This document shows positions 1 to 64,000 of a DNA stretch of 64,000 nt, one piece after another. The notes under the pieces were generated by a model. That model had not been told where the DNA came from. It made no database searches and saw only the letters and a list, made by a program, of their open reading frames with translations. The translations under genes and the position numbers were made by a program. Source of the stretch: an uncultured Collinsella sp. (GTDB taxonomy: Bacteria > Actinomycetota > Coriobacteriia > Coriobacteriales > Coriobacteriaceae); assembly GCA_959602645.1 (NCBI GenBank), contig CAUGTZ010000008.1, positions 3,149 to 67,148 of the forward strand, given 5' to 3'. Numbering within the stretch: the first letter of the stretch is position 1; each line of letters opens with the position of its first letter.

Positions 1-117
1 TCAGCGAGAAGCCAGCTGGTGAGGCAAGGTGCCGTGAAGCGAGGCGGCATTGACCTTCTGGTCATGCCGTCGAAGCTGAACGGCAGATTGCCCGCCAGAT
101 GGCTTCGCAGCGTCGGC

Positions 118-146
118 CGGTCCGGCGTTCGGTAGAACGCCGGAAC
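118..146. terminator. GC-rich hairpin downstream of lacB, no clear U-tract
   Basis: Perfect 10-bp inverted repeat TCCGGCGTTC-ggta-GAACGCCGGA read at 121-144. Confidence 0.3.
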
Positions 147-150
147 CTAA

Positions 151-675
151 TTAGTCGTGGTATTCGCCGCGGTCCCACTTCTCGAGGAACTCATCAAAGA
201 AGTGCGGGTCAGCCTGAGCCTCGGCGTCAGCCTTGTTGCAGGCATCGATCTTGGCAATCAGGGCATCGTGCTCGGGAGTCTTGTCGTAGGGCTCCTCCAG
301 GAATGCAAGCATGATGTCGGCCATCAGGAACTCGCCGGTGATCTTGCCGCCAAAGCCCACGATGTTGGCGTTGAGCTCGCGACGGGCATACAGGGCAGAG
401 GTCATGTCGCGAACCAGGGCGCAGCGGGCGCCGGGAACCTTGTTGACGGCGTTGGTGATGCCGATGCCGGTGCCGCACAGGGCCACGCCAAAGTCGGCCT
501 TGCCGCTGGCAACAGCCTCGCCCACGGCCTTACCGTAGATGGGATAGTGCGTACGGGTGTGGCTGTAGGTGCCGCAGTCGAGCACCTTGTAGCCAGCCTG
601 CTCCAGGCGGTCGGCCAGATAGATCTTCTCGTCCGTAACGATATGGTCGCAACCGATTGCGATGGTCTTCTTCAT
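151..675 (-). CDS. lacB: galactose-6-phosphate isomerase subunit LacB
   Basis: 174-aa [20 protein letters not shown] and C-terminal [16 protein letters not shown] match the LacB/RpiB family; directly downstream of lacA. Confidence 0.9.
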
Positions 676-738
676 CAGAACGTCCTTTCGTCTGAATTCA
701 CAAGTTGAGATAGAAGTTCGAGTTCTCGGTGGCTCTCG

Positions 739-1167
739 TTAGGCCATCTTGTTGAGCATGTCGACACGGATCTGGTGACGGCCGCCAGCGTACTGGGCAC
801 GCAGGAACTCGCGGGCGATCTTCTTGGCGACCTCGGTGCCCACAACGCCCGGGCCCATGGTGACCATGCGCGAGCCGTTGTGCTCGCGGGTCATGTAGGC
901 GGAACGCTCGTCGGAAATGTTGGCGACGACCATGCCCTTGATCTTGACGGCGGCCATATAGGAGCCGACGCCGTACTTATCGAATGCGAAACCCTGGGAA
1001 TCCTTGTGCTCCAGCAGGTCCTTGGCAACGGCGGTCGCGGAATCAACAAAGTCCGCGGCAGGGGTCTCGGAATAGTCGACGACCTCGTGACCGTCGGCGA
1101 TGAGCATCTCCTTGATGGACTCCTTCATCGACATACCGTCGGCATCGGAAGCGATTACAACCCTCAT
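739..1167 (-). CDS. lacA: galactose-6-phosphate isomerase subunit LacA
   Basis: 142-aa ORF of LacA size; RpiB/LacA/LacB-like pattern (VVIASD, GVGSYMAA, ISDERSAYMTREHN); paired with lacB. Confidence 0.85.
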   Translation of the reverse strand: MRVVIASDADGMSMKESIKEMLIADGHEVVDYSETPAADFVDSATAVAKDLLEHKDSQGFAFDKYGVGSYMAAVKIKGMVVANISDERSAYMTREHNGSRMVTMGPGVVGTEVAKKIAREFLRAQYAGGRHQIRVDMLNKMA

Positions 1168-1281
1168 GACATCCTCCTTGAGAGATACGCTGGCGCGTAG
1201 TTTCTGTTTGGAAGTGTTGAATCGCGATCAGGTCCGGGCATCTGAATGTGCGGTTCTTCACTGTTCATGTTTATTTGAACA

Positions 1282-1337
1282 CATTCAAACATTAACTGCA
1301 ATAACTATTTGTTTATCTTTGTTCTTTTTTGAACAAA
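1282..1337. promoter_or_regulatory. operator-like block upstream of lacAB: CATTCAAACA plus palindrome TTTGTTC-N6-GAACAAA
   Basis: CATTCAAACA at 1282-1291 is identical to 10-mers at 3377-3386 and 19762-19771; perfect 7-bp inverted repeat at 1318-1324/1331-1337. Confidence 0.4.
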
Positions 1338-1338
1338 T

Positions 1339-1368
1339 ACCGTTCGCGGATGATTGATAACCGTTTGG
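1339..1368 (+). promoter_or_regulatory. phased direct repeat ACCGTT(N15)ACCGTT, 21-bp register
   Basis: ACCGTTCGCGG at 1339 and ACCGTTTGG at 1360; same architecture at four other sugar promoters in the window. Confidence 0.5.
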
Positions 1369-1400
1369 ACTCAGGAAAGGCACGGCTTACCGCGTATTCA

Positions 1401-1439
1401 ACAAACAAAAAGGCGGCCGAGAACGCCTCTCGGCCGCCC
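1401..1439 (-). terminator. intrinsic terminator of the 1476-2489 gene
   Basis: GGCGGCCGAGA/TCTCGGCCGCC 11-bp stem followed on the minus strand by TTTTTGTTTG. Confidence 0.65.
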
Positions 1440-1475
1440 TTCGGCGGTATGCCCTGGTATATACAGCTGTTTTAG

Positions 1476-2489
1476 CTACTCGGACTGCCCGCCCTTTTTG
1501 GCGTGCTTGGACGGAGCGCTCAGAAAGCGGCCCGTCAAATAGTTCGCCGGGCCGGAAATATCAATCCCCAGCAGCACATGCCCCAGCCACAAAAACGCCG
1601 CGAGCACCAGCAATGGAATCACGCACGAGGTCACGATCATCACGATGACGCCTTCGATGAGATCGGTCACTTGCTGCACAATTTCATCGGTCATCTGCTT
1701 GGCGCCGCTGGTCACCGACGTGACCAGGCTCGAGGCCCCGTCAGTCAACTGCTCGAGCACGTTTTTGGACTCCGTGGCCTCGGCCTTTTTCTTGCTTGCT
1801 TTGGAGTTATCGCTATCTGCCGCACTCGCAGCGTCCGCTGCCTTTTGCTCAGCTTGCTCAATACTTACGCGATACGTTTCATCGACCTTCTGCGACACCC
1901 ATACGCTCGCGGGCACAAGCGCCATGCCGATTACGGCAACCACCAACACGCGCGTCGCCACACGGCGCAGGACGGCGCTCGTGCTCCAGCGCCCGTGAAT
2001 ACCAAGCGACACCGCAAAGAGCACCAACGCAAACGGGATTAAGATGCCCAAGCCAACCGACCACAAAATCGTGAGCAAGTATTTCTCTAGGTATAGCACG
2101 GCAAGCACGATACCAAGGTTGCCTGAAAGCTGCGCAAGCTGCTCGGCAACCGGCGTTCCCGTATCACCCGGCAGCGCGGTAATGCCCGCAGACAGCGCCA
2201 CGCACGAGGCCGTGAGCGCCAGTACGTTACCTTTCTTTTGGTCGATAACCTCGATGGTGGAGTCCCAAGTCTTGGTATCGGCAAAATGCGGACGAGCCAC
2301 AAAGCCCGACAGCAAGGCCAGTACCACGAGTGCAACGATGAAGCCAATCTGCAGCTTTTTGTTTGCGCACACGACATCGGACAGGCTGGGCTGCAGCTCG
2401 GTTACCGTCGTGTGCTCGGTTATCTGGACAGGACGCCCATGAGCCATCTCGTGCGCGTCTCTTTTTTGTATTGACCCGTTATCCGGCAT
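1476..2489 (-). CDS. hypothetical multi-pass membrane protein
   Basis: 337-aa ORF with several hydrophobic spans and a central Ala/Lys/Ser-rich loop; no family recognised. Confidence 0.55.
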   Translation of the reverse strand: MPDNGSIQKRDAHEMAHGRPVQITEHTTVTELQPSLSDVVCANKKLQIGFIVALVVLALLSGFVARPHFADTKTWDSTIEVIDQKKGNVLALTASCVALSAGITALPGDTGTPVAEQLAQLSGNLGIVLAVLYLEKYLLTILWSVGLGILIPFALVLFAVSLGIHGRWSTSAVLRRVATRVLVVAVIGMALVPASVWVSQKVDETYRVSIEQAEQKAADAASAADSDNSKASKKKAEATESKNVLEQLTDGASSLVTSVTSGAKQMTDEIVQQVTDLIEGVIVMIVTSCVIPLLVLAAFLWLGHVLLGIDISGPANYLTGRFLSAPSKHAKKGGQSE

Positions 2490-2580
2490 TTGGATACCTC
2501 CTCATTCCGGCCTGTATTGCGGGTGAAAGTATACCCATCCAGCGAAAAACCGAACGAGAGGGCGTGCAGAAGCTCCATAA

Positions 2581-2827
2581 CGCTGCTAGTCGAACAGTGC
2601 CATTTCAAAACTATGCCGGTTTACTACCGTAAAACCGATAGGACCGACCACATTTGCTATTAGCAGAAAATGGCAAGCTTTCTACCTGCGGCTTTGATAA
2701 CGCTGTTCTTTCCATAGTTGAAAGAATACGATTCATCGTAGTAAACCGGCATAGTTTTGTAACCGACGGGTCGAGTCGGCACCGCAACAAACCTAATAAC
2801 CCGTTTTCTTCCATCCTCAAAGGATCA
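2581..2827 (-). repeat. family-B structured element, copy 1 (about 247 bp)
   Basis: Perfect 22-bp inverted repeat 2606-2627/2738-2759 around 110 nt; collinear with copy 2 at 21071-21317, with the same offsets for arms, core TCTACCTGCGG (2681-2691) and 27-nt end block (2801-2827). Confidence 0.75.
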
Positions 2828-2841
2828 AATGCATGGCAGGA

Positions 2842-2885
2842 GTGTCCCTAACTGCCGGCAGATAAGGAACGTCCCCAAGTGCCGG
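2842..2885 (+). repeat. family-C hairpin motif, copy 1 (about 1.6 tandem units)
   Basis: Stem CCGGCA/TGCCGG (2855-2860/2880-2885) encloses a loop with AAGGAACGTCCCCAA; preceded by partial unit GTCCCTAACTGCCGG. Confidence 0.65.
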
Positions 2886-2886
2886 G

Positions 2887-2924
2887 TAAAAAGAAAAAGC
2901 CCTGCCGCGAGTTTGCGGCAGAGC
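2887..2924 (-). terminator. intrinsic terminator of lacF
   Basis: CTGCCGC-gagttt-GCGGCAG hairpin; minus strand then reads CTTTTTCTTTTT. Confidence 0.6.
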
Positions 2925-2955
2925 TTTTGGAAGGGGACTTGGTTGTGCGGGCTCG

Positions 2956-3294
2956 TTAGGCGAGCTTGGCCTCGAGCTCGGCGATGCGCTTGTAGGCATC
3001 GATGGTAAAGCGGGTCTGCTTCTCCAGGATCATAGTGGTCATGAGAGTGTCCTGAGCGTGAGCCATAATGAAGGTCATCTCCATCTCGCCACCGCCGGCC
3101 TCCTGCGAAAGCAGCTTGGTCTGCGTGTCGTGGGCACCGATGAGCGCATCGCTGGCATCCTTGTGCAGCTGCTCGGCCTTCTCAAAATCACCCTCGCGAG
3201 CAGCATCGAGCGCTGCAAGCAGATCGGTCTGGGCGTCACCTGCGTATGCGACGATCTCGAATCCAACCATCGAGATTTCTTCTTTGGTTGCCAT
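2956..3294 (-). CDS. lacF: PTS lactose/cellobiose-family EIIA component
   Basis: 112-aa ORF; EIIA-Lac/Cel pattern (FEIVAYAGDA, KAEQLHKDA, MAHAQDTLM with the conserved His). Confidence 0.85.
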   Translation of the reverse strand: MATKEEISMVGFEIVAYAGDAQTDLLAALDAAREGDFEKAEQLHKDASDALIGAHDTQTKLLSQEAGGGEMEMTFIMAHAQDTLMTTMILEKQTRFTIDAYKRIAELEAKLA

Positions 3295-3376
3295 ATTGCG
3301 TTCCTTTCACATATGAACCAATGGAGAGCATCGCGTCCGGGCATACGCGCTGCGTTCTGTATGGCAGAAACATTAA

Positions 3377-3397
3377 CATTCAAACAAAAAAGAACAA
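3377..3397. promoter_or_regulatory. CATTCAAACA-N5-GAACAA operator-like motif upstream of lacF
   Basis: Same 10-mer as 1282-1291 and 19762-19771; same N5-GAACAA spacing as the copy at 19762-19782. Confidence 0.4.
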
Positions 3398-3419
3398 CGC
3401 AAAACATAATTTCAAGCTA

Positions 3420-3448
3420 TGAACGGTCAATTTTCGCCCGTGAACGGT
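3420..3448 (-). promoter_or_regulatory. phased direct repeat (TGAACGGT x2, 21-bp register)
   Basis: TGAACGGT at 3420 and 3441; the reverse complement reads ACCGTTCACGGGCGAAAATTGACCGTTCA. Confidence 0.5.
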
Positions 3449-3508
3449 TTCCAAACCATTTCGAACAATATCAAACATGATTAACAGAAACCCAAACAGG
3501 ACCGCGCC

Positions 3509-4513
3509 CTAGCGCAAATCGCGCACCGTATCGCCCTCTACGAGCACGCCGGGGATCAGCATGTGCTCCACACCAGACGCACCCCCCTCGGCACTGGCGA
3601 TCTTATCGACTGCCCACATGCCGACACGCCTGTTGTCAAAGCGCACGGTGGTCAGGCGACGGTCGGGCACGATATCGCCCAGGCTGTCATCAACACCCAC
3701 CACGCTCACGTCCTCGGGCACGCGCTTTCCGCGCGACTCGAGCCCGCGAATGCAACCGTATGCCATGGCATCGTTGGAGGCATAGATGGCAGTACAGGCT
3801 GGATCGTCCGCCAGTGCCTGACCTGCGGCATACCCACTCTGAGCCGTCCAATCGCCACGGATGAGTCGCGGCAGCTCAATACCATGTGCACGCAATGTCT
3901 CGCGCCAGCCTTCCTCGCGCTGCATGCCCGAAAGAGAGCGCTCGGGGCACGAGATAAAGTGCACGGTCTTGTGCCCCTGCTCCAGCAAATACTCGACCAC
4001 CTGGCGCGAGCAATCGAACTGGTCGTTATCGACTGTTGAACAGAGCGGGTGCTCCAGCATGGTAACGAGCACCGTCTGCATACCGGGCAGCGGCTCGAAG
4101 GTGCCAAAGTCCGCCGGCATGCGATTCATGATCACAACCATGCCATCCACCGGCAGCGCGCTCATGCGCGACGATGCGCTCTCGAGGGTATACGGATGCC
4201 CGTCTACTTTAGTAAGGGTGATGGCATAGCCATGTTTGTCGGCCGCGGCGGCAAAGCCCTCCATACGGTCGAGGTTGCCGGTGCCGGTAATGTTGAACAT
4301 GGCGACGCCGACGGTCTTAAACTTGCCGCGGCGCAGCGATCGACCGGCAAAATTGGGGCGATACCCCAGCTCGCGCATGGCGGCGCGCACGCGCTCCTTG
4401 GTCTCGGGGCGCACGCTGGGCGAATCGTGCACCGTACGCGAGACTGTCTGCTCCGAGACGCCCGCGAGACGCGCCACGTCCTTAACGGAAACCGATTTTT
4501 TAACAGCGGCCAT
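3509..4513 (-). CDS. LacI-family transcriptional regulator (cassette 1)
   Basis: 334-aa ORF; N-terminal HTH VKDVARLAGVSEQTVSRTV plus a periplasmic-binding-like sugar domain; divergent from lacE1. Confidence 0.9.
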   Translation of the reverse strand: MAAVKKSVSVKDVARLAGVSEQTVSRTVHDSPSVRPETKERVRAAMRELGYRPNFAGRSLRRGKFKTVGVAMFNITGTGNLDRMEGFAAAADKHGYAITLTKVDGHPYTLESASSRMSALPVDGMVVIMNRMPADFGTFEPLPGMQTVLVTMLEHPLCSTVDNDQFDCSRQVVEYLLEQGHKTVHFISCPERSLSGMQREEGWRETLRAHGIELPRLIRGDWTAQSGYAAGQALADDPACTAIYASNDAMAYGCIRGLESRGKRVPEDVSVVGVDDSLGDIVPDRRLTTVRFDNRRVGMWAVDKIASAEGGASGVEHMLIPGVLVEGDTVRDLR

Positions 4514-4673
4514 AGGTCGATCTTTCTATGTCAACGATGCCATTGGTGGCACCCTACGCAGTCAAATGAAACGTCTTTAAGTATATCTAACGCCTCCTCC
4601 GCCATACGCTCACCACCCAAAACCTACCGTTCACCGACAATCCTGCTTCCCCGAACGGCTTTTGTCGACCAAA

Positions 4674-4806
4674 TGTTAACGTTGCCATTGTGCAAACACA
4701 GAGCCACCGGGCGGCTCAAACGTTTACGCGCAAGGAATCGACGGTTCGCAGGCACAGGAACCACCGGTTCGCGTCTTTTTTGTGTCGCAAAATGGCAACG
4801 TCAACA
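4674..4806. promoter_or_regulatory. pair of LacI-type operators of cassette 1
   Basis: TGTTAACGTTGCCA at 4674-4687; TGGCAACGTCAACA at 4793-4806 (reverse complement TGTTGACGTTGCCA); both fit TGnnAnCGnTnnCA. Confidence 0.6.
4741..4773 (+). promoter_or_regulatory. degenerate phased repeat (ACGGTTCGCA ... ACCGGTTCGCG, 22-bp register)
   Basis: Variant of the ACCGTTCGCGG motif with a 1-nt difference in each unit; a single clean unit ACCGTTCACC also sits at 4626-4635. Confidence 0.3.
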
Positions 4807-4869
4807 TTTTGGCAACCAGACGTCAAAAGCTACCATCGTTGCTAACCCACCGACTCTTAGGAGCTTTGC

Positions 4870-6639
4870 ATGGAGCAACTCATCGCCACCATCGAAAAAG
4901 GCCAGCCCTTTTTCAACGCGATCGCCCGCAACAAGTACCTCAAGGCGATTCGCGACGGCTTTATCTCCGTCATCCCCATCATCATCTTCTCGTCCATCTT
5001 CTGCCTGGTAGCCTCGGTCCCCAACATCTGGGGTTTCTACTGGCCCGATGACATCAACAACGCCCTGTGGAAGTGCTACAACTACTCCATGGGCATCCTG
5101 GCTATCGCCTGCGCCGCCACCACGGCCAAGCACTTCGCCGACGCCCAGAACCGCGACCTGCCCAAGAACAACCAGATCAACTTTATCTCGTGCATGTGCG
5201 CGGCCATCATCGGCTTCTTGCTCCTTTCGAGCGACACCATCGCCACGGACGCCGCCAGCGGCTTCAACACCACCTACCTTGGTTCCAAGGGCCTGCTGAC
5301 CGCCTTCATCGCTGCGTTTGTGACCGGCATCATCTACAAGTTCTTTATCAAGCGCAACATCACCGTCAAGATGCCCGAGCAGGTTCCGCCTAACATCTCG
5401 CAGACCTTTAAGGACATCATCCCCTTCTCCGTCTGCATCACCGTCTTTTGGGTCTTTGACATCGTCTTCCGCGCTGCCTTTGGCTTCTGCTTTGCCCAGG
5501 GCGTCATCCAGGTGTTCCAGCCCCTGTTCACCGCTGCCGACGGCTACATCGGCCTCGCTGTGATCTACGGCGCCATGAGCCTCTTCTGGTTCGTCGGCGT
5601 CCACGGCCCCTCGATCGTCGAGCCCGCCATCGCCGCTGCTCTCGTTGCCAACATGACCGACAACCTGGCTGCATTCCAGGCCGGCGAGCACGCCACCGCC
5701 GTCCTGACGCAGGGCGCCCAGTACTTCGTCGTCTGCATGGGCGGTACCGGCGCCACGCTCGTCCTGGTCTTTATGTTCTGCTTCCTGGCCAAGTCCCAGG
5801 AGATGCGCGCCGTCGGTAAGGCCGCCATCGTCCCCGTGTGCTTTGCCGTCAACGAACCGCTGCTGTTCGCCGCACCTATCGTGCTCAATCCCGTCTTCTT
5901 TGTCCCGTTTGTCTTTGCCCCAATCGCCAACATCTGGATCCTCAAGGTCTTTATCGACTTCTTGGGCATGAACGGCTTTATGTACACCCTGCCTTGGACC
6001 GTCCCCGGCCCCATTGGCACCATCATGGGCCTGGGCTTCCAGCCGCTCGCCTTTGTGATGCTCGCCATCATCCTAGTCGTCGACTTTGCCCTGTACTACC
6101 CGTTCTTCCGTGCCTATGACGCCCAGAAGTGCGCCGAGGAGGCCGAGATCTCCCAGGAGGAGCTCGCCGCCAAGAACGCCGAGAAGGCCGCCAAGCTCAA
6201 CGACGCCTTCCAGGGTAAGGCCGACGCCAAGAGTGTTGCCGCCGGCGCCGCTGCCGAGGTCGTAAAGACCGACGCCGCCCCCGCTGCTGCCGCCACCGAG
6301 GCTTCGGCCGCCAGCGACCTCAACGGCAAGCGCGTACTCGTGCTCTGCCAGGGCGGAGGCACCTCGGGCCTGCTCGCCAACGCGCTGGCCAAGGCCGCCA
6401 AGGAGCGCGGCATCGATCTTGAGACCGCTGCCGATGCCTATGGCAACCACGTGGACATGCTTCCCGACTTTGACCTGGTCGTCCTGGCTCCGCAGGCTGC
6501 CAGCTACCTGGCCGACCTGCAGAAGGACTGCGAGCGTGTGGGCAACAAGTGCGTCGCCTGCCGTGGTAAGCAGTACATCGAGCTCTCCCAGAACGGCGAC
6601 AAGTCTCTCGCCTTCGTGAGCGAGCAGCTGTCGAAGTAA
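4870..6639 (+). CDS. lacE: PTS lactose-specific EIICB component (cassette 1)
   Basis: 589-aa ORF; EIIC-Lac N-terminus (KGQPFFNAIARNKYLKAIRDGF), Ala/Glu-rich linker, C-terminal EIIB with VLVLCQGGGTS. Confidence 0.9.
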   Translation: MEQLIATIEKGQPFFNAIARNKYLKAIRDGFISVIPIIIFSSIFCLVASVPNIWGFYWPDDINNALWKCYNYSMGILAIACAATTAKHFADAQNRDLPKNNQINFISCMCAAIIGFLLLSSDTIATDAASGFNTTYLGSKGLLTAFIAAFVTGIIYKFFIKRNITVKMPEQVPPNISQTFKDIIPFSVCITVFWVFDIVFRAAFGFCFAQGVIQVFQPLFTAADGYIGLAVIYGAMSLFWFVGVHGPSIVEPAIAAALVANMTDNLAAFQAGEHATAVLTQGAQYFVVCMGGTGATLVLVFMFCFLAKSQEMRAVGKAAIVPVCFAVNEPLLFAAPIVLNPVFFVPFVFAPIANIWILKVFIDFLGMNGFMYTLPWTVPGPIGTIMGLGFQPLAFVMLAIILVVDFALYYPFFRAYDAQKCAEEAEISQEELAAKNAEKAAKLNDAFQGKADAKSVAAGAAAEVVKTDAAPAAAATEASAASDLNGKRVLVLCQGGGTSGLLANALAKAAKERGIDLETAADAYGNHVDMLPDFDLVVLAPQAASYLADLQKDCERVGNKCVACRGKQYIELSQNGDKSLAFVSEQLSK

Positions 6640-6649
6640 GTAACGCTTA

Positions 6650-6681
6650 GGGCCAGCCGACCATCCAAGGCCGGCTGGCCC
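6650..6681 (+). other. intercistronic hairpin between lacE1 and lacG1
   Basis: GGGCCAGCCG/CGGCTGGCCC 10-bp stem with a weak T-run; possible attenuator or processing site. Confidence 0.3.
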
Positions 6682-6709
6682 TTCGATTTAGACGATTGGA
6701 TATTTCATC

Positions 6710-8149
6710 ATGTCCGTTAACCCTGCTAGCGTCACCAACCCGCCCGCGCAGTTTCCCGAGGACTTTGTCTTTGGCGGCGCCACTGCTGCCTACCAGGTAG
6801 AGGGCGAGACCCGCACTCACGGTAAGGGCAAGGTCGCCTGGGACGACTTCTTGGAGGCCCAGGGCCGCTTCTCTCCCGATCCCGCCTCCGACTTCTACAA
6901 CCAGTATCCGGTGGACCTGGAGCTGTGCGAGGAGTTTGGCATCAACGGTATTCGCCTCTCCATCGCCTGGAGCCGCATCTTCCCCGAGGGCACCGGCAAG
7001 GTGAACCCCGAGGGCGTGCAGTTCTACCACGACCTCTTTGCCGAGTGCCACAAGCACCACGTTGAGCCGTTTGTCACGCTGCATCACTTCGACACGCCGC
7101 TGCCCCTCTTTGAGAAGGGCGACTTCCTCAACCGCGAGACCATCGACGCCTTTGTGGACTTTGCCACCTTCTGCTTTAAGGAGTACGCCGACCAGGTGAC
7201 CTATTGGTTCACCTTTAACGAGATCTGGGCCGACGCCTCCAACACCTACATCGAGGGCACCTTCCCCGGCGGCGTCAAGGCGCATCTGGCCGAGGCCTTC
7301 CAGTGCGAGCACAACATGATGCTCGCCCACGCCAAGGCAGTACTAGCCTTCCACAACGGCGGTTTTAAGGGCAAGATCGGCGTCATCCAGTCGCTGGAGT
7401 TTAAGTACCCGCTCAACGAGAACGACCCCGCCGACATCAAGGCCGCCAACAACGAGCACGTGCTGCAAAACCAGTTCCTGCTCGACGCCACCTTCCGCGG
7501 CGACTATGCCCCCGACACCCTCGAGTGCGCCAACCGCCTGGCTGCCGTCTCGGGCGGCACCATCGAGATCCTGGACGAGGACCTCGAGATTATGCGCGAG
7601 GCGGCGCTCTACAACGACTACCTGGGCGTTAACAACTACCAGTGCCGCTTCCTCAAGGCTTACGATGGCGAGAACGACCTGCACCACAACGGTACGGGCG
7701 AGAAGGGCACCGGCCGCTGGCGCGTCAAGGGCATTGGCGAGCATGTGAACAAGCCCGGCATCCCCACCACCGACTGGGACTGGATCATCTATCCCGAGGG
7801 TCTGTTCGATCTGCTCGTCTACATTAAGCAGCGCTACCCCAACTACAAGCAGATTTTCATTACCGAAAACGGCATGGGCTACAAGGACCCCTACAAGGAC
7901 GGCTTTGTGGACGACCAGCCGCGCATCGACTACATCGAGCAGCACCTGCGTTGGCTGCTCAAGGCCATGGAGGTGGGCGTCAACGTGGGCGGCTACTTCC
8001 TGTGGAGCCTGCAGGATCAGTTCTCCTGGACCAACGGCTACAACAAGCGCTACGGCTTCTTCTACGTAGACTTTGAGACCCAAAAGCGCACGCCCAAGGC
8101 GAGCGCCTACTGGTACAAGCACGTGGCGCAGACCCGTCGCCTGGACTAA
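6710..8149 (+). CDS. lacG: 6-phospho-beta-galactosidase, GH1 (cassette 1)
   Basis: 479-aa ORF; GH1 signatures FVFGGATAAYQVEG, TFNEI (acid/base Glu) and ITENGMG (nucleophile Glu); follows lacE. Confidence 0.9.
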   Translation: MSVNPASVTNPPAQFPEDFVFGGATAAYQVEGETRTHGKGKVAWDDFLEAQGRFSPDPASDFYNQYPVDLELCEEFGINGIRLSIAWSRIFPEGTGKVNPEGVQFYHDLFAECHKHHVEPFVTLHHFDTPLPLFEKGDFLNRETIDAFVDFATFCFKEYADQVTYWFTFNEIWADASNTYIEGTFPGGVKAHLAEAFQCEHNMMLAHAKAVLAFHNGGFKGKIGVIQSLEFKYPLNENDPADIKAANNEHVLQNQFLLDATFRGDYAPDTLECANRLAAVSGGTIEILDEDLEIMREAALYNDYLGVNNYQCRFLKAYDGENDLHHNGTGEKGTGRWRVKGIGEHVNKPGIPTTDWDWIIYPEGLFDLLVYIKQRYPNYKQIFITENGMGYKDPYKDGFVDDQPRIDYIEQHLRWLLKAMEVGVNVGGYFLWSLQDQFSWTNGYNKRYGFFYVDFETQKRTPKASAYWYKHVAQTRRLD

Positions 8150-8194
8150 AGACTAGCGGGGTTGCCTGCCCACATAACCTGTCCCCATTTCTCA

Positions 8195-8245
8195 GCCGGG
8201 GGCGGCACGTCACACGGCGCACCGCCTCCGGCCTTTTTGTTTTTG
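8195..8245 (+). terminator. intrinsic terminator closing cassette 1
   Basis: GCCGGGGGCGG/CCGCCTCCGGC stem followed by CTTTTTGTTTTT. Confidence 0.7.
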
Positions 8246-8258
8246 GGCTGGTCGGGAG

Positions 8259-8408
8259 CCGTTTGTCTCGATCTGTAACATCTAGCCGAGTTTTTTGGTC
8301 CTAGCTGTTACAGATTGAGACGAACAGGATTGCTCTTTCCGAAGAATCTAAATCTGTAACACGTAGCCCGCTTTTGACCGTCTACCTGTTACAAATCGAG
8401 ACAAACGG
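8259..8408. repeat. family-A compound palindromic element, copy 1
   Basis: Four about 20-bp units (CCGTTTGTCTCGATCTGTAACA type) in alternating orientation at 8259-8280, 8306-8328, 8345-8361 and 8387-8408; two 25-nt loops. Confidence 0.85.
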
Positions 8409-8416
8409 AGTAGGAC

Positions 8417-9445
8417 CTAACCCCGTATGTCCCTAACAGTCGAGCGTTCGACCAGCGTACTCGGCACATGAATCGCCTCGATAGACGAGCTCTCTCCAAT
8501 CGCCGCCTCAAACGCAAGCTTACCGACACCGCGCAAATCAAATCGCAGCGTCGTCAGTCGATTGTGAGGAACAAGCCCCTCGAGTGCGTCGTCGATACCA
8601 ACCACGCTCACGTCGTCGGGCACGGACAGGCCCGCGTTCTCGAGCGCGGCGATAACGCCCAGCGCCATCTGGTCATTTGCCGCAAGCACGGCAGTCGGCG
8701 CCTGCGACCCGCCGGCAAGCACCTCGGCCGCAATCCGCTCGCCCATGGCGTACCCACTGTCCGCACTCCAATCGCCACGCAGCATCGGAGCGGCATCGAC
8801 ATGAGCACGACCCAGCGTATCGCGCCAACCGGCCTCACGAAAACGCGAGGAAATCGAGTTTTCCGGACCCGCCACAAACCGCATATTCGAGTGACCATGT
8901 TCCAGCAGATAATTGGTCAACAGCTCGCACGAACCATACTGGTCGGAGTCGATCGTCGTGCAGCGCGGATGCGCATACATGGACAGGATGACCGTTCGCA
9001 CTCCCGGCTGGGGAACAAACTCCTCAAAATCGGGAGCCATGCGGTTCATGTTGAGAATCATGCCGTCGACGGGTCGCTCGACCATGCGGCGCGAGGCATC
9101 GGCAAGTGCATAGGGCTTGTCGCCGCCCATCTCGATCATAGTGACGGCAAAATCGTGCTCGCGCGCCGCTTGCATGATACCCTCGAGCGTCGCCAGGTTA
9201 CCGACACGTGTGATGTTGTACATGCACAGGCCAATAGAACGATACGACCCGCCGCGCAACGCCGCTCCAGCAAAATTGGGACGAAAGCCCAGCTCTTCCA
9301 TGGCGGCCAGCACACGCTTGCGCGTCTTTTCCGTCACGTTGGGCATACCGTTGACCACGCGAGACACAGTCTGGCGGCTCACGCCAGCGAGCGCCGCAAC
9401 CTCTGCCGCGCTCGCCGAACGACCATTCCTTGTCTGCTGATCCAT
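8417..9445 (-). CDS. LacI-family transcriptional regulator (cassette 2)
   Basis: HTH AEVAALAGVSRQTVSRVVNG plus sugar-binding domain. The ORF is open to 9502; ATG at 9445 chosen by N-terminal alignment to the paralogs, so the start is uncertain. Confidence 0.85.
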   Translation of the reverse strand: MDQQTRNGRSASAAEVAALAGVSRQTVSRVVNGMPNVTEKTRKRVLAAMEELGFRPNFAGAALRGGSYRSIGLCMYNITRVGNLATLEGIMQAAREHDFAVTMIEMGGDKPYALADASRRMVERPVDGMILNMNRMAPDFEEFVPQPGVRTVILSMYAHPRCTTIDSDQYGSCELLTNYLLEHGHSNMRFVAGPENSISSRFREAGWRDTLGRAHVDAAPMLRGDWSADSGYAMGERIAAEVLAGGSQAPTAVLAANDQMALGVIAALENAGLSVPDDVSVVGIDDALEGLVPHNRLTTLRFDLRGVGKLAFEAAIGESSSIEAIHVPSTLVERSTVRDIRG

Positions 9446-9567
9446 GCCTTCCACGCTAACCTGCTTCCCAACTATTCCCCGCGCCCATGGCGCATCGTAC
9501 ATACATTGATAACGTGCTCATGATACCCGAGCCATATACCACAACATGAAAACTTCTGTCAATCAAA

Positions 9568-9598
9568 ACCGCTTACCGAACAAATACAACCGTTCGCG
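9568..9598 (+). promoter_or_regulatory. phased direct repeat (ACCGCTTACCG ... ACCGTTCGCGG, 21-bp register)
   Basis: Units start at 9568 and 9589, with an AT-rich spacer AACAAATACA. Confidence 0.5.
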
Positions 9599-9638
9599 GC
9601 TGTTTGAAGTTGTTTTGTTTCTATACATCCCAGCCGGA

Positions 9639-9674
9639 TGTTAACGTGCTCATTGTCAAATGTTCACGTGCTCA
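9639..9674. promoter_or_regulatory. pair of LacI-type operators of cassette 2
   Basis: TGTTAACGTGCTCA at 9639-9652 and TGTTCACGTGCTCA at 9661-9674, in tandem upstream of lacG2. Confidence 0.55.
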
Positions 9675-9789
9675 TTTTGGTTCTAATCATTTTAAGATAG
9701 TGTTTACCGGGCTTTTTCACCGCTGAACGCTAACCAGGGAGCCTCCTGAGCGCAAACGCACAATATCGAACAGCGAGACGAGAGGGTGT

Positions 9790-11238
9790 ATGCATATGTC
9801 TTTGCTAAACCGCGTACAGCAGCTGCCGAAGGGCTTTGTTTGGGGCGCCGCAACCGCCGCGTACCAAACGGAAGGTTCCACGAAGGTGGCAGGCAAGGGT
9901 AAGACCATGTGGGACGATTACCTTGTCGCCCAGGGTCGCTTTTTGCCCGACCCGGCCAGTGATTTCTACAACCGCTACGAGGAGGATATCCGCCTTTCTG
10001 CCGAGCATGGACTCAACGCCATTCGTGTGTCCATCGCCTGGACCCGCATCTTCCCCAACGGCGACGATGCCGAACCCCTCGCCGAGGGCGTTAAGCACTA
10101 CCACGAGCTGTTCGCCTGCTGCAAAAAGTATGGCGTCGAGCCCTATGTGTCCCTGCATCACTTTGACTCCCCCGCCGCCCTGTTCAACCAGGGCGACTGG
10201 CTCAACCGCAAGACCGTCGACGCCTATGTGCGCTATGCCGAGTTCTGCTTCCGCGAGTTCCGCGAGGTCAAGAATTGGTTCACCATCAACGAGCTCATCA
10301 GCCTCTCGCACTCCCAATACATCCAAGGCAACTTCCCGCCCAACCATCACTTTGATGTGACGAGCGGCATCCAGAGCCAGCACAACGAGCTCGTTGCCCA
10401 CGCCCGCGCCGTCAACCTGTATAAGGATCTTGACGAGACCGAGCACCTGGGCGGACGCATTGGCATGGTCAACGTCCTGACGCCGGCATATCCTGCCACC
10501 GACTCGCCCGCCGACCAGCACGCCGCCGACCTGTACAACGCCTTCTACACCGACTTCATCATGGACGGCGCCTTCCTGGGTCACTACTCCGCGCGCACCC
10601 TCTCACTCATCAACGAGATTCTGCGTGCCAACAACGCCACACTTACGGTTGAGGACAGCGACATGGAGGAGCTCGCCAAGGCGGCGCCCCGCAACGATAT
10701 GTTCGGCCTCAACTACTATCAGTCGGCGTTTATCGCCGCCTACGATGGCGAGTCAACCAACAGCTTTAACGGCACCGGAGACAAGGGCACCTCGTGCTTT
10801 AAGTTTAAGGGCGTCGGGCAGCAGGTCGATATGCCGGGTATCCCCACCACCGACTGGGATTGGCTCATCTACCCGCAAGGCCTCTACGACACGCTCAAGC
10901 ACATCAGCGCCACCTATCCCAACCTCCCCGTCATCTATATCACCGAAAACGGCCTGGGCCACAAGGACCCCGAGCCCGACGCAAACGGCATCGTCGCCGA
11001 TCCCGAGCGCATCGACTTTGTCGACCAGCACATGGAGAAGGTGCTCCAGGCGCGAGCCGAGGGCGTCGACGTCCAGGGCTACTTTATCTGGAGCCTGCAG
11101 GACCAGTTCTCGTGGGCCAATGGCTATAACAAGCGCTACGGCCTGTTCTACATCGACTTCGACACGCAAAAACGCTACATCAAGCAGTCGGCACTCTGGT
11201 ACAAGGAGCTCGCCGACACTATGGCGGACGCGCAGTAG
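9790..11238 (+). CDS. 6-phospho-beta-galactosidase-like GH1 (cassette 2)
   Basis: 482-aa ORF; FVWGAATAAYQTEG, TINEL, ITENGLG; more diverged than the other two paralogs. Alternative start at 9796. Confidence 0.85.
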   Translation: MHMSLLNRVQQLPKGFVWGAATAAYQTEGSTKVAGKGKTMWDDYLVAQGRFLPDPASDFYNRYEEDIRLSAEHGLNAIRVSIAWTRIFPNGDDAEPLAEGVKHYHELFACCKKYGVEPYVSLHHFDSPAALFNQGDWLNRKTVDAYVRYAEFCFREFREVKNWFTINELISLSHSQYIQGNFPPNHHFDVTSGIQSQHNELVAHARAVNLYKDLDETEHLGGRIGMVNVLTPAYPATDSPADQHAADLYNAFYTDFIMDGAFLGHYSARTLSLINEILRANNATLTVEDSDMEELAKAAPRNDMFGLNYYQSAFIAAYDGESTNSFNGTGDKGTSCFKFKGVGQQVDMPGIPTTDWDWLIYPQGLYDTLKHISATYPNLPVIYITENGLGHKDPEPDANGIVADPERIDFVDQHMEKVLQARAEGVDVQGYFIWSLQDQFSWANGYNKRYGLFYIDFDTQKRYIKQSALWYKELADTMADAQ

Positions 11239-11414
11239 CGCATCGCCTCGCTTTCCCCCGAGAAGGGAGCGGCCCTATGCGATACAAACCCAGCCGCTCC
11301 CCTCTCTCCCCCTGGGACCGGCCCCGCCTGCACCCGGGCTTTTAGCAAGCGGGAGACCATATAGGTTTTCAACGTCCATGCCATTAAGATTTCATGCAAA
11401 GAGGAGCGTGAACT

Positions 11415-13175
11415 ATGGAATCGATCGTTAAGTTCTTGGAGAAAGGTCAGCCGTACTTCGACAAGGTCTCTAAGAACATCTACCTTCAGGCCATTAAAGA
11501 CGGCTTTTTGGCAGCAATGCCCATTATCCTGTCTTCTTCTGTCTTCCTGCTTATTTCGACCCTGCCGGGCGTTGTCGCCACGGTCGGCGGCTTTACGCTG
11601 CCCGACTGGTGGAACGTCGACGTCGTGAACTTCTGCAACAAGGTTTACAACTTCACGATGGGCGTCGTGGGCATCATGGTCGCCGGCACCACCGCAAGCG
11701 CGCTGACCGGCTCCAAGAACCGCCGCATGCCTGCCGGCAAGGCCATCAACGCCACGAGCACCATGGTCGCCGCCATGTGCGCTATGCTCATCTTGGCCGT
11801 TACCCAGACGAGTGCCAAGATCGACGGCGCCGATGTCTCGGTGTTCTTTACCGACAACATGGGCACCAAGGGCCTGCTGAGCTCCTTTGTCGCCGCATTT
11901 GCCACGGTCAACATCTATGCCTTCTGCATTAAGCGAGACATCACCATCAAGCTGCCCAAAGAAGTCCCCGGCGCCATCGCCCAGAACTTCCGCGACATCT
12001 TCGCCTTCAGCTTCTCCATCCTGTTTGTCGCCGTCATCGACGTTATCTGCCGCACCTGCTTGGCCGTCCCGTTTGCCAACGTCATCTCCACGCTGGTGAG
12101 CCCGCTGTTCGCCGCTGCCGATTCCTACGCCGGCCTCGCCCTCATCTGGTTCATGATCCCGCTGTTCTGGTTCATGGGCATCCACGGCCCCTCGGTCGTT
12201 AAGCCTGCCCTCAACGCCGCGCTGTTTGGCAACATCACCACCAACCTCGCCACGCTGCAGGCCGGCGGTCACCCCGCCCTCGCCCTGACCGAAAACTTCG
12301 GTAACTACATCGGCGAACTCGGCGGCACCGGCGCCACGTTCATTGTCCCGATCATCTTCCTGCTCTTTATGCGCTCCAAGCAGCTCAAGGCCGTCGGCAA
12401 AGCCTCTGTCGTGCCCGTGATGTTCGCCGTCAACGAGCCGCTGCTGTTCGCCGCGCCCATCATCCTCAACCCGTACTTCCTGATCCCGTTCCTGTTTGCC
12501 CCCGTGGCCAACGTCCTCATTGGTAAGTTCTTCATCGACTTTTTGGGCATGAACGGCTTTATCTATGCCATGCCGTGGGCACTCCCCGGACCGATCGGCA
12601 CCTTCATCGACACCAACTTCCAGCCGATCTCTCTGGTCCTGGTTGTCGTCCTGCTGGTCGTTGACTTCTTGATCTACTACCCGTTCTGCAAGGCCTACGA
12701 CAACGTCCTGTGCAAGCAGGAGGCCGAGACCCTGGCCGAAGAAGAGGCCGAGGAGACCAAGGCCGTCAAGACCGCTGCCGCCCCCGCCGTTGAGGCTCCT
12801 GTTGTCGAGACCGCTTCTGCCACTGAGGCCTCCGCAGCTCCGTCCGCCCTTAAGGGCAAGGATCTGAGGGTTCTGGTTCTGTGCGCTGGCGCCGGCACCT
12901 CTGCACTGCTCGCCAACGCGCTTAAGGAAGGCGCCGACGAGCTGGGCATCGACATTACCGCCAACGCCGGTGCCTACGGCAGCCACTACGCCATCATGGA
13001 CCAGTACAACGTCATCGTCCTGGCTCCGCAGGTTCGCACCTATTACAACGAGATGAAGGCCGACACCGACCGCCTGGGCATCACGCTGCTGTCGCCCAAG
13101 GGCAAACAGTACATCGACCTCACTAAGGATCCCAAGGGTGCCGTCGCCTGGATCGAGGAAAACCTCGAGGCATAA
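11415..13175 (+). CDS. PTS lactose-family EIICB component (cassette 2)
   Basis: 586-aa ORF collinear with lacE1 (KGQPYFDKVSKNIYLQAIKDGF; VLVLCAGAGTS EIIB motif). Confidence 0.9.
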   Translation: MESIVKFLEKGQPYFDKVSKNIYLQAIKDGFLAAMPIILSSSVFLLISTLPGVVATVGGFTLPDWWNVDVVNFCNKVYNFTMGVVGIMVAGTTASALTGSKNRRMPAGKAINATSTMVAAMCAMLILAVTQTSAKIDGADVSVFFTDNMGTKGLLSSFVAAFATVNIYAFCIKRDITIKLPKEVPGAIAQNFRDIFAFSFSILFVAVIDVICRTCLAVPFANVISTLVSPLFAAADSYAGLALIWFMIPLFWFMGIHGPSVVKPALNAALFGNITTNLATLQAGGHPALALTENFGNYIGELGGTGATFIVPIIFLLFMRSKQLKAVGKASVVPVMFAVNEPLLFAAPIILNPYFLIPFLFAPVANVLIGKFFIDFLGMNGFIYAMPWALPGPIGTFIDTNFQPISLVLVVVLLVVDFLIYYPFCKAYDNVLCKQEAETLAEEEAEETKAVKTAAAPAVEAPVVETASATEASAAPSALKGKDLRVLVLCAGAGTSALLANALKEGADELGIDITANAGAYGSHYAIMDQYNVIVLAPQVRTYYNEMKADTDRLGITLLSPKGKQYIDLTKDPKGAVAWIEENLEA

Positions 13176-13209
13176 GACGCTGACACCACCTGCCGCTTGC
13201 AGACAATAA

Positions 13210-13251
13210 ATGGCCCGTGCATCGATGTGTGATGCGCGGGCCATTTTGTTT
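13210..13251 (+). terminator. intrinsic terminator closing cassette 2
   Basis: ATGGCCCGTGCATC/GATGCGCGGGCCAT stem followed by TTTTGTTT. Confidence 0.7.
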
Positions 13252-13268
13252 AGACCGCACCCGTCCTC

Positions 13269-13416
13269 CTGTTCATCTCAATCTGTAACATCTAGCCGAG
13301 TTTTTCGGTCCTAGCTGTTACAGATCGAGATGAACGCACAGGCCAAGCCGAAAATCTCAATCTGTAACATGTAGACCACTTTTGACCGTCTAGTTGTTAC
13401 AGATCGAGACAAACGG
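13269..13416. repeat. family-A compound palindromic element, copy 2
   Basis: Units at 13269-13290, 13316-13336, 13352-13369 and 13395-13416; loop 1 is nearly identical to copy 1. Confidence 0.85.
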
Positions 13417-13432
13417 AATAGGCCGAGCACGT

Positions 13433-14434
13433 CTACGCCCGCAAGTCCTTTACGCTGGAACGCTCGACCAACACGCCCGAGACGAGCGTACGGCTTCTGG
13501 AGCTCGGAGCTTCCAGACCCGCGACGACCTCGTTGAGCGCACGGACGCCCAGCTCGCGGTGGCGAAACTTCACCGACGTCAGAATCGAGTTGGGAATCGT
13601 CTTATAGAGCTCATCGTCGAAGCCGATCACGGACACATCATTGGGCACACTGAGCCCTTTGTCACGTAGAGCCATCATCACGCCGTTTGCCATGCAGTCG
13701 TTAGCAGCGAGGACCGCCGTGCAATCGGGCTTATCGGCAAGCACAAGGCCCGCGGCATAGCCACTATCCGCATTCCAATCGCCTTGCAGAGGCTCGGGCG
13801 GCTCAATGCCACGCGCCTCGAGTGCCGCACGCCAACCTTTCATACGGCACTGGCTCGACAACGACTCTTTCTTACCAGAGACGAAGTACACGTTTTTATG
13901 CCCGTGGTTCAAGAAGTACTCGCACGCCATGCGCGCGCCGCCCTCTTGGTCGTCACTGACGGTGGAGCAGGTAGGATGTTCCATCGGTGTGATAATCACC
14001 GTCTTGAGGTCTTTCGGTGCCTCAAAAGTATCAAAGTCATCGACCATCTGACGCAGGTTGAAGATCATGCCATCAACAGGCAGCTGCGACATCCTACGCG
14101 CCGCTTCGGCAAGGGTCATCTTCTCCCCCGCCCGCTTTTTGATCATCGTGAGCGCAAAGCCGCGTTCTTCGGCGGCATCTGCGATACCGTCAATCATGTC
14201 CACGGCACCGCCCGACAAGTGGAACAGCACCACGCCAATGCACCCGTAACGGCCCAACTTGAGCGAACGCGCGGCAAAGTTGGTTCGAAACCCGAGCGCC
14301 TCCATTGCGGAATGAACCTTATCGCGTGTCGACTCTCGCACGCTATCGGGCTCGTTGATCACACGCGAAACCGTCTTGAGAGAAACACCCGCAGCAATCG
14401 CCACATCGTTCATTGAGACATTTTTCTTGTCCAT
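13433..14434 (-). CDS. LacI-family transcriptional regulator (cassette 3)
   Basis: HTH MNDVAIAAGVSLKTVSRVIN plus sugar-binding domain. The ORF is open to 14512; ATG at 14434 preferred (GGAGAAG upstream and paralog alignment). Confidence 0.85.
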   Translation of the reverse strand: MDKKNVSMNDVAIAAGVSLKTVSRVINEPDSVRESTRDKVHSAMEALGFRTNFAARSLKLGRYGCIGVVLFHLSGGAVDMIDGIADAAEERGFALTMIKKRAGEKMTLAEAARRMSQLPVDGMIFNLRQMVDDFDTFEAPKDLKTVIITPMEHPTCSTVSDDQEGGARMACEYFLNHGHKNVYFVSGKKESLSSQCRMKGWRAALEARGIEPPEPLQGDWNADSGYAAGLVLADKPDCTAVLAANDCMANGVMMALRDKGLSVPNDVSVIGFDDELYKTIPNSILTSVKFRHRELGVRALNEVVAGLEAPSSRSRTLVSGVLVERSSVKDLRA

Positions 14435-14516
14435 CGTTGCCACTACTTCTCCAGTCGGTTTTGCATCGCTTGCTTTTTGCGTTCTAGCATACACTACCTG
14501 CCCGACTGACAAATCA

Positions 14517-14547
14517 ACCGTTTACCGGACAATATCGACCGCTCACC
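14517..14547 (+). promoter_or_regulatory. phased direct repeat (ACCGTTTACCG ... ACCGCTCACC, 21-bp register)
   Basis: Units start at 14517 and 14538, with an AT-rich spacer GACAATATCG. Confidence 0.5.
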
Positions 14548-14574
14548 CGTATATCCTTGTTGCTCTTCCAAAAA

Positions 14575-14612
14575 TGTCTTACGTTGTCATTAACGAAATG
14601 ACAACGTTGTCA
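14575..14612. promoter_or_regulatory. pair of LacI-type operators of cassette 3
   Basis: TGTCTTACGTTGTCA at 14575-14589 and the perfect palindrome TGACAACGTTGTCA at 14599-14612. Confidence 0.6.
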
Positions 14613-14718
14613 TTTCGCAATGCCTTCCTTAAGCAGGAAGGTTTCCGGGCAGTCCTGACCATCCATCGACGACCAGTTCCATCCACATGCATCGCGCATC
14701 AAGTAGCAAAGGAGCTCT

Positions 14719-16497
14719 ATGGACGCCATCGTAAAGATGCTCGAAAAGCATCAACCGTTCTTCGAGAAGATCTCGAGAAACATCTACCTCCAGGCCATCA
14801 AAGACGGATTCCTTGGGTGCATGCCCATCGTCCTTACCTCTTCGATCTTTCTGCTGATCGCCACCCTTCCCGGCGTAGTTGGAATCACGTTGCCCCAGCC
14901 GCTCATCGACTGGTGCAACAAGCTGTACAACTTCACCATGGGCGTCATGGGCATCATGGTTGCCGGCACCACCGCCAAGAACTTTACGGCTTCCATGAAC
15001 CGTCGCATGCCCGCCGGCAAGGTGCTCAACGACGGCTCCACCATGGTTGCCGCCCAGTGCAGCATGCTGCTGCTCGCTGTTACGCAGTTCACCACCAAGT
15101 TCAACGGCTCCGAGCTTTCTGTCTTCGATTGCATCAGCATGGGTACGCGCGGTCTGTTCTCGGCCTATATCGCCGCGTTCATTACCGTGTGGGTCTATAA
15201 GTTCTGCGTCTCGCGCGATCTGACCATTAAGCTGCCCAAGGAGGTTCCGGGCGCCATCGCACAGAACTTCCGCGACATCATCCCCTTCGGTGGCGCTGTC
15301 ATCATTTGCGGCATCATCGATGTGGTTGTGCGCAACCTCATGGGCGTTCCGTTCTCCGAGCTGCTTATCAAACTGCTCTCCCCGCTCTTCACTGCGGCAG
15401 AGACCTACCCCGGACTCATCCTTATTCAGGCAGCCACCGCGTTCTTCTGGTTCATCGGTGTCCACGGCCCTTCGATTGTCCAGCCGGGCATCGACCCCAT
15501 CCGTCTTGCCAACCAGGCCGAGAACCTGCAGGTTCTGCTGGCCGGTGGCCACCCCGCCCACTCCCTCACCTTTAACATGTCGCTCGTGGGTGAGTTCGGC
15601 GGCACCGGCGCCACGTTCATCGTTCCGCTTCTGCTGATTCTCTTTATGAAGTCCAAGCAGCTCAAAGCCGTCGGTAAGGCCTCGATTGTTCCTGTTGCCT
15701 TCGCCGTCAACGAACCGCTGCTCTTTGGCGCGCCCATGATCCTCAACCCCTACATGCTCATCCCCTTTGTTGCCGCCGGCTGCGTCAACGTAAGTGTTGC
15801 CAAGTTCTTTATCGACAACGTGGGCATGAACGGCTTCTCCTTCGTGGTGCCTTGGGCTACCCCTGCCCCCATCGGCATCTTCATCACCACGAACTTCCAG
15901 CTTATCGCCCTGGTATTTGTCGCGATCATCATCTTGCTGGACGCCATCATCTACCTGCCGTTCTTGAAGGCATACGATAAGCTGCTCTGCGACCAGGAAG
16001 CCGAGCGCGCCGCCGAGCTGGGTCTCGAGTCCGATGGTGCTGCCACCATCGCCGCCAGCACCTCTGCGCCCGCTATCGAGCAGGCCACCGCTGCCGTCGA
16101 GCCGACCGCCGCTGCCGCTGACAGCAAGCCTGTCGCCGATCAGCCCGAGCCCGCTGCCGATGCATCCGCTAAGAAGGATGTCGACGGTCTGAAGGTCCTC
16201 GTCCTGTGCGCCGGCGCCGGCACCTCTGCCATGCTTGCCAACGCCATCAAGGAAGGTGCCGCGCAGACCGGAGAGAACATCGCTTCCTCCGCAGGCGCCT
16301 ATGGCCAGCACACTGCCATCATGGATCAGTACGACGTTATCGTGCTTGCCCCGCAGGTCCGTAGCTACTACAACGACATGAAGGCCGACACCGATCGCCT
16401 GGGCATTAAGCTGCTCGCCCCGCGCGGTAAGGAATATATCGACCTTACTCGCGACCCCGCTGGCGCCATCAAGTGGCTCCGCGAGAACCTCGACTAG
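14719..16497 (+). CDS. PTS lactose-family EIICB component (cassette 3)
   Basis: 592-aa ORF collinear with lacE1 and lacE2 (KHQPFFEKISRNIYLQAIKDGF; VLVLCAGAGTS). Confidence 0.9.
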   Translation: MDAIVKMLEKHQPFFEKISRNIYLQAIKDGFLGCMPIVLTSSIFLLIATLPGVVGITLPQPLIDWCNKLYNFTMGVMGIMVAGTTAKNFTASMNRRMPAGKVLNDGSTMVAAQCSMLLLAVTQFTTKFNGSELSVFDCISMGTRGLFSAYIAAFITVWVYKFCVSRDLTIKLPKEVPGAIAQNFRDIIPFGGAVIICGIIDVVVRNLMGVPFSELLIKLLSPLFTAAETYPGLILIQAATAFFWFIGVHGPSIVQPGIDPIRLANQAENLQVLLAGGHPAHSLTFNMSLVGEFGGTGATFIVPLLLILFMKSKQLKAVGKASIVPVAFAVNEPLLFGAPMILNPYMLIPFVAAGCVNVSVAKFFIDNVGMNGFSFVVPWATPAPIGIFITTNFQLIALVFVAIIILLDAIIYLPFLKAYDKLLCDQEAERAAELGLESDGAATIAASTSAPAIEQATAAVEPTAAAADSKPVADQPEPAADASAKKDVDGLKVLVLCAGAGTSAMLANAIKEGAAQTGENIASSAGAYGQHTAIMDQYDVIVLAPQVRSYYNDMKADTDRLGIKLLAPRGKEYIDLTRDPAGAIKWLRENLD

Positions 16498-16573
16498 GTT
16501 CCTCCCTCTGTTGGTGCCCGGATCCCCAGTTCGGGCACCTCTCCCTATTCGAATCCCACAGAAAGGATGACTC

Positions 16574-17995
16574 ATGACCAACCCCATGCAGTTCCCCGAC
16601 GGCTTTGTGTTTGGCGGCGCCACCGCCGCTTACCAGGTTGAGGGCGAGACCCGCACGCACGGCAAGGGCAAAGTGCCCTGGGACGATTTCCTGGCAGCTC
16701 AGGGTCGCTTCTCCCCCGATCCCGCAAGCGATTTCTACAACAAGTACCCGGTCGATATCGACCTGTGCCAGCGCTTCGGCATCAACGGTATCCGCGTCTC
16801 CATCGCTTGGAGCCGCATCTTCCCCAACGGCACTGGCGAGATCAACCACGAGGGTGTCGCCTTCTATCATGAGCTTTTCGCCACCTGCAACAAAGCCGGC
16901 GTTATCCCCTATGTCACGCTCGATCACTTTGATACGCCCGAGGCCTTTTACCAGGACGGCGGCGAGGGCTTCCTGACGCGCACGACGATCGACGCCTTTG
17001 TCGAGTACGCCAAGTTCTGCTTTGCCGAGTTCACCGAGGTCAAGCACTGGTTCACGTTTAACGAGATTCCCGCAACCGCCGAGGGCAGCTTTATCGTCGG
17101 CAACTGGCCGCACGGCGAGAAGTATCGCCTGGACAAGGCCTTCCAGCTCATGCACAACATGATGGTGGCCCACGCCAAGGCCGTCGTCGCCTTCCATGAG
17201 GGCGGCTTTGAGGGTGAGATCGGCATTGTCCAGAACCTGGAGCCCAAGTATCCCCTCGATCCCAACAACGCCGCCGACTGCGAGGCAGCTCGCATGGCCG
17301 ACGTCATCAACAACCGCTGGGTACTCGACGCCACCTTCCGCGGCCACTATGCAGCCGACACCATGGAGGCTGCGACCAAGCTGGCCCATATCGCCGGCGG
17401 CGAGCTCGACGTCCGCGACGAGGACATCGCCGCGCTGACCGCCGCGCTCCCCTACAACGATTGCCTGGGCGTCAACACCTACAAGTGCCAGTTCCTGCGT
17501 GCCGCCGAGGGCGAAAACGACATCAACCACAATGGCACCGGCGACAAGGGCTCCTCGCGCTGGTTCCTCAAGGGCGTGGGCGAGTCATGCGTGCGCGAAG
17601 GCGTACCCACCACCGATTGGGACTGGATTATCTATCCCGAGGGTCTCTACGACCTGCTGCTCCGCATTAAGAACGATTACCCCAACTACAAGAAGATCTA
17701 CATCACCGAGAACGGCATGGGCTATAAGGACGACTTTGAGGACGGCTTTATCGACGACGCCCCTCGCATCGACTACATGCGTCAGCATCTCGCATGGATT
17801 CTCAAGGCAATCGACGGCGGCGTGAACGTCGACGGTTACTTCGTGTGGTCGCTGCAGGACCAGTTCTCCTGGACCAACGGCTATAACAAGCGCTATGGCC
17901 TGTTCTACATCGACTTTGAGACCCAGAAGCGCTATCCCAAGGCGAGCGCGTACTGGTACAAGAACGTCTCGGAGACCGGCCTGCTTATGGCCTAA
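16574..17995 (+). CDS. 6-phospho-beta-galactosidase, GH1 (cassette 3)
   Basis: 473-aa ORF; FVFGGATAAYQVEGETRTHGKGKV is identical to LacG1; TFNEI and ITENGMG present. Confidence 0.9.
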   Translation: MTNPMQFPDGFVFGGATAAYQVEGETRTHGKGKVPWDDFLAAQGRFSPDPASDFYNKYPVDIDLCQRFGINGIRVSIAWSRIFPNGTGEINHEGVAFYHELFATCNKAGVIPYVTLDHFDTPEAFYQDGGEGFLTRTTIDAFVEYAKFCFAEFTEVKHWFTFNEIPATAEGSFIVGNWPHGEKYRLDKAFQLMHNMMVAHAKAVVAFHEGGFEGEIGIVQNLEPKYPLDPNNAADCEAARMADVINNRWVLDATFRGHYAADTMEAATKLAHIAGGELDVRDEDIAALTAALPYNDCLGVNTYKCQFLRAAEGENDINHNGTGDKGSSRWFLKGVGESCVREGVPTTDWDWIIYPEGLYDLLLRIKNDYPNYKKIYITENGMGYKDDFEDGFIDDAPRIDYMRQHLAWILKAIDGGVNVDGYFVWSLQDQFSWTNGYNKRYGLFYIDFETQKRYPKASAYWYKNVSETGLLMA

Positions 17996-18017
17996 CTTTT
18001 GCCGCATACCCCCTGTC

Positions 18018-18065
18018 GGCCGCATGCGAATCCCTCCACGGGTTCGCATGCGGCCTCTTTGTTTT
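18018..18065 (+). terminator. intrinsic terminator closing cassette 3
   Basis: GGCCGCATGCGAA/TTCGCATGCGGCC stem followed by TCTTTGTTTT. Confidence 0.7.
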
Positions 18066-18082
18066 GGCTCGGCCCGAGCAGG

Positions 18083-18235
18083 CCGTTTGTCTCGATTTGT
18101 AACATCTAGCAGGGATTTTCAATCCTAACTGTTATAGATTTAGACGAACGGGCGACCAGGGCTGAAAGATCTCAATCTGTAACACGTAGCCGAGTTTTTC
18201 GATCCCAACTGTTACAGATTGAGACGATTCGACGG
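18083..18235. repeat. family-A compound palindromic element, copy 3
   Basis: Units at 18083-18104, 18130-18151, 18168-18184 and 18210-18235; more diverged than copies 1 and 2. Confidence 0.8.
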
Positions 18236-18292
18236 TACCGGTCGCTTGGACACGCCGTGGTACAATTATGCCACGACGCAAAGGAGGTACCC

Positions 18293-18559
18293 ATGTCCGC
18301 TTGTGTGCCCGTCCGAGACATGAAGGACACTGCCACATTCACCGCACTTGTTGAGTCTGAGCGCGACGTCACCGTAACTAAGAACGGCTACGAGGCCATG
18401 CACTGCATCAGCAGCGACCAGTATCGCCTCATGCAAGAAGAAATCGCCAAGGCAAAACTGCTGTCTCGTATGATGTTGGCAGAAGACGAAATATCGCAAG
18501 GCGACTACAGCGACTACGACTCCTTCGCGACCGCGATACGAGACAAATATGACCTATAA
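18293..18559 (+). CDS. type II antitoxin, Phd/YefM-like
   Basis: 88 aa from ATG 18293, preceded by AGGAGG; VPVRDMKD...VTVTKNGYEAM pattern; overlaps the toxin gene by 11 nt. Confidence 0.7.
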   Translation: MSACVPVRDMKDTATFTALVESERDVTVTKNGYEAMHCISSDQYRLMQEEIAKAKLLSRMMLAEDEISQGDYSDYDSFATAIRDKYDL

Positions 18560-18854
18560 CGTCGTTATACTCAAAAGCGCGCGATATGAGTACGAGAGTA
18601 TCGTCGGGTACCTTGCTCAAATCCTCAAGAATCCGCGTGCAGCAGGCAATTTTGTCGCTGAGTTTGAATATCAGCTTGATCTGCTTCGCGAGCAGCCGCT
18701 CCTACGTCCCCTCTCGCATATGCAAGAGCTGGCGGCACGTAATTACCGATCGTTTCCCGTCAACAACTACGTGTGTCTATACAAGTTTGAGCACGAAACA
18801 ATCTATATAGCCCACATCTTTCATCAGTCACAGGACTACGCCCGCCTGGTCTAG
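18549..18854 (+). CDS. type II toxin, RelE/ParE family
   Basis: 101-aa ORF; ParE-like C-terminus (NYVCLYKFEHETIYIAHIFHQSQDY); translationally coupled to the antitoxin. Confidence 0.75.
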   Translation: MTYNVVILKSARYEYESIVGYLAQILKNPRAAGNFVAEFEYQLDLLREQPLLRPLSHMQELAARNYRSFPVNNYVCLYKFEHETIYIAHIFHQSQDYARLV

Positions 18855-18965
18855 CCCACAAGCTGAATACTTGGCCCAAGCGCATATAGCATGTCATTTT
18901 GCGCGTCATTGTGAAGCGATAATCCCCGCGCCGGCAGAGGACAGAAGTATCGTCTGCAGCGTTAG

Positions 18966-19730
18966 CTAGCAGATGACCCGCGTGTGTTCCTCGATGGCAG
19001 TGCGGTCCTCGGCGGTAATACCCGGCTCGCACACCACGGCGTCCAGGCTGTCCAGGCGGCAGAAGGTGTAGAAGTCGCGCTTGCCGATCTTGCTGGAGTC
19101 GGCGATCAGATAGCGCGAGTCGGCCTTGCTAAAGGCGAGCTGCTGGATACGGCCCTCGTCCATGTTGGACGTAGACACGTCGCCATCCAGAATGCCGTTG
19201 GCGCCGATAAACGCCGCATCGATGCCCAGCGCACGCAGGGTATCCTCGGCCGTTGGTCCCACAAAAGCGGCGGTGCGGCGACGGTACATACCGCCCACGA
19301 GACACAGGTCGCAGTCTTCGCGCGCCTCGAGCAGGTTAAACACCGAAAGCGAATTGGTCACAATGCGCAGGCGGCACGCCGGCAGCATCGAGGCCATCTG
19401 CTCAACCGTAGTGCCCGTACCCAAAAAGATGGTCGAGCCCTCCTCGATAAGCTCCACGGCGCGGCGCGCGATCTGCAGCTTTTCCTCGGCATGCTTGGTG
19501 CGCTTTTCGCTGTGCGAATACTCATGGCGTAGCATAGCGTGGGGACGGCCCTGTGCACTGCGGGCTCCGCCGTGCACGCGCTCAATCTCGCCCAGGCTCG
19601 CAAGTTCCTCAAGGTCGCGGCGGATCGTCATGTCCGAGACGCCTAACGCATCTGAGATCTCCTTAACCGAGACCGTGCCCTGCTCTTCGAGCAGCTGACG
19701 AACCCTATCCTGTCGCTCTGCCTTAATCAC
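18966..19730 (-). CDS. DeoR/GlpR-family transcriptional regulator (LacR/AgaR-like)
   Basis: N-terminal wHTH (RVRQLLEEQGTVSVKEISDALGVSDMTIRRDLEEL) plus DeoR C-terminal sugar-phosphate domain. GTG at 19730 has a GAGGA RBS; the ORF is open to GTG 19757. Confidence 0.85.
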   Translation of the reverse strand: MIKAERQDRVRQLLEEQGTVSVKEISDALGVSDMTIRRDLEELASLGEIERVHGGARSAQGRPHAMLRHEYSHSEKRTKHAEEKLQIARRAVELIEEGSTIFLGTGTTVEQMASMLPACRLRIVTNSLSVFNLLEAREDCDLCLVGGMYRRRTAAFVGPTAEDTLRALGIDAAFIGANGILDGDVSTSNMDEGRIQQLAFSKADSRYLIADSSKIGKRDFYTFCRLDSLDAVVCEPGITAEDRTAIEEHTRVIC

Positions 19731-19761
19731 GATGAATCCTCGCCGTTCTTTGCGCACATAT

Positions 19762-19782
19762 CATTCAAACAGTAACGAACAA
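19762..19782. promoter_or_regulatory. CATTCAAACA-N5-GAACAA operator-like motif in the deoR/galM divergent region
   Basis: Third identical copy of the 10-mer, with the same N5-GAACAA spacing as 3377-3397. Confidence 0.4.
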
Positions 19783-19936
19783 ATTGTATCAGACTCGTGC
19801 GCGTCAAAAATGAACGCCCGCACAGCTCCAATCATCACTTTTTTGAGAAAAATACCCCCTGCTTTAGTGGGGTGTAGTGATAATCTCGCCTGTTCGCGCT
19901 ACAGTTTGTCGGAAATACCTCGATGTTAGGAACCAA

Positions 19937-20989
19937 ATGATCACTTCCGAGCTTTTCGGCACCGCGCCGTGCGGTACCCCCGTTCATCGTTACACCCTCA
20001 ACGGGCCCGAGATCTGCGTTCGCATTATGGACTATGGCGCCACCGTGCTGGGTATCGATGTGCCCGACATTCCCGGCAACGTGCGCGATGTGGTGCTGGG
20101 CTTCGATAAGCTCGAGGATTACTTTGACAACCCCGCCTGCTTTGGCGCGACCATCGGCCCCGTGGCAAACCGCACCGCGGGCGCCACAATCACCATCGAC
20201 GGCACGGACTGGCATTTGCCGGCCAACGAAGGCGTCAACAACCTGCACAGCGATCTTGAGCACGGCCTGCACAAGCGCGTATGGGATGTTGAGCTCGACG
20301 AGGTCCACAATGCCGTGCGCATGACCACCTCGCTTGAGGATGGCGAGCTGGGCCTACCCGGCAACCGCACCTTTACGGCCGTGTTTACCGTGACGCGCAC
20401 CGGCGTCTTTCGTGTCGAGTATGGCTGCGAGAGCGACCGCGCCACCTACGTGTCCATGACCAACCACACGTACTTTAACCTTGCCGGCCATAACGCCGGC
20501 ATGGACTGCGAGCACTTCTTTGTCGCCAACGCTACCCATTACCTGCCCATTAACGAGCAGAACATCCCCACCGGCGAGATCGCTCCGGTCGAGGGCACGC
20601 CGTTTGACTTCCGCGAGCTGCGTCCCGTCGCTCCCGGCATGGAGGCCGACGATCCGCAGATTAAGCAGGCCCGTGGCTACGATCACTGTCTGTGCATCGA
20701 TGGCTATCAGTACGGCCGTAATCTGCGCCGCGCGATGCATGTTGAGGAGATGTGGACCGGCCGCGAACTGGACTACTACACCACCGCCCCGGGCGTGCAG
20801 CTCTACACCGGCAACTGGCTGGGCGACGAGCATGCCAAGGACGATGCCAACTATGGCTGGGGCGCCGGCTTTGCCCTCGAGGCAGAGATGTACCCCGACA
20901 CGCCGCACCAGCCGCTGTTCCCGCAGGGCATTGTGGGCCCGGGTCACCCCTACAGCAATGTGATCGAATATCACTTTATGAGGCACTAA
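19937..20989 (+). CDS. galM: aldose 1-epimerase (galactose mutarotase)
   Basis: 350 aa from ATG 19937; mutarotase pattern (GATVLGIDVPD, GATIGPVANR, HSDLEHGLHKRVW, NHTYFNL). Confidence 0.85.
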   Translation: MITSELFGTAPCGTPVHRYTLNGPEICVRIMDYGATVLGIDVPDIPGNVRDVVLGFDKLEDYFDNPACFGATIGPVANRTAGATITIDGTDWHLPANEGVNNLHSDLEHGLHKRVWDVELDEVHNAVRMTTSLEDGELGLPGNRTFTAVFTVTRTGVFRVEYGCESDRATYVSMTNHTYFNLAGHNAGMDCEHFFVANATHYLPINEQNIPTGEIAPVEGTPFDFRELRPVAPGMEADDPQIKQARGYDHCLCIDGYQYGRNLRRAMHVEEMWTGRELDYYTTAPGVQLYTGNWLGDEHAKDDANYGWGAGFALEAEMYPDTPHQPLFPQGIVGPGHPYSNVIEYHFMRH

Positions 20990-21015
20990 GCCCACAACGC
21001 GACATATCGCACAGC

Positions 21016-21058
21016 AGCGCCCGCCGGCACCACCGCCGACGGGCGCTTTTTCATCTTT
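21016..21058 (+). terminator. intrinsic terminator of galM
   Basis: AGCGCCCGCCGGC/GCCGACGGGCGCT stem followed by TTTTTCATCTTTT. Confidence 0.65.
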
Positions 21059-21070
21059 TGGGCTCATTTT

Positions 21071-21317
21071 CGCTGTGACTGTATGAGTGACATATCAAAA
21101 CTATGCCCATTTACTACGTTTAGCCCAGGATGCTCGACCATGCACCGGTTTTTGTTAAATTCGCGAGCCGTCTACCTGCGGTTTTGTTTTACCCAAATTC
21201 GACATGCTCGGCGATAGCCGATCAAACGTAGTAAACGGACATAGTTTTTGACAGGCGGCATCGCCGCGTCCCTCGCAAGGGCAAAATGATCCGTTTTCCT
21301 CCGTCCCCAAGGGATCA
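21071..21317 (-). repeat. family-B structured element, copy 2 (about 247 bp)
   Basis: 25-bp arms at 21097-21121/21224-21248; the two arm mismatches are G-U pairs only on the minus-strand transcript; core TCTACCTGCGG at 21171-21181; the end block abuts the stop of the EIIB-like gene. Confidence 0.75.
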
Positions 21318-21797
21318 GTTGAACAGATTGCCGATGGGGTCGGGGGCGGAACTGGGGAGATAGCGGATTTCTAGCTCTATGCCGAGCGCCTGCAGTTCTT
21401 TGAGGGCAGCAACGTCTGCGTCGCTCACGGCAACCGCGGGCGTTATGGGGCGCTTGCCCTCCCCTGCCTGCATATGGCCAATGTTGATTTTGGTGATCGG
21501 CACACCGCCCTTAACCAGCGCGAGCGCATCGGCGGGTGAGGCCACCATGATGAGAATCCATTGGCGCGGCGTTGCGGTATGAATGATGTCGATGGTCCTT
21601 TGCACCGAGAAAAACCGCGTCCAAACGCCTTCTGGCGCCGCCACCCTCATGGGTGCCCATTGGCGCGAATCCGCCGCGATCTCATCGTTGACGATTAGGA
21701 CAAGGTTGGAACCCACGGCTTCGTTCCACAGCTCAACGTCTTGCCCGTAAATGAAACGGTCGTCGATACGCGTGAGAAGAATCTTGGGTTGAGCCAT
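21315..21797 (-). CDS. orphan PTS mannose-family EIIB paralog with Tyr in place of the phospho-His
   Basis: 160 aa; aligns end to end with the EIIB at 31065-31547, but the RLVHGQV motif reads RFIYGQD (TAC codon). Confidence 0.75.
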   Translation of the reverse strand: MAQPKILLTRIDDRFIYGQDVELWNEAVGSNLVLIVNDEIAADSRQWAPMRVAAPEGVWTRFFSVQRTIDIIHTATPRQWILIMVASPADALALVKGGVPITKINIGHMQAGEGKRPITPAVAVSDADVAALKELQALGIELEIRYLPSSAPDPIGNLFN

Positions 21798-21954
21798 GGC
21801 TGCCCCATTCTGTTTGAGACCCATACGAGCGGGACATCACGTCTCCAATATTAGTGCATTTAAAGTGAGAAAAGCCGTCAGAACCCTTGCGCGGATGTGC
21901 GATGTCCCGTATCATAGACAGCCGTTGACGCCTCAGTTGCGTCACCACATGGCC

Positions 21955-22030
21955 GCCAGCGTAGCTCAGTTGGTAGAGCACCGCTCTCGTAAAGCGGGGG
22001 TCACCGGTTCGAGCCCGGTCGCTGGCTCCA
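21955..22030 (+). tRNA. tRNA-Thr (anticodon CGU) with encoded CCA
   Basis: Cloverleaf read by hand: acceptor GCCAGCG/CGCTGGC, D arm GCTCAGTTGGTAGAGC, anticodon stem CCGCT/AGCGG with loop CTCGTAA, T arm ACCGGTTCGAGCCCGGT, then TCCA. Confidence 0.9.
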
Positions 22031-22041
22031 TTGCACAAGAT

Positions 22042-22066
22042 AGCCGCCTTCGGGCGGCTTTTTTGT
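22042..22066 (+). terminator. intrinsic terminator after tRNA-Thr
   Basis: AGCCGCC-ttcg-GGCGGCT followed by TTTTTTG. Confidence 0.75.
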
Positions 22067-22125
22067 TGCCGATTTTGAGTGCGCATGCGCCAATCCAAGC
22101 ATCGCCACGTCGACAGCTCCCCTAT

Positions 22126-22183
22126 TCAAAACTAGAAAACCCCGCCAAACGTGATTCCCCTAGGGAAAACACGTTTGGCGGGG
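22126..22183 (-). terminator. intrinsic terminator of the yhcH-like gene
   Basis: 14-bp stem CCCCGCCAAACGTG/CACGTTTGGCGGGG; the minus strand then reads TTTTCTAGTTTT. Confidence 0.6.
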
Positions 22184-22245
22184 TCCTAGCGCGATTTCCA
22201 TAGGGAAATCGCGCCATCAGACGAGCAGCTCAGACGAGCAGTGCG

Positions 22246-22719
22246 CTACTCCTCCCAGTAAGCGTCTGCAAGCAGCTTAAAGCAAATCTTCTTGACCGGC
22301 TGCGCGCCATCGCCCGGGAACTCGAGCGTGGGCATGTGAGGCTCGCCGGCAACGAACAGCGCAAACTTGTCGTCAGCAAGATCGCCGGCGATCGAGGCGT
22401 CGGAATCGACAAGATCGTAGTCATCCTTCTCGTCAAACTCCTGGACCAGCGTCAGGCTGCCCGTGGCAACCTTAAAGGCCTCGCGACCCTCGACGTCAAT
22501 CTGCAAGTCGTGATAGCGCTGATGCGTCTCGTAGTGGGCCTCAGCCTCGGGACGCGTCGTGGGAGCCATGACGTTCGCAAAGACCTTGTCGCCCAGAATC
22601 GGATGGCTGCCGACCTCGAGCTTCGCCGGGTCGTTCTCCTCGAGCCAGTCAATCAGCACGTCAAGGCCCTTGAGCATTCCGCGGTACTCCTCGATATCGC
22701 CCAGTGCACCGTAAATCAT
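22246..22719 (-). CDS. YhcH/YjgK/YiaL (EbgC-like, DUF386) family protein
   Basis: 157-aa ORF; cupin-like pattern (HPILGDKVFANV, EAHYETHQRYHDLQIDVEG, FALFVAGEPHMP). Confidence 0.7.
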   Translation of the reverse strand: MIYGALGDIEEYRGMLKGLDVLIDWLEENDPAKLEVGSHPILGDKVFANVMAPTTRPEAEAHYETHQRYHDLQIDVEGREAFKVATGSLTLVQEFDEKDDYDLVDSDASIAGDLADDKFALFVAGEPHMPTLEFPGDGAQPVKKICFKLLADAYWEE

Positions 22720-22744
22720 CTAAATCCCCTCTCGGATCGTTTCT

Positions 22745-22876
22745 TTAGCGGCTCTCGGCAAACGCGCCGCCGACGCTGTTGCCGCCCACATACGTCTCGA
22801 CCAGGGTAAGGTCGGGATTGAACACGACAACGTCGGCGTCGCGCCCCGGCATAATGCTACCGCACTTGTCGTCGAC
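22745..22876 (-). pseudogene. remnant of the 3' end of a nagA-like deacetylase gene
   Basis: Translates VDDKCGSIMPGRDADVVVFNPDLTLVETYVGGNSVGGAFAESR*, collinear with the C-terminus of the intact NagA at 25616-26791 (IEDKCGSIMPGRDADFVVFDHELTLVETYVGGQSVGNAFTE*); no upstream body. Confidence 0.7.
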
Positions 22877-22922
22877 TCCAACCACAAGCAAACGACCGAT
22901 GCCGGAGCCGCAGCACAACCTC

Positions 22923-23858
22923 TTACAGCTCGGTCACGACAACGCCGTTGTAAACCTCGTCCCAACGGTCCATGACCAGATGACCAGTCATGGGATCCAT
23001 GGCGTTGAGCTTGCCGCAGGTGTTGGCGGTACGCAGTACCGTCTCGTCGTCTGCGTCAGCTGCGATGGCATGTGCGAAGCCTGCGATAGTGGAGTCACCA
23101 GAGCCCGTAGCGTTAACGGCAGGGATATCGGGCGTCTTCGCGCGGAACGCACGGCCATTGTGGAAGCCAACGGAGCCGGCAGCGCCCATGGACACGACGA
23201 CCCAGGGGATATCGGAGAAGCGGGCGCCAGAGGCGAGCGCGGCGCGGAGCTCATCCACATCGTCGGTGGTAAAGTTCGTGCCCAGAAGGCCGTTGATCTC
23301 GGTCAGGTTAGGCTTGACCAGCTCGGGCTTAATTTCGGACTTAAGGGCGGCCTCGAGCGAAGCACCCGAGGTATCGAGCAGCACCTTGGCGCCGGCGTTC
23401 TCGGCAATGCCCGTGATCTTGGCATAGTAGTCTGCCTCGACACCGCGGGGCAGCGAACCCGAAATGGTGACGACGTCGGCCTTACCTGCAAGCTCGGTAA
23501 ACTTGGCGGTAAAGGCATCGAGCTCCTCGGGGGCAATTGTCGGGCCGCTCTCGAGCAGCTCGGTCTGGTTGCCGGCGTGGAGAATGTTAAGGCAAATGCG
23601 AGTCTCGCCCTTGATGGGCACAAAGTCGTTGTTAATACCGTTGGCGTCCATGAGCTCAGCCATGTAGGCGCCCATGTGGCCGCCGAGCAGACCGGTTGCC
23701 ACAACGTCGTCGCCCAGCTGACCCAGCACACGGGCCACGTTGAGGCCCTTGCCGCCGGCGGTCTTTTCGGGCGTCACACGGTTGACGTCGTCGATAATGA
23801 GCTCATCGAGCTGATAGCGCGTATCGACAGACGGGTTCATCGTAACGGTGAGGATCAT
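22923..23858 (-). CDS. lacC: tagatose-6-phosphate kinase (PfkB / 1-phosphofructokinase family)
   Basis: 311-aa ORF; MILTVTMNPSVD, GGKGLNVARVL, C-terminal ATGSGDSTIAGF motif. Confidence 0.85.
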   Translation of the reverse strand: MILTVTMNPSVDTRYQLDELIIDDVNRVTPEKTAGGKGLNVARVLGQLGDDVVATGLLGGHMGAYMAELMDANGINNDFVPIKGETRICLNILHAGNQTELLESGPTIAPEELDAFTAKFTELAGKADVVTISGSLPRGVEADYYAKITGIAENAGAKVLLDTSGASLEAALKSEIKPELVKPNLTEINGLLGTNFTTDDVDELRAALASGARFSDIPWVVVSMGAAGSVGFHNGRAFRAKTPDIPAVNATGSGDSTIAGFAHAIAADADDETVLRTANTCGKLNAMDPMTGHLVMDRWDEVYNGVVVTEL

Positions 23859-23917
23859 TTTTAGCTCCTTATCTCGCAGGCTCCTTATGCCTCGCGATAC
23901 GAGTCGACAAAACGGAA

Positions 23918-24799
23918 TTACAGAATCTCAATCGTGAACGAGCGGACGATGGTCTCCTTGGGCTTGGCGACAAGGCAGCCGCGCTTATGCTCAAGTACGT
24001 CGTCCTCATCGGAGCAGGTCGAGAGGCCGCCCCAAGGCTCAACTGCCACAAAATCGCCCTCGGGCTTACTCCACACGATGAGGTACGGAAAGCCCTCGAA
24101 GCTCAGGCGAACGCCCTTGTCCTCGCCCTTTTTGGAAATCGTGACCTGACGACTCTCGAGTACGTCAAAGATGGTCTCCGCAAAATCGAAGAGCTCGTGC
24201 GACAGGGGCAACGTCTTCCCCACCATGGGGTTCTTGGAGCGGTTTGCCACATCAATCAAGCCAGTCGATGGAACGGCGGTGCAGAGCTCCGCAGCCTCGT
24301 CCTTCTCAAAGCGCAGCTCGTAGTCCGTATAGACCTCGCCCTCATCGAGCGGGCACCTAAAGCCGGGATGTCCACCGATAAAGAACGGCATGTCCTCGGT
24401 GCCTTCATTGGTCACCTCATAGGAGACACGCACGGCGGCGTCCTCGAGCGTATAGCGGGCGACAAGCTTAAACGGATACGGATAATCGCTCAGCAACGCG
24501 GCGTTATCCTCCGAAGCCAGGCACATCGCCAGCTCGTTCTCACTCTGGCTCAGCAGCTTCCACTCCTGTTTGCGCGCAAACCCGTGGCGAGCGAGCTTTA
24601 CATGATGCCCGGCAAACGTCATGGCGCTGTTGTCACGCAAGCCTCCACAAATCGGGAAGCAAATCGGTGCCTGGCCGGACCACACGGCGGGATCGCCCTG
24701 CCACAGATACTCGCGACCTCCGGCCTCGATCGAGGTAAACGAACCACCAGCCGTGGACACCTTAATAGAAATCGAATCGTTGGAGAGAGCGTATTCCAT
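23918..24799 (-). CDS. aldose 1-epimerase family protein (LacX/YihR-like)
   Basis: 293 aa from ATG 24799 (AAGGA RBS); pattern ICFPICGG, ARHGFAR, GGHPGF. Confidence 0.75.
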   Translation of the reverse strand: MEYALSNDSISIKVSTAGGSFTSIEAGGREYLWQGDPAVWSGQAPICFPICGGLRDNSAMTFAGHHVKLARHGFARKQEWKLLSQSENELAMCLASEDNAALLSDYPYPFKLVARYTLEDAAVRVSYEVTNEGTEDMPFFIGGHPGFRCPLDEGEVYTDYELRFEKDEAAELCTAVPSTGLIDVANRSKNPMVGKTLPLSHELFDFAETIFDVLESRQVTISKKGEDKGVRLSFEGFPYLIVWSKPEGDFVAVEPWGGLSTCSDEDDVLEHKRGCLVAKPKETIVRSFTIEIL

Positions 24800-24955
24800 T
24801 GCCCATCCTTTCGAACAACTGCTTTTTGCTCGCAAGCACCCGTCTCGGCCCTAACCAAAGGACAAACCCGCACGTTCATCGATGCGTCCGGTATCCCAGC
24901 CATGTAACGGGGTACCATACAGACATTGATGCAATTACAGCTGAAAGGCCTTCTT

Positions 24956-25540
24956 ATGCGAACCATCATCCTCTACGCCTCGCGCCATCACGGCAATACG
25001 AAAAAGCTCGTGGACGCCATCGTCGAGGCACACCCCGAGATCGATACCCTCGACGTCAAGGCGCTTGGCAAAAACGAGTACCCCGACCTGCACGAATATC
25101 ATCTGATCGGTGTCGCCACGGGCATCTATTACTCCGAGATCGACAAGGACATGGCACGAGTGCTCACGAACGTGCTGCAGCCGCAGGACAAGGTGTTTGG
25201 CCTTATGACCTACGGTGGCAAAAACAAGTGGTACGGCAAGGATATCGATGGCATCTGCCGCATGAGGCAGGCCATCTTTATGGGTGTCTACGGCTGCCCC
25301 GGCTTTGATACGTGGGGGCCTTTCAAACTCGCCGGCGGTGTCCAAAAGGGACACCCAACCGCTGAGGAAATTAAGGGCGCCGTCGACTTCTTCGATAAGA
25401 TCGAAGACGAATATGGCGATATCATCGTCGAAGAGTACGCCAAGCGCGAGAAGCGTCTAGCATACGAGAAGGAGCATCCTGCAGGAGGCCTGGTGGCCGG
25501 CGTCAAGCGCACGGCAAAGAAGATCGCTAACAAGCTGTAA
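24956..25540 (+). CDS. flavodoxin-family protein
   Basis: 194 aa from ATG 24956 (GAAAGG RBS); MRTIILYASRHHGNTKK flavodoxin-like N-terminus. Confidence 0.65.
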   Translation: MRTIILYASRHHGNTKKLVDAIVEAHPEIDTLDVKALGKNEYPDLHEYHLIGVATGIYYSEIDKDMARVLTNVLQPQDKVFGLMTYGGKNKWYGKDIDGICRMRQAIFMGVYGCPGFDTWGPFKLAGGVQKGHPTAEEIKGAVDFFDKIEDEYGDIIVEEYAKREKRLAYEKEHPAGGLVAGVKRTAKKIANKL

Positions 25541-25571
25541 CTGTGAAGGTGCTTTTGAGCGTTTAACCCAT

Positions 25572-25610
25572 ACGGCGGGTCCGAGCAGATTCGGGCCCGC
25601 CGTCTTTTTC
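25572..25610 (+). terminator. terminator between the convergent flavodoxin and nagA genes
   Basis: ACGGCGGGTCCGA/TCGGGCCCGCCGT stem followed by CTTTTTC. Confidence 0.65.
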
Positions 25611-25615
25611 TATCG

Positions 25616-26791
25616 TTACTCGGTAAAGGCGTTGCCGACGCTCTGGCCGCCAACATACGTCTCGACGAGGGTAAGCTCATGGTCGAACACGACAAAGTCG
25701 GCGTCGCGACCCGGCATGATGCTGCCGCACTTATCCTCGATGTGCGCGGAGCGTGCCGGCACCTCGGTTGCCATACGAATGGCGATATCGGCGCTGGCGA
25801 TGCCCCAGTCGACGATGTTCTTGACGCCCTGGGCAAGCGTGAGCACCGAGCCAGCAATGCTCTTGCCGTCGGCGAGCCAGCACAGGTTGTCCTTCATGAT
25901 GACGTCCATGCCACCACTGGTGTAGCTGCCCTCGGGCATGCCGCCGCAGCCCAGGCAGTCAGTGATGAGCACCGTGTGTTGCCAGCCCTTTGCCTGCAGC
26001 AGCGCCTTAATGGCGGCAGGGTTAACGTGCTTGCCGTCACAGATGATCTCGGCGTAGGTCTCGGGCGTGGACATGGCAGCGCCCACGACACCGGGCTCAC
26101 GGTGATGCAGCCCGCGCTGACCGTTATAGGTATGCGTAAAGCAGCTGGCACCGGCGTTGATGGAGGCGATGCACTCATCGTAGGTGGCGTCGGAGTGACC
26201 GATGCTGGTCACCACACCCTTGGCGTTCAGAGCAGCCGCATAAGCAGCGGCACCGTCGCGCTCGGCCGCCATGGCGCTCTTAACGATGCGACCACCCGCA
26301 GCCTCCTGCCACTGATCGAAGACCTCCTCGGAGGGATCGATGAGGTAAGCGGGGTTCTGCGCGCCCACGTGCTTCATGGTAAAGAAGGGGCCCTCCAGGT
26401 AGATGCCCTGAATGCGGGCACCGCAGAAGTCGGGGCCGCGACCCTCGTCCGCCTGAGCGATGGCGGCGCAGGCGTCCTTGATCTGCTCGACGCCATCGGT
26501 GAACGTCGTGGGCAGCCAGCTGGTGGTACCGCGACGGGCGAGCTCGGTCGAGCTGATATCGATGCCCTCGGGATCGTTATCGGTAGTTGAGTGGTTGTAG
26601 AAGCCATGGATGTGAGTATCGACCATACCCGGTGCGATCCACGATCCCGTGTAGTCCTTAATCTCGCAAGAGGGCTCGTCGGCCTGCCAGGCGCCAAAGA
26701 CGCCATCCTCGACCATAAGATAGCCGCCCAGTTGCGGGCCTGCCGGCAAGAAGAACTTGTCAGCCTTAATTGCGTACGTGCTCATATGCAC
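25616..26791 (-). CDS. nagA: N-acetylglucosamine/galactosamine-6-phosphate deacetylase
   Basis: 391-aa amidohydrolase; GMVDTHIHG, GIYLEGPFF, GHSDATY, HTYNG motifs. Confidence 0.85.
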   Translation of the reverse strand: MHMSTYAIKADKFFLPAGPQLGGYLMVEDGVFGAWQADEPSCEIKDYTGSWIAPGMVDTHIHGFYNHSTTDNDPEGIDISSTELARRGTTSWLPTTFTDGVEQIKDACAAIAQADEGRGPDFCGARIQGIYLEGPFFTMKHVGAQNPAYLIDPSEEVFDQWQEAAGGRIVKSAMAAERDGAAAYAAALNAKGVVTSIGHSDATYDECIASINAGASCFTHTYNGQRGLHHREPGVVGAAMSTPETYAEIICDGKHVNPAAIKALLQAKGWQHTVLITDCLGCGGMPEGSYTSGGMDVIMKDNLCWLADGKSIAGSVLTLAQGVKNIVDWGIASADIAIRMATEVPARSAHIEDKCGSIMPGRDADFVVFDHELTLVETYVGGQSVGNAFTE

Positions 26792-26842
26792 TCCTTGCTT
26801 CTAAAGCAGTTGACTGTGGTAATGCTTATACCCGGTCCATGT

Positions 26843-26886
26843 AAAAACAAAAAGCGCCCGCCCGCCGTTATGAGCGGACGGGCGCC
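26843..26886 (-). terminator. intrinsic terminator of agaS
   Basis: GCGCCCGCCCGC/GCGGACGGGCGC stem; the minus strand then reads TTTTTGTTTTT. Confidence 0.6.
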
Positions 26887-26903
26887 CTTACAGGGGGACG
26901 CGA

Positions 26904-28070
26904 TTAAGCGGTGAAGGGGTGAATCGTCACACCCTTGACCACGCGGTTGACCGTGCCGGTGGGGCTCGGCGTATCGGGCGTGTTGCCCACGCGCACGGAG
27001 TTGAGCAGGCTGATAGCCTGGGCAAACATCACGAACGGCAGGGCAAGGTAGCCCTCGGGAAGCGCCTCGTAGCCCTTAAAGGTGAAGGACTCGCCCTCGT
27101 AGACGGTAGCGCCATCCTGCTGAACGGCAACGGTGTGCTGAGCAATCTTGTCGCCACCGATCTCGTTGAGGATGTCGATGTCGTACTGACGGGTGTAGGC
27201 GTCGTTGTTGACGAACACGAAGACGAGCGTCTTATCGTCGACGAAGGACTTAGGTCCGTGACGATAGCCCATGGAGGTGTCGTAGGAAGTAGCGACCAGA
27301 CCGTGAGCGAGCTCGAGAATCTTGAGCTGGCTCTCCTGAGCAAGGCCACCGAAGGAGCCAGAACCCAAGTAGGTCACGCGGTTGAAGTCGCCAGCCAGGT
27401 AATCGGCGATCTCGGGCTCACGGGAGATGACCTCCTCGCCCATCTTGGCGATGGTCTCGACCCACTCGGCCTTCTGCTCGTCAGAGGCAGTGTCGAAAAT
27501 AAGGGTGGAGAGCAGGGTCATGCAGGTGTAGGAACCGGTCATGGCGAAGCCCTTGTCGTTGGCGCGCGGGATGAGCAGCGTCAGCGCATTGGGATCATCG
27601 GCGGACTCGACGGCGAGCTTGCCCTCGGGAGCGCAGGTGATGTTGAGGAACTTGACGTTGTGGACGAGCTCCTTGGCAACGGCAACGGCGGCAAGGCTCT
27701 CGGGGCTGTTGCCAGAGCGGGCAAAGGAAACCACGAGCGTGGGATCCTCGGCGCGCAGGAAGTCGCGCGGGGCGCTCACGATGTCGGTCGTGGCGATGGG
27801 CTTAAAGTCGTAGAGATCAGTGTTGCCAGCGTGACGCAGGTACGGGGCGCAGGTATCGCCAACGTAGTCGGACGTACCGGCACCGGTGAAGACAACGGAC
27901 AGACGACCCTCACCCATAGCGCGAGCCTCGGCCAGGAAGGCCTCGATGGCCTCCTTGTTCTCGCGATAGATGTTGAGCGTATCACGCCAAAGCTCGGGCT
28001 GCTGAGCAATCTCGGCCGTGGTGATCTGGGCGCCGAGCTCGGTGAGCTCCTCGACACTCTTCTCGAACAT
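26904..28070 (-). CDS. agaS: SIS-domain sugar isomerase/deaminase, AgaS type (galactosamine-6-P to tagatose-6-P)
   Basis: 388-aa double-SIS ORF; ITTAEIAQQPELW, FTGAGTSDYVG, YLGSGSFGGLAQESQLK. Confidence 0.8.
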   Translation of the reverse strand: MFEKSVEELTELGAQITTAEIAQQPELWRDTLNIYRENKEAIEAFLAEARAMGEGRLSVVFTGAGTSDYVGDTCAPYLRHAGNTDLYDFKPIATTDIVSAPRDFLRAEDPTLVVSFARSGNSPESLAAVAVAKELVHNVKFLNITCAPEGKLAVESADDPNALTLLIPRANDKGFAMTGSYTCMTLLSTLIFDTASDEQKAEWVETIAKMGEEVISREPEIADYLAGDFNRVTYLGSGSFGGLAQESQLKILELAHGLVATSYDTSMGYRHGPKSFVDDKTLVFVFVNNDAYTRQYDIDILNEIGGDKIAQHTVAVQQDGATVYEGESFTFKGYEALPEGYLALPFVMFAQAISLLNSVRVGNTPDTPSPTGTVNRVVKGVTIHPFTA

Positions 28071-28123
28071 TTTTAATACCTCTCTCTAGAAGTAATCCTC
28101 TGACGTGCAATTATACACTTCGG

Positions 28124-28150
28124 TTGGTTATCTGGTAGTAACCAGTTAAA
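28124..28150. promoter_or_regulatory. GntR/HutC-type (dre-like) operator upstream of agaS
   Basis: CTGGTAGTAACCA at 28132-28144 is identical to 32425-32437; resembles the TGGTCTAGACCA-type palindrome. Confidence 0.55.
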
Positions 28151-28184
28151 TGCAAAGAATCACCATATGGAAACGATGCGAGCA

Positions 28185-28916
28185 CTAGTTACTGCGCTGG
28201 TGGTAAACCTTGTATTTAAACTGATCGGCACGAGCAACCGAGAGTGTGTACTCCACTACCTCGTTTGACTCGTTATACGTAGTCCTGACCAAATCGAGCA
28301 CAGGCGAGCCCTCGACAATTCCCAAAAGGTGGGCATCGGTGGGACGGGCTATGCTCGCATAGAACTCCTCTTCGGCCACGCGAATCTTTTGCTGAAAGTC
28401 CTGCTCAATCACATCGTAAAGCGGCTTACGCTCCAGCAGCGGTCGCTTTAGGGACAGAAATTGACGAACCGGTAGATAGCTGCGTTCGACCATCATGGGC
28501 ATGTTGTCGGCAGAACGAAGGCGCTTGAGCTTAAAAATGCGATCACCGATGCGCAATCCCATATGCTCGGCCAGATTCTTATCGGCCTCCATCTCGCAAA
28601 ACTCGAGAATCGTGGTCTCGGGTTCTCGACCCATCGCGCGCATCTGCTCGGTAAAGCTGTAGGACTGCATAAGATTGGTTGCTTTTGCCGAACGGTCGGT
28701 CACAAAGGTACCGCGACCGTGCTGCCGAACCACCAGTCCTAAACGCTCCAGTTCCTGCAGAGCCAGGCGTACCGTAGTGCGCGAGAGACCATAGCGCTCC
28801 GAAAGTTCGCGCTCGGAAGGAATCATGTCACCGGCGCGATATTCATGGTCAATCTTTTCGGTCAGAATATCGACCAGCTGATCGTACAGCGGTTGCTTAC
28901 GCGCTCCGATCGCCAT
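28185..28916 (-). CDS. GntR-family (HutC/NagR subfamily) transcriptional regulator
   Basis: 243-aa ORF; wHTH (IPSERELSERYGLSRTTVRLALQELE) plus UTRA effector domain. Confidence 0.9.
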   Translation of the reverse strand: MAIGARKQPLYDQLVDILTEKIDHEYRAGDMIPSERELSERYGLSRTTVRLALQELERLGLVVRQHGRGTFVTDRSAKATNLMQSYSFTEQMRAMGREPETTILEFCEMEADKNLAEHMGLRIGDRIFKLKRLRSADNMPMMVERSYLPVRQFLSLKRPLLERKPLYDVIEQDFQQKIRVAEEEFYASIARPTDAHLLGIVEGSPVLDLVRTTYNESNEVVEYTLSVARADQFKYKVYHQRSN

Positions 28917-28995
28917 CCTATCCTCCCTTTTGCTCGAATTCGGCTAACTACCTAGGGTGTTATGCATTATCTGTCTGCCACACCCGAATCATTAA

Positions 28996-29036
28996 GAAAA
29001 CAAAAGCCGCGCGCTCTTTCGAGCACGCGGCTTTTA
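28996..29036 (-). terminator. bidirectional terminator after the PTS IID gene
   Basis: AGCCGCGCGCTC-tttc-GAGCACGCGGCT flanked by an A-run and a T-run. Confidence 0.65.
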
Positions 29037-29101
29037 ACATACACATGGCTTAAGGGGTCGGGGTGTGAGCCGCGTAGGGACACACCCCTCAAGCTAGAGC
29101 C

Positions 29102-30184
29102 TTACCAGATGCTCGGCCAGAGACCAAGCGGGCCAGCGCCCAGGATGCCAAGGACGAAGAGCAGGAGAATGCCCTTGGTCGGGGTCCAGCTGTGCTTAGC
29201 GAACATGTAGTAAAGCAGCAGCGTAAGCATAAGCGGGACGAGCTTCGGGACGATGGTGTTGAGGGTGTCGGCAACAGAGAAGTTGACCGGATCCTCGGTA
29301 ACGGTGCCGTAGGTCACGGACTCCATGCCGTTACCCAAATCGGTGACGCCGCACTCGACAGCGTTGCCGTCGGCATCGGAAGCGGTAAGGGCGTTGCCGT
29401 CCTTATCGGTCATGGCGATGGTACCGGCCTCAGCGGTCTCGGTATCGATGCCCTCCATACCGGTGAAGTTCTCGGCCTCCTTCTCGGAGACGATCACGGT
29501 AGTAGCGGAGAGGCCACGGGTGGTGCCGTTGGGGATCTGGAGGTTGATCTGGGTGCCACCCATGGTGACGACCAGGCAACCGACGACGAAGACGCCCATG
29601 ATGGAAGCGGCACGCGTGAAGGCCTGCATGTTGGCGGTCAGAGCGTCAATAGCGCTGGTGCCAAGCTTGTAGGACCAGTTCATGAGCCAGAAGCGCAGAG
29701 CGAACTGGACGACGTTGAAGATCACCAGGAAGATGATCGGTGCAGCGGCGTTGCCGTTGATGGCCATGTTGGAGGTGATGCCGGCCGTGATAGGCACGAG
29801 CGTCAGCCAGAACAGGGCGTCACCGATACCACCGAGCGGGCCCATTGCGGCGACGCGGACGGCGCGGATCGTGGGGATGTCAACCTTGTTCTGCTCGAGC
29901 GAAAGCACGATGCCCATAACAAAGGTGACAAGGAACGGGTGGGTGTTGAAGAACTCCAGGTTGTGGCTCATGGAAGCCGCGAGGTCGTTCTTGTTGGTGT
30001 GGATCTTCTCCAGACCGGGGATGATGGAGTAGAGCCAGCCAGCGGCCTGCATGCGCTCGTAGTTGAACGATGCCTGCAGGAAGCAGGAGCGCCAAGCCAT
30101 CTTGTTGAGGGTCTTCTGGTCGAGCTGCGGAGCAGGAGTGAGATCCTCGTAGTGCTCCGGGATCACATACTCATTAGATGCCAT
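29102..30184 (-). CDS. PTS mannose/GalNAc-family EIID component with an enlarged loop
   Basis: 360 aa from ATG 30184 (GGAGG RBS); EIID pattern (FNYERMQAAGW, NTHPF, GPLGGIGD); about 70 extra residues before the last TM segment. Confidence 0.85.
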   Translation of the reverse strand: MASNEYVIPEHYEDLTPAPQLDQKTLNKMAWRSCFLQASFNYERMQAAGWLYSIIPGLEKIHTNKNDLAASMSHNLEFFNTHPFLVTFVMGIVLSLEQNKVDIPTIRAVRVAAMGPLGGIGDALFWLTLVPITAGITSNMAINGNAAAPIIFLVIFNVVQFALRFWLMNWSYKLGTSAIDALTANMQAFTRAASIMGVFVVGCLVVTMGGTQINLQIPNGTTRGLSATTVIVSEKEAENFTGMEGIDTETAEAGTIAMTDKDGNALTASDADGNAVECGVTDLGNGMESVTYGTVTEDPVNFSVADTLNTIVPKLVPLMLTLLLYYMFAKHSWTPTKGILLLFVLGILGAGPLGLWPSIW

Positions 30185-30974
30185 CTTCGAAGTCACCTCC
30201 GTCAGAAACAGCTGCACCCTTCAGCTCGGTCTGCTGCTGGAAGTCCCAGAAAGCGATGCCGAAGCCGATGAGAGCGAGGATGAGCAGAGCAGGGGTTGCC
30301 AGCGAATCGTTGGCAACGGTGATGAGCGCGAGGCCAAAGCCCATGAGGAAGAAGCCCCACATATCGCGGTTCATCATAACCTTGAGCAGGACGGCGAAGC
30401 CGACGAAGCGCATCATGCCGCCTGCAGCGGACAGACCGGTCTGCAGCCAAGTCGGGATGGCAGAAGCGATGGTCTGACCGATGGTAGCGCCAGCGATGAA
30501 GAACAGGGTGACGACGACAGCGAAGATCAGGCCGAGCAGAGCCATGGCGAAGTAGTTCAGGCGCTCGATGCCCTTGGTGTCCGCGTTGTGAGCCATGTTA
30601 TCGGCCGTGGACATAAGCGGGGACATAAGCGTGAAGACCAGGGTAACGCCAAGCTGGCCAAGCAGAGCGAACGGAATGGCGAGGCCGACTGCCGCGTTGG
30701 GCTCGAGGCCCGTGGCGATAGCGAGAATGGCTGCCATGATGCCGCCGATGACGGCGTTAGGCGGCTGAGCGCCTCCGATCGGCATGTTGCCGATCGTCAT
30801 GAGCTGATAGGTACCACCCACGAGAAGACCGGTGTTGAGGTCGCCAAGGATAAGACCGATGACGGCGCCGGTGACGATGGGCTGATAGAGAGACTCGAGG
30901 AAGTCAAACTGGTCGATTGCCGCGATGAACGTGACGACGAAGACCAGAGCGATCTGGATGATCGAGTATTCCAT
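30174..30974 (-). CDS. PTS mannose/GalNAc-family EIIC component
   Basis: 266-aa polytopic ORF; EIIC-Man pattern (LVGGTYQLMTIGNMPIGGAQPPN). Confidence 0.85.
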   Translation of the reverse strand: MEYSIIQIALVFVVTFIAAIDQFDFLESLYQPIVTGAVIGLILGDLNTGLLVGGTYQLMTIGNMPIGGAQPPNAVIGGIMAAILAIATGLEPNAAVGLAIPFALLGQLGVTLVFTLMSPLMSTADNMAHNADTKGIERLNYFAMALLGLIFAVVVTLFFIAGATIGQTIASAIPTWLQTGLSAAGGMMRFVGFAVLLKVMMNRDMWGFFLMGFGLALITVANDSLATPALLILALIGFGIAFWDFQQQTELKGAAVSDGGDFEDGI

Positions 30975-31064
30975 CTTGCTCCTCCTTTCAAAATGTATGT
31001 ACGCACTTTGGATTTCACGTACAGAACGTCAGGGTTTCACTCCTGACAACGTGGATCACGAGGA

Positions 31065-31547
31065 TTACGAGAAGAGCTTGCTCGTGTCCTCAACAGGCGT
31101 GCTCGGAACGCGCCTGATCTCCAACTCCACCCCCAATTCCTGCAGCTCTTTAAACGCAGCGACATCCTCGTCGTTAACTGCGACGGAGGTGGCGACTTGG
31201 CGCTTTCCTTCCGACATGTGCATGTTGCCGATGTTTACCTTCTTTATAGGCACACCGCCCTTGACGAGCGTAAGCACGTCTTCCGGTGTTTCGGCCACGA
31301 TGAAGATCTTCTGGCGCGGGCTCGCCTTGCCAATGACGTCGATGGTCTTCTGCAGAGAGAAGAAACGCGTAGCGACGCCGGCGGGAGCGGCCATCTTCAT
31401 GAGGTTCTGGCGCATGGTGTTGGACGCCACGTCGTCGTTGGCGACGAGGATGAGGTTGGAGCCCAGGGTGGAGTTCCACTGGGTGGCAACCTGACCATGA
31501 ACCAGTCGGTTATCGATGCGGGTAAGAAGAATGTTGGGTTCTGCCAT
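31065..31547 (-). CDS. PTS mannose/GalNAc-family EIIB component
   Basis: 160-aa ORF; NILLTRIDNRLVHGQVATQW with the phospho-His. Confidence 0.9.
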   Translation of the reverse strand: MAEPNILLTRIDNRLVHGQVATQWNSTLGSNLILVANDDVASNTMRQNLMKMAAPAGVATRFFSLQKTIDVIGKASPRQKIFIVAETPEDVLTLVKGGVPIKKVNIGNMHMSEGKRQVATSVAVNDEDVAAFKELQELGVELEIRRVPSTPVEDTSKLFS

Positions 31548-31583
31548 GTTGATCAGCTTCCTTTCGTTATTTGCTGACGACAG

Positions 31584-31865
31584 TTACTTGATCTCCTGAA
31601 TCGCGTAACGCGAAACATCTACGACGGCTCCGGATCGGACTTTGATCTGGACCTTCTCGCCTTCGATGCCTTTGACGGTTCCGTAGATACCGCCGGCGAA
31701 AAGAACCTCTTGACCCGGCTTGAGCTCGGTGTGCAGCTCCTTGAAGTACTTCTGCTTCTTCTTCATGTTGATTTGCGACCAGATGGTGTAAATCAAGCCC
31801 ATGATGACAAGCAGGCCTAAAAGGGCGACCGAGGAGCTCAGGACGTTGGCTCCGAAATCGGCCAT
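31584..31865 (-). CDS. yajC: YajC-like small membrane protein embedded in the PTS operon
   Basis: 93-aa ORF; one TM segment plus LKPGQEVLFAGGIYGTVKGIEGEKVQI, the YajC signature. Confidence 0.75.
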   Translation of the reverse strand: MADFGANVLSSSVALLGLLVIMGLIYTIWSQINMKKKQKYFKELHTELKPGQEVLFAGGIYGTVKGIEGEKVQIKVRSGAVVDVSRYAIQEIK

Positions 31866-32308
31866 TAGATGCCGTCCTCGTCGCCGAAGATATCCTCTTC
31901 CTCGGAGCCGGCAACGGATGCGACCGTCTGGGCGGTGACGCCCGTCTGGCCAACGGTCACGGCCTGCTCGCCAAGCTCGGCGAGCGTGGCATTGCCGCGG
32001 AGGAACAGAAGCTCAATAACCATGGGAAGGTTGGTGCCAGTCAGAACCTCGACGTTGTCGACATCCTGGGCAATCATCATCGACTGGTTGAACGGGGTGC
32101 CGCCAAGCAGGTCGGTAAAGACGAGCACGCCATCGCACTCCTCGCGCATGGCGGTAATAGCGGCGCGGAGATCCTCACCGTAGGAAGCAGCCTGGTCGCC
32201 CTCAAAAGGAACGACGGTAAAAGCGGGCTGGTCGCCGGCAACCATAGCGATAGCGCTAGCTAGGCCGGGTGCGAACTGTCCATGACCGGTAAGAATAAAG
32301 CCAACCAT
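31865..32308 (-). CDS. PTS mannose/GalNAc-family EIIA component
   Basis: 147-aa ORF; MVGFILTGHGQFAPG with the phospho-His; TDLLGGTPFN. Confidence 0.85.
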   Translation of the reverse strand: MVGFILTGHGQFAPGLASAIAMVAGDQPAFTVVPFEGDQAASYGEDLRAAITAMREECDGVLVFTDLLGGTPFNQSMMIAQDVDNVEVLTGTNLPMVIELLFLRGNATLAELGEQAVTVGQTGVTAQTVASVAGSEEEDIFGDEDGI

Positions 32309-32411
32309 TCAAATTTCCCTTCCGAAGGTGTGTACAATCTGAGTCCGATGATTTTCGGAAGCCAGCGGGCGCTCGCCCTTAAAGCTTCTTAGAAAGCGTT
32401 CTTTGAAGACC

Positions 32412-32439
32412 AGTGGTTTCTAAACTGGTAGTAACCACG
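32412..32439. promoter_or_regulatory. GntR/HutC-type operator upstream of the PTS operon
   Basis: AGTGGTTTCTAAACTGGTAGTAACCACG, containing the 13-mer shared with 28132-28144. Confidence 0.55.
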
Positions 32440-32511
32440 TGACGTGTTGTTGTCACTATATCACCCCAGAAGAGGTCGCTTTCGTTGATTCATACGGTAA
32501 AACGTTTTTGC

Positions 32512-32542
32512 ACCGTTCACGGTGATAAATCGACCGTTTACC
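32512..32542 (+). promoter_or_regulatory. phased direct repeat (ACCGTTCACGG ... ACCGTTTACC, 21-bp register)
   Basis: Units start at 32512 and 32533, with an AT-rich spacer TGATAAATCG; followed at 32555-32566 by TTCTACCTGCGG, the family-B core. Confidence 0.5.
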
Positions 32543-32686
32543 GCTCGTTAATACTTCTACCTGCGGATTTGAAACCGTTTCGAAATGCTTTGGCAAAAGA
32601 TCGGAACTTTTTTTGTGTCTAAACAACGCAGGGCGGCTAAAAATAGCGTGTTGAAAAATTGCAGGTCATTGTGAAGATATGTGAAT

Positions 32687-32721
32687 TGGTCTTTTTGACT
32701 TAATACCAGTTAGAACCAGTT
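32687..32721. promoter_or_regulatory. third GntR-type site, inverted orientation
   Basis: The reverse complement TGGTTCTAACTGGTATTAAG parallels TGGTTTCTAAACTGGTAGTAAC at 32414-32435. Confidence 0.4.
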
Positions 32722-32732
32722 TTGAGATTATC

Positions 32733-32760
32733 GGTGAACGGTAGTTTTCGACCGTTCACC
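32733..32760. promoter_or_regulatory. inverted pair of the ACCGTTCACC motif
   Basis: GGTGAACGGT-N8-ACCGTTCACC, a perfect 10-bp inverted repeat. Confidence 0.45.
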
Positions 32761-33012
32761 GGTTACTTGTAATCGTTTGCAGTCGTTTTCCCAGATGAAT
32801 TAGGGAAACACAATGGAGCGCTTGCGCGATCACGGGAAGTTTTGACATTTGTCCTCATCCCCCGCGCGCCGAACTCCGACACCCAAAACGAGCTAATAGT
32901 TCATGCTAATCGTTTTCAATCATTACTTAGTCAGTATCCCTAATTATTTATCGTTTGTCATTAATTATGATATAAGATACAAGTATCATCCAAGAGATTG
33001 GTTGGAGGGGCT

Positions 33013-33651
33013 ATGATCCGTCGGAACGTATCCGCATCGAATGAAGCCATCGGTCGCGAACAGACAATAGCCGAGCTGAGGAGGCTCACCCGCATCTGCA
33101 AATGGGCCACAATCTGCGCCACTGCGGCACTCGCTCTGGGACTCTTCGCAGTCATTGCAATCGACCTTCTACTCATATTGCCCAGTCTCTCCCAAGGATT
33201 CTGTCTCCAATCCGTAGAACTTCAAGCCGGCGAAGGACCGTGCCTCGCTCTCGTCGGTGCCAATGCACAGACCCCACTTATGCTCATCGCGCACGACGGT
33301 CACACCGCCATGGGGAGCGTCATGATGACATTCCTCGCGCTCGCTATCGCACTGAGCGCATACAAGCTTTTCTCCATCATTGAAAAGGCGGGCAGGCCCT
33401 TTGACCTTGAATGCAGCCGTATGCTACATCGAGTTGGGCTTTTGTTCCTTATCGGCGGCGCTGCCGTGAGACTCCTTGGTGCCATAGTCACGGGATTGAT
33501 GCTTTCAGGATTTGGCGGCAGCTTTACAGATGCCTTCGGCGGCCAGCTGTTCGAGCCCTCTATGCTCTTTGCAGGCCTGATTATTATCCTGATTGCCAGC
33601 ATCTTCCGCTACGGGTGTATCCTGCAAAAACAAGATGACGAGTTGCTCTAG
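33013..33651 (+). CDS. DUF2975-like membrane protein
   Basis: 212 aa from ATG 33013 (GGAGGGG RBS); four hydrophobic spans; precedes a YozG-type HTH gene, a commonly seen pairing. Confidence 0.6.
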   Translation: MIRRNVSASNEAIGREQTIAELRRLTRICKWATICATAALALGLFAVIAIDLLLILPSLSQGFCLQSVELQAGEGPCLALVGANAQTPLMLIAHDGHTAMGSVMMTFLALAIALSAYKLFSIIEKAGRPFDLECSRMLHRVGLLFLIGGAAVRLLGAIVTGLMLSGFGGSFTDAFGGQLFEPSMLFAGLIIILIASIFRYGCILQKQDDELL

Positions 33652-33660
33652 GGGGAATCC

Positions 33661-33900
33661 ATGATCATTCTGCGGCTCGACCGCATGCTCGCCGAACGCA
33701 AGATCTCATCCAAAGAACTTGCGGAACGCGTGGGCATCTCCCAAGTCAATATGTCACGCATTAAGACGGGCAAGGTTTCTGCCATACGTTTTTCAACTCT
33801 TGACGCGATATGTCGGGCACTCGACTGCCAACCGGGCGATGTACTGGAATATATATCCGACGATGAAGCCGATAGCCTTTTTGGACTTAAAGATGAATAG
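33661..33900 (+). CDS. XRE/Cro-type helix-turn-helix regulator (YozG-like)
   Basis: 79-aa ORF; LDRMLAERKISSKELAERVGISQVNMSRIKTGKVSAIRFSTLDAICRALDCQPGD. Confidence 0.8.
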   Translation: MIILRLDRMLAERKISSKELAERVGISQVNMSRIKTGKVSAIRFSTLDAICRALDCQPGDVLEYISDDEADSLFGLKDE

Positions 33901-34014
33901 CCATAATTAAGCCGCCAATCACGCCCTCAACGCAAAAAGTCCGCCAGAACGACTTCCGTACTGGCAGACTTTCTGCTGTCTATCGGCTAGATGCTCGATG
34001 AGCCGTGCAACTCT

Positions 34015-35097
34015 TTACGCAAACAGGCCGTAGATGCTGATGTTGGCCTTGGCGTAGAGGCCGTTGGCATACTCGGTCCACTTGGAGCTGGCGCTCGAAG
34101 CCTGCGAGGAATACTGCTGGTAGGCAGTGTAATAGGCGGTCATGGCCTGCTTATAGGTGGCGCTATCGGCGGTAAAGGCATCGTCGGCAAAGGCCTTGGC
34201 ATAGGTGCTGTTCTCGTCCTTCCAAGTGCCCTTTGAGCTATCCCACTCATCGCCGGCAAGGTTGATGATGTAGTCGGCGTAATCCTTGCTCGCGGTGTCC
34301 TCGTTGCCGTCAGAAGGCTCGGTCGGAGCGGTCGGCATGTTCCCAGAGGTATCGCCCACCTTCTTCTTGTAGAGCTTCTGCAGCGTCGCGGACTGGCGAA
34401 CGATCTGCTTGGCCTGGTCCTTGGACACGCCATACTGCTTGGCCATGGTGTCGTAGTCAGAAGTACCGATAGAATCCTCAGCGTACTTCTTCATCTCCTT
34501 GGAAGAGACGGTGATGCCCTCGTCCTCGGCAGCATCAAGCAGGATCTTGTTGCGCACGTAAGACAGGATGACGTCGGCGGAAGGAGCCGTGTAGTTACCA
34601 TCGCTATCCTTGACGGTATCCAAGCTGTACTGGCTCTCGATGGCCTCGCGCGCGGTGATGTCGCTCTTCTTGCCGTTGTAGCTATAGCTTGCCACGGTCG
34701 AATCGAGCTGGTCCTCGGTCAGGGTCGCCGAGCCGACACCCTTGCCGCCAAAGCCGCCATTGCCAATAAAGAAGCCGACCACAGCAGCGATCACGACTGC
34801 GACCACAAAGGCGGCAATCATCGTCTTCTTGTGCTTGGACGCATGGTCGTCCGCATCGGAGTCGTCCTCGTCCTGCTCCTCGGGCATGAGGTTCTCGTCA
34901 GCGGCATCTGCGGCGATCTGAGCCTCCAGACGGGCGTCCTCTTCCTCGGCCGTCGTGCCAGCTGCAATATGCTCGGCAGACGTACCGGCGACCAGGTCGA
35001 TCTTCTCGTCCTCATCACCATTGGGGCCTTCGCCGCGCTCGATGATCTGGATGCCGTCGATCTCGTCCTTTTCGTCCTTCTTTTGAATCAGACCCAT
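34015..35097 (-). CDS. membrane-anchored protein with an acidic N-terminus and a SurA-N/PrsA-like chaperone region
   Basis: 360-aa ORF; Asp/Glu-rich N-terminus, one TM segment (MIAAFVVAVVIAAVVGFFIG), then a helical domain without an obvious PPIase motif. Confidence 0.55.
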   Translation of the reverse strand: MGLIQKKDEKDEIDGIQIIERGEGPNGDEDEKIDLVAGTSAEHIAAGTTAEEEDARLEAQIAADAADENLMPEEQDEDDSDADDHASKHKKTMIAAFVVAVVIAAVVGFFIGNGGFGGKGVGSATLTEDQLDSTVASYSYNGKKSDITAREAIESQYSLDTVKDSDGNYTAPSADVILSYVRNKILLDAAEDEGITVSSKEMKKYAEDSIGTSDYDTMAKQYGVSKDQAKQIVRQSATLQKLYKKKVGDTSGNMPTAPTEPSDGNEDTASKDYADYIINLAGDEWDSSKGTWKDENSTYAKAFADDAFTADSATYKQAMTAYYTAYQQYSSQASSASSKWTEYANGLYAKANISIYGLFA

Positions 35098-35223
35098 ATC
35101 AGTTACTCCTTGTTAGGAAACATAGTCCCTCATAGAATACGCCCGACGGAGCGCCGGGCGTATTGATTCTTAGGTTATACGCAAACACTTAAGTACTATT
35201 TAGGCGTTTGCAGCGTGCATACC

Positions 35224-36309
35224 TTAGGCCAGGTGCGCGATAACGGCATCGGCAAAGGCCTGCGTGCCCACGGCACCCTCAACGGAGCCAGTCTGGGCAC
35301 GGCGTACGTCACCGGTAACCTGCTCGCCCTCGTCGAGCGTGGCAGAGACGGCGGTGCGAATACGATTGGCGGCGTCGTTCTCGCCCAGGTGGTCAAGCAT
35401 CATCGCAGCAGAGAGAATCTCGGCCGTGGGGTTGGCGATATCCTGGCCAGCGATATCGGGCGCGGAGCCGTGCGTCGCCTCGAAAATGGCGCAGTCGGCA
35501 CCGATGTTGGAGCCGGGGGCCATACCTAAGCCGCCCACCAGGCCGGCGCACAGGTCGCTGACGATGTCGCCGTACAGGTTGGGCAGCACCAGGACATCGA
35601 AGTCGTTGGGGTTCTGGACCAGGCCCATGCAGGTGGCGTCGACGATCTTGTCGTTGAACTCGATGTCGGGATAGCCGGCGGCCACCTCGCGCGCCACGCG
35701 CAGGAACAGGCCGTCGGTCGCCTTCATGATGTTGGCCGTGTGCACGGCCGTCACCTTCTTGCGGCCGCAGCGGCGGGCATACTCAAAGGCATACTCCACG
35801 ATACGGCGGCTCTTGGCGATAGAGATGGGCTTGATCGAGATGGCGGAATCAGCGGCGAAGGTCTTTTGGCCCGAGCGCTCGACGAGCTGCGAGAGTTCCT
35901 CGACCTCGGCAGCGCCCTCATCGAACTCGATACCGGCGTAGAGGTCCTCGGTGTTCTCGCGCACGATGACCAGGTCGACGTCGCGGAAGCGCGAGCCGTC
36001 GCCCGGCTGCGACAGGCAAGGGCGCACGCAGGCGTACAGGTCGAAATGTTTACGCAGGGCCACGTTGACGCTGCGAAAACCCGTGCCGACCGGCGTGGTG
36101 ATGGGACCCTTGATGGCAACCTTGGTCTGGGCGACCGCATCGAGCACGTGCTGGGGCAGCGGCGTGCCAAACTCGTCCATGACGCCGGCGCCGGCCTCCT
36201 GGACGTTCCAATTGATCTGGACACCGGTAGCCTCGACCACGCGGCGCATGGCCTGCGTAATCTCGGGACCGATACCGTCACCGGGAATCAGGACTACATC
36301 GTGCGCCAT
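35224..36309 (-). CDS. icd: isocitrate/isopropylmalate dehydrogenase family, NAD-IDH-like
   Basis: 361-aa [56 protein letters not shown]. Confidence 0.85.
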
Positions 36310-36315
36310 AATCTG

Positions 36316-37014
36316 TTACTCCTCGTCTTCGGCGTCGTCAGATTTTTTAACGCTAGCACGCTTCTTCTTTTTGGAGAGATCCAAGTCAAAGCGTTTAACA
36401 AGCATTTCGCAAATCTCGCTCGAACGGGCTTTGAGATAGCTGCCCTTACCGTTCTCGGCATCGAACTTAAGGCGCAGCGCAAGCTTCTCGGCAACCTCGG
36501 CGTCGATCTCGCCCTGGCAAAACTCGTACAGGCAACCGAGCATGTCGCGATACTCAAGGTCGCCGTGGTAGCACTGGATGGCCTCGTCCAGGATGGGCCA
36601 AGCCTCGCGCGAACGCTCGACGCCCGTGGCGCCCCACACGCACAGCAGGCGGAAGGCGGCATAGCGCAGCGTGGAGGAAATCTCGTCGAACAGTGCGGTC
36701 TCGGCGCCCTCAAAAGCATCGCCCAGCTGCACGGGGCAGGTGGTAGCGAGCGCCGTCAGGGCATCGAGGGCCTCCCAGCGGGTCTGAGCCTCGGGGCGGT
36801 CGAGTGCCTCGATCAGCGCGGGCACGCACGGCACGACGCGCTGCGGGTCGCGCTCAGCCAGCAGATGCAGCACGCGGGCGGCAAACTGGCGGATGCGGCG
36901 TGTGGGGCAGCCGAGCTCCTTGACCAGACGGTCGACGGCGTTCTCGTTCTCCTCTGCCAGCTGAAGCTGTGCCAGCTCCTCGTCGGTGAGCTGTTCGTCT
37001 TTGTTTTCTGCCAT
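36316..37014 (-). CDS. hypothetical HEAT/armadillo-like helical repeat protein
   Basis: 232-aa all-helical ORF with a Lys-rich C-terminus; no family recognised with certainty. Confidence 0.5.
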   Translation of the reverse strand: MAENKDEQLTDEELAQLQLAEENENAVDRLVKELGCPTRRIRQFAARVLHLLAERDPQRVVPCVPALIEALDRPEAQTRWEALDALTALATTCPVQLGDAFEGAETALFDEISSTLRYAAFRLLCVWGATGVERSREAWPILDEAIQCYHGDLEYRDMLGCLYEFCQGEIDAEVAEKLALRLKFDAENGKGSYLKARSSEICEMLVKRFDLDLSKKKKRASVKKSDDAEDEE

Positions 37015-37026
37015 AGTTACCTCTTC

Positions 37027-37455
37027 TTATTTCTTAGCGTGCTTGCCAGCACCCTTGCTGTCATCGGTGACCGAGATGAGCTGTCGGTCGGCTGCGCCAT
37101 TGCGACGCGCACGGCGGCGTTCCTCGGCGTCGCCCGCATCGGCGGCGGCGCGATGGGCCTTGTTGACGTTAAAGACCTCGTCGTGCTTGCGCCACGGGCC
37201 AACGGACTCGCCAAAGCTCATCTTAAGACCGGCGATAAAACCGCCGAGCCAGCCGATCGGCGCAAACTGCACCAGCGGGAACAGCGAGAACACCCAGGTC
37301 AGCAGGACGACTGCCGCCGCACCCGCAAAGTTGGCGATCCAGTAGTCGCGCTTGGTGATGACGCGCTTTTCGCAGGCCCACTGGCCGCACAAAAAGCCAA
37401 TGTAGATCGCAAAGAGAAAGAGCACCAGCGCAAGCACCACGAACGTCCAGCTCAT
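37027..37455 (-). CDS. hypothetical small membrane protein
   Basis: 142 aa from ATG 37455, whose GAGGAG RBS lies in the end of the upstream gene; hydrophobic spans plus a basic tail. Confidence 0.5.
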   Translation of the reverse strand: MSWTFVVLALVLFLFAIYIGFLCGQWACEKRVITKRDYWIANFAGAAAVVLLTWVFSLFPLVQFAPIGWLGGFIAGLKMSFGESVGPWRKHDEVFNVNKAHRAAADAGDAEERRRARRNGAADRQLISVTDDSKGAGKHAKK

Positions 37456-37460
37456 GAGCG

Positions 37461-38540
37461 CTACTCCTCGTGATGGTGGCCGCAGCAGCACTCGTGGCCG
37501 TCATCGTGGCCGTGACCGCCACAGCACTCGTGGTCCTCGCCGTGATGGTGGCCGCAACCGCACTCATGCTCGTCGCCGTGCTCGCCGCAACCGCAGCCTT
37601 CCTCGTGAGCGCCATGCTCCTCGGGACGATACTGCGACCAGTCCAGACCGGCGGCGATGGCGTCGGCCTCCTCCTTATAGAGGACCGTGACGGCCTGGGT
37701 GCCCAGCTTGGCGCCACCGATGGCATCGAGCATGTCGTAAAGCGTAAAGGCCACGTCGGCGCCGGGCAGCGCAAGCTCGCGGTCGTCGGCATAGGCGAGC
37801 GCCAAGCGCAGGTCCTTGATGAAGTGCTCGACCATAAAGCCGGGCTTGTAGTCGCCGTCGAGCGCCTTGGGCGCCAGGCTCTCCATGGCGCCGGACTTAC
37901 CGGTGCCGCCCAGAATCATCTGACGGGTCTTCTCAAGATCAAGGCCGCTCAGCTCGGCAAACGCCAGCGCGTCTGCCATGCCGACCATGCAGGCGCCCAG
38001 CGACACCTGGTTGGCGAGCTTGGCAGCCTGGCCCTTGCCGGCGCCATCAAAGCAGCAGATGGTTGCCGCAAAGGTGGAAAGGATGTCGCGGACCGGCGCG
38101 ATGTCGTTCTCGGTGGCGCCCACGATAGCCGTGAGCGTGCCGGCGATGGCACCCGACTCGCCGCCGGTGACGGGGCAGTCAAACGCCATGCGGCCGGAGA
38201 CCTGGGCGGCCTCGGCAATGTCGCGCGCCAGCTCGGGCGAGCTCGTGGTGAGGTCGATCAGGACCGCACCGGGCTTAGTGCACGCGAGCAGACCGTCGCC
38301 CGCCAGGTAGAGCTCCTCGACCTCGGAGGGATAACCCACCATGGTAAAGACGACGTCGGCATTCGCCGCGGCATCTGCCGGCGTATCGGCCCAGACGGCG
38401 CCGCGCTCGATAAGCGCCGCGGCCTTGGACTTGGTGCGGTTGTTGACCGTGACGGGATAGCCGGCGTCCAGGATGTGGCCGGCGATGGGGGCACCCATAA
38501 TTCCGGTGCCGATAAATGCGACGGAGAGCTTGTTTGCCAT
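37461..38540 (-). CDS. NAD(P)-dependent beta-hydroxyacid dehydrogenase (3-hydroxyisobutyrate dehydrogenase family) with a His/Cys-rich C-terminal tail
   Basis: 359-aa ORF; Rossmann motif VAFIGTGIMG, family core, then a 51-residue tail with 14 His and 9 Cys. Confidence 0.8.
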   Translation of the reverse strand: MANKLSVAFIGTGIMGAPIAGHILDAGYPVTVNNRTKSKAAALIERGAVWADTPADAAANADVVFTMVGYPSEVEELYLAGDGLLACTKPGAVLIDLTTSSPELARDIAEAAQVSGRMAFDCPVTGGESGAIAGTLTAIVGATENDIAPVRDILSTFAATICCFDGAGKGQAAKLANQVSLGACMVGMADALAFAELSGLDLEKTRQMILGGTGKSGAMESLAPKALDGDYKPGFMVEHFIKDLRLALAYADDRELALPGADVAFTLYDMLDAIGGAKLGTQAVTVLYKEEADAIAAGLDWSQYRPEEHGAHEEGCGCGEHGDEHECGCGHHHGEDHECCGGHGHDDGHECCCGHHHEE

Positions 38541-38638
38541 GAAACCTTTCCTTTTGGGTTGGGTGTTGTTACCAGGTTGAATACTCGGTGCCAGCGTTTG
38601 GGCTGTGAGTCGAGGGCGACTACGGCCGCAGTGCCTGC

Positions 38639-39595
38639 CTACTGGCCGCGCACGCGGCGAGCGATGCGGTCGGAAAGCGAGGCTTTCTCGGCGCGGTTCT
38701 TACCCCAAAACGCAAGTGCCACCATGCCGGGCCCCACGTGCGAGCCGATGGTAGGACCGACGGAACTACGGATAATCGTGACGTCGGCGCAGCCCTCCTC
38801 CTTGCGAACGGCGGCCTCGAGCCAGTCACCATCCTTCTCGGCATCGGCCGTCATGATGGCGATGGGCATGGTGCGATCGGGCACGTAGTTCTCGCGGAAC
38901 GACTTGAGGATGGACTTGAGCGCCTTCTTGCGGCCGCGGTTGACGCCGATCAGCGACAGCGAGCCGGCCAGGTCGTAGGAGAGCTCGGGCTTGACGTCGA
39001 GCTTTGCCGTAAGCTGTGCCGCCGCGGGCGGAATGCGGCCGCCGGCAGCCAGTGCGTCGAAGCTCTCGAGCGTAAAGTAGCCGTGCACGTAGGTCTTGGC
39101 CTCGTTTGCCCAATCGACCAGCTGCTTGGCGGTCAGTCCCGCCGAACGCTGGCGCACGGCCTCGAGTGCCAAGAGCGCGCCGGTCGCGCAGGGCAGAGCG
39201 TTGTCGACCACGTAGAGCTCAAAGTTGGGATACTCGGCACGCACGGCATCTGCCGCCTGGCACGCGGAGTTGTAGCTCGACGACAGTGCCGAGGTAAAGC
39301 ACAGGTAGACCGTGGGCGTGCCCTCTTTGGCGCACTCGGTAAAGAACTCGATATAGCGACCGAGCGACACAGCCGAGGTGGACACGCGGGCGCCGGCGCG
39401 CATGCGGTCGTAGAACTCCTTAGGGCTCATGCTCGACCAGATGTCGTCCGTGCGCTCCTCGCCATCGATAATGAAGGGGAAACCCAGGATATCGACATCA
39501 AGGTTCGCGGCGACCTCGGGACTAAAGTCGCAGCAGGTATCGACGACGATGCGGCAACGGTCCGAATGGCCGGTAGATGCAGCCTTGTCCATCAA
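38639..39595 (-). CDS. DegV-family fatty-acid-binding protein
   Basis: 318-aa ORF; IVVDTCCDFSPE, STSAVS, SSSYNSA pattern. Confidence 0.8.
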   Translation of the reverse strand: MMDKAASTGHSDRCRIVVDTCCDFSPEVAANLDVDILGFPFIIDGEERTDDIWSSMSPKEFYDRMRAGARVSTSAVSLGRYIEFFTECAKEGTPTVYLCFTSALSSSYNSACQAADAVRAEYPNFELYVVDNALPCATGALLALEAVRQRSAGLTAKQLVDWANEAKTYVHGYFTLESFDALAAGGRIPPAAAQLTAKLDVKPELSYDLAGSLSLIGVNRGRKKALKSILKSFRENYVPDRTMPIAIMTADAEKDGDWLEAAVRKEEGCADVTIIRSSVGPTIGSHVGPGMVALAFWGKNRAEKASLSDRIARRVRGQ

Positions 39596-39608
39596 AGCGA
39601 CTCCTTAC

Positions 39609-39643
39609 GTAAAAAGGCGGCCACCCGCATGGGATGGCCGCCA
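39609..39643 (-). terminator. intrinsic terminator of hpf
   Basis: GGCGGCCA/TGGCCGCC stem; the minus strand then reads TTTTTACG. Confidence 0.6.
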
Positions 39644-39671
39644 ACCGTTAACTCATGCAAGTTAACGTATT

Positions 39672-40256
39672 TTACTCGTCAAGTGTTTCGATGCGGGGCT
39701 TGATGATGCCATATCCACCATTCTTACGGTGATACACCACATTGATGAGGCCAGTCGTCGCGTTCTCGAACACGTAGAAGTCGTGGCCGAGCAGATCGGT
39801 CTGCACCAGCGCCTGCTCCTCAGTCATCGGAGTGACATCGATGACCTTCTCGCGGACGAGCAGGTCGTCCTCCTCCTCGGGCAGCAGCAGGTCGGCCAGA
39901 TCCTCGACGCGCTCGACCGGTGCGACATCCGCGGCGCTGGCACCACCCTGGCGGTTGTCCACGACCTTGGTCTTGAACTTGCGCAGCTGGCGGGTGACCT
40001 TATCGGCGGAGAGGTCGATGGCGGCGTACATATCTGCGCCGTGCTCGGCAACGCGAATCACAGAGCCGCGGGCACGAACCGTGACCTCGACGATTGCCGG
40101 GTTGGGGTTCGAGGGGTTCTTCTCATAACGAAGCACGACGTCGACTGTCATGGGCTCGATATCGAAAACCTTGAGCGCCTCGCCGATCTTCTCATCCACA
40201 TGCGCACGCAGAGCATCGGTTACCGTCGTCTTGCGTCCAGAAACCTTGATATCCAT
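39672..40256 (-). CDS. hpf: ribosome hibernation-promoting factor, long form
   Basis: 194 aa from ATG 40256; MDIKVSGRKTTVTDALRAHVDEK N-terminal domain and C-terminal dimerisation domain (HDFYVFENATTG...VVYHRKNGGYGII). Confidence 0.9.
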   Translation of the reverse strand: MDIKVSGRKTTVTDALRAHVDEKIGEALKVFDIEPMTVDVVLRYEKNPSNPNPAIVEVTVRARGSVIRVAEHGADMYAAIDLSADKVTRQLRKFKTKVVDNRQGGASAADVAPVERVEDLADLLLPEEEDDLLVREKVIDVTPMTEEQALVQTDLLGHDFYVFENATTGLINVVYHRKNGGYGIIKPRIETLDE

Positions 40257-40472
40257 ACGTGGCTCCAATCTGCCTCGGGGACTTACTGTACTGGCTATGT
40301 ACCCATTGCCGTGCATTTAATCACCCGAATTCCCAAAGACCCGAATAACGATTGCTTGATACCGCATACCGAAGTCTCGCACTTTTCTGTGGCAAAGTGC
40401 GCTATAGAAGGGAGCCGACGGCTTTGTATTTGGTCCCGAAAATTGGCTTTGACCTGCTGGTTTTATAGGGAT

Positions 40473-40508
40473 GAAAAAGCCGGGCTCCCCTATTGGGAAA
40501 GCCCGGCA
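40473..40508 (-). terminator. intrinsic terminator of the binding-protein gene
   Basis: GCCGGGCT/AGCCCGGC stem; the minus strand then reads TTTTTCATCCC. Confidence 0.55.
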
Positions 40509-40573
40509 GTGCGTGTTGAAACCGTGAAGAGGTGTCCTTTCCAACGTATAGGAGACACCACCCCTAGCAATAA

Positions 40574-41599
40574 CTAGCTATTGAGTTTGTTAATGTCGTC
40601 GTCGGTGATGGTGCCTTCCTGGCTGGACGATTTGTCCTCGGAGGATGCGGTCTCATTGTTGGAATCGGAGGACTCGCTGCCGGAGGACATGGTCTCACTG
40701 GACTCAGAATCGCTCGGCTGCACGTTAGCGCCCGAAACCGTCTTAGTGGTGAGGTCGTAGGGCATCGTGCCGTACCAGACGCAGTGGACCGCCTCGAGCG
40801 TGCCGTCGGCCGTAATACCGTCGAGGGCATCGCTCACGGCACGGCACAGTTCGTCATTGGACGAGAGGCCCGCAACACCAAGCGTCGAGGGCGCCTCGAG
40901 CGAACCGACATAGGAGACCTCACTCATCAGACGTGCAAGGTAGCCGCCGGCCGTGGAGTCGCAGATCACATAGTCGACCTCGCCGGACTCGAGCGCCTCA
41001 AAGCACTCGTTGATGTTGGAGTAGGTCTTTTGGTTGGCGGTGATGCTCTGCTTAGCAAGCGCCTCCTGCGAGGCAGAGGACATCTGAACGCCCAGGGTGG
41101 ACGTGTTAAGGGTATCGGTGGAAACGTTGAGCGACCCACCATCGCTAGTTTTACCGAACACGGAAGCGGCATCGTACAGGCAGGTGCCGAGCGAGCTAAC
41201 GTCCCCGTCCGTGGAGTTGATCTCGCCGATAAAGATATCGGCCTTTTTGTCGCCGAGCGCGGAACCTGCCGAGGACGCATCGACAAAGGCGACCTTAAGG
41301 CCCATGCGGCTTGCGAGGGCGCGGGCAGCGTCGACTGCATACCCCGTAAGCTCGCCGTCGGCGCCCTGCATGGCCTGCGGCGCATCGGAAGTATCGAGGG
41401 CGACCGTCAGGGTTCCGGGAGTGACCAGGGCATCGTCCGACACCGCCGGCGTGACGGTCTCGTACTCGATCTGGTCGATCGCGGGAGTCGTGAACGTAGA
41501 CAGCGGGTTGAACGCGCATCCGCTCAGGCACAAGACGGCGATGACCGCTGCGGTCCCAGCACCTAACCGAGCCGCGTGCATCAAGCTGCCCCTCACCAT
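40574..41599 (-). CDS. ABC-transporter substrate-binding lipoprotein (amino-acid type) with a Ser-rich acidic tail
   Basis: Lipobox VLCLSGC after MVRGSLMHAARLGAG; type-3 SBP-like body. The ORF is open to 42097 but the upstream part looks non-coding; alternative start at 41581. Confidence 0.7.
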   Translation of the reverse strand: MVRGSLMHAARLGAGTAAVIAVLCLSGCAFNPLSTFTTPAIDQIEYETVTPAVSDDALVTPGTLTVALDTSDAPQAMQGADGELTGYAVDAARALASRMGLKVAFVDASSAGSALGDKKADIFIGEINSTDGDVSSLGTCLYDAASVFGKTSDGGSLNVSTDTLNTSTLGVQMSSASQEALAKQSITANQKTYSNINECFEALESGEVDYVICDSTAGGYLARLMSEVSYVGSLEAPSTLGVAGLSSNDELCRAVSDALDGITADGTLEAVHCVWYGTMPYDLTTKTVSGANVQPSDSESSETMSSGSESSDSNNETASSEDKSSSQEGTITDDDINKLNS

Positions 41600-42081
41600 G
41601 TCCACTACCCTGCCTTCTGTGTCGTATACGATCCGTGCCCTGCACGGAATATCGGGTTGTTCCCACCAGCTGACCTGGTATTTGACCCCACACTTGCGCA
41701 CCGGGGCGTTTGCTCGGGAGGCCGCAGCCACCTTCACGACTGGCCCGCTCGCCCGCGAGGCGGTATTGCCCCAAAGAAAGTAGAACGGACGGTGCGGCTT
41801 ACATCTAGGACGCGCCATGATCGCGCCGCGCGCACGCGGTCGCTTACGTGGATCCCTTTGACCGCGTCTGTCTTGGACTAGGACGGGCATTTCGTCCGTC
41901 CGCAACCACAGCCTGGTAGGAACGAAGCGCATTATAGCTAAGTTCAAGCTAAAGTTTAAGGTTAGGGGCGTCATTCGCATCGCGAGTACAGATTTCGCAG
42001 GTCGGAGTGGGCTATTCGTGCCCCTATGAAGCCCGAAGCTCCCCTGTGGGGAGCTCCGGGACACCCTTCTTAGGGTGCCGT

Positions 42082-42296
42082 GGCCAAAAAATGGCAAATA
42101 TGAGTACTGTCACCAATTTAGTAACAGGCAGTTTTGGCCTCTCGGACAGATTTTGCGCTCAGTGTCGTCAACCTGATGCTTAGTTATTCTACATTTGTTT
42201 ATTATCTTCTTACTTTACGATGCCTCCGAGTCCTAAATTCCTTGATTTTGCTGTTACTGATTTAGTGACAGTACTCATATTTGCCATATTTTGGCC
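42082..42296. mobile_element. MITE-like element (about 215 bp) with about 47-bp terminal inverted repeats
   Basis: GGCCAAAAAATGGCAAATATGAGTACTGTCAC... at 42082 pairs with ...GTGACAGTACTCATATTTGCCATATTTTGGCC ending at 42296; AT-rich interior, no ORF. Confidence 0.65.
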
Positions 42297-42331
42297 ATGG
42301 CATATGATTAACCCCCTATTTTCGACGCGAA

Positions 42332-43441
42332 TTAGACCGGCTTAAGCCCAAAACACACCCGCAGCGTGTTAAGCAACGCCTCTTGCTTCTTTCTGCGGGC
42401 ATCGACACGATTCCGGTACCGCTTTCGCATACGCTGGTGGATGCGCCATGCGAGCGCTTCCATCGCTTCCATGTCGCAAAGCATTTCGTTATTGACCGTT
42501 GCGACCTCGATTCCCATAGTAATCAAGCCCGTGTTGCGTTTTTCATCATGGATACGTCCCCTCCGGGAGGAATGGCCCAGCTCACCGTTGTATTCCAGGT
42601 CAAACCGGGCTGCCTCCTGATATGCATCGCAAACTGCATGGGGCATCCCCGAGATTGTCTGCGCGCGATCATCAAACTCGATCTTGTAGTCGGTCTTAAA
42701 GGGACCGCAGGCAAATCCGCCATAGGGAAACGGAAGCGAAAACAGGGCGAGCATGATGCACTCCATGGGCGAGCGCAGGTTTTCTGACAAGTAGGGACAC
42801 AGACGCTGCAATTGTTTGGCCACATTCCCCTTGCATGCCGCAAGGTAATCTGCCAGGCGATTGGGTGTCAGCACCGGCTCGACTTCAAAGTAGCCCACGT
42901 CTGTCGGTTGGTCCTTGTCCTTTGCAAGTTTGTTCACAACGGGCGAGGTGTAGGGAGGCAGATACTTCCCGCGGTCGCTCAGTGAAATCTTGGAGCACAG
43001 TTCCTGGGCCAGGGCAAACGCTTGAATGCAGCCGATCTCGCGTGCAACGGCAACACAAAGGGCCTCGGGAGATAGACTGTACACCCCCGGTTCCACCTCT
43101 AGAATCGAGCCGGCAGGCAACTCGGAGCATACGGACCAACTCACGCCAAGAATGCGGCGGCGCTGTGCTGCAGACCCTACCAGCAAACACAAATCCTCTT
43201 GCACCTCGCCGCTTGCGGCCCCAATCCGCACCAAGTCGGGAAGATAGATGTCCTCGGTCGAGGGCGATGACGTGCGCAGCACACGGCGCTCCTCATCGGG
43301 ACCGAGGTCCCTCCAGCTTATGTAGCCCATCTGCCGGCGCTCGGCGCGAATCATGCGTAGCGCCGAGGCGCCTGTTAGGATTACGGAAGCCGCTAGCTGA
43401 TCGTCTGTCGGCTCGTTGCGCCGCTCAATCTTTACTGCCAC
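42332..43441 (-). CDS. hypothetical protein with a C-terminal DUF559/Vsr-like (PD-(D/E)xK) endonuclease-fold region
   Basis: C-terminal pattern RFDLEYNGELGHSSRRGRIHDEKRNTGLITMGIEV. Start uncertain: GTG 43441 lies just after the comF stop, and the ORF is open to 43807 only by overlapping comF. Confidence 0.5.
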   Translation of the reverse strand: MAVKIERRNEPTDDQLAASVILTGASALRMIRAERRQMGYISWRDLGPDEERRVLRTSSPSTEDIYLPDLVRIGAASGEVQEDLCLLVGSAAQRRRILGVSWSVCSELPAGSILEVEPGVYSLSPEALCVAVAREIGCIQAFALAQELCSKISLSDRGKYLPPYTSPVVNKLAKDKDQPTDVGYFEVEPVLTPNRLADYLAACKGNVAKQLQRLCPYLSENLRSPMECIMLALFSLPFPYGGFACGPFKTDYKIEFDDRAQTISGMPHAVCDAYQEAARFDLEYNGELGHSSRRGRIHDEKRNTGLITMGIEVATVNNEMLCDMEAMEALAWRIHQRMRKRYRNRVDARRKKQEALLNTLRVCFGLKPV

Positions 43442-43451
43442 AAAACCACCC

Positions 43452-44258
43452 CTACCAAACGCGTGCGATAGCGAGGCCATCGACTGCTGCAGCGCCGGCA
43501 CGCTTGAGTTCCGCCGAAGCCGCAGCCATCGTCGCGCCCGTGGTGATAACGTCATCGATAAGCAGTAGGCGGCGGCCGTGCACGTCCTCAACCGTCTCGT
43601 ACATGCCTTGGGCACGCTCGCGGCGCTCCTCACGACCGAGTTCGCGCTGGTCGCCATGACCGTACTTGACGAGGGCATCGAGCAGAGGGACACCCGACAG
43701 CTCGCAAAATGGGCGCGCAATGGCCTCCATATGATCGAAACCGCGCCGCCGAAACGCTGCCGCCGTCGCAGGCACAAACACCACCGCATCCGCACTGGAC
43801 AGCACACCTCCTAAGCGTTCGGGCGCTACGATCTGGGCATGCAGGGCGGTGTCGTAGAGCAGCTCCGCCAGATACGGAGCCAGACGTCGCTCGCCCGCGT
43901 CCTTGTAAGCTTTAATGATGCGCGGCAGCGGATGCGCATAGACGGCGCACGCCAAGCAGCGGTCGAGCGCCTCCGACATTGCCGAGGACGTGCCCTCGAC
44001 CGAACACTCAGTGCACAGCAAATCCCCAAACGGGGCGCCGCATCGGGTACAGCTATGACGTGGGTCGATGAGCGTGAGCGCGGCCAGACAGTCTTGGCAA
44101 ATAAGCGCACCGGCGCGCTCGCAGCCGGCACATCGTGTTGGCGACAATGCCTCGAGCGCCTCGTGTGCCGCCCGCTCGGCAAACGGTAGTAATTCGTCCG
44201 CAAACGGTAGGGCACCGGCACCCTGCAGACAGCTCAATATGTTCAGATGGCTCTTCAA
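43452..44258 (-). CDS. comFC: ComF-family protein (ComFC, phosphoribosyltransferase domain)
   Basis: 268-aa ORF; N-terminal Cys pairs (CAGCE...CQDC, CTRCG...CTEC) and PRTase motif LLLIDDVITTGATM. Confidence 0.85.
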   Translation of the reverse strand: MKSHLNILSCLQGAGALPFADELLPFAERAAHEALEALSPTRCAGCERAGALICQDCLAALTLIDPRHSCTRCGAPFGDLLCTECSVEGTSSAMSEALDRCLACAVYAHPLPRIIKAYKDAGERRLAPYLAELLYDTALHAQIVAPERLGGVLSSADAVVFVPATAAAFRRRGFDHMEAIARPFCELSGVPLLDALVKYGHGDQRELGREERRERAQGMYETVEDVHGRRLLLIDDVITTGATMAAASAELKRAGAAAVDGLAIARVW

Positions 44259-44261
44259 GAC

Positions 44262-44297
44262 ACAACCCTCCCTACGTTCGGTCGCAGGGAGGGTTGT
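44262..44297. other. 12-bp perfect hairpin between PSP1 and comFC
   Basis: ACAACCCTCCCT-N12-AGGGAGGGTTGT. Confidence 0.4.
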
Positions 44298-44360
44298 TGA
44301 TTCGGCGCTATGATACCCCGATGCGCTCGGGGCAAGGCGGGCTAAATCCGCTCGCGGGCG

Positions 44361-46061
44361 TTATTCGCCGGCGGGCGGTTGTGGTGCGGACGAAGACGGG
44401 GTCGAGCCCTCGCCACCATCCTGGCGCGGCTTGCGGGAACGGCGACGGCGACGGCGCTTTTGACCCTGGTCGGCCGAGCCCTCGCCACCGCGATCCTCGC
44501 GCGGCTCGCGCTCATCGCGAGCGGCGCCACGCGAAGCCTTGGCAGCCGCTCCCCCGCCATCCCCGGGACGACGACGTGTGACCTTGACCTCGCCATCCGA
44601 GACCTGATCGGCCACGGAGGGCACTGAGGGCTTCTGTTGCGCGCCCGAGGAATGGCGACGGCGCGGACGCGGCGCGCGCTCCTCCTCGCCACGTGACTTG
44701 CCGCCCTTGTCGGCAGGTGCATCGGAGGCCGAGGGGCCCTTGGAAGCGGCACCGGCCTCGCGAGCAGCTGCGGCGCGGAAGGCGTCCTCGCGCTCCTCGC
44801 TCGACAGATGACGACGGCGGCGACGTGTGGGGTTCATGCCACCGCCGCGATTCTGCTGCTGGGGCTGCTGAACCTCGCGCTCGCGAGAGGCGTTCTTGCC
44901 CGCGGCTGCAGCCTCGGCAGCATCGCCCGAGCCCGCGCGCTTGCGACGACGACGGGCACCGGCGGCCTCCTCGGCCTCGGGTGCCTCGGCCTTACCACGG
45001 CCCTTTCCGCGGCCACGGCCCTCGCCCTGACTCTGAGCAGCGCGGGCATCGGAATCGGCATCGCGACGACGGCGCTTGGGCATCGACGTGCCAGCAAGAC
45101 GGTCGGCGCTCGACAGGCCATCGCCCACGTCAACGCCGTTCTCGCGATCGAGTTCCATGAGCGCCAGGCGCATCTCGGGCGATTCGATGCGCTCGAGCAC
45201 GTCGCGCGTCACGCAATCGGGGCGGCAGTTGCAGCCCTGCTCGGCAGCCTTCTTTTTGCAGCCCTCCGAGCAGGTCATATCGGCCAAGTTGACCTTAAAG
45301 ACCTTGCCGTTCTCCAGACGCAACACCAGCTGCTCGCGCGGCGTGTCATATTCCTGGATACGCGCCTTGCCGAGCGGCGTATCGATGAGCGTCTTCTTTT
45401 TGGGCGCACGGCTCTTAAAGTCCTTGTAGGCCTCGAACTCATAGCGCAGGCAGCACATCAGGCGGCCGCAAACGCCGCTGATCTTGGACGAGTTGAGCGG
45501 TAGGTCCTGCTCTTTTGCCATGCGAATCGAGACGGGCTCAAACTGTCCGCCAAAGCGCGTGCAGCAGAGCTCCTGTCCGCACTGGGCATAGCCGCCCACC
45601 AGGCGGGTCTCGTCGCGCACGCCGATCTGGCGCATATCGACGCGAATGTGCAGCGTCGAGGACAGGTCCTTGACGAGCTGACGAAAATCGACGCGCTCCT
45701 CGGCCGCAAAGTAGAACACGGCCTTCTCGCCGCCAAACAGGTACTCGACGCCGACCGGCTTCATCTCGAGGTCGAGCTCCTTGACCAGGCGGCGGAAGTC
45801 GACCATGGCCTCGTCGCCCTGGATGGCCAGGTCGTCGGCAAGCTGCAGGTCGATGTCGCTCGCCACGCGCAGCACGGGCTTGAGCGGCTGACCGATCTCG
45901 TCTTGCGGCACCTCGAAGGGATCGGCCGTGACCAGGCCGATCTCGGTTCCGCGCTCGGTGGAGCAAATGGCATAATCGGCCTCGAGGATATCCAAATCCT
46001 GCGGATCGAACCACAGGTCGCGCGAGGCGTAGGTAAACTTAACGGGTACGACTAACGGCAT
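44361..46061 (-). CDS. PSP1-domain protein (RicT/YaaT-like) with a long basic low-complexity tail
   Basis: 566-aa ORF; N-terminal about 300 aa match the PSP1 pattern (VGGYAQCGQELCCTRF, GVCGRLMCCLRYE); the rest is Arg/Gly/Ala/Glu-rich. Confidence 0.8.
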   Translation of the reverse strand: MPLVVPVKFTYASRDLWFDPQDLDILEADYAICSTERGTEIGLVTADPFEVPQDEIGQPLKPVLRVASDIDLQLADDLAIQGDEAMVDFRRLVKELDLEMKPVGVEYLFGGEKAVFYFAAEERVDFRQLVKDLSSTLHIRVDMRQIGVRDETRLVGGYAQCGQELCCTRFGGQFEPVSIRMAKEQDLPLNSSKISGVCGRLMCCLRYEFEAYKDFKSRAPKKKTLIDTPLGKARIQEYDTPREQLVLRLENGKVFKVNLADMTCSEGCKKKAAEQGCNCRPDCVTRDVLERIESPEMRLALMELDRENGVDVGDGLSSADRLAGTSMPKRRRRDADSDARAAQSQGEGRGRGKGRGKAEAPEAEEAAGARRRRKRAGSGDAAEAAAAGKNASREREVQQPQQQNRGGGMNPTRRRRRHLSSEEREDAFRAAAAREAGAASKGPSASDAPADKGGKSRGEEERAPRPRRRHSSGAQQKPSVPSVADQVSDGEVKVTRRRPGDGGGAAAKASRGAARDEREPREDRGGEGSADQGQKRRRRRRSRKPRQDGGEGSTPSSSAPQPPAGE

Positions 46062-47179
46062 TTCAGTGCCTTCCTGATATCGAACAGCATGACCTCGATG
46101 GCCAGCTGGGGAGTAACGTTTCTGGCAATGTTGCGCTCGGCGGTCGCGACTGCCTCGAGCGCCCGCGTGGCACCCGCAACATTGGTCGCGGCGGCAAGCC
46201 GCCCGATCGTGTCGCGCACGTCCTCGTTCACTACGTCGGCTGCCTCGTCCTGAAGCGTCAGCAGCACGTCGCGCATAAGCGTCCGCGCGCTCGCCAGCGC
46301 TTCCATGATACCCGAACGCTCGCGCGCGTTGAGTTCGCGCTTGTTGCGGTCCTCAAGCTGCTTCAATGCTCCACGCGACAGGTAATCGGCGTTTTGCTCG
46401 AGCACCTTTTCCTGCGTGGACTTGACCTCGGCGAGCGGCGCCCTAACGGCGACGATGAGCGACTTGGCGCGGCTGAGCACGTCGGCCTCGTCGGCGGCGA
46501 TGAGCGAATCGATGGCACGGACCATCTGGCGGCGAGCATCCTGGCGCTCGGCGCTCTTGAGGAACTCGATGCCGCGCGTGGGGCTTCCCGCTACGGCAAC
46601 GGCCATACGGCAACGCGCAGGGTCCTGACCGGTGGCACGGCTCACGGCCTGCGCGGCGACGGCGGGCGATACCAGCCGAAACGGCACGCACTGGCAACGA
46701 CTCACGATAGTGGGCAGCATCACGTCTGCCGAGGTGCCCAGCAAGATGAACATAACGCCCTCGGGCGGTTCCTCGAGCGTTTTGAGCAGCGCGTTGGCGG
46801 TGTTGGCGCGCAGCTGCTCGGCACGGTCGATGATGTAGACCTTTGCCTTGGCGCGGATGGGCGCCAAGGGCACGTCGTCGAGCAGCTCGCGGGTCTGGGC
46901 GATGAGATAACCCGTGGCGCTCTCGGGCGTGTAATAGTGCACGTCAGGATGCGTATGGCGCGCGACGCGCACGCAGCTGTCGCACGAGCCACAGCCGTCC
47001 CGCTCGCACAGGAATGCCTGGGCAAGCGCCCATGCGGCGTCGAGCTTACCGGCACCGGGCGCGCCCAAGAACAGGTAGGCGTGCGATGCGCGGCCGCTTG
47101 CGATGGCGTTGGTCAAAAAGTCGCGCACGCGCTGTTGGGTGTCGAGCTTGGCGAGCAGGCTTGCCTGAGCGGGGGCCAT
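46052..47179 (-). CDS. holB: DNA polymerase III subunit delta prime
   Basis: 375 aa from ATG 47179; HAYLFLGAPGAGK, CGSCDSCVRV zinc module, SRCQ motif; abuts the tmk stop. Confidence 0.85.
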   Translation of the reverse strand: MAPAQASLLAKLDTQQRVRDFLTNAIASGRASHAYLFLGAPGAGKLDAAWALAQAFLCERDGCGSCDSCVRVARHTHPDVHYYTPESATGYLIAQTRELLDDVPLAPIRAKAKVYIIDRAEQLRANTANALLKTLEEPPEGVMFILLGTSADVMLPTIVSRCQCVPFRLVSPAVAAQAVSRATGQDPARCRMAVAVAGSPTRGIEFLKSAERQDARRQMVRAIDSLIAADEADVLSRAKSLIVAVRAPLAEVKSTQEKVLEQNADYLSRGALKQLEDRNKRELNARERSGIMEALASARTLMRDVLLTLQDEAADVVNEDVRDTIGRLAAATNVAGATRALEAVATAERNIARNVTPQLAIEVMLFDIRKALKCR

Positions 47180-47180
47180 G

Positions 47181-47864
47181 TTACTCGGCCTCCTGGGCAA
47201 GCGCGGCGGCGACGGCATCCTGGGGGATGTCGAGGCCGTAGGCGCGAACCTGCTCGACCGTCTTCTCGAAGACTTCCTCGATGGGCGCGGTGGCGTCGAT
47301 GAGTTTTACGCGGTTTGGCTCCTCGGCGGCAATGCTGCAAAATCCCTGGTAGACACGCTCTTGGAATGCCATGCCCTTGGCCTCCATGCGGTCTGCCGCA
47401 CCACGGGCGGCCATGCGCAGCGCCGCCTGCTCGGGCGTGATGTGATAGACGAGCGTGAGCGCCGGGTGCGTTCCCGCGACGGCCAGGTTGTTGGCATCTC
47501 GCACCATCTGGCAATCAAGGCCGTCGGCAAATGCCTGGTAGCAGGTCGTGGAATCGTAGAAGCGATCGCACAGGACCACCTTGCCGGCTGCGAGCGCGGG
47601 GGCGATGACCTCGTGCACCAGCTGGGCACGCGCAGCCTCGTAGAGCAGCAGCTCGCAGGTGTCGCCCATCGCCGTATTGGCGGGGTCGAGCAGCAAGGCG
47701 CGAATCTTTTCGCTGATGGCAGTGCCACCCGGCTCACGCAGGGTCACAACCTGGTAGCCAACGAGCTCGAGTGCACGGGCAAGTAGGCGCGCCTGCGTGG
47801 ACTTGCCGGCGCCGTCGACACCCTCGAGCGTGATAAAGCTATGTTGAGCGGGCTCAAAAGCCAT
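47181..47864 (-). CDS. tmk: thymidylate kinase
   Basis: 227-aa ORF; FITLEGVDGAGKSTQ P-loop, LREPGGT, DRF motif. Confidence 0.9.
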   Translation of the reverse strand: MAFEPAQHSFITLEGVDGAGKSTQARLLARALELVGYQVVTLREPGGTAISEKIRALLLDPANTAMGDTCELLLYEAARAQLVHEVIAPALAAGKVVLCDRFYDSTTCYQAFADGLDCQMVRDANNLAVAGTHPALTLVYHITPEQAALRMAARGAADRMEAKGMAFQERVYQGFCSIAAEEPNRVKLIDATAPIEEVFEKTVEQVRAYGLDIPQDAVAAALAQEAE

Positions 47865-47966
47865 GGGCGCAGTCCCTTCCTACAAGGCGCGTAAATGCAG
47901 ATATATCAACCAAGCCATGATACCCCAGTGCTCGGCGCGTCCCCAATGGCTAAAGGTGCCTTTCCA

Positions 47967-48035
47967 AAGTTGCGGTGAAATAGGGACTGATTGAAGCTCT
48001 GAGACCGCCAAACAGTCCCTATTTCACCGCAACTT
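47967..48035. repeat. perfect 23-bp palindrome with a 23-nt loop in the tmk / zinc-ribbon divergent region
   Basis: AAGTTGCGGTGAAATAGGGACTG (47967-47989) and its exact reverse complement (48013-48035). Confidence 0.8.
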
Positions 48036-48103
48036 ATGATGGGGAATTTTGAGCGGTGGGTATAATCGTCGTATTGCATTGAAATGTGGCGAAAGGAGTG
48101 GCA

Positions 48104-49087
48104 ATGTCTCGGTATTGCGCCTCGTGCGGCAAACTTCTTGCAGATGATGCCAAGTTCTGCACCTCGTGCGGTGCACCCGTTGAGCAAACAACCGCGAGCG
48201 ATAGCCAGCCCGCTTTTGAGCAGACCGGTTCCCTCGATACGCCGCAAGCCAAGGCGGACGACCCCCTCGCCTATCGCCCCGACCCCGCCGCAGGCCCCGC
48301 GACCGTCGAGACCACGCAGCGCATACCCGTCGCGAGCGGTTCGTCCCAACAGCAGCCGGCTCCCGCATACGCGCCCGCTTCGCCACAGACCCCCGCTCCC
48401 AAAAAGAGCGGCACCGGGCCGCTTATCGCCGTTATCGTTGTGCTGGTGGCGATCATCATCGCCCTGGTCGTTTTCTTTGTGATCAAGCCTTTCGACAACG
48501 CCGCCACGCAGACGACGGCCGAGGTAGCTAAGCTGCACCATGACGTCGACGACGATGACCTAAAGCCTCTCGGCGATCCCAACAGCCTGTACGACGATGA
48601 TGACGATGACGACGAGGATGGCGGCGAAGCAACGCTCTCCGAGCAGAACCTCTACCGCCGACTGAGCGAATACTACGACCTGCTCGAAGACCTCGACAAC
48701 TACGTCCGTGGCTGCGCACAGAACTTCAACGGCAGCTATCTGGAAGAGGATCGAACCACCCGTCAAAATCTCGCCGACGTCGCCGAGCGCACGGAGGACA
48801 CCATCGAGCAGTATTACGACATCGTCGAGGACCTGGACGTCCCGACGAGCTCCAAGAACTACAGCTCCTGGAAGGACATCATCGCCCTGTACGACGACCT
48901 GGATCACCGCATTGACGCAATCTGTGATGCCTGGGAGATCAGCCTGAAATACGCCAAGCCTGCGGACCACAAGAATGAGATCGTGGCGCCGCTGTCACGC
49001 GACAACGTGGCGGGCACCAATGACAATAAGTACCGTCTAGACTTTGAGGAGCGCTATCCCGGCGCCAAACCCGTCGAAGTGAACTAG
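48104..49087 (+). CDS. zinc-ribbon, single-pass membrane protein, hypothetical
   Basis: 327 aa from ATG 48104 (AAGGAG RBS; TATAAT at 48061-48066); CASCG..CTSCG ribbon, Pro/Ala-rich linker, TM segment, acidic extracytoplasmic domain. Confidence 0.65.
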   Translation: MSRYCASCGKLLADDAKFCTSCGAPVEQTTASDSQPAFEQTGSLDTPQAKADDPLAYRPDPAAGPATVETTQRIPVASGSSQQQPAPAYAPASPQTPAPKKSGTGPLIAVIVVLVAIIIALVVFFVIKPFDNAATQTTAEVAKLHHDVDDDDLKPLGDPNSLYDDDDDDDEDGGEATLSEQNLYRRLSEYYDLLEDLDNYVRGCAQNFNGSYLEEDRTTRQNLADVAERTEDTIEQYYDIVEDLDVPTSSKNYSSWKDIIALYDDLDHRIDAICDAWEISLKYAKPADHKNEIVAPLSRDNVAGTNDNKYRLDFEERYPGAKPVEVN

Positions 49088-49105
49088 CGCTTTGTCGTTC
49101 CCGAG

Positions 49106-49163
49106 CCGGCAGTTAGGGACGTTCCTAAACTGCCGGCAGAAAAGGAACGTCCCTAACTGCCGG
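49106..49163 (+). repeat. family-C hairpin motif, copy 2 (two overlapping hairpins)
   Basis: CCGGCAGTT-AGGGACGTTCCTA-AACTGCCGG, then CCGGCAG-AAAAGGAACGTCCCTAA-CTGCCGG. Confidence 0.7.
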
Positions 49164-49210
49164 ATAAAAAACGAGCGAGGATTTTGAGGTCCTCGCTCGT
49201 TTTTGTTTTA
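49164..49210. terminator. bidirectional terminator between the zinc-ribbon gene and topA
   Basis: ACGAGCGAGGA/TCCTCGCTCGT stem flanked by an A-run and TTTTTGTTTT. Confidence 0.7.
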
Positions 49211-49231
49211 GGTGATGTTTCGACCGTGCGG

Positions 49232-51823
49232 CTACTTGTCGGCAGCGGTCTTTTTGGTAGTCGGCTTCTTGGCCGTCGTCTTTTTGGCGGCCGTCTTCTT
49301 GGCAGCAGTCTTCTTTGCCGCCGTGGTCTTCCTGGCCGTGCTCGCCTTGGTCGCAGTCTTGCGGCCGCGGGCGGGCTTCTTCTCCTTGGTCGGGCAGTCC
49401 ATGTTGACGCAGATACGCCACGGACCGCGCGCCGTGTTGACCACCACGATGGGAGCGCCGCACTCGGGACAGGTCTCGCCCGTCGCCTCGAGCTTGCCAC
49501 GCGCCGGCAGCGGATAGCTCACGCCGCAGTCGTCATAGTTGGTGCAGCGGATAAAGCGCTTGCCGCTCTTCTCGCTCTTGTGTGCGATCAGGTCGCCATG
49601 GCGTCCTGCCTCGGCGCACACCTTGCACTCGCCCACCTTAAGGTCAGGCTCGTAGTTGGTGGGGCATGTGGGGTTCACGCAAATCTCGAAAGCCTTTTGG
49701 CGGAACGGCTGGCACTTAATGCGCGGCGCACCGCATTCGGGGCACACAGCAGCCTCGCCCTCGAGCGGGCTCACCTTGACGCCGCTCGGCACCGGATAGG
49801 TCACGTCGCAGTCGGGCCAGCCCATGCAGCCGATAAAGCTGCCGCGGGTCTTGGCGCTCGTCTTCATAACCAAGTCCTTGCCGCACTTGGGGCAGGCGCC
49901 CACGCGCGCATCGGCCGTGACGGCGTCGCTGATAGCATCGCCCAGTTCCTGCGTATGCTTGAGCAGCTCGTCGAGCACACCGGCCAGCAGCGCGCGCGAG
50001 TGCGTCACGACATGCTCTTCGGTGTCCTCGCCGCGCTCCACGCGGGTCATGTCGCCGTCGAGCTCGCTGGTCATATCGGGGCTCGTGATGCGCGGGGCAA
50101 ACTGCGACAGTGCATCGATGATGGCGATGCCCAGCTGGCTCGGCTCCACAGGATCGTTTTTGAGATAGCGCACGGCGTACAGGCGCTCGATGATGCTCGC
50201 GCGCGTGGACTTGGTGCCCAGGCCGCGCTTTTCCATCTCCTGCACGAGCTTGCCCTGGCTGTAGCGTGCGGGCGGCTCGGTCTGCTTGGCCTCGAGCTTA
50301 ATGTCGAACACGTCGACCGTATCGCCCTGCTCCAGCGGCGGCATCTGCTCGTCGCGCTTGAGTCCATACGGATACGCCTCGCGGAAACCCGGGGTCACGA
50401 GCACATCGCCCGAAGCCACGAACGGCTCACCATTGACGTCGAGCTCGAGCTTGGTGTTCTCGATGGTCGCGGGACCCATGAGCGTTGCCAGGAAGCGACG
50501 GGCGATGAGGTCGTAGAGCTTGCGCTGGCCACCGTCGAGCGCGGACGGATCGCCCTCGCCCGTGGGATAGATAGGCGGGTGGTCGGTGGTTTCGACTTTG
50601 CCGCGCGTGGGCTTCATGGGGCCGGCGAGCACCTTTTTGCACACGGGCGCCAGCGCCGGGTTGATCTTTGCAAGGTCGCTCACCACGGCGCCCAGATCGA
50701 GCGTCGCAGGGTACACGGTATTGTCGACACGCGGGTAGCTGATGAGACCGGCCATGTAGAGGGACTCGGCGATGCGCATGGTACGCGCAGGTGAGATGCC
50801 CTCGGCTGCGGCGGCAGCCTGCAGCGAGGTGGTCGCAAACGGTGTGGGCGGCTGCTGCTTGCGCGAACGCTTGGTCACCGCGGCGACGGTTGCCGTCGCA
50901 ACGCCGTCAACGTGGCCGTACGCCGCCTCAGCAGCATCCTTGTCGGTAAAGCGCGCCGTCTTGTGCGCAATCTTAAAGCGGTCGTCCTCGGCAGCACCCT
51001 GTGCGGCGCCCATGCCGCGGATCTGCCAATAGTCCTCGGGCACAAACGCCATGCGCTCGCGCTCGCGCTCGACCACCAGGGCAAGCGTCGGCGTCTGCAC
51101 ACGGCCGGCAGAGCGCACGTTACCAAAGCCGCCAAACTTGGCGAGCGTCAGGTAGCGCGTGAGCACCGCACCCCAAATGAGGTCGATGTGCTGGCGGCTC
51201 TCGCCGGCGTCGGCCAGATTCTGGTCGAGCGAGACGAGATTATCGAAGGCCTGCGTGATCTCGGCCTTGGTAAACGAAGAATACTGGGCGCGGGCGACCG
51301 GCAGGTCGGGCGCAACCTCGCGCACCTTGTTGAGGGCGTCCGAACCGATCAGCTCGCCCTCGCGATCGAAGTCCGTGGCGATGATGACACTGTCGGACTT
51401 CTTGGCGAGGTTCTTGAGCGAACGAATGAGTTCCTTCTCGGCCGGTAGCTTAATGACGGGCGCCCAGGTGAGGTAAGGCAGGCTCTCGAGTTTCCAGCCC
51501 TTGATTGAGATGCCATCGGCAAGAAACGGCTTGCGCTTGGTGTCGTAGGGCGGACGCGCCAGGCCATCGGGTATGTCGGCCGGCAGTATCTCGCCGTCCT
51601 CGGTGACCGAATACCAGCCCAGCTTTTTATCGAACAGCACGCTGTCGCAAAAATCGGGCGCTAGGATGTGACCGGCAAGGCCGATGGTCACGCACTCCTC
51701 GCCCTTCCACTCAAAACGGTAGATGGCGGTGTTGTACACCTTGTCCTTTTTGGGCTTGCCCGTGGACAGACGCTCGGCAATCTGACGCGCGGCGTCGTTT
51801 TTCTCGGCGATGATGAGCTTCAA
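49232..51823 (-). CDS. topA: DNA topoisomerase I
   Basis: 863-aa ORF; Toprim N-terminus (MKLIIAEK, ATDFDREGE), several C-terminal CxxC zinc ribbons, Lys/Ala/Thr-rich tail. Confidence 0.95.
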   Translation of the reverse strand: MKLIIAEKNDAARQIAERLSTGKPKKDKVYNTAIYRFEWKGEECVTIGLAGHILAPDFCDSVLFDKKLGWYSVTEDGEILPADIPDGLARPPYDTKRKPFLADGISIKGWKLESLPYLTWAPVIKLPAEKELIRSLKNLAKKSDSVIIATDFDREGELIGSDALNKVREVAPDLPVARAQYSSFTKAEITQAFDNLVSLDQNLADAGESRQHIDLIWGAVLTRYLTLAKFGGFGNVRSAGRVQTPTLALVVERERERMAFVPEDYWQIRGMGAAQGAAEDDRFKIAHKTARFTDKDAAEAAYGHVDGVATATVAAVTKRSRKQQPPTPFATTSLQAAAAAEGISPARTMRIAESLYMAGLISYPRVDNTVYPATLDLGAVVSDLAKINPALAPVCKKVLAGPMKPTRGKVETTDHPPIYPTGEGDPSALDGGQRKLYDLIARRFLATLMGPATIENTKLELDVNGEPFVASGDVLVTPGFREAYPYGLKRDEQMPPLEQGDTVDVFDIKLEAKQTEPPARYSQGKLVQEMEKRGLGTKSTRASIIERLYAVRYLKNDPVEPSQLGIAIIDALSQFAPRITSPDMTSELDGDMTRVERGEDTEEHVVTHSRALLAGVLDELLKHTQELGDAISDAVTADARVGACPKCGKDLVMKTSAKTRGSFIGCMGWPDCDVTYPVPSGVKVSPLEGEAAVCPECGAPRIKCQPFRQKAFEICVNPTCPTNYEPDLKVGECKVCAEAGRHGDLIAHKSEKSGKRFIRCTNYDDCGVSYPLPARGKLEATGETCPECGAPIVVVNTARGPWRICVNMDCPTKEKKPARGRKTATKASTARKTTAAKKTAAKKTAAKKTTAKKPTTKKTAADK

Positions 51824-51877
51824 AAGAGGCTCCTATCTCGTATCTCTGCGGCTACGCCCGCCCGTATGGCGGCCGAC

Positions 51878-52561
51878 TTACGCCCTTGCTTGCTCAATCT
51901 GCCCGATGAGCCAATCGCACCAGGCATCCATGCCCTCGCCCTTGCGCGCGCTCACGGCAAACCGCGGCGCCTGCGGATTGAGGTCATCGAGTGTCTTAGT
52001 ATACCTATCCATGTCAAAATCGAAAGCCGGAGCCACGTCGACCTTGTTGAGCAGCTGCGCGCCAGCGTGCTGGAAGATGCCCGGGTACTTGATGGGCTTG
52101 TCGTCGCCCTCGGGCACCGAGAGGATCATGATGGACAGGTTCTCACCCAGGTCAAAGTCGACTGGGCAGACCAGGTTACCCACGTTTTCGATAAAGATGA
52201 CATCGATGTTATCGAGCCCAACGGCCTGGTCGAACGCGTCAACGGCCTCCATGATCATATTGCCCTCAAGGTGGCACAGGCCGCCCGTGTTGATCTGGAT
52301 GGCGGGCATGCCGGCTTCCTTCATGGTAATGGCATCGACATCCGAGGCGATGTCGCCCTCGATGACGGCGCAGCGCAAGCCGGCCTTGTCGCGCAGGCGC
52401 TCGTTGGTGCCCAGAATCGTAGTGGTCTTGCCCGAGCCAGGGCTCGACAACACATTGATCACATAGGTGCCTGTCTCATCAAATCGCTGACGTAGTTGAT
52501 CTGCCAGGCGCTCGTTGCGCGACAGGATCGGCGACGCGATATCAATCGTTTTCTCAGCCAT
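51878..52561 (-). CDS. hypB: hydrogenase nickel-incorporation GTPase HypB
   Basis: 227-aa ORF; SSPGSGKTT P-loop, EGD, CHLE, ENVGNLVCP motifs. Confidence 0.85.
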   Translation of the reverse strand: MAEKTIDIASPILSRNERLADQLRQRFDETGTYVINVLSSPGSGKTTTILGTNERLRDKAGLRCAVIEGDIASDVDAITMKEAGMPAIQINTGGLCHLEGNMIMEAVDAFDQAVGLDNIDVIFIENVGNLVCPVDFDLGENLSIMILSVPEGDDKPIKYPGIFQHAGAQLLNKVDVAPAFDFDMDRYTKTLDDLNPQAPRFAVSARKGEGMDAWCDWLIGQIEQARA

Positions 52562-52616
52562 ACTTAGCGCTCCTTAATTTGGCCCCTTTATACCCCATCA
52601 CCAGATGGCTAGCGGG

Positions 52617-52973
52617 CTAATCGTCGGGGGTTTCGATTTCGATACTTGCGATGTCGAGCTCGCGGCCGTGCAGCAGGCGCACGTTGGCGCCGCCACATTG
52701 GGGGCAGCGGCAATGGAAACGGTCGTGATCGAAGACCTCTCCGCAGTCCAGGCACTCGCTTTGTGGATGGACTTCCTCCACGGCAAGCTCGCAGCCGCGC
52801 GTGAGCGGGTCCTCGTCGCGAAACGTCTCCCACGCAAAGTCGAGCGCCTCGCGCACGACCTCGGTCATATCCCCGATACGCAGCGTTACCAAAACGGCGC
52901 GCGAGGCCCCCGCCCCACGCGCCGCGCGAATCACTGTATCGAGTATGCCGTTGACAATGCCAACCTCGTGCAT
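52617..52973 (-). CDS. hypA: hydrogenase maturation nickel metallochaperone HypA
   Basis: 118-aa ORF; MHE N-terminus and CxxC...CxxC zinc site (CLDCG, CPQCG). Confidence 0.85.
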   Translation of the reverse strand: MHEVGIVNGILDTVIRAARGAGASRAVLVTLRIGDMTEVVREALDFAWETFRDEDPLTRGCELAVEEVHPQSECLDCGEVFDHDRFHCRCPQCGGANVRLLHGRELDIASIEIETPDD

Positions 52974-52979
52974 ACCGAT

Positions 52980-53774
52980 TTACTCCTCGCTGTCCTCTTC
53001 GTCGTCCGAGAACAGGTCCAGACGACTCACGAACAAGCCCTCCTTGCCCTCGCGCGCGGTAATGACCACGCGAGCGATGGCGAGCGAAATCTCGTAGAGC
53101 GAGAGCAGGGCGCCATACATGAGGCCCAGCGTAACGGGCGAGCCGTCGGGCGTAATCACAGCCGAGCCCACAAGCAGACCAACGTATACGTAACGCCAGG
53201 CACTGCGGAAGGCCGCATAGGACACGATATGGAAGACAGACAGATAAAAGATAATGAGCGGCAGCTCAAACGCCACACCAAAGCCGATCATAAAGAGCAG
53301 CTCCATGTTGACGTAGTTCTCCAGATCGGGCAGCGCCGTGGCGACGGCCGAGGTCTCGCCGATGAGCCACTCAAAGCCTGCAGGGATGATGATGAAGTAG
53401 CAAAAGATTGCGCCCAGGAAGAACAGCACCGTCGAGGCGAGCACCGTAGGCACGACCCACTTGCGCTCGTTAGGGCGAAGCGCCGGCAGGAAAAACGCCA
53501 GAATCTGCCAGATGATCATGGGCGTGCACATGACAACAGCCATCTTGATGGCCAACGAAAAGCGCAGACCAAAGCCGCCGAGCGTGGTGGTGATGTAGAA
53601 CTTACCGTCCGGCACAAAGGAGCGGATGGGGTCTTCCAGGATATCGAGCACCACGGGCGTGGCGAAATACAGCACGATAGCGGCGGCAAAGACCGACACG
53701 ACCACGATGGTCAGGCGGCGACGGAGCTCTCCCAGGTGATCGAAGAGCGGCATTCGCGCAGGTCCGATAGGCAT
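52980..53774 (-). CDS. tatC: twin-arginine translocase subunit TatC
   Basis: 264-aa six-TM ORF; HLGELRRRL N-terminus typical of TatC. Confidence 0.9.
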   Translation of the reverse strand: MPIGPARMPLFDHLGELRRRLTIVVVSVFAAAIVLYFATPVVLDILEDPIRSFVPDGKFYITTTLGGFGLRFSLAIKMAVVMCTPMIIWQILAFFLPALRPNERKWVVPTVLASTVLFFLGAIFCYFIIIPAGFEWLIGETSAVATALPDLENYVNMELLFMIGFGVAFELPLIIFYLSVFHIVSYAAFRSAWRYVYVGLLVGSAVITPDGSPVTLGLMYGALLSLYEISLAIARVVITAREGKEGLFVSRLDLFSDDEEDSEE

Positions 53775-54355
53775 TACTCATCGCCTCCCTTCGGGGCGTC
53801 AGCGGCAGCGGCGTCGTCCTCGGCCTCGAGCTCGCGAGCGAGCTGGTCGACGACGGCCTTGCGCTTGCGGGGACGACGGGCGTAGAGGTCAGCCGTCGTG
53901 GGCTCTGCCGGCTCGGGCTCGGGCTCCGGCTCTGCAGCAGGCTCGGGCTCGGCTGCGGCAGCAGCAGCGGCGGCAGGCTCTGCACCCTTGGCCTCCTCGG
54001 CAATACCTTCGTCCTCGGTGGCACCCTCACTTGCGGCCTTCTCGGCGGCAAGGCGGGCGCGGCGCTCCGCAAAGGTCTCCTTCTTTGCGGGCGCGACCGT
54101 CTCGACGGCATCCTCGTCCGCATCGGAATCGTCATCGACGGCAGCCTTCTTGGGCTTGACCGGAGCCGAAGCAGCCTCGCTTACCGGATCGATGATCTCG
54201 GACTGAACAACGGCCGTCATCTTTTCCTGCGTCTCGCGGAACTGACGAATGGCACGGCCGATCGTGCGGCCCATCTGTGGGAGCTTATCCGGGCCAAACA
54301 GCAAAAAGCCGAAGACCACGATGATCGCGAGCTCACCCTCTCCAATACCAAACAC
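53774..54355 (-). CDS. tatA: twin-arginine translocase TatA/TatB-type subunit with a long acidic/Ala-rich tail
   Basis: GTG 54355 (GGAGG RBS) gives VFGIGEGELAIIVVFGFLLFGPDKLPQ, the TatA signature; the ORF is open to 54400. Confidence 0.75.
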   Translation of the reverse strand: MFGIGEGELAIIVVFGFLLFGPDKLPQMGRTIGRAIRQFRETQEKMTAVVQSEIIDPVSEAASAPVKPKKAAVDDDSDADEDAVETVAPAKKETFAERRARLAAEKAASEGATEDEGIAEEAKGAEPAAAAAAAAEPEPAAEPEPEPEPAEPTTADLYARRPRKRKAVVDQLARELEAEDDAAAADAPKGGDE

Positions 54356-54509
54356 ACATACCTCCAAGGCTCGATGTGAGTCGAGCCCGCACCGCGCCAT
54401 TCGGCCGGAACTCGTCTATTCATTCGGTCAAGTATAGCGCCCGGACGCCAAAACGTCCGAGCGCATCACAAACATATGCCAAACGGCACGCCCTTTTTGG
54501 GGGCAAAGA

Positions 54510-54824
54510 TTATGCCGCCGTGATCGAAATCTCCTGGTCGACGCCCAGCAGCTGAACCACGCGCATCACCTGGGGCTGCACATTAGTGCAGCTAAAGCGC
54601 TTACCGTGGTCGACCGCGTGGTGCGCGGCGCCCACGAGCACGCCAATGCCCGTCGAATCGATGTAGCTCACCTGGGCAAAATCGAGCTCAACGGCCTCAG
54701 TGGGCTGCTCGAGCGCCAGGTCAATGGCATTGCGCAGGCTATCGGCGTTAGAGATATCGATCTCGCCGGTCACCTTAATGGTGTAGATCTCCGGTGTGGG
54801 GTTGGTGGAAATACCCAAATCCAT
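54510..54824 (-). CDS. STAS-domain protein (anti-sigma-factor antagonist-like)
   Basis: 104-aa ORF; SYIDSTGIGVLVG motif. Confidence 0.75.
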   Translation of the reverse strand: MDLGISTNPTPEIYTIKVTGEIDISNADSLRNAIDLALEQPTEAVELDFAQVSYIDSTGIGVLVGAAHHAVDHGKRFSCTNVQPQVMRVVQLLGVDQEISITAA

Positions 54825-54890
54825 GTATACGCTCCTTTACGTATCGAAAGTGCGGATAGTACTGGGCGCGGACTTGCGGGGCCCTAGGCG

Positions 54891-56195
54891 TTAGGCGCGC
54901 TCGGCACGAGCAAGCTCGGCAGCGACGAGCTTGACGGCCAGCACCAGTACGTCGAGTGCTGCCTCCAGGTCCTCGACCGTGGGATAGCTCGGCGCGATGC
55001 GGATGTTGGTATCGCGCGGATCCTTGCCATAGGGCCAGGTGGCACCGGCCGGCGTGAGCTTGACGCCCAGGTCGGCGCAAAGCGCGGCGACCTTCTGGGC
55101 CGAGCCCTCGGGACCATCGAAGCTTACAAAGTAGCCGCCGCGGGGGTGCGTCCAGGTGGCACAGCCCGTATCGCCCAGGCCCTCGGTGAGCTTGCGCTCA
55201 ACGGCCTCAAAGCGCGGACGCAGGAACTCGGCATGCTTTTTCATGTGCTCCTTGACCGCCTCGATGGTGGGAAGGAAGCGCACGTGGCGCAGCTGGTTGA
55301 GCTTGTCGGCGCTGATGAGGCCGGCCTTCAGGCGCTTGGAGAACTCCGCGATAACCGCGGGGCTCGCACCGATAAAGCCGATGCCGGCGCCCGGGAAGGT
55401 GATCTTGGACGTCGATGCAAAGGCCACCACGCGGTCCTCGGTACCCGCCGCGCGAGCGAGGTCAAAGATGTTGGCGAGCTCGTCGGTCTCGTCGTACAGG
55501 TCGTGCACGCAGTAGGCGTTGTCCCAGAAGATGCGGAAATCGGGCGCGGCCGTGGGCATCTCGACCAGGCGACGCACGGTGTCCTCGCTAAAGGTGATGC
55601 CCGTGGGGTTGGAATACTTGGGCACGCACCAGATGCCCTTGATGGAGTCGTCGGCGGCAACCAAGCGCTCGATCTCGTCCATGTCGGGGCCGTTGTCGGT
55701 CATCGCGACGGGGACATTCTCGATACCCAAGTCGGCAGTGATGCCAAAGTGGCGGTCGTAGCCGGGAACAGGGCACAGGAACTTGACCTTCTTGCCGTCA
55801 TGCGCGGCCTCATAAGCCTCCCAAGGCTCGCTACCGCACGAGCCGCAGCGCCAGAACATGCCGGCGATATCGTGCTCGATCAGCAGGCTCGACGAACCCA
55901 GTACGAGCGTCTGCTCGGCGGGGCAACCCAGGAACTCCCCCGCCAGCTTGCGTGCCGAGGGAATGCCCTCAAAGCAACCGTAGTTGGAGCAGTCGACGTT
56001 GCCGTCGTGCAGATCGGCATCGGCATTGAGGATATCGAGCATGGGGCGAGAGATGCCCACCTGGGAGGGCGACGGCTTGCCGCGGGCCATGTCGAGCGCC
56101 AGGCCCTTGGCCTTGACCTCGGCGACCTCGGCTTTGAGCGCCTCGATGGCGGCATCGAGTTCGGTGGTTTCCATCTTCTGGTAGATCGTCTGCAT
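54891..56195 (-). CDS. PLP-dependent aminotransferase, class I/II fold
   Basis: 434-aa ORF; the STSKITFPGAGIG Lys motif and overall pattern fit aspartate-aminotransferase-fold enzymes. Confidence 0.75.
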   Translation of the reverse strand: MQTIYQKMETTELDAAIEALKAEVAEVKAKGLALDMARGKPSPSQVGISRPMLDILNADADLHDGNVDCSNYGCFEGIPSARKLAGEFLGCPAEQTLVLGSSSLLIEHDIAGMFWRCGSCGSEPWEAYEAAHDGKKVKFLCPVPGYDRHFGITADLGIENVPVAMTDNGPDMDEIERLVAADDSIKGIWCVPKYSNPTGITFSEDTVRRLVEMPTAAPDFRIFWDNAYCVHDLYDETDELANIFDLARAAGTEDRVVAFASTSKITFPGAGIGFIGASPAVIAEFSKRLKAGLISADKLNQLRHVRFLPTIEAVKEHMKKHAEFLRPRFEAVERKLTEGLGDTGCATWTHPRGGYFVSFDGPEGSAQKVAALCADLGVKLTPAGATWPYGKDPRDTNIRIAPSYPTVEDLEAALDVLVLAVKLVAAELARAERA

Positions 56196-56345
56196 GGGTG
56201 CGACCTTTCGCGAAGCGGGACGTTGCAGTTCGTCTAAGTATAGACCGCCACTGCCGCAACGGTATGAAGCCGTGATAGATTAAGTCCATCGCAATGAATT
56301 ACGACATCGCCGCGCATGCCGGTGTGGGGCGCCCAAGGAGGCACT

Positions 56346-56600
56346 ATGGAGTACGGATCGTTCCAGGCCGAGGAATTCGGCGACCTGCAGCGCCTGGTCG
56401 ACGGACTGTTTTATGACCGCCGCGCCATCGACCGCCTGGATCTCATCGTGCAGGCCGAGATCTTGGACCTCGCGCCCGACCTCATGGAAATCGTCAACCT
56501 TTTGCCGCCCGGCTACTACGACCGCCAATCGCTTTGCGACCAGCTCAACTCCGCCTTGGCCGCCCACGGCTGGGGCGCCGTCTACGGCACCGTGGAATAA
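56346..56600 (+). CDS. hypothetical small protein
   Basis: 84 aa from ATG 56346 (AAGGAGG RBS); no family recognised. Confidence 0.5.
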   Translation: MEYGSFQAEEFGDLQRLVDGLFYDRRAIDRLDLIVQAEILDLAPDLMEIVNLLPPGYYDRQSLCDQLNSALAAHGWGAVYGTVE

Positions 56601-56603
56601 ACC

Positions 56604-56632
56604 TAGTCATTTAAGAACGTCCCCAATGACTA
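56604..56632 (+). repeat. family-C hairpin motif, copy 3
   Basis: Stem TAGTCATT/AATGACTA (unrelated to copies 1 and 2) encloses the loop TAAGAACGTCCCC. Confidence 0.6.
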
Positions 56633-56672
56633 AAACGCCGCTTGTGACGGTGTTCACGGGCGGCGTTTTCAA
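56633..56672. terminator. bidirectional terminator between 56346-56600 and nhaA
   Basis: AACGCCGC...GCGGCGTT stem followed by TTTC; A-run upstream. Confidence 0.6.
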
Positions 56673-56686
56673 ACTTGTTTGTGCTT

Positions 56687-58045
56687 TTACTCGTTCTTGG
56701 GCGCGGGGTGTTTGCAGACCACACTCATGTAGATCATGCCGAGCACGGCCGCGGTGACCGAACCGGCAAGAATGGCAGCCTTGGCGGCAAGAACCTCAAA
56801 CTCGGCCGTCGGGAAAGCGAGGCCGCTGATGAGGATCGACATGGTGAAGCCGATGCCGCCCAGAATGCCCACACCGGCAATCATGTGCCAGTTAACGTTA
56901 TGCGGCAGCTCGCAGACCCTAAACTTAACCAGGGCAAACGTCATGCCAAAGATGCCGATCGGCTTGCCCAGCAGCATGCCAAAGTACACGCCGAGCGTCA
57001 CCGGGTCGGTGAGCAGCGTGCTCATATCCACACCCACTAGGCGAACCTGTGCGTTCACGAACGCAAAGATCGGCAGAATCACAAAGTTGACCGGCGTGGA
57101 GATCAGACGCTCCATGCGGATGAGCGGCGGGGTCACGCGGTGCATGACGCGCTCGACCCTGGTGGTCGAGACGGTAAAGTCATGCTGGCCCAGGATGTGT
57201 GCCTCGTCGTCGTAGCGGTCATCAAGCAGCGGCAGGCACTCGCCCAACCAATCGGTGAGGCTATCGAGCTTGACGCCGCACTTGGCCGGAATGGTAAAGG
57301 CCAGGATGACGCCGGCGAGCGTGGCATGTACACCGCTCTTGAACATGCAGAACCACAACAGCAGGCCCAGTACCGAATACGGGGCGAGGCGGTAATGCTG
57401 CGTCTTGTTGAGCCACACGAGCGCGCAGGTCGCCAGCGCGGCGGCGCCCAACCAAAACGGATTGGGGCTCTGACCGTAGAAGATGGCGATGGCGGCGATG
57501 GAGATGAGGTCATCGGCGATGGCGAGCGTCGAGAAGAACACGCGCACGCCGTTGGGCACGCGATTGCCCAAAAGCGACAGCACGCCCAGCGCAAAGGCAA
57601 TATCGGTTGCCATGGGAATGGCCCAGCCGTTGTGCGCGCCGGCATGGTTAAAGATCAGGTAGATGCAGGCGGGAACGACGACGCCGCCCACGGCCGCCAG
57701 CATGGGAAGCATGGCCTGGCGCGGGTTTTTGAGCTCGCCGACCGTCATCTCATACTTGAGCTCAATGCCCACCAGCAAAAAGAAAATCGCCATGAGAAAG
57801 TCGTTAACGAAAAGCTCAACGGTGAGACCGGCCGTAAGGTTGCCCAGACCCACATACAGCGGGGTCTCCAAAAAGTGATGGATGGCCTCGTAGGCATCGG
57901 TATTGGCGCAAATGACGGCGGCGATGGCGGCGAAGACCATGACGGCGGCGGAAATCGTGCCGTTCTCGGCGATGCGCTCCCAGATGTCGTGGCGCTCAAA
58001 GCGCTTGCGCTCACGAACGTTGAACAGCTGCTCAGTTGCTGCCAT
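56687..58045 (-). CDS. nhaA: Na+/H+ antiporter NhaA
   Basis: 452-aa polytopic ORF; NhaA pattern (FFLLVGIELKYE, WAIPMATDIAFALG). Confidence 0.9.
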   Translation of the reverse strand: MAATEQLFNVRERKRFERHDIWERIAENGTISAAVMVFAAIAAVICANTDAYEAIHHFLETPLYVGLGNLTAGLTVELFVNDFLMAIFFLLVGIELKYEMTVGELKNPRQAMLPMLAAVGGVVVPACIYLIFNHAGAHNGWAIPMATDIAFALGVLSLLGNRVPNGVRVFFSTLAIADDLISIAAIAIFYGQSPNPFWLGAAALATCALVWLNKTQHYRLAPYSVLGLLLWFCMFKSGVHATLAGVILAFTIPAKCGVKLDSLTDWLGECLPLLDDRYDDEAHILGQHDFTVSTTRVERVMHRVTPPLIRMERLISTPVNFVILPIFAFVNAQVRLVGVDMSTLLTDPVTLGVYFGMLLGKPIGIFGMTFALVKFRVCELPHNVNWHMIAGVGILGGIGFTMSILISGLAFPTAEFEVLAAKAAILAGSVTAAVLGMIYMSVVCKHPAPKNE

Positions 58046-58251
58046 GGGCGGCTCCTTTCACGGGAAAGCTCCCGTCTTAAAAAAGCACGGCCCGCCCAAG
58101 TGGCGGCGCCGCGCTCTAACGTATTACGCTTGCATCTAGCCTACCCTGCACGACAAGCACGCAGGCGTGGCCGAAAAGCGGAACCACAGGTTGAACATTA
58201 TTTGCTCAACGGCACGGGCACGCCTGTCCAAGAGACGACGCGGCGCATGCA

Positions 58252-58292
58252 CAAAAAACGACCGGAGCGCGGGGCGTCCGCGATCCGGTCGT
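58252..58292 (-). terminator. intrinsic terminator of ppaC
   Basis: CGACCGGA/TCCGGTCG outer stem; the minus strand then reads TTTTTTGTGC. Confidence 0.6.
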
Positions 58293-58311
58293 GGCGTTCG
58301 GTCAACTAAAC

Positions 58312-59235
58312 CTAGCAGGCGGCCATGATGGGGGCAGCGACCTGCTTCTTACGGGAGAGGACGCCCGGCATCCAGACGCCGTCGTGCTCATCGGCAATGC
58401 CCAGGCCCTTCTGAGCAGCCTCGGTCTCGCCCTCGAGCAGGACCTGCGAGCCCTCCTCCATGATGTCGGTGATGCACAGGACAATGCCGTCAGCACCCTT
58501 CTCGGCGGCGTAGGCGCGCATGGCCTCGCGGATCTCGTCAATCATGCCAAGCGCACGGCTCTTGTCGACGGTCTCGTACTGGCCGATGAGCAGCTTCTTG
58601 CCGGCGGGCTCGAACATCTTGATGTCGTTGCCGACCATCTCGGCAGCGGTGAAGGAGCCGGACGGGCGGGTAAGGAAGACCTCCATGCCAAACTTGACCG
58701 GGTCGACGCCCACCTGCTCGCCGAGCTTGGCGGCGACGGCGCGGTCGACATCGGTGGTGGTGGGGCTCTTGAGCATGAGCGTGTCGGTCATCATGGCCGA
58801 AAGCAGCAGCTTGGCCTGGACGTCGGAAAGCTCAACGCCGAGCACGCTGGCGAGCTTGGTGACGATGGTGCAGCTGGAGCCCCAGGGCAGGCAGATGTAG
58901 TGCAGCGGGCCGGCGGTCTCGAAGTCGCTGATGCGGTGATGGTCGACAACACCAAAGACCGTGGCGTCCTTAAGGCCGGCGACGGACTGGGCGGACTCGT
59001 TGTGGTCGGTGAGGACGACGAGCTGACCGGCCTCGACGGACTCGATCACGCGGGGCTCGGCAATGCCGGCATCGGCGAGCAGCTTGGCGGACTCGGCCGG
59101 AAGCTGGCCCAGAGCGCAAGCCTCGTAGGTGTTGCCGGCATACTCAACCTGGTTAAGCAGCTGGGACAGGACGACGGCGCTCATGATGGCGTCGTTATCG
59201 GGGTTCTGGTGACCAAAGACAAGAACGTTTGCCAT
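58312..59235 (-). CDS. ppaC: manganese-dependent inorganic pyrophosphatase (family II, DHH)
   Basis: 307-aa ORF; VFGHQNPDNDAI, VVDHH and DHHA2 region. Confidence 0.9.
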   Translation of the reverse strand: MANVLVFGHQNPDNDAIMSAVVLSQLLNQVEYAGNTYEACALGQLPAESAKLLADAGIAEPRVIESVEAGQLVVLTDHNESAQSVAGLKDATVFGVVDHHRISDFETAGPLHYICLPWGSSCTIVTKLASVLGVELSDVQAKLLLSAMMTDTLMLKSPTTTDVDRAVAAKLGEQVGVDPVKFGMEVFLTRPSGSFTAAEMVGNDIKMFEPAGKKLLIGQYETVDKSRALGMIDEIREAMRAYAAEKGADGIVLCITDIMEEGSQVLLEGETEAAQKGLGIADEHDGVWMPGVLSRKKQVAAPIMAAC

Positions 59236-59401
59236 GGATATCCTCCACTTGATATGTGTACTTGGACGTAGCTATGGTAGCACGCCGATGCCGAGCCTTC
59301 GCAGACGGAAGGGCCACGGCATATTTTGTGGCAGGTATGGGGGCCAAGGCTGTCCCTTTTGCACCATGTTGGTGCAAAGTAACCTGACCCCCTTGCACCA
59401 G

Positions 59402-60355
59402 CTATTTACCGGCGGCGCGCAGGGCTACGTAGGCGGCACCGATGATGCCGGCGTCGTTTCCGAGCGAAGCGACCTTAATGGGCGTCTCGCGCGAGGCGGA
59501 AAGCGCGTAGCGCTGGAAGTGCTCGCGAACCTTATCGAGGTAGACATCGGCCGAAGCGGACGCGCCGCCACCGATCAGGAACATCTCGGGGTCGACCACG
59601 TTGGCGATAAGTGCCAGAGCACGACCGAGATAGTCAGCCATGGTATCGGCAGCTGCCAGCGCGAGCTTGTCGCCCTCGCGGCAGGCCTGGAACACGTCCT
59701 TGGAATCGGAGGGGCCGGTGAGCTCGATGGGCTCGACGCCCGCCTTCTTGCACTCGGCCAGGTAATTGCTCACCACGCCGGTGGCGCTGGAATACTGCTC
59801 CAGGTGGCCATGGCCGCCACAGCCGCAGGTGCGCTCCTCGGCCGGGTTCAGGCACATGTGGCCAATCTCGCCGCCGGCACCCACAACGCCCGATACCACG
59901 TCGCCGTTAACGATAACGCCGCCGCCCACGCCGGTACCGATGGTGACCATCACCACGTTCTGCACGCCCTTGGCAGAACCGAGCCAGGCCTCGCCCATGG
60001 CAGCGGCGTTGGCATCGTTCTCATACTTAACGACCGCATCAGGGCAGTGCTCCTGGATGGCGATCTTGAGCTCGGGCAGGTTAATGGCAATGTTGGCCTT
60101 GACCTTGGCATCGCCCGACGCCGGGATGGGGCACGGAACGGCCAGGCCAATGCCTGCCACAAAGGCGCGCGGAATCTGCGCCTTGGCGACCACCTGGTCG
60201 ATAGCCTCGGTCACCGCGGCAAAGCCCGCAGCGTCAACGATGGGAGGCGTGGGCACGCTGGCCTTGGCCAGCAGATTTCCGTCCTCGTCGAACAGGCCCT
60301 CCTTAACCGAAGTGCCGCCGACGTCGATGCCGATGTAGTACTGCTTGGGTTCCAT
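59402..60355 (-). CDS. glk: ROK-family glucokinase
   Basis: 317 aa from ATG 60355; GIDVGGTSVK, ENDANAAAMGE, CGCGGHGHLE zinc motif. Confidence 0.85.
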   Translation of the reverse strand: MEPKQYYIGIDVGGTSVKEGLFDEDGNLLAKASVPTPPIVDAAGFAAVTEAIDQVVAKAQIPRAFVAGIGLAVPCPIPASGDAKVKANIAINLPELKIAIQEHCPDAVVKYENDANAAAMGEAWLGSAKGVQNVVMVTIGTGVGGGVIVNGDVVSGVVGAGGEIGHMCLNPAEERTCGCGGHGHLEQYSSATGVVSNYLAECKKAGVEPIELTGPSDSKDVFQACREGDKLALAAADTMADYLGRALALIANVVDPEMFLIGGGASASADVYLDKVREHFQRYALSASRETPIKVASLGNDAGIIGAAYVALRAAGK

Positions 60356-60498
60356 GGGGGCCCACCTTTCTCGTTTAAACATTGCCTGTATGGTACCGCT
60401 CCCAAAGCAAAAACCTACCAAAAAGGGACAGGTTTGTTTTGGCAGGTTTTATCTGGGGTAACGCAATTGGCTGCCCAACAGACCGCGCAAGACCATCC

Positions 60499-60539
60499 CC
60501 AAAAATAAAGGCGCCGGGAGGCGGAGGCTCCCGGCGCCC
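60499..60539 (-). terminator. intrinsic terminator of the cellobiose-type PTS operon
   Basis: GGCGCCGGGAG/CTCCCGGCGCC stem; the minus strand then reads TTTATTTTTGGGG. Confidence 0.65.
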
Positions 60540-60596
60540 GTCAAAGGGACTATGTTGTCTGTTGGACCGCACGGTCCGTCGCGGCGATAACGCCGA

Positions 60597-60929
60597 CTAG
60601 GCCTGAAGTGCCTGCAGCTGCTTGTGAACCTCGATGAGCTCCGTCGCCATGACGCGCATGGTCTCGGTGCCGGCCATCTGGTCCTCGGCATGCAGCAAAA
60701 TCAACGGGGCCTCGCCGTTACGTTCGCCGTTGGCCTCCTTCTTCAGAAGCCCCATGTGAACATCGTGGCCACCGTTATAGGCCTCGTCGCCCTGCTTGAT
60801 AAGCTCCTCGGCGGCGTCAAAATCGCCCTCCTTGGCCTTTTGCACGGCATTGATGTACATGCTCTTGGCGGTACCGACGTAGCTGATGATCTCAAAGCAG
60901 GTCATCTGCAGTTCGTTCATATCCTCCAT
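60597..60929 (-). CDS. PTS lactose/cellobiose-family EIIA component
   Basis: 110 aa from ATG 60929 (the ORF is open to GTG 60938); FEIISYVGTA, LLHAEDQM with the conserved His. Confidence 0.8.
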   Translation of the reverse strand: MEDMNELQMTCFEIISYVGTAKSMYINAVQKAKEGDFDAAEELIKQGDEAYNGGHDVHMGLLKKEANGERNGEAPLILLHAEDQMAGTETMRVMATELIEVHKQLQALQA

Positions 60930-60938
60930 GCAGAGCAC

Positions 60939-61241
60939 CTAGCCCATCACGCTGACGCAGTGGTCGATGATGCCGGCAGCGTTCATGCGGCCGTAGTCGA
61001 CCATGTTGATGACCTCGACCGGAAAACGACCGGCGGCCTCCTTCTCAAAATCGCCCTTGGTGTAGCCGATCTGCGGACCAAGCAGCAACATGTCGCACTC
61101 GTCCAGGTGATCGTGGGCCTCGTTCATGGGACGAGCCTCGACCTCAATATCCAGACCACGGTTTGCAACCTCGGCCTGCATCTTCTGGACCAGCAGGCTC
61201 GTGGACATACCGGCATTGCAGCAGAGCATGATCTTCTTCAT
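60939..61241 (-). CDS. PTS cellobiose-family EIIB component
   Basis: 100-aa ORF; MKKIMLCCNAGMSTS with the phospho-Cys. Confidence 0.9.
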   Translation of the reverse strand: MKKIMLCCNAGMSTSLLVQKMQAEVANRGLDIEVEARPMNEAHDHLDECDMLLLGPQIGYTKGDFEKEAAGRFPVEVINMVDYGRMNAAGIIDHCVSVMG

Positions 61242-61403
61242 GGTTTCCTCCTTATAACTGCGCGGCGCGCAGACGACAACTGGTTTTATTCCTTGCGGCT
61301 ATTGTGCCCACCCCCCCTGCATCTTTACACAAGGGAGAGAGCTGCGGGCACCGGCGCCGCGTACCGGCGCCCGCAAAGGTGAAAGGGACGAACGTTAGGC
61401 GTT

Positions 61404-62747
61404 CTACTCGGCGAGAGCCTCCTGCTTGGCGATTGCCTTCTCGGAAATCTTCATAAAGGGCAGGTAGACGGCCATGCCAATGACAATCTCGATAGCCTGC
61501 CACACGCCAGCGCGCCAGTCAAAGCCCGTAGCGAGCAGGGCATTGATGACGGGAGGCATGGTCCAGGGCACCTGGGCGATGCAGGGGCTGATGATGCCTG
61601 CGCAGGTAAGGCCATAGGTGATGCCGATGAACAGGTCGGGAAGGAGGACAAACGGGATCATGAGCGGCAGGTTGTACACGATGGGGTAACCGTAGATAAC
61701 CGGCTCGTTGATGTTGAACAGACCAGGCAGGATAGCCATCTTGGAAACGGTCTCGGAAGCCTTGTTTTTGGAGAACAGGAGCGTGTCGAGCAGGAGCATG
61801 AGGGTGCAGCCCGAGCCGCCGATGAGGGCGAAGCTGTTAACGATCTGCATGTTCATGTAGTGATCGGGCTGGATGGTGCCACCGGCGGCAAAGGTAGCCA
61901 TGTTGTCGACGATGAGCATGGTCAGGATCGGCTCGACGGTAGCGCCAGAGATGGTGGACTGGTGAATACCGACGCAGAACAGCAGGTTAGCAAGGGTGTA
62001 GATGAGGATAACAGCCCACGGACCAGCGTTCATGATGCTCTTGAGCGGGTTGGAGATGCACGTGGAGATGATGGTGCACAGATCGGTGCCGGCGCACACG
62101 GCGAGCAGGGCTGCGGCAAGAGCGAAGACCGCGAGGTTAAGCAGCATCGGAATCATGACGTTGAAGGAGTTGGAGACCGCGGGAGGCACGCCCTCGCCCA
62201 GCTTAACCTTGAGCTTCTCGACGCCAGAAATCTTGATGAAGAGCGAGACGGAAAGCAGGGCGATGATAATAGCCGAGAACAGACCGTTGGTGCCGGTGTT
62301 GGCAGTCGAAAGGGCGCCCGTGACCTCGGCGGAGGTGATCTTGTCGGTGAGCAGTGGGCTCGTGGCGGCAAGCGTGGCGGTGATCTGCTGCGGCATCATG
62401 ATGACGAAGGCAGAGATAGCGACGACCATGCAAGCAAGCGGATTATCGAAGCGCTTGTTCTTAGCGAGGCTGTAGCCAATCAATCCGGCCAAGATAATGG
62501 CAGAGACGTTGAGGGTGCCCAGCGTAATCGCCGAACCCCACGTCTGAAGGTTGGCAAGGCCCGCCGCATCGAGCGGGAACAGAGGGAACACGACGTTGTT
62601 AATAAGAACCGCGATACCCGCAAGGATATAGAGCGGCGTGATGGTCGCGAAGGCGTCACGCAGGGAACGCAGGTGAACCTGGTTTCCCACCTTCGCAGAG
62701 ACCTCGGCAAACTTGTCGAGGAAGCTCTTTCCGTTGTCACTGGCCAT
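61404..62747 (-). CDS. PTS cellobiose-family EIIC component
   Basis: 447-aa polytopic ORF; EIIC-Cel pattern (LRSLRDAF, NINEPVIYGYPIV). Confidence 0.9.
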   Translation of the reverse strand: MASDNGKSFLDKFAEVSAKVGNQVHLRSLRDAFATITPLYILAGIAVLINNVVFPLFPLDAAGLANLQTWGSAITLGTLNVSAIILAGLIGYSLAKNKRFDNPLACMVVAISAFVIMMPQQITATLAATSPLLTDKITSAEVTGALSTANTGTNGLFSAIIIALLSVSLFIKISGVEKLKVKLGEGVPPAVSNSFNVMIPMLLNLAVFALAAALLAVCAGTDLCTIISTCISNPLKSIMNAGPWAVILIYTLANLLFCVGIHQSTISGATVEPILTMLIVDNMATFAAGGTIQPDHYMNMQIVNSFALIGGSGCTLMLLLDTLLFSKNKASETVSKMAILPGLFNINEPVIYGYPIVYNLPLMIPFVLLPDLFIGITYGLTCAGIISPCIAQVPWTMPPVINALLATGFDWRAGVWQAIEIVIGMAVYLPFMKISEKAIAKQEALAE

Positions 62748-62866
62748 GATTGCTCCTAACTTTCAAATCCGGCCTTTCCTATGCGCACGGTGGTCTGTCG
62801 CCCTCTGCCACCAGATGTGCCATGTGTTGCGCGCGGCGGCGCGCGGTCTGGACGTTCGTCCGGTCG

Positions 62867-64000
62867 CTAATCAACCACGTGGGTCGTGGCGACCTGTTTG
62901 AGCCAGGCCGCCGACTTCTTAAGACGGCGCTTATAGCCATCCATCAGATCGACCTCGACAAAGCCATAGCGATTCTTAAAGGCATTGGCCCAAGACCAGT
63001 TATCGATGACGGCCCAATAATGGTATCCGCGGCACTTGGCGCCCTCGTCGATGGCCTTGGCCACCCACTCCAGGTGCTGACGTACAAAGTCGACGCGGTA
63101 GTCATCCTGGATGGTTCCTTCGGCGTCACGGTTCTTGTATTCGTCCATGATGCCGATGCCGTTCTCGGAAACGAACCACTCAAGATCGGGGTAGTTCTTA
63201 GCGCAGTCCATGCCAAAGTCGTAGAGGCCCTGCGGGTAGATCTCCCAGCCGCGGCTCTCGTTCATAACGGCGTCGGGCCATACGTACTCGTCGGCAAAGT
63301 GCGGCAGGCCGTACTGGTCGACCTTGCTCGCCGGCGCCTGAACACGCGTGGGGTGGTAGTAGTTGCAGCCTAGCCAGTCGACAACACCCTGCTTGAGGAT
63401 CTCTTGGTCGCCGGCGCGGAACGGGAGCTTAACGCCGCCCTCGGCCAGGCTGTCGAGCACGTCGGCAGGAAGCTCGCCCTTGGTGATGAGGTCGAGCCAC
63501 CAGCGGTTGTTGATGCCGCTGGTCATGCGCACGGCCTCGAGGTCCGCCTCGCTGGGGTTCTCCTTGGTGTAGACCGGGGTAAAGCAGTTGATCATGCCGA
63601 TCTTGGCATCGGCGCGAATAGCGCCCTCGTCATAGGCGCGACGATAGTTGGCCACGGCCAGCGCGTGCGCCAGCGAGATGTGATACTGCACGGTGCGGGC
63701 GCGGTTGAAGTCGTGGAGCTGCGGGAACCACACGCCCTCCTGATAGCGCTGCTCGGGCTCGACGATGGGCTCGTTAAAGGTGAACCAGTACTTAATCTCC
63801 TGGCCAAACTCGTGGAAGGCGACGTCGGCGTAATGTGCGTAAGCCTCGACAACCTCACGGCTCTCCCAGCCGCCACGGTTAAAGAGGTAGGTGGGCATGT
63901 CAAAGTGGTACAAGTTGACAAACGGCTCCAAGCCGGCTTCGCGAGAGGCGCGGAACAACTCGTGATACCACGCGGCACCTTCCTCGTTGAGGTTGCCGTC
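62867..64000 (-). CDS. GH1 6-phospho-beta-glucosidase, N-terminus cut by the window end
   Basis: The frame stays open to position 64000 (…DGNLNEEGAAWYHELFRASREAG…); NLYHFDMP, TFNEP, VSENGIG motifs. Confidence 0.85.
   Translation of the reverse strand, partial: DGNLNEEGAAWYHELFRASREAGLEPFVNLYHFDMPTYLFNRGGWESREVVEAYAHYADVAFHEFGQEIKYWFTFNEPIVEPEQRYQEGVWFPQLHDFNRARTVQYHISLAHALAVANYRRAYDEGAIRADAKIGMINCFTPVYTKENPSEADLEAVRMTSGINNRWWLDLITKGELPADVLDSLAEGGVKLPFRAGDQEILKQGVVDWLGCNYYHPTRVQAPASKVDQYGLPHFADEYVWPDAVMNESRGWEIYPQGLYDFGMDCAKNYPDLEWFVSENGIGIMDEYKNRDAEGTIQDDYRVDFVRQHLEWVAKAIDEGAKCRGYHYWAVIDNWSWANAFKNRYGFVEVDLMDGYKRRLKKSAAWLKQVATTHVVD

What the first reader, a model, noticed from the sequence alone, without database searches (positions are those of the whole stretch)
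21071..21317. Family B: 247-bp collinear structured element with a 22-25-bp closing stem and strand-specific G-U pairs (candidate ncRNA or 3'-UTR structure)
Seen directly: 2581-2827 and 21071-21317 are collinear copies with identical internal offsets. Each has CGCTG at the left edge and arms starting 25 nt later (2606-2627/2738-2759 perfect; 21097-21121/21224-21248). The core TCTACCTGCGG sits 75 nt after the arm start in both copies. A conserved 27-nt block CCGTTTTC(T/C)TCC(A/G)TCC(T/C)CAA(A/G)GGATCA sits 41 nt after the right arm in both. The arm sequence differs between copies but pairing is kept. The two mismatches in copy 2 (C-A and A-C on the plus strand) become G-U and U-G on the minus-strand transcript. 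That is the sense strand of the PTS genes lying immediately upstream of each copy: lacF for copy 1 and the EIIB-like gene for copy 2, whose stop codon lies inside the conserved end block. Small ORFs in copy 1 (2611-2820 and 2654-2851) are not conserved in copy 2. The core also occurs at 32555-32566 (TTCTACCTGCGG) in the aga promoter region, and an 11-nt match CCGTCTACCTG lies in a family-A loop (8378-8388). Inference: a structured RNA transcribed with, or processed from, PTS mRNAs; a MITE is the alternative. I do not recognise it as a known RNA family.
Basis: partly seen in the sequence, partly recalled or inferred. Interest (0 to 1): 0.75.

Follow-up and report, generated by a model that had tools for sequence, protein, structure and literature searches.

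The report
Collinsella palindromic intergenic repeat family
The 247-bp feature is real, but it is not an RNA tied to sugar-transport genes: it is one copy of a previously undescribed hairpin-shaped DNA repeat scattered between unrelated genes of the gut bacterium Collinsella, which is gained, lost, stacked in tandem and occasionally flipped.

Summary
Window 2581-2827 and 21071-21317 are collinear copies with 22-27-bp inverted arms, a shared central 16-mer and a shared end block.

The interpretation mostly fails. Related sequences gave 356 copies at 253 Collinsella loci, in 43 subfamilies. Their neighbours are unrelated (argS-rho, pilus adhesin, RpiR/RecN-like, Sir2, Mur ligase and others), so there is no PTS link.

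- **Structure:** only the arm stem is a consensus structure, on either strand.
- **Wobble pairs:** G.T and A.C mismatches are balanced, so nothing marks a transcribed strand.
- **Rfam:** no hit.
- **Sequence constraint:** the arms and TCTACCTGCGGTTTTG vary 2-4 times less than the rest at the same locus.
- **Dynamics:** the unit is absent or replaced in some strains, with no target-site duplication. It stacks head to tail every 220-260 bp.
- **Inversion:** at two loci the centre is flipped between collinear flanks, once just upstream of a 2114-aa pilus adhesin gene.

Best reading (0.5): a non-autonomous modular palindromic repeat of the REP/BIME/BOX/MITE kind. Rivals are a family of invertible switches and a cis-acting RNA hairpin. 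No mobilising enzyme was found.

The parts
21071..21317 (-). Complete repeat unit, copy 2 (subfamily S03/c1). Read on the minus strand it runs: block, GC spacer, arm, centre, arm, tail.
   Evidence: Collinear with 2581-2827. Covariance model R1 scores 152 bits over 21092-21253. The same unit limits recur in head-to-tail arrays. The unit is replaced by another repeat in alleles L138-L140.
21282..21317 (-). 'Block' module: the mini-palindrome TGATCC..GGATCA with GGGGACG in its loop. Its first three bases (21315-21317) are the TGA stop codon of the IIB gene.
   Evidence: The module occurs alone, after a stop codon and before a terminator, in L087 and L128. It lies on either side of the unit in other loci. 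It is related to a second small repeat type.
21251..21281 (-). GC-rich spacer 'X' with small hairpins, between the block and the arm.
   Evidence: Similar spacers occur in clusters c2, c4 and c5 and in the L045 array.
21224..21250 (.). Right inverted arm of copy 2.
21096..21121 (.). Left inverted arm of copy 2.
21171..21186 (+). Near-invariant central 16-mer TCTACCTGCGGTTTTG at the dyad of the palindrome.
   Evidence: Between-subfamily divergence is 0.06, against 0.41 for the centre as a whole (cols 34-133). Within-locus diversity is 0.01-0.03 against 0.06-0.2. In samples not selected through it, diversity is 0.037 and 0.085 against 0.106 and 0.209.
21135..21142 (.). Inner inverted motif CGACCATG, left half. 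Its partner is CATGCTCG at 21203-21210.
   Evidence: 86.8% of cells pair in 90 sequences. Across the 43 subfamilies the two halves are conserved mainly as sequence.
21203..21210 (.). Inner inverted motif, right half.
21071..21095 (-). Tail module 'M1' (CGCTG..GTGACATAT), next to one arm only.
   Evidence: Shared by clusters c1, c4, c5 and c6. In c2 it lies on the opposite side in reverse orientation.
2581..2827 (-). Complete repeat unit, copy 1 (subfamily S12/c4). Arms 2606-2627 and 2738-2759, core 2681-2696, block 2792-2827.
   Evidence: R1 scores 136.8 bits over 2602-2763. It lies between the lacF terminator and a 337-aa gene with no Pfam match.
32556..32571 (+). Isolated core-like 16-mer TCTACCTGCGGATTTG with no arms around it. 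Whether it belongs to the family is uncertain.
   Evidence: Neither the covariance model nor the HMM finds a unit there.

Best explanation
The feature is one copy of a Collinsella-specific, non-coding, modular palindromic repeat.

**Anatomy.** The heart is a unit of about 160 bp. It has two 25-30-bp inverted arms around a centre of about 105 bp. The centre carries an almost invariant 16-mer (TCTACCTGCGGTTTTG) at the dyad and a second inverted pair (CGACCAY/RTGGTCG). Three accessory modules bring it to the 247-250-bp repeat unit: a 36-bp mini-palindrome, GC hairpins and a 25-bp tail.

**Shown.**
- The family is dispersed between unrelated genes.
- Whole units are gained, lost or swapped for other small repeats at intergenic hot spots, without target-site duplication.
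- Units stack head to tail.
- Recombination between the arms has occasionally inverted the centre.
- The arms keep their complementarity while their sequence changes between subfamilies.
- The arms and the 16-mer are under sequence constraint in place.

**Inferred.**
- Spread works at the DNA level through the hairpin or the inverted arms, as in REP/REPIN/BIME, BOX or Correia-type elements. The enzyme was not found.
- The arms and the 16-mer are recognition sites for a trans-acting protein.
- Where a unit is read through from an upstream gene, as behind the IIB gene at 21315, the transcript would carry a 26-29-bp duplex. That duplex could affect 3'-end stability or processing. This would be a by-product, not the reason the family exists.
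For: **Size and distribution.**
The metagenome scan was likewise all human-gut-type contigs.
- In total 356 copies were found at 253 loci, in 43 subfamilies.
- Neighbours are unrelated and mostly housekeeping, often convergent gene ends.

**Structure.**
- Only the arm stem is a consensus structure.
- The arms covary strongly across subfamilies. Many columns show 2-4 Watson-Crick pair types, and an orthologue shows compensatory changes.
- G.T and A.C mismatches are balanced.

**Constraint in place.** In samples not chosen through arm or core sequence, diversity was 0.04-0.08 for the arms and 0.04-0.09 for the core. The rest of the centre gave 0.11-0.21 and the sequence outside gave 0.17-0.30.

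**Gain and loss.**
- The unit is replaced by a short unrelated repeat in IIB alleles L138-L140 and by an array of that repeat in L141.
- It is absent from the argS-rho spacer of relatives with 76-86% ArgRS identity.

**Arrays and inversion.**
- 90 neighbouring pairs are spaced 220-260 nt apart. Arrays are built from different subfamilies.
- The centre is inverted between collinear flanks at two loci and between paralogues.

**No target-site duplication** is seen at the arm ends.
Against: - No transposase, RAYT or recombinase was found next to any copy in about 2.1 Mb. That search used a TnpA sequence recalled from memory and Pfam scans of nearest neighbours only.
- A purely selfish, immobile repeat would not keep its arms and core conserved at the same locus. 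Some host or element function therefore remains unexplained.
- Copies within one genome are only 55-75% alike, so there is no sign of recent bursts.
- No clean empty site was recovered. The junctions are replacements rather than simple insertions.
- Copy number per complete genome was not measured.
Confidence: 0.5

Rival explanations
1. The units are invertons: short DNA switches flipped by a trans-acting site-specific recombinase. The recombinase would bind the inverted arms, and the 16-mer would serve as an accessory site or as a directional signal such as a promoter or terminator. One unit would control the pilus adhesin operon, as fimS does for type 1 fimbriae or the Mpi-controlled promoters do in Bacteroides fragilis.
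For: - Arms of 25-30 bp flank a centre of constant length (139-143 bp between pattern ends).
- Arms and central motif are conserved while the rest varies.
- Many loci share the same arms.
- The centre is found in both orientations with collinear flanks at the locus about 230 bp upstream of a 2114-aa VWA/FctA adhesin gene. The same is seen at the unit on the far side of that operon.
- One paralogue is fixed in the opposite orientation.
- The only terminator-like hairpin in the centre is directional.
Against: - Only 2 of 36 locus groups, about 2 of 340 copies, differ in orientation among assemblies. Loci with 35-42 assemblies are monomorphic.
- Many units lie between convergent gene ends, where a switch has nothing to drive.
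- No sigma-70-like promoter is found in either orientation.
- No recombinase gene lies nearby.
- Tandem arrays and whole-unit loss are not inverton traits.
- Rare flips are expected from any perfect 29-bp inverted repeat.
Confidence: 0.2
2. The unit acts as RNA: a structured element in 3' UTRs or an independent small RNA. The long stem would be an RNase III or stability determinant, and the single-stranded 16-mer a protein-binding or base-pairing site.
For: - Copy 2 and several other units start at or just after a stop codon, with no terminator in between.
- Stem complementarity is kept through compensatory changes.
- The 16-mer is conserved.
- The predicted folds are more stable than shuffles.
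- Across subfamily consensus sequences there is a slight excess of A.C over G.T mismatches (144 vs 104, arms plus inner pair).
Against: - There is no consensus structure beyond the arm stem on either strand.
- At the sequence level G.T 85 vs A.C 75 shows no strand preference.
- Orientation relative to flanking genes is mixed. By my count, about 17 of 28 loci have a gene reading into the core-plus side. Two of seven units are antisense to both neighbours.
- Copy 1 follows a strong terminator.
- The centre can be inverted without loss of the locus.
- The unit is dispensable in some strains.
- No promoter or terminator frames the unit.
- No Rfam family matches.
Confidence: 0.15
3. It is a classical MITE: a deletion derivative of a DDE-transposase insertion sequence, with the arms as terminal inverted repeats, mobilised in trans by cut and paste.
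For: - It is short and non-coding, with 25-30-bp inverted repeats, many dispersed intergenic copies and presence/absence polymorphism.
- The subfamilies have distinct arm classes.
Against: - No target-site duplication flanks the arms at any locus examined.
- Conservation between paralogues extends beyond the arms into the tail and block modules, so the arms are not the termini.
- Copies in one genome are old and divergent.
- No partner element with these ends was seen in the 64-kb window and 127 loci then held, and no similar DNA in the plasmid or phage collections.
- Arms and core are constrained in place.
Confidence: 0.1

Closest known systems
REP / REPIN / BIME elements of proteobacteria (mobilised by RAYT, an IS200-like Y1 transposase)
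   Same: - They are extragenic.
- Two conserved inverted sequences surround a less conserved spacer and form a long hairpin.
- There is no target-site duplication.
- They occur in mosaic combination with other small motifs and in tandem arrays.
- They are often found at convergent gene ends.
- A CTAC/GTAG tetranucleotide lies in the arms of 33 of 43 subfamilies.
   Different: - Each arm is not itself a clear REP-type palindrome.
- The spacer carries an invariant 16-mer at fixed spacing.
- The unit is larger (160-250 bp).
- The host is an actinobacterium.
- No RAYT was found, although the search was weak.
- Copy number appears to be tens rather than hundreds.
Pneumococcal BOX and neisserial Correia elements (from my own knowledge of the literature)
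   Same: - They are modular, non-coding intergenic repeats whose ends pair into a stable stem-loop.
- They are co-transcribed with neighbouring genes.
- Correia elements have 26-bp inverted ends and a central protein-binding site.
   Different: - Correia elements duplicate a TA target and carry promoter elements. Neither is seen here.
- BOX varies by the number of its internal boxB modules, whereas here the centre has a constant length.
- There is no sequence similarity to either.
Invertons: fimS of E. coli and the Mpi-controlled invertible promoters of Bacteroides fragilis
   Same: - Short inverted repeats flank a segment of about 100-300 bp.
- A family of loci shares the repeats.
- Both orientations are seen at two loci, one of them upstream of a pilus adhesin gene.
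   Different: - Orientation is almost always fixed among assemblies.
- Most copies are not upstream of genes.
- No promoter and no recombinase were found.
- The units form tandem arrays and are lost or replaced whole.
Integron attC sites and attC clusters without an integrase
   Same: - They are imperfect palindromes whose structure rather than sequence is kept.
- They lie directly behind ORFs, sometimes overlapping the stop codon.
- They occur in arrays.
- Gene content between copies is variable. Here the adhesin operon lies between two direct B-type copies.
   Different: - The R''/R' core sites (RYYYAAC / GTTRRRY) are absent from the arm ends.
- The units are larger.
- No integron integrase context is present.
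- The flanking genes are housekeeping genes, not cassettes.

Membership tests
Classical MITE | Terminal inverted repeats that form the ends of the element | tested here: inconclusive
   Inverted arms of 25-30 bp are present. However, homology between paralogues continues outside them, into the tail M1 and the block and spacer.
Classical MITE | Target-site duplication flanking the element | tested here: not met
   No direct repeat adjoins the arms or the 247-bp unit in any of the locus groups inspected.
Classical MITE | An autonomous partner insertion sequence with the same ends | tested here: inconclusive
   The only unpaired arm-like sequences in the sequence then held were those of the diverged array members. 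The one transposase seen nearby was an IS3-type integrase core in a single locus. There is no similarity in the plasmid or phage collections. Complete genomes could not be scanned.
Classical MITE | Presence/absence polymorphism between related genomes | tested here: met
   The IIB-epimerase spacer is 325 nt with the unit and 84 nt without it. The argS-rho spacer shows the same kind of difference.
REP/REPIN-RAYT | Two inverted conserved repeats around a variable spacer, in extragenic positions | tested here: met
REP/REPIN-RAYT | Each repeat is an imperfect palindrome preceded by GTAG | tested here: inconclusive
   GTAG/CTAC is present in 33 of 43 subfamily arms. Reading the sequences, the arms show only weak internal dyad symmetry.
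REP/REPIN-RAYT | A RAYT (Y1 transposase) gene flanked by the repeats | tested here: inconclusive
   tblastn with an IS200 TnpA sequence recalled from memory found nothing better than E = 0.04 in 2.08 Mb. This was not a whole-genome test.
Inverton | The same locus is found in both orientations between fixed flanks | tested here: met
   L249 differs from L019, and L209 differs from ten other assemblies. This applies to only 2 of 36 locus groups.
Inverton | Mixed orientations within a clonal population, dependent on a recombinase | not testable with these tools
   This needs raw reads or experiments.
Inverton | A directional regulatory signal inside the invertible segment | tested here: inconclusive
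   No sigma-70-type promoter was found. One weak terminator-like hairpin lies on the core-plus strand.
Any Rfam 15 RNA family (including the HEARO and Collinsella-1 motifs, which I know by name from the literature) | A match to the family covariance model | tested here: not met
   The gathering scan of the window found only raiA and a tRNA. E-value scans of both copies and of a three-unit array found only chance-level hits, E >= 0.12. I did not confirm that the two named motifs are in the library copy searched.
Structured non-coding RNA (general) | Covariation supporting a structure beyond a simple hairpin, with a strand-specific tolerance of G-U pairs | tested here: not met
   RNAalifold returns only the arm stem on both strands. 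Mismatch counts are G.T 85 vs A.C 75 and 60 vs 86.
Integron attC | R''/R' core sites RYYYAAC and GTTRRRY at the ends of the palindrome | tested here: not met
   The arm ends read (T)CAAAAC / GTTTTG or GCCACGAAA / TTTCGTGGC.

The most novel reading that the evidence does not exclude
The family is a regulon of very short invertible DNA switches in an actinobacterial gut commensal. A trans-acting recombinase would recognise the 25-30-bp arms and the invariant 16-mer, flip the 105-bp centre, and so phase-vary the giant VWA/FctA pilus adhesin operon and other loci. The two orientation polymorphisms seen in assemblies would be the visible tip of this switching.
Probability: 0.15. Interest if true: 0.75.

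Novelty: new variant of a known kind. Interest (0 to 1): 0.45.

Why it matters
Collinsella aerofaciens and its relatives are among the most abundant actinobacteria of the human gut. I found no description of their intergenic repeats: two full-text searches returned nothing relevant, and Rfam has no match.

- **Genome plasticity.** The family marks hot spots where small repeats are exchanged, where gene 3' ends are rewritten (the last five codons of the PTS IIB gene differ with and without the unit), and where a 6.6-kb pilus adhesin operon is present or absent between two direct copies.
- **Strain typing.** The units give a ready marker for strain typing and for assembly breakpoints.
- **An unknown factor.** The invariant 16-mer and the constrained arms point to an unidentified protein that reads them.
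- **A possible switch.** If the rare inversions prove to be enzyme-driven, this would be a compact phase-variation system in a phylum where few are known.

Tried and rejected
- **PTS-specific 3'-UTR RNA.** Rejected on the neighbour survey.
- **Known RNA family.** Rejected.
- **Conserved small ORF.** From reading the alignment, the ATG in the inner motif is not conserved (CCATG in some subfamilies, CCACG in others).
- **Sigma-70 promoter in the centre.** Hand alignment of candidate -35/-10 boxes in both orientations gave no conserved final T in the -10 box, and the scans found none.
- **Central bidirectional terminator.** The hairpin AAAACCGCAGG-N7-CCTGCGGTTTT is perfect in only a few subfamilies (c3 and B-type). 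In the others only the right half is kept, so conservation is of sequence, not of pairing.
- **LacI- or DeoR-type operator.** A single arm is not a palindrome.
- **IHF site, integron attC, and the RepB nick site TACTACG(A/G)C of pMV158-type plasmids.** These are resemblances recalled from memory. Only short matches exist and none was pursued.
- **The 11-nt match in a family-A hairpin (8378-8388).** It is part of that hairpin's own stem, so I judge it coincidental.
- **Clean empty sites.** The argS-rho spacers of relatives were too diverged to align. The IIB locus showed a replacement rather than an excision.
- **Plasmid and phage collections.** No similarity. One 'viral' contig carries a copy, and its context was not examined.

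Full report
**1. The observation**

Window 2581-2827 and 21071-21317 align collinearly with 75% column identity and the same internal offsets. The arm pattern occurs only at the four arm positions, and the 27-nt end block only at the two unit ends. Shuffles expect 0.00 matches for both. The 16-mer core lies at 2681-2696 and 21171-21186, with one further one-mismatch match at 32556-32571.

The gene ending inside the block (21315-21824, minus strand) is a PTS sorbose-family IIB component. It converges on an aldose 1-epimerase gene. Copy 1 lies between the terminator of a lactose/cellobiose IIA gene and a 337-aa gene with no Pfam match. Both copies fold better than shuffled sequence on both strands.

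**2. Where else it occurs**

Every listed title was Collinsella, Coriobacteriaceae or an unnamed uncultured bacterium. The 130 instances then held fell into seven locus groups. Their neighbours are unrelated:

| Group | Flanking genes |
|---|---|
| c0 | argS and rho |
| c1 | epimerase and IIB (window copy 2) |
| c2 | FctA pilin and LuxR-type regulator |
| c3 | RpiR and RecN-like |
| c4 | 337-aa gene and lacF (window copy 1) |
| c5 | VWA/FctA adhesin and hydrogenase subunit |
| c6 | formate-tetrahydrofolate ligase and a zinc-ribbon protein |

A second scan of metagenomes was keyed on one arm motif plus the core.

An HMM search of all held DNA (about 2.1 Mb) gave 356 copies at 253 loci. At 88% identity these form 43 subfamilies. 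Further neighbours include Sir2, DUF6580, an exo/endonuclease-phosphatase, glycerate kinase, a GntR regulator, peptidase M24, Mur ligase, Tex and SelB. There is no association with PTS genes.

By my count, convergent gene ends are common (about 10 of 28 loci). Divergent, promoter-type spacers are rare (about 3 of 28).

**3. Anatomy**

The conserved heart is about 160 bp: arm, about 105 bp, arm. There are two arm classes:
- CAAAACTATGCCGG(T/A)TTAC followed by TACGAT or GGGGCT;
- GCCACGAAA-N4-6-GGCC(C/T)ATCTACTACGTTT.

The length between the arm pattern ends is 139-143 bp in all 130 first instances. Arms and the inner pair CGACCAY/RTGGTCG are symmetric about a point that falls in TCTACCTGCGGTTTTG (columns).

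Outside the arms three further modules recur:
- A 25-nt tail (GCTG...GCCATTT) lies on one side.
- GC-rich hairpins lie on the other side.

The block is separable. It lies on the right in c1 and c4, on the left in c5, and reversed on the left in c2 and c6. It also occurs alone, between a stop codon and a terminator. It resembles a second small palindromic repeat with the same GGGGACG loop.

In tandem arrays the period is 220-260 nt (90 neighbour pairs).

**4. Is it a structured RNA?**

RNAalifold on 90 unique sequences, and on the 43 subfamily consensus sequences on both strands, returns only the arm stem.

The stem itself is well supported as a pairing:
- 94% of arm cells pair in the 90 sequences.
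- Across subfamilies many columns show two to four Watson-Crick types, for example A-T 22 / C-G 18 and T-A 21 / G-C 14 / C-G 2.
- A diverged orthologue of copy 2 (IIB 89% identical) has two compensatory double changes in the arms.

Complementary arms are equally expected of a DNA palindrome, so this does not identify an RNA. The test that separates RNA from DNA is wobble bias, and it is negative:
- G.T 85 vs A.C 75 in arm cells of the 90 sequences.
- 60 vs 86 in arms and 44 vs 58 in the inner pair across subfamily consensus sequences.

The slight excess in the second comparison sits mainly at helix ends and among related rows.

Most orthologues have a perfect arm. Uncompensated mismatches are frequent in the copies found only through their position next to other copies. 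Rfam has nothing at any threshold. No promoter or terminator frames the unit.

**5. Constraint**

The first sample was selected through the arms, so arm conservation there is biased. Two sets were found only by adjacency: A-type (n = 10) and B-type (n = 21-22). They give an unbiased reading of mean pairwise diversity:

| Region | A-type | B-type |
|---|---|---|
| Left arm | 0.049 | 0.055 |
| Right arm | 0.038 | 0.077 |
| 16-mer core | 0.037 | 0.085 |
| Rest of centre | 0.106 | 0.209 |
| Outside the unit | 0.174 | 0.302 |

In the first sample the core was not part of the search pattern. Its diversity there is 0.00-0.03, against 0.02-0.21 for the centre. Its divergence between subfamilies is 0.06 against 0.41.

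Arms and core are therefore constrained as sequence at the same locus. A dead selfish repeat would not show that.

**6. Dynamics**

*(a) Gain, loss and replacement.* IIB alleles ending ...PDPIQLVI (168 aa, common) have an 84-nt spacer to the epimerase gene. It holds a fragment of the other small repeat where the 247-bp unit would be. Another allele has an array of that repeat. The sequences part inside the last five codons of IIB, so the unit or its replacement supplies the C-terminus and the stop codon. There is no duplicated flank. More distant IIB lineages (87-89% identity) keep the unit, so the unit-free allele is probably secondary. In the argS-rho spacer the unit is present at 90-99% ArgRS identity and undetectable at 76-86%.

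*(b) Arrays.* The spacer next to the LuxR regulator holds two or three units of different subfamilies, head to tail.

*(c) Adhesin genes between copies.* In L240, a 326-aa FctA protein and a 1599-aa VWA/FctA adhesin lie between two direct B-type copies. L255 has the same copy layout, though its genes were not annotated. In other genomes the three units are contiguous with nothing between them.

*(d) Inversion.* My first test found none in 130 instances. The enlarged set shows two clear cases with collinear flanks and a reverse-complemented centre:
- The unit about 230 bp upstream of a 2114-aa adhesin gene: L249 against L019 and eight others.
- The unit beside the regulator gene: L209 against ten others.

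In addition, the common allele at that second locus is fixed in the opposite orientation to all other paralogues relative to the tail and block modules. Overall 2 of 36 locus groups are polymorphic.

**7. Search for a partner**

- Apart from four arm-like matches next to the c2 units, later identified as the arms of diverged array members, no unpaired arm was found in the sequence held at that stage.
- There is no similarity in the plasmid or phage collections.
- An IS200-type TnpA query, recalled from memory, found no homologue in 2.08 Mb.
- The only transposase seen beside a copy is an IS3-type integrase core in a single locus.
- Two literature searches found nothing on Collinsella invertons or MITEs.

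**8. Interpretation**

The weight of evidence places the feature among dispersed, modular, hairpin-forming intergenic repeats (REP/REPIN/BIME, BOX, Correia). The supporting traits are many loci, unrelated neighbours, a preference for gene ends, mosaic association with other small repeats, tandem arrays, whole-unit gain and loss, no coding capacity, and pairing arms.

It departs from a plain MITE: there is no target-site duplication and homology continues beyond the arms. It departs from REPINs: the arms are not REP-like palindromes and no RAYT was found.

I commit to a DNA-level repeat whose arms and 16-mer are read by an unidentified protein, at 0.5 confidence. Dispersal, modularity, turnover, inversion and constraint are shown. 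The mode of spread and the existence of the binding protein are inferred.

The inverton reading (0.2) explains the constraint pattern and the two flips, one at a pilus adhesin gene. It fits poorly with fixed orientations, convergent-gene contexts and arrays. The RNA reading (0.15) keeps the 3'-UTR position of copy 2 and the stem, but has no positive evidence of its own.

**9. Limits**

Taxonomic range and copy number per genome are therefore not established.
- Subfamily consensus sequences are not independent, so the covariation counts overstate the number of events.
- Flanking ORFs were called by length in a GC-rich genome.
- No expression or read-level data were available.

Noticed in passing
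Three pairs of ~70-nt hairpins (ATCTGTAACA...TGTTACAGAT) sit about 80 nt apart. Each pair follows one of three paralogous repeat segments; related loci carry PTS EIIC/IIB and GH1 6-phospho-beta-glucosidase genes at the matching position. No Rfam hit at gathering threshold.
   Followed up: no
window 41661-41921 (-): A full-length raiA RNA motif (RF03072), scoring 149.5 bits against a gathering score of 101.3.
   Followed up: no
window 21955-22027 (+): A tRNA gene with its own terminator (22042-22059) lies just upstream of the solitary PTS IIB-sorbose gene. In related genomes this spacer varies: two ORFs of 121 and 169 aa with no Pfam hit on record, a DUF5067 gene, or nothing.
   Followed up: partly
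window 56613-56630 and 2840-2880; L087:300-420; L128:2340-2440; L141:3010-3200: A second family of small palindromic repeats (GACTAGTC...GGGGACGTTCTT...AAGAACGTCCCCAATGACTA). It shares the GGGGACG loop with the 'block' module. It forms arrays and can replace the 247-bp unit behind the IIB gene.
   Followed up: partly
L240:978-7959; L255:1282-8328; compare L045:3533-4205: In L240, genes for a 326-aa FctA protein and a 1599-aa VWA/FctA adhesin lie in a ~6.6-kb stretch between two direct B-type repeat copies. L255 has the same copy layout but its genes were not annotated. In genomes such as L045 the three units are contiguous with nothing between them. This looks like gain or loss by recombination between repeat copies.
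   Followed up: partly
window 32380-32760: An AT-rich spacer (GC about 0.50 over 32001-34000) with several palindromes, such as CACCGTTCACGGTG and GGTGAACGGTAG...CGACCGTTCACC. It also holds an isolated core-like 16-mer, TCTACCTGCGGATTTG, at 32556-32571.
   Followed up: partly
L001:9061-9622 and equivalents: A ParE-toxin gene and a small adjacent ORF (88 aa, no Pfam hit on record) lie between the DeoR regulator and a GH1 gene in most related loci. The equivalent window region was not annotated.
   Followed up: no
L198:38-706: An IS3-type integrase core (rve) lies about 90 nt upstream of the first of two tandem units that precede the rho gene in one metagenome contig. This is the only transposase seen beside any copy.
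   Followed up: no
L129:2019-2175: One copy of the repeat lies on an IMG/VR 'viral' contig. Its context was not examined, and it may be a Collinsella prophage or a misbinned fragment.
   Followed up: no

What the first reader, a model, noticed from the sequence alone, without database searches (positions are those of the whole stretch)
32512..32542. 21-bp-phased direct repeats of ACCGTT(C/T)(A/G)C shared by five sugar-catabolic promoter regions: candidate regulon operator
Seen directly, five sites have the same architecture: a unit, an AT-rich 10-mer, then a second unit, with unit starts exactly 21 bp apart. The sites are 1339/1360 (ACCGTTCGCGGATGATTGATAACCGTTTGG, lacAB) and 3448/3427 on the minus strand (ACCGTTCACGGGCGAAAATTGACCGTTCA, lacF). 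The others are 9568/9589 (ACCGCTTACCGAACAAATACAACCGTTCGCGG, cassette 2), 14517/14538 (ACCGTTTACCGGACAATATCGACCGCTCACC, cassette 3) and 32512/32533 (ACCGTTCACGGTGATAAATCGACCGTTTACC, aga PTS). Cassette 1 has one clean unit (4626-4635) and a 22-bp-spaced degenerate pair (4741-4773). An inverted pair GGTGAACGGT-N8-ACCGTTCACC lies at 32733-32760. Exact two-helical-turn phasing at five independent promoters is very unlikely by chance. The motif is distinct from the LacI-type (TGnnAnCGnTnnCA) and GntR-type (TGGT...ACCA) operators in the same regions. Inference: binding sites of one oligomeric regulator coordinating PTS sugar catabolism. The DeoR-family protein at 18966-19730 is a candidate, because DeoR/GlpR-type repressors are known to use phased repeated sites, but I cannot assign it from sequence.
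Basis: partly seen in the sequence, partly recalled or inferred. Interest (0 to 1): 0.75.

Follow-up and report, generated by a model that had tools for sequence, protein, structure and literature searches.

The report
Shared operator of Collinsella sugar-catabolic operons
A 30-bp signal made of two ACCGTT-type 9-mers exactly 21 bp apart is real and marks many sugar-uptake and other catabolic operons in the gut bacterium Collinsella and its relatives; it looks like the docking site of one global regulator, most likely a LytTR-type activator rather than the neighbouring DeoR repressor.

Summary
ACCGYT-N15-ACCGYT occurs 6 times in the window against 0.02 expected. A weight-matrix scan finds 7 pairs, all exactly 21 bp apart. 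These are the five reported sites plus a second aga site (32751) and one in the 5' end of a ComF-like gene (44208).

The window comes from the Collinsella aerofaciens group. The same architecture, with unrelated spacers, recurs at lac promoters of C. stercoris and another Coriobacteriaceae. In Collinsella contigs it also sits upstream of bglG-PTS, EIIA-Glc, sucrose-PTS, arcA and an adhesin gene. It is also upstream of mupG on a contig whose taxon I did not check, and upstream of kduD-kdgT in Parolsenella. So it is the operator of a global regulon, mostly catabolic, not a tagatose-pathway one.

The DeoR assignment is not supported. A second shared motif, TGTTYGA(A), fits DeoR-family operators better. 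It is the only one of the two motifs at the DeoR gene's own promoter.

Unit sequence, 12-bp spacer and position match LytTR-family operators (general consensus, AlgR, BtsR). A nearly identical 30-mer precedes a LytS-type kinase/LytTR regulator operon in Myxococcota. At lacF in three lineages an extended -10 puts the repeats near -61/-82, as for an activator.

The regulator gene was not found. Confidence is about 0.9 that this is a real regulon operator and about 0.5 that the factor is LytTR-type.

The parts
1339..1368 (+). Direct-repeat operator upstream of lacAB: ACCGTTCGC-ggatgattgata-ACCGTTTGG. It points away from lacA (739-1167, minus strand).
   Evidence: It is present in related Collinsella genomes: 31 pairs passed the scan threshold, all at 21-bp spacing, and the region is conserved across 61 unique sequences. 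In contig L191 the homologous repeat points at a divergent DeoR orthologue, which explains the orientation.
3419..3448 (-). Direct-repeat operator upstream of lacF: ACCGTTCAC-gggcgaaaattg-ACCGTTCAT. It points towards lacF (2956-3294, minus strand).
   Evidence: Across 37 unique orthologous sequences the units are 99-100% conserved, against 90% for the spacer and 92-93% for the flanks. The same architecture occurs at lacF in C. stercoris and in L094.
3370..3378 (-). Predicted extended -10 (TGTTAATGT) of the lacF promoter, 40 nt after the second unit. This would place the unit centres near -61 and -82. Inference only; no transcription start site is known.
   Evidence: A TGnTAnnnT element lies at the same offset (40-41 nt) in lacF of the window, C. 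stercoris and L094, and in cassette 2.
4626..4634 (+). Single strong unit (tACCGTTCACcga) upstream of cassette 1 (lacE1 4870-6639). There is no intact partner 21 bp away in this genome.
9568..9597 (+). Direct-repeat operator of cassette 2: ACCGCTTAC-cgaacaaataca-ACCGTTCGC. It points towards lacG2 (9790-11238) and lies upstream of the LacI-type operators.
14517..14546 (+). Direct-repeat operator of cassette 3: ACCGTTTAC-cggacaatatcg-ACCGCTCAC. It points towards lacE3 (14719-16497) and lies upstream of the LacI-type operator.
   Evidence: In relatives unit 1 decays while unit 2 improves, which looks like site turnover.
32512..32541 (+). The flagged site, proximal aga operator: ACCGTTCAC-ggtgataaatcg-ACCGTTTAC. 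It is in reverse orientation relative to the aga PTS operon (start codon at 32308, minus strand). It lies 51 nt upstream of a predicted extended -10 (TGATATAGT, 32455-32463 on the minus strand).
32734..32780 (.). Distal aga cluster. An inverted unit GTGAACGGT (32734-32742, i.e. ACCGTTCAC on the minus strand) is followed by a 21-bp-phased pair ACCGTTCAC (32751-32759) and ATCGTTTGC (32772-32780) on the plus strand.
   Evidence: It lies within a roughly 470-bp aga upstream region that is almost invariant in 10 strains.
44179..44208 (-). It lies in the 5' end of a ComF-like ORF (43452-44258, minus strand) and encodes LPFADELLPFAE.
   Evidence: It is conserved without indels in 6 further Collinsella contigs. 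The CTA and TTT codons, which should be rare in a genome whose genes have about 70-85% G+C at third codon positions (rarity is my inference), are kept, while the 45 nt before the site vary freely. Whether it is functional is uncertain.

Best explanation
The 30-bp element is two imperfect 9-11-nt units, ACCG(T/C)T(C/T)(A/G)C(S)(G), whose starts are exactly 21 bp apart, separated by a 12-nt spacer with an A/T-rich core. I read it as the DNA operator of one trans-acting global transcription factor of Collinsella and related Coriobacteriia.

The factor adds a common input to many catabolic operons: lactose-type PTS cassettes, lacF, lacAB, the GalNAc PTS, beta-glucoside and sucrose PTS, EIIA-Glc, arginine deiminase and others. 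Each of these also has its own local regulator (LacI, GntR, DeoR or a BglG-type antiterminator).

Most likely the factor is a LytTR-domain regulator, typically the response regulator of a LytS/BtsS/AlgZ-type kinase. It would bind as a dimer, one domain per unit on the same face of the helix, and activate transcription from about -61/-82.

What is shown: the motif, its phasing, its conservation and the genes next to it. What is inferred: the protein family, activation rather than repression, and any signal. The regulator is not encoded in the window and was not identified.
For: 1. Non-random and exactly phased.

2. Conserved architecture across lineages. All 157 instances in 80 Collinsella genomes have 21-bp spacing. 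C. stercoris and a second Coriobacteriaceae lineage carry it at lacF and lacE with different spacers and flanks.

3. A regulon wider than this locus. A metagenome scan for ACCGTTYRC-N12-ACCGTTYRC recovered new sites next to these genes:
- bglG-PTS (L143)
- EIIA-Glc plus an antiterminator (L120)
- GH32/sucrose PTS (L144 class, 6 contigs)
- arcA (L174 class)
- mupG (L208)
- a surface adhesin (L141 class, 5 contigs)
- kduD-kdgT (L128)
Exact-protein look-ups name Collinsella aerofaciens, C. intestinalis, Collinsella sp. and Parolsenella catena for six of these proteins.

4. Match to LytTR operators.
- LytTR sites are two direct or inverse repeats of 9-11 nt separated by 11-13 nt (PMC4847170).
- The consensus is [TA][AC][CA]GTTN[AG][TG], with repeats 12-13 bp apart and upstream of the -35 (PMC5600425). 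ACCGTTCAC matches 8 of its 9 positions.
- AlgR sites CCGTTCGTC, CCGTTTGGC and CCGTTCATC (PMC4064291) share their first 7-8 bases (CCGTTCG, CCGTTTGG, CCGTTCAT) with positions 2-9 of window units ACCGTTCGC, ACCGTTTGG and ACCGTTCAT.
- The E. coli YehT/BtsR site oligonucleotide contains ACCGCTTAC-atccctaaaata-ACCACTCAG. Its first unit is identical to unit 1 of cassette 2.

5. A nearly identical 30-mer lies just upstream of a Myxococcota operon that encodes an Ldi-like protein, a small protein, a PF06580 histidine kinase and a REC-LytTR regulator.
- The 30-mer is ACCGTTCGC-ggtcgagtttcg-ACCGTTCGC. The Collinsella adhesin site is ACCGTTCAC-ggtcgattttcg-ACCGTTCAC.
- It is kept in a 96%-identical copy of the operon (L107, L222) and, degenerate, in a copy whose regulator is 63% identical (L224).
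- A second hit abuts an agr-like LytTR two-component system in a 43% G+C contig (L182).

6. Geometry. An extended -10 lies 40-41 nt after unit 2 in lacF of three lineages and in cassette 2. That puts the unit centres near -61/-82. AgrA's promoter-proximal repeat is centred near -60 (PMC4227749).

7. By my tally, 13 of 17 distinct sites point towards the downstream gene. That bias is expected for an orientation-dependent activator.
Against: - No LytTR-domain gene was found in the ORFs I scanned with Pfam or NCBIfam in the window, in about 7 kb of left flank, or in about 10 kb of right flank. A phmmer search with BtsR and AgrA over every ORF of the window and of all loci held then, about 2 Mb, found none in any Collinsella contig. 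Whether Collinsella encodes a suitable LytTR protein at all could not be checked.
- Position 9 of the unit is C, where the published consensus has T or G.
- Four sites (lacAB, the two aga sites and arcA) are in reverse orientation.
- Apart from lacF, cassette 2 and kduD, the distance to a recognisable -10 is not constant. All promoters are predictions.
- The link to LytTR rests on motif resemblance and on two unrelated taxa.
- A beta-glucoside PTS operon at the right end of the window has no pair, so the regulon is not 'all PTS operons'.
- Within the C. aerofaciens group whole promoter regions are nearly invariant, so footprinting there discriminates only weakly. At cassette 3 the units are less conserved than the flanks.
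Confidence: 0.5

Rival explanations
1. The repeats are bound by a DeoR-family protein. This would be either the LacR-like DeoR at 18966-19757, or a SugR-like global paralogue. It would oligomerise on phased repeats and repress PTS operons until a sugar phosphate releases it.
For: - The DeoR orthologue (62-78% identity) sits in the lac/tagatose cluster in four lineages.
- In L191 the repeat lies 142 nt upstream of the orthologue's start codon. In C. stercoris it lies in the DeoR-lacAB/lacF intergenic region.
- There is a precedent for a pleiotropic actinobacterial DeoR-type PTS repressor with a 21-bp non-palindromic site: SugR (PMC2222622).
Against: - The window's DeoR promoter has no ACCGTT repeat. 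It has TTGTTC-N5-TGTTTGAA.
- That second motif, or related TGTT-rich repeats, is found at lacF, lacAB, cassette 2 and the DeoR promoters. It resembles SugR's ACAAAC/AACA and E. coli DeoR's TGTTAGAA (my own knowledge). DeoR therefore already has a better candidate operator.
- The ACCGTT repeat occurs at scr, bgl, EIIA-Glc, arcA, adhesin and comF genes, and in Parolsenella. These are outside a LacR-type pathway regulon.
- The repeats lie upstream of the predicted promoters rather than over them.
Confidence: 0.15
2. The repeats are bound by an activator of another family that also uses direct repeats two helical turns apart. This could be an AraC/XylS-type protein (including YesN-type response regulators) or a family not yet described.
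For: - AraC and XylS half-sites repeat every 21 bp, and such proteins typically control sugar operons (my own knowledge).
- The spacer has a semi-conserved A/T-rich block about 10 bp after each unit. This could be the second contact box of a two-helix-turn-helix protein.
- No LytTR gene was found near any Collinsella site.
Against: - Conservation is concentrated in one contiguous 9-11-nt block per repeat, as in LytTR sites.
- The core is the AlgR/BtsR/LytTR core.
- By the predicted -10, the proximal unit ends about 20 bp upstream of the -35 rather than overlapping it.
- No AraC-family gene was seen next to any site.
- AraC-type sugar regulators are usually local, not global (my own knowledge).
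Confidence: 0.2
3. There is no shared regulator. The similarity would be a leftover of duplicated promoter DNA among paralogous cassettes, or chance.
For: - Cassettes 1-3 are paralogous: each has a LacI-type regulator, lacE and lacG.
- Within the C. aerofaciens group the promoters are so similar that conservation alone proves little.
Against: - 0.02 sites are expected against 6 observed.
- Only the 30-bp element is shared, not the flanks.
- It occurs at non-paralogous genes: aga, arcA, scr, bgl and kduD.
- It keeps its phasing while the spacers diverge between lineages.
- Unit strength shifts between the two units at cassette 3.
Confidence: 0.02

Closest known systems
LytTR-family operators of the LytS/YehU/AlgZ-type two-component systems: E. 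coli BtsR (YehT) at yjiY/btsT, and P. aeruginosa AlgR
   Same: - 9-nt units with the core (A)CCG(T/C)T.
- Direct repeats with a 12-nt spacer, giving a 21-bp period.
- An A/T-rich spacer.
- An occasional inverted unit.
- The BtsR site ACCGCTTAC-N12-ACCACTCAG shares its first unit with cassette 2.
- AlgR 9-mers CCGTTCGTC, CCGTTTGGC and CCGTTCATC share their first 7-8 bases with positions 2-9 of individual window units.
   Different: - BtsR is known to control essentially one transporter gene. E. coli btsS is annotated as a high-affinity pyruvate receptor.
- AlgR uses scattered single 9-mers.
- Here the element marks a dozen or more operons, mostly catabolic, in a Gram-positive actinobacterial lineage.
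- No cognate LytTR protein has been identified.
AgrA/ComE/PlnC-type quorum-sensing LytTR operators
   Same: - Two imperfect 9-bp direct repeats 12-13 bp apart and upstream of the -35.
- The consensus [TA][AC][CA]GTTN[AG][TG].
- The proximal repeat is centred near -60, as predicted here for lacF.
   Different: - Those systems control peptide signalling, bacteriocins, competence or virulence, and are usually encoded next to their targets.
- The core there is ACAGTT or TACGTT rather than ACCGTT.
- Here the targets are mostly catabolic operons, chiefly sugar ones, and the regulator is not linked to them.
SugR, the DeoR-type pleiotropic PTS repressor of Corynebacterium glutamicum
   Same: It is an actinobacterial regulator that coordinates several unlinked PTS operons through a 21-bp non-palindromic site.
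   Different: - The SugR motif is A+C-rich (ACAAAC...AACA) and lies within or downstream of promoters.
- That description fits the window's second motif, TGTTYGA, and not the ACCGTT repeats.
CRP (class I sites) and CcpA/cre as global catabolite regulators
   Same: Functional analogy only: one global input superimposed on operon-specific regulators. The predicted position near -61 resembles a class I CRP site.
   Different: CRP and cre sites are palindromes bound by symmetric dimers. This element is a direct repeat. A separate cre-like palindrome, TGAAACCGTTTCGA, exists at 32565-32578.

Membership tests
LytTR-type operator | Two imperfect repeats of 9-11 nt, direct (sometimes inverse) | tested here: met
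   There are seven direct pairs and one inverted unit in the window. The definition is from PMC4847170.
LytTR-type operator | Spacer of 11-13 nt (period about 21 bp) | tested here: met
   The spacer is exactly 12 nt in all 7 window pairs, in 157 of 157 pairs in 80 Collinsella genomes, and in the C. stercoris and L094 sites. The Parolsenella site (L128) came from a scan that fixed the spacer at 12 nt, so it does not test this point independently.
LytTR-type operator | Unit fits [TA][AC][CA]GTTN[AG][TG] or the core of a characterised family member | tested here: met
   ACCGTTCAC fits 8 of 9 positions; position 9 is C. The core CCGTT(C/T)(A/G) equals AlgR sites. ACCGCTTAC equals the first unit of the BtsR site.
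LytTR-type operator | Located just upstream of the promoter (proximal repeat upstream of the -35, centre about -60), activating | tested here: inconclusive
   A predicted extended -10 lies 40-41 nt after unit 2 at lacF in three lineages and in cassette 2. Other sites vary, four sites are reversed, and no transcription start-site data exist.
LytTR-type operator | A LytTR-domain protein (PF04397) of the same organism binds it | not testable with these tools
   None was found in the ORFs scanned in the window or its flanks, or in any Collinsella contig held. Whole Collinsella genomes could not be read. The only support is by analogy: the same 30-mer precedes a kinase/LytTR operon in Myxococcota.
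DeoR/GlpR-type operator of the linked DeoR (18966-19757) | Regulator gene linked to the regulated genes | tested here: met
   The orthologue lies in the lac/tagatose cluster in the window, C. stercoris, L094 and L191.
DeoR/GlpR-type operator of the linked DeoR (18966-19757) | Site at the regulator's own promoter (autoregulation) | tested here: inconclusive
   Absent from 19758-19876 in the window, where only TGTTTGAA is found. Present 142 nt upstream of the orthologue in L191.
DeoR/GlpR-type operator of the linked DeoR (18966-19757) | Regulon confined to the pathway whose intermediate is the effector (Gal-6-P/tagatose-6-P) | tested here: not met
   Sites occur at scr, bgl, EIIA-Glc, arcA, adhesin, comF and kduD.
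DeoR/GlpR-type operator of the linked DeoR (18966-19757) | Sequence resembles known DeoR-family operators | tested here: not met
   SugR's motif is ACAAAC...AACA. This resembles the window's other motif, TGTTYGA, and not ACCGTT.
AraC/XylS-type operator | Direct repeats about 21 bp apart, each with two contact boxes, the proximal one overlapping the -35 | tested here: inconclusive
   The period is met. A weak A/T-rich second block exists in the spacer. By the predicted -10, the proximal unit does not overlap the -35.
CcpA/cre or LacI-type operator | 14-16-bp palindrome with a central CG | tested here: not met
   The units are direct repeats. Separate LacI-type palindromes lie downstream in each cassette.

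The most novel reading that the evidence does not exclude
In Coriobacteriia a LytS/LytT-type (BtsS/BtsR-like) two-component system, elsewhere a narrow pyruvate or nutrient sensor that controls one transporter, has been expanded into a CRP-like global catabolite activator. It would sit at about -61/-82 of a dozen or more operons (PTS sugar, arginine deiminase and surface-protein operons) and gate them above their local repressors and antiterminators.
Probability: 0.3. Interest if true: 0.7.

Novelty: new variant of a known kind. Interest (0 to 1): 0.55.

Why it matters
Collinsella is one of the most prevalent gut Actinobacteria. One protein of this window is listed in more than 25,000 data blocks of the public assembly collection. 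My literature searches found no description of transcriptional regulons or of a global carbon regulator for Collinsella.

This element gives a concrete and testable handle. A 30-bp operator can be used as bait to identify the regulator. It can also be used to scan genomes for the full regulon. That would help predict which host- and diet-derived sugars (lactose-type galactosides, GalNAc, sucrose, beta-glucosides) are used together.

If the factor is a LytTR protein, it would extend that family from quorum sensing and pyruvate uptake to global control of catabolism.

Tried and rejected
- Rfam scan of the window. Only raiA and one tRNA were found, nothing at the sites. The element occurs in both orientations and upstream of predicted promoters, so an RNA element is unlikely.
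- Phylogenetic footprinting within the C. aerofaciens group. The aga upstream 470 bp and the cassette promoters are nearly invariant, so it discriminates little. Only lacF and lacAB show units better conserved than spacer and flanks.
- Simple sigma-70 scan. It was ambiguous. It proposed TTGACC-16-TATGTT overlapping unit 2 at lacF. I prefer the extended -10 that is conserved across lineages, but neither is proven.
- ECF-sigma promoter reading (AAC...CGTT). Rejected because the spacing would be 21 nt rather than 16-17, and the orientation is inconsistent.
- Palindrome reading. The first aga unit, CACCGT-TC-ACGGTG, has 6-bp inverted arms, but most units do not.
- Search for a regulator gene. Pfam and NCBIfam scans of most window ORFs and of the left flank found no LytTR or AraC protein. 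The right flank's precomputed Pfam annotation lists none either. The unannotated proteins I examined look like membrane or secreted proteins, or are spurious antisense ORFs.
- phmmer with BtsR and AgrA over all ORFs of the window and of every locus held then. Hits were only in non-Collinsella contigs. The L152 hit is a false lead: its repeat is a heptad tandem array 7 kb from the gene. The L138 hit is a LuxR-type regulator.
- Metagenome pattern scan. Roughly a third or more of the 120 hits are tandem heptad arrays (ACCGTTC)n, and many others are environmental contigs with no evident link to the motif. These were set aside.
- Homologue search seeded with the Myxococcota LytTR regulator. The named hits were all Myxococcota, so it did not reach Collinsella.
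- The original YehT paper (PMC3416263) and the SugR 'TCRRACA' motif could not be retrieved. Those points are marked as my own knowledge.
Full report
**1. What the window is**

The window has 60% G+C. It encodes:
- lacB and lacA
- a membrane protein of unknown function
- lacF (EIIA)
- three cassettes, each with a LacI-type regulator, lacE (EIICB) and lacG (6-phospho-beta-galactosidase)
- a DeoR-family regulator (18966-19757)
- GalNAc-pathway genes: agaS, nagA, pfkB, a GntR-type regulator, and a mannose-family PTS whose first gene ends at 32308

Exact-protein and relative searches place the window in the Collinsella aerofaciens group. The top 80 loci returned were all Collinsella or Coriobacteriaceae and carry an identical LacF.

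**2. The observation**

The statistics are strong:
- ACCGYTYRC has 16 matches against 5.5 expected.
- ACCGYT-N15-ACCGYT has 6 matches against 0.02 expected.
- Among same-strand pairs of the 6-mer core, spacing 21 occurs 6 times and no other spacing up to 80 occurs more than once.
- A weight-matrix pair scan that allowed 20-22 bp gave 7 pairs, all at 21, and none in 30 shuffles.

The two additional pairs are 32751/32772 and 44208/44187. The second lies on the minus strand in the 5' end of a ComF-like ORF.

The spacers share G at position 2 and an A/T-rich core.

**3. Conservation**

Within the C. aerofaciens group, all 157 detected pairs in 80 genomes map to the window's sites, and all have 21-bp spacing.
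- At lacF the units are 99-100% conserved, against 90% for the spacer and 92-93% for the flanks.
- At lacAB the cores are 96-98% conserved, against 91% for the spacer and 82% for the 3' flank.
- The aga, cassette 2 and cassette 3 promoters are almost invariant throughout. This level of comparison is therefore only weakly informative.

The stronger evidence comes from more distant relatives.
- C. stercoris (LacE 71% identical) has TACCGTTTAC-cgctagatatct-ACCGTTTAC 127 nt before lacF, and a weaker pair before lacE.
- Another Coriobacteriaceae (LacE 73% identical) has pairs before lacF and lacE.

In every case the spacing is 21 bp while the spacers and flanks are unrelated.

**4. The regulon is wider than this locus**

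I scanned public metagenome contigs for ACCGTTYRC-N12-ACCGTTYRC. Much of the return was noise, mainly tandem heptad arrays. It also returned recurrent sites with A/T-rich spacers on contigs of 54-66% G+C. The genes next to them are (Pfam):
- a BglG-type antiterminator plus a beta-glucoside EIIBC
- EIIA-Glc plus an antiterminator
- a LacI-type regulator followed by GH32, a sucrose-type EIIBC and a second GH32 (six contigs)
- arginine deiminase (reverse orientation)
- MupG
- a secreted beta-helix surface protein (five contigs)
- the DeoR orthologue divergent from lacA
- KduD-like dehydrogenase and KdgT

Exact-sequence look-ups name C. aerofaciens, C. intestinalis, Collinsella sp. and Parolsenella catena for six of these proteins.

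The comF site was recovered from six more Collinsella contigs. There the repeat, including the CTA and TTT codons that I take to be rare in this GC3-rich genome, is more conserved than the preceding 45 nt.

A beta-glucoside PTS operon at the right edge of the window lacks a pair. The factor is therefore global but selective.

**5. Why not the DeoR protein**

A second motif is shared by lacF, lacAB and cassette 2, with related TGTT-rich repeats at the lac loci of the relatives. It consists of TGTT(T/C/G)(G/A)A(A/T) repeats, for example TTGTTC-N5-TGTTTGAA. It is strongly intergenic: 14 of 20 matches fall in the 13.7% of the window that is intergenic (the intergenic fraction is), although its A/T-richness explains part of that.

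The DeoR gene's own upstream region has this motif and no ACCGTT repeat. The C. stercoris DeoR-lacAB promoter has three such repeats about 10 bp apart. Related TGTT repeats also lie between lacF and lacA in L094 and upstream of the DeoR orthologue in L191.

The motif resembles the ACAAAC...AACA site of the actinobacterial DeoR-type PTS repressor SugR and the E. coli DeoR half-site TGTTAGAA (my own knowledge). DeoR therefore has a better operator candidate, and the ACCGTT regulon extends far beyond the tagatose pathway.

The caveat is linkage. The DeoR orthologue accompanies the lac genes in four lineages. In L191 the ACCGTT pair lies 142 nt upstream of it. That arrangement also explains why the window's lacAB pair points away from lacA: ancestrally it pointed at a divergent DeoR gene.

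**6. What it works like**

The architecture is that of LytTR-family operators.
- They have two direct or inverse 9-11-nt repeats separated by 11-13 nt.
- Their consensus is [TA][AC][CA]GTTN[AG][TG], with repeats 12-13 bp apart and upstream of the -35.
- The core is that of AlgR sites: CCGTTCGTC, CCGTTTGGC and CCGTTCATC.
- It is also that of the E. coli BtsR/YehT site: ACCGCTTAC-atccctaaaata-ACCACTCAG.

Independently, the metagenome hits included a Myxococcota contig with a nearly identical element. In it, ACCGTTCGC-ggtcgagtttcg-ACCGTTCGC is almost the same, spacer included, as the Collinsella adhesin site. It lies just upstream of an operon that ends in a PF06580 histidine kinase and a REC-LytTR regulator. 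The arrangement recurs in a 96%-identical copy of the operon. It recurs with a degenerate first unit in a copy whose regulator is 63% identical. Another hit abuts an agr-like LytTR system.

**7. Geometry**

An extended -10 (TGnTAnnnT) lies 40-41 nt after unit 2 in lacF of all three lineages and in cassette 2. A TAnnnT lies at the equivalent offset before Parolsenella kduD. This predicts unit centres near -61 and -82, on the same helical face. It is comparable to AgrA, whose proximal repeat is centred near -60.

By my tally, 13 of 17 distinct sites point towards the downstream gene. The local operators (LacI, GntR, TGTTYGA) lie at or after the predicted promoters.

The most economical model is a global activator acting from upstream, with local repressors and antiterminators acting at or after the promoter.

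**8. Limits**

- The regulator was not found. No LytTR gene is in the window ORFs I scanned, the flanks or any Collinsella contig held, and whole genomes could not be read.
- All promoters are predictions.
- Four sites are reversed, and the distances vary at several sites.

I put about 0.9 on 'real operator of a shared regulator'. I put about 0.5 on LytTR-type, about 0.15 on a DeoR-family protein, and about 0.2 on another or unknown family.

**9. Novelty**

Direct-repeat operators and LytTR sites are well known. My searches found no literature on such a regulon for Collinsella. A LytTR-like operator spread over many operons, mostly catabolic, would be an unusual use of that family. I rate it a new variant of a known kind, of moderate interest.

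Noticed in passing
window 1278-1291(-), 1335, 3379-3386(-), 3454-3477(-), 9601-9614(+), 19764-19771(-); also L091 7890-7935, L094 14140-14170, L191 515-565: A second shared motif is made of TGTT(T/C/G)(G/A)A(A/T) repeats, for example TTGTTC-N5-TGTTTGAA. In the window it occurs at lacAB, lacF, cassette 2 and the DeoR gene's own promoter; related TGTT-rich repeats occur at the C. stercoris, L094 and L191 lac loci. It is probably the operator of the LacR-like DeoR protein. It resembles SugR's ACAAAC/AACA and E. coli DeoR's TGTTAGAA.
   Followed up: partly
window 3320-3345(-) and 1225-1250(-); 14625-14665(+); 9700-9725(+); L091 9870-9905; L094 14215-14235: The 5' leaders of lacF and lacA share ATGCCCGGAC. 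The lacE and lacG leaders carry CCGGGC next to or inside hairpins, for example CCTTCCTtaagcAGGAAGGTTTCCGGGC in cassette 3. This may be a conserved leader RNA element or attenuator of the lac genes. No BglG-type antiterminator is encoded nearby.
   Followed up: no
window 32309-32790: About 470 bp upstream of the aga PTS operon is almost invariant in 10 strains, while the DNA beyond it is variable or replaced. The region holds two GntR-type operators (about 32409-32440 and 32697-32720), two ACCGTT repeat sets and a cre-like palindrome TGAAACCGTTTCGA (32565-32578). It may contain two promoters or an unannotated small transcript.
   Followed up: partly
window 32998-33900: A gene pair is present in some strains and absent in others (L004, L007). 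It encodes a 217-aa membrane protein (with a faint DUF2975 hit on its orthologue in two of the ten related strains) and a 79-aa HTH_3/XRE protein. The insertion/deletion boundary is at the edge of the conserved aga upstream region.
   Followed up: no
window 1476-2489(-): A 337-aa predicted membrane protein with no Pfam or NCBIfam match lies between lacF and lacAB. In relatives (C. stercoris, L094, L191) that position is occupied by the DeoR gene or by a shared divergent promoter. The gene looks like an insertion that split the ancestral lacF-lacA control region.
   Followed up: partly
window 41661-41921(-) and 39672-40316(-): A raiA RNA (Rfam RF03072, 149.5 bits) lies upstream of a ribosome hibernation factor gene. 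A tRNA is at 21955-22027.
   Followed up: no
window 18257-18854(+): A Phd/YefM-like antitoxin and a ParE toxin gene pair lies between cassette 3 and the DeoR gene.
   Followed up: no
L107 79-108, L222 901-930, L224 about 2655-2684: In Myxococcota, a conserved operon encodes an Ldi-like secreted protein, an 81-83-aa protein, a PF06580 kinase lacking an obvious large sensor domain, and a REC-LytTR regulator. It is preceded by ACCGTTCGC-N12-ACCGTTCGC, a candidate autoregulatory site for an uncharacterised LytTR system.
   Followed up: partly
L111, L113, L135, L139, L147, L149, L152, L170 and other loci: Many environmental contigs carry long tandem arrays of the heptad ACCGTTC / ACTGTTT. These match the search pattern by periodicity (3 x 7 = 21). 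Their nature is unknown, and they were treated as noise here.
   Followed up: no

What the first reader, a model, noticed from the sequence alone, without database searches (positions are those of the whole stretch)
49106..49163. Family C: short hairpin with a conserved loop (A)AGGAACGTCCC(C/T)AA and non-homologous compensating stems, always just before a terminator
Seen directly on the plus strand there are three copies. Copy 1 is CCGGCA-gaTAAGGAACGTCCCCaag-TGCCGG (2855-2885). Copy 2 is CCGGCAG-aaAAGGAACGTCCCTaa-CTGCCGG (49133-49163), preceded by an inverted unit at 49106-49136. Copy 3 is TAGTCATT-TAAGAACGTCCCC-AATGACTA (56604-56632). The loop is conserved, while the stem of copy 3 is an entirely different sequence that still pairs perfectly over 8 bp. 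This is the pattern expected for a selected hairpin (RNA or protein-bound DNA), not simple sequence duplication. All three lie in gaps downstream of genes and are followed within 1-15 nt by a bidirectional intrinsic terminator. The loop core is nearly palindromic (GGAACGTCCC against GGGACGTTCC).
Basis: seen in the sequence. Interest (0 to 1): 0.7.

Follow-up and report, generated by a model that had tools for sequence, protein, structure and literature searches.

The report
Collinsella REP-like palindromic repeat family
The three hairpins are real copies of a short palindromic repeat scattered through the non-coding DNA of the gut bacterium Collinsella, much like the REP elements of E. coli, so this is an ordinary kind of genomic repeat that seems not to have been described in this genus.

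Summary
In detail: the window has four full units at three loci (2855-2885, 49106-49136, 49133-49163, 56604-56632), plus a missed half-unit at 2836-2858. Each locus abuts a bidirectional terminator.

- **Dispersed repeat.** A scan of species genomes returned 119 stretches, 118 labelled Collinsella, Coriobacteriaceae or uncultured bacterium.
- **Two subfamilies.** Type I has the arm CGGCA/TGCCG and type II has TAGTC/GACTA. Four of five stem pairs are compensated between them, so copy 3 is a true type II member.
- **Little evidence of ongoing selection for pairing.** Within a subfamily the stems are as conserved as the "loop". The one stem pair that varies on both sides shows no compensation.
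- **The "loop" pairs.** It pairs with itself through G·U/G·T wobbles, on the strand reading GGGACGTTC only.
- **Arrangement.** Units usually carry a 3′ half-unit, giving a ~50-nt composite. They occur as singlets, inverted doublets and mosaic arrays that differ between strains.
- **Terminators.** About 29% of clusters lie within 45 nt of a terminator-like hairpin, against 7% of random positions: enriched, not "always".
- **IS target.** An IS1111-type (IS110-family) insertion sequence sits at one fixed position of type I units at seven independent sites.

Best reading: a REP/BIME-like repeat, a new member of a known kind. How it spreads is unknown, and no RAYT was found.

The parts
2855..2885 (-). 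Type I unit (copy 1). The minus strand reads CCGGCACTTGGGGACGTTCCTTATCTGCCGG.
   Evidence: CM hit 51.4 bits on the minus strand against 12.5 on the plus strand. Fold -20.1 kcal/mol on the minus strand against -15.3 on the plus strand, together with part B.
2836..2858 (-). Part B, the 3' half-unit of the composite: GGCAGTTAGGGACACTCCTGCC. It repeats the left arm and the half-core, with ACAC in place of ACGT.
   Evidence: GGAGTGTCCCTAACTGCCGG, 2 mismatches. The same A+B composite occurs as 89 distinct sequences in other genomes.
2888..2927 (.). Bidirectional intrinsic terminator downstream of the PTS IIA gene (A-tract, GC stem, T-tract). It is a separate hairpin, not part of the repeat.
49106..49136 (+). 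Type I unit and left half of the inverted doublet: CCGGCAGTTAGGGACGTTCCTAAACTGCCGG.
   Evidence: CM 51.3 bits. The doublet folds as a 21-bp perfect hairpin, -45.9 kcal/mol, z -10. Conserved in 10 of 10 related strains.
49133..49163 (-). Type I unit and right half of the inverted doublet (a REPIN-like pair that shares CCGG with the left unit).
   Evidence: CM 47.9 bits..
49167..49204 (.). Bidirectional intrinsic terminator between the 327-aa zinc-ribbon gene and topA.
   Evidence: 17-pair stem followed by a T-run.
56604..56632 (-). Type II unit (copy 3). The minus strand reads TAGTCATTGGGGACGTTCTTAAATGACTA. It has no part B.
   Evidence: CM 42.1 bits. Fold -10.4 kcal/mol on the minus strand against -6.4 on the plus strand. 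Present in 7 of 10 related strains, with uncompensated point changes.
56633..56670 (.). Bidirectional intrinsic terminator between the 84-aa gene and nhaA.
47934..47952 (-). Tentative degenerate type II half-unit (TAGCCATTGGGGACGCGCC on the minus strand), in the divergent tmk/327-aa gene spacer and next to another palindromic repeat.
   Evidence: (2 mismatches). The TAGCCATTGGGGAC arm variant is also seen in L121. Below the CM threshold.

Best explanation
Family C is a Collinsella-specific family of REP/BIME-like extragenic palindromic repeats.

**Anatomy.** The basic unit is a ~31-nt imperfect palindrome. It has a 5-7 bp outer stem, a one-base 3' bulge, an inner stem (TTRGGG with YTCYTWA) and an ACGT apex. 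It is usually followed by a half-unit (left arm + TTGGGGACACTCY), which makes a ~50-nt oriented composite. There are two sequence subfamilies with mutually compensated outer stems. Type I is CGGCA/TGCCG (copies 1 and 2). Type II is TAGTC/GACTA (copy 3).

**Shown here.**
- Copies are scattered in intergenic DNA, preferentially 3' of genes.
- They occur as singlets, inverted doublets and mixed type I/type II arrays.
- Arrays are reshuffled by recombination or slippage between the shared 12-13 nt core. This produces chimeras, contractions and expansions.
- An IS1111-type insertion sequence uses type I units as a specific landing site.

**Inferred.**
- The family multiplied as selfish or near-neutral DNA. 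Its single-stranded hairpin form, on the strand reading GGGACGTTC (the only strand where the inner stem closes through G·T/G·U wobbles), was or is the substrate of an unidentified mobilising activity.
- Copies persist where insertion is tolerated, namely between a stop codon and the terminator or just beyond the terminator. That is why all three window copies sit against terminators.
- When transcribed, a unit would add a stable 3'-UTR hairpin. Any host-level effect (protection from 3' exonuclease, a backstop to termination) is secondary and untested.
For: **Distribution**
All but one mis-binned contig are titled Collinsella, Coriobacteriaceae or 'uncultured bacterium'.
- Only 1 IMG/VR contig matched.
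- The core occurs 212 times in 881 kb, against 6.7 expected. That total includes the roughly 119 matches the loci were selected for. Type II units were not selected for.
- At least 31 distinct loci.

**Structure**
- Two subfamilies with composite A+B architecture and defined ends.
- Stem statistics: 86.8% of cells paired against 78.6% in shuffles, and 34-55% for slid partners. Pairs 3, 4, 6 and 7 of alignment A1 are compensated between the types.
- The GGGAC strand is more stable in 115 of 126 unique units, mean -11.4 against -8.1 kcal/mol.

**Dynamics**
- The copy 1 locus has at least 3 alternative repeat contents among strains with an identical IIA protein.
- L152 against L044 shows loss of one 27-nt period. 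L057 against L043 shows doublet against singlet. Many orthologous sites differ in length.
- Type I/type II chimeras in L039 and L068; TAGTCATTGGG in three tandem copies in L106.

**Context**
- Clusters by spacer type: convergent 38, codirectional 34, divergent 20. The background of spacers is 89, 263 and 98.
- A terminator-like hairpin lies within 45 nt of 40 of 137 clusters, against 6.9% of random positions.
- 9 of 104 unique units start within -3 to +5 nt of a same-strand stop codon.

**IS targeting**
- An IS110-family recombinase (Pfam PF01548 + PF02371) is inserted at the same position of type I units at 7 independent sites. Six of these have uninterrupted orthologues in other genomes.
- This parallels the known REP targeting by IS621 and ISPpu9 (PMC1525189, PMC11208160, PMC12288879).
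Against: - No mobilising enzyme was identified.
- No clean filled-versus-empty site was found, so transposition itself is not shown. The copies could in principle have spread only by recombination.
- The per-genome copy number was not measured. The only unbiased sample is 4 units in 64 kb.
- Two observations would also fit an RNA-level function: the strand asymmetry, and the sense-orientation bias in codirectional spacers (8 loci sense, 1 antisense, 4 mixed, made with a crude gene caller).
Confidence: 0.75

Rival explanations
1. A selected cis-acting RNA hairpin in 3' UTRs. It would be transcribed on the GGGACGUUC strand directly after stop codons and act as an RNA-protein binding site, a 3'-end stabiliser or an auxiliary (I-shaped) terminator. 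The repeat-like spread would be secondary.
For: - G·U wobbles make the GGGAC strand fold better in 115 of 126 units.
- The model scores 42-51 bits on that strand against 12.5 or less on the other.
- Sense orientation in 8 of 9 unmixed codirectional loci.
- Units start within 5 nt of a same-strand stop codon more often than a uniform spread would give: 9 of the 20 that lie within 60 nt.
- Stems are compensated between the subfamilies.
Against: - Window copies 1 and 3 lie beyond the terminator on the well-folding strand.
- Inverted doublets present both strands.
- 20 of 92 classified clusters lie in divergent (promoter-side) spacers.
- There is no compensation at the polymorphic pair 7/25.
- Orthologous copies accumulate stem-breaking changes, for example L014 and L018.
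- The content of a given spacer differs freely between strains.
- No Rfam family matches.
Confidence: 0.12
2. Arrays of double-stranded DNA binding sites for a dimeric or multimeric host protein (nucleoid-associated, topological or a recombinase). The protein would recognise the half-site TTRGGGAC arranged head-to-head (TTAGGGAC|GTTCCTAA), and the arms would be incidental.
For: - The near-palindromic 16-mer, with the half-site recurring in part A, in part B and in odd-spaced variants (GGGACAGTCCC).
- Chimeras are joined exactly at the core.
- E. coli REP/BIME elements bind gyrase, IHF and Pol I (established knowledge, recalled from memory).
Against: - All departures from dyad symmetry are G-to-A transitions, which keep wobble pairing on one strand: 3 of 3 in type II. 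That is what single-strand pairing predicts, not recognition by a dimer.
- The outer arms are compensated between the subfamilies.
- No candidate protein is known.
Confidence: 0.08
3. A chance resemblance, with copy 3 unrelated to copies 1 and 2.
For: Only 13 nt are shared between copy 3 and copies 1 and 2 within the window.
Against: - Type II units with the same arms and core recur in dozens of Collinsella loci.
- They share the part B architecture with type I and form chimeras and mixed arrays with it.
- The model built on both types scores copy 3 at 42.1 bits.
Confidence: 0.01

Closest known systems
REP / BIME elements of Enterobacteria and Pseudomonas (repetitive extragenic palindromes; REPIN doublets)
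   Same: - Imperfect palindromes of 30-40 nt with G·T-type imperfections.
- Extragenic, and enriched 3' of genes and between convergent genes.
- Several sequence classes per genome.
- Found as singlets, inverted doublets and mosaic clusters that vary between strains.
- Specific targets of IS110-family elements (IS621, ISPpu9; PMC1525189, PMC11208160, PMC12288879).
   Different: - No conserved 5' GTAG, and no RAYT gene found.
- The host is an actinobacterium (Coriobacteriia).
- The unit carries a characteristic 3' half-unit (part B).
- Density appears lower, roughly one locus per 20-45 kb by rough estimate.
- There is no sequence similarity.
Streptococcus pneumoniae BOX elements (modular boxA-boxB(n)-boxC repeats)
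   Same: Modular small intergenic repeats with variable numbers of modules. They are predicted to form stable hairpins, often lie near gene ends, and have no known mobilising enzyme.
   Different: BOX modules are longer (45-59 nt each) and have a fixed A-B-C order. There is no sequence relation. BOX elements are not known as IS110-family targets.
MITEs and IS200/IS605-derived palindrome-associated elements (PATEs)
   Same: Small, non-autonomous and hairpin-forming, with strand-asymmetric folding suggestive of a single-stranded DNA intermediate.
   Different: - No terminal inverted repeats matching any IS end, and no target-site duplication.
- The IS200-like element present in these genomes has unrelated end hairpins and targets T-rich terminator tails instead.
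Integron attC sites
   Same: - Structure-defined recombination sites that differ in stem sequence.
- Also targeted by IS1111-group elements.
- The unit contains GTTAGGG and CCCTAAC, which resemble the GTTRRRY core and the RYYYAAC inverse core.
   Different: - The order of the two motifs is reversed.
- Length is 31 nt against 55 nt or more.
- The outer base does not fit the consensus.
- There are no cassette arrays and no integrase context.

Membership tests
REP/BIME-like repetitive extragenic palindromes (descriptive class) | A short (about 20-40 nt) imperfect palindrome that can form a stem-loop | tested here: met
   The unit is 31 nt with 13 pairs. 86.8% of cells are paired, against 78.6% in shuffles.
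REP/BIME-like repetitive extragenic palindromes (descriptive class) | Extragenic and dispersed at many unrelated loci | tested here: met
   Only 5 of 138 clusters fall inside a crude gene call. There are at least 31 distinct loci. The three window loci are separated by 46 and 7 kb.
REP/BIME-like repetitive extragenic palindromes (descriptive class) | High copy number per genome (tens to hundreds) | tested here: inconclusive
   There are 4 full units in 64 kb. That extrapolates to roughly 50-140 units in a 2.3-Mb genome. No complete genome could be scanned.
REP/BIME-like repetitive extragenic palindromes (descriptive class) | Occurs as singlets, inverted pairs and mosaic clusters of several unit classes | tested here: met
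   Examples: doublets (window 49106-49163, L045, L050), arrays (L071), and type II + type I composites (L051, L102, L108).
REP/BIME-like repetitive extragenic palindromes (descriptive class) | Serves as a specific insertion target for IS elements | tested here: met
   An IS110-family IS sits at the same position in 7 independent type I units.
RAYT-mobilised REP/REPIN (strict sense) | A conserved 5' GTAG-type tetranucleotide next to the hairpin | tested here: not met
   The consensus left border is yCGGCA (type I) or yTAGTC (type II). There is no GTAG.
RAYT-mobilised REP/REPIN (strict sense) | A RAYT (Y1 HUH transposase) gene flanked by inverted units in the same genome | tested here: inconclusive
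The only Y1_Tnp genes are IS200-like, with unrelated ends. Whole genomes were not searched.
MITE | Terminal inverted repeats matching a parent IS, plus a target-site duplication | tested here: not met
   Flanks of 56 type I and 30 type II unique copies show no duplication and no conserved target. No IS was seen with these ends.
Intrinsic terminator | A GC-rich hairpin immediately followed by a U-tract | tested here: not met
   The terminators are separate adjacent hairpins. The units themselves are followed by a T-run in 2 of 86 cases.
Any Rfam 15 RNA family (by my recollection this would include the Collinsella-1 motif) | A match to the family covariance model | tested here: not met
   No hit at the sites at gathering score. 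At E<=5 there are only spurious sub-threshold hits (SCARNA16, BASRCI414) on the long inverted repeat.
Integron attC | R''(RYYYAAC)-L''...L'-R'(GTTRRRY) order, 55 nt or more, inside cassette arrays next to intI | tested here: not met
   By inspection: the motif order is reversed, the unit is 31 nt, and there are no cassettes or integrase nearby.

The most novel reading that the evidence does not exclude
The ~50-nt A+B module is not RAYT-type REP DNA. On this reading it is the substrate of a still unidentified single-strand-specific recombinase or transposase in Coriobacteriia, with crossover at the shared TTGGGGAC|GTTC core, which would explain the type I/type II chimeras. It would also have been kept as a genus-wide 'safe-harbour' target, programmed into the bridge RNA of the IS1111-type element that inserts in its loop.
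Probability: 0.12. Interest if true: 0.6.

Novelty: new member of a known kind. Interest (0 to 1): 0.35.

Why it matters
- **First description, if confirmed.** This would be the first REP/BIME-like family described for Collinsella or Coriobacteriia. I found no description in four full-text searches.
- **Practical uses.** It explains strain-variable intergenic regions and contig breaks in Collinsella assemblies. It supplies strain-typing markers for a very diverse gut genus. It should be masked when searching these genomes for structured RNAs.
- **A natural test case.** The fixed insertion point of an IS1111-type element gives a natural target/bridge-RNA pair that could be tested directly.
- **An open question.** The absence of an obvious RAYT leaves open how such repeats spread in Gram-positive bacteria.

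Tried and rejected
- **Rfam.** Scanned at gathering score and at E<=5. Nothing real at the sites.
- **Type-agnostic collection scan.** The one genome scan therefore used a type I pattern, and type II copies were recovered from the flanks.
- **The IS200-like Y1 transposase next to the copy 1 orthologue (L004, L010).** It looked like a RAYT or parent element. Its ends are unrelated, and its four insertions all follow T-rich terminator tails, so it was rejected as the mobiliser.
- **T-tract as insertion target.** This was suggested by all three window loci. Only 6 of 86 unique units follow a T-run.
- **RAYT search by tblastn.** No hit.
- **Genes flanked by inverted units.** Nothing convincing.
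- **Clean empty sites, from flank-to-flank BLAST among 152 loci.** Only array contractions, expansions and replacements were found.
- **GC skew of the window, to assign the leading strand.** Uninformative.
- **Other identities.** attC, parS, DNA-uptake-sequence and CRISPR identities were considered and rejected on anatomy.
- **Literature.** No paper mentions the motif in bacteria or a Collinsella REP family.

Full report
**1. Observation**

The three quoted hairpins are at the stated coordinates. The match is not chance.
- GGAACGTCCCTAACTGCCGG with up to 3 mismatches occurs 4 times, against 0.01 expected.
- The degenerate 13-mer RGAACGTCCCYAA has four exact hits, at 2866, 49113(-), 49144 and 56614. 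With up to two mismatches it has 10 hits, a count reached by 0 of 100 shuffles.
- A covariance model of the unit, run with filters off, finds exactly four full units in the 64-kb window (51.4, 51.3, 47.9 and 42.1 bits). The next hit scores 13.8 bits. The window units were among the training sequences.

Each locus abuts a bidirectional A-tract/stem/T-tract terminator. The flanking genes are as follows:
- PTS IIA and a 337-aa membrane protein, both on the minus strand, at copy 1.
- A 327-aa zinc-ribbon protein converging on topA at copy 2.
- An 84-aa protein converging on nhaA at copy 3.

**2. Corrections to the anatomy**

- The doublet at 49106-49163 folds as one perfect 21-bp hairpin (-46 kcal/mol, z about -10) on either strand.
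- The "loop" is self-complementary on the strand that reads GGGACGTTC. TTRGGG pairs with YTCYTWA through G·U or G·T wobbles around an ACGT apex, leaving a one-base 3' bulge.
- As a result the GGGAC strand folds better in 115 of 126 distinct units, with a mean of -11.4 against -8.1 kcal/mol. For copy 1 the values are -20.1 against -15.3, and for copy 3 they are -10.4 against -6.4.
- On that strand, copies 1 and 3 lie just after the terminator T-tract, not before it.

**3. Organism and distribution**

Exact-protein look-ups place the window in the Collinsella aerofaciens group. L007 and L026 (GCA_027494235.1) have the same arrangement as the window at the copy 1 and copy 2 loci.

By their record titles, 118 are Collinsella, Coriobacteriaceae or 'uncultured bacterium'. 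The other is a 3.5-kb contig binned as Methanobrevibacter, which has the same arrangement as Collinsella loci L045 and L137. Only one IMG/VR contig matched, at a tRNA-proximal edge.

**4. Family structure**

In the 881 kb fetched, the 9-nt core GGGACGTTC occurs 212 times against 6.7 expected. About 119 of these were selected for by the scan pattern. The type II units were not.

There are two subfamilies:
- Type I: yCGGCAsTTrGGGACGTTCCTTwwsTGCCGg
- Type II: yTAGTCrTTGGGGACGTTCTTAAAyGACTAg

Most units are followed by a half-unit. In type I it is GGCAsnTnGGGACAsTCCTTG, and in type II it is GTCnnTGGGGACAsTCTTnG. Together they make an oriented composite of about 50 nt, seen as 89 distinct sequences. 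The flanks are unrelated, and there is no target-site duplication.

Copy 3 is therefore a genuine type II member. A type II composite also occupies the copy 1 locus in strains L001, L008 and L009.

**5. Is the hairpin selected?**

Evidence for pairing:
- Four of the five core stem pairs are doubly changed between the types: CG, GC, CG, AT in type I become TA, AT, TA, CG in type II.
- 86.8% of cells pair, against 78.6% in shuffles and 34-55% for slid partners. The covariation score is 0.405 against 0.252.

Evidence against ongoing selection:
- These compensations amount to a single split between two lineages.
- Within a type, the one pair that varies on both sides (7/25) is uncorrelated: CC 25, CG 24, GC 10, GG 9 in type I, and AC 14, AT 12, GT 6, GC 5 in type II.
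- When units are found by their stems, about one in five type II units has a mutated core. The core is therefore not markedly more conserved than the arms.
- Orthologous copies in close strains carry uncompensated changes.

The picture is a repeat family descended from two hairpin-forming master sequences. It is not a conserved loop presented on freely evolving stems.

**6. Dynamics**

- Strains encoding an identical IIA protein carry at least three different repeat contents after the same terminator.
- Flank-to-flank comparison of loci shows many length polymorphisms. Examples include loss of one 27-nt period between the direct left-arm/half-core repeats (L152 against L044) and doublet against singlet (L057 against L043).
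- Chimeric units with a type I left arm and a type II right arm occur in L039 and L068. TAGTCATTGGG is expanded to three copies in L106. Both point to recombination or slippage at the shared core.
- At the orthologous site of window 21049-21335, other species carry a 193-nt array of type I and type II units. The window has a different MITE-like element there.
- No clean empty site was found.

**7. Context**

The gene caller here was crude (based on GC at the third codon position).
- Clusters lie in convergent, codirectional and divergent spacers at 38, 34 and 20. The background of spacers is 89, 263 and 98. After merging orthologues the counts are 11, 13 and 6.
- In codirectional spacers the GGGAC strand is sense at 8 loci, antisense at 1 and mixed at 4.
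- A terminator-like hairpin lies within 45 nt of 40 of 137 clusters, against 6.9% of random positions.
- Only 6 of 86 unique units directly follow a T-run.
- 9 of 104 unique units begin within -3 to +5 nt of a same-strand stop codon. In three type II cases the TAG of the arm is itself the stop codon.
- In several species the arrays follow a larger repeated module of about 190 nt that itself contains a terminator-like hairpin. That module is absent from the window.

So the terminator link is an enrichment typical of elements tolerated in 3' intergenic DNA, not a rule.

**8. An insertion sequence uses the unit as its target**

In six loci with unrelated left flanks (L097, L101, L110, L113, L121, L130), a type I unit is interrupted after GGGACGTTCCTTT(T) by the same sequence, AATATGAGCAGGACATTGTC... 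L066 shows the opposite junction...ATGTCCTGCTCATATCGTC|TCTGCCGG. Uninterrupted orthologues exist for six of these sites.

The element encodes a 375-aa IS110-family recombinase, with PF01548 at E 2.8e-9 and PF02371 at E 7.5e-24. It has a short left end, a right end of about 320 nt and 15-bp subterminal inverted repeats. These are the IS1111-group features described in PMC11208160.

Its right end carries a 10-nt copy of the target across the insertion point, CCTTTTCTGC. A match of that length is reached in 34 of 2000 shuffles. This is only a lead towards a bridge-RNA guide.

Site-specific use of REPs by IS110-family elements is well known: IS621 and ISPpu9 (PMC1525189, PMC11208160, PMC12288879).

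**9. What it is not**

- No Rfam family matches.
- The IS200-like Y1 transposase that sits exactly between the terminator and the hairpin in L004 has unrelated end hairpins. It inserts after T-rich tails at four sites, so it is a neighbour and not the mobiliser.
- No RAYT-like sequence was found in about 1 Mb (the query was recalled from memory), and there is no GTAG.
- The unit is not a MITE (no terminal inverted repeat or target duplication), not a terminator (no U-tract of its own) and not an attC site (reversed motif order, too short, no cassettes).

**10. Verdict**

The best explanation, at about 0.75 confidence, is a Collinsella-specific REP/BIME-like palindromic repeat family with two stem classes.
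- **Shown:** it is dispersed, extragenic, modular, recombinationally unstable and used as an IS1111-type landing site.
- **Inferred:** it spreads through a single-stranded hairpin on the GGGAC strand, via an unidentified enzyme, and any effect on mRNA 3' ends is secondary.
- **Rivals:** a selected 3'-UTR RNA element (about 0.12) and a double-stranded protein-binding array (about 0.08).

I found no published description. Novelty: a new member of a known kind. Interest is modest at 0.35.

Noticed in passing
L113 2175-3714; junctions also in L066, L097, L101, L110, L121, L130: An IS1111-group (IS110-family) insertion sequence inserts at one fixed position in the loop of type I units at 7 independent sites. 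It encodes a 375-aa DEDD recombinase and has 15-bp subterminal inverted repeats (ATATGAGCAGGACAT) and a right end of about 320 nt. That right end contains a 10-nt copy of the target across the insertion point (CCTTTTCTGC; a match of that length is reached in 34 of 2000 shuffles). This is a possible bridge-RNA guide.
   Followed up: partly
L004 3407-4154 and from 5647 to beyond the locus end (gene 5786-6244); L010 from 3407 (gene 3554-4012); L133 ~5835-6598: An IS200-like element (152-aa Y1_Tnp) is inserted directly after T-rich terminator tails (TTTTnTT|). In L004 it sits exactly between the terminator and the orthologue of copy 1. Its end hairpins are unrelated to family C.
   Followed up: yes
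window 47952-48050: A different palindromic repeat with 49-nt arms around GTTGCGGTGAAATAGGGACTG lies in the tmk/327-aa gene spacer. The same family follows the PTS IIA terminator in strains L001, L008 and L009.
   Followed up: partly
window 42076-42302: Inverted arms of 52 nt (90% complementary) lie 123 nt apart (TGGCCAAAAAATGGCAAATATGAGTACTGT...). Similar sequence (TGGCCAAAAAAGGGCAAATATGAGTACTGT...) lies upstream of the IS256-family (Transposase_mut) genes at the copy 3 locus in L013 and L020, and in L022. This is probably a MITE derived from that IS.
   Followed up: no
window 2603-2762 and ~21110-21250: A MITE-like element has terminal inverted repeats of CAAAACTATGCCnnTTTACTAC about 110 nt apart. 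At 21049-21335 it occupies the site where other Collinsella species (L045, L100, L137) carry a 193-nt array of type I and type II units.
   Followed up: partly
window 8264-8414, 13274-13422, 18088-18237: Pairs of ~70-nt repeats that are internally palindromic (TCTCGATCTGTAACA...TGTTACAGATCGAGA) follow each of three paralogous gene blocks. Those blocks share 66-84% repeats of 74-300 nt (families D1-D4, D6-D16).
   Followed up: no
window 41661-41921 (-): A raiA RNA motif (RF03072) at 149.5 bits, full length.
   Followed up: no
L058, L064, L068, L084, L102, L108, L110, L123, L130, L132, L145: A structured repeat module of about 190 nt starts right after the stop codons of at least four different genes and precedes the family C arrays. 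It runs GTTACGGCGTTTTACCAAACGCCGTAAC ... AAAAGGCAAGGCATGACCAGAAGGTCTATGCCTTGCCTTTTT ... CTGCGGCGTTGCC. Its leading hairpin has no match in the window (up to 3 mismatches).
   Followed up: partly
L071, L077, L117: In three type II units the TAG that opens the arm TAGTC serves as the stop codon of the upstream gene. The repeat therefore either targets the stop codon or supplies it.
   Followed up: no
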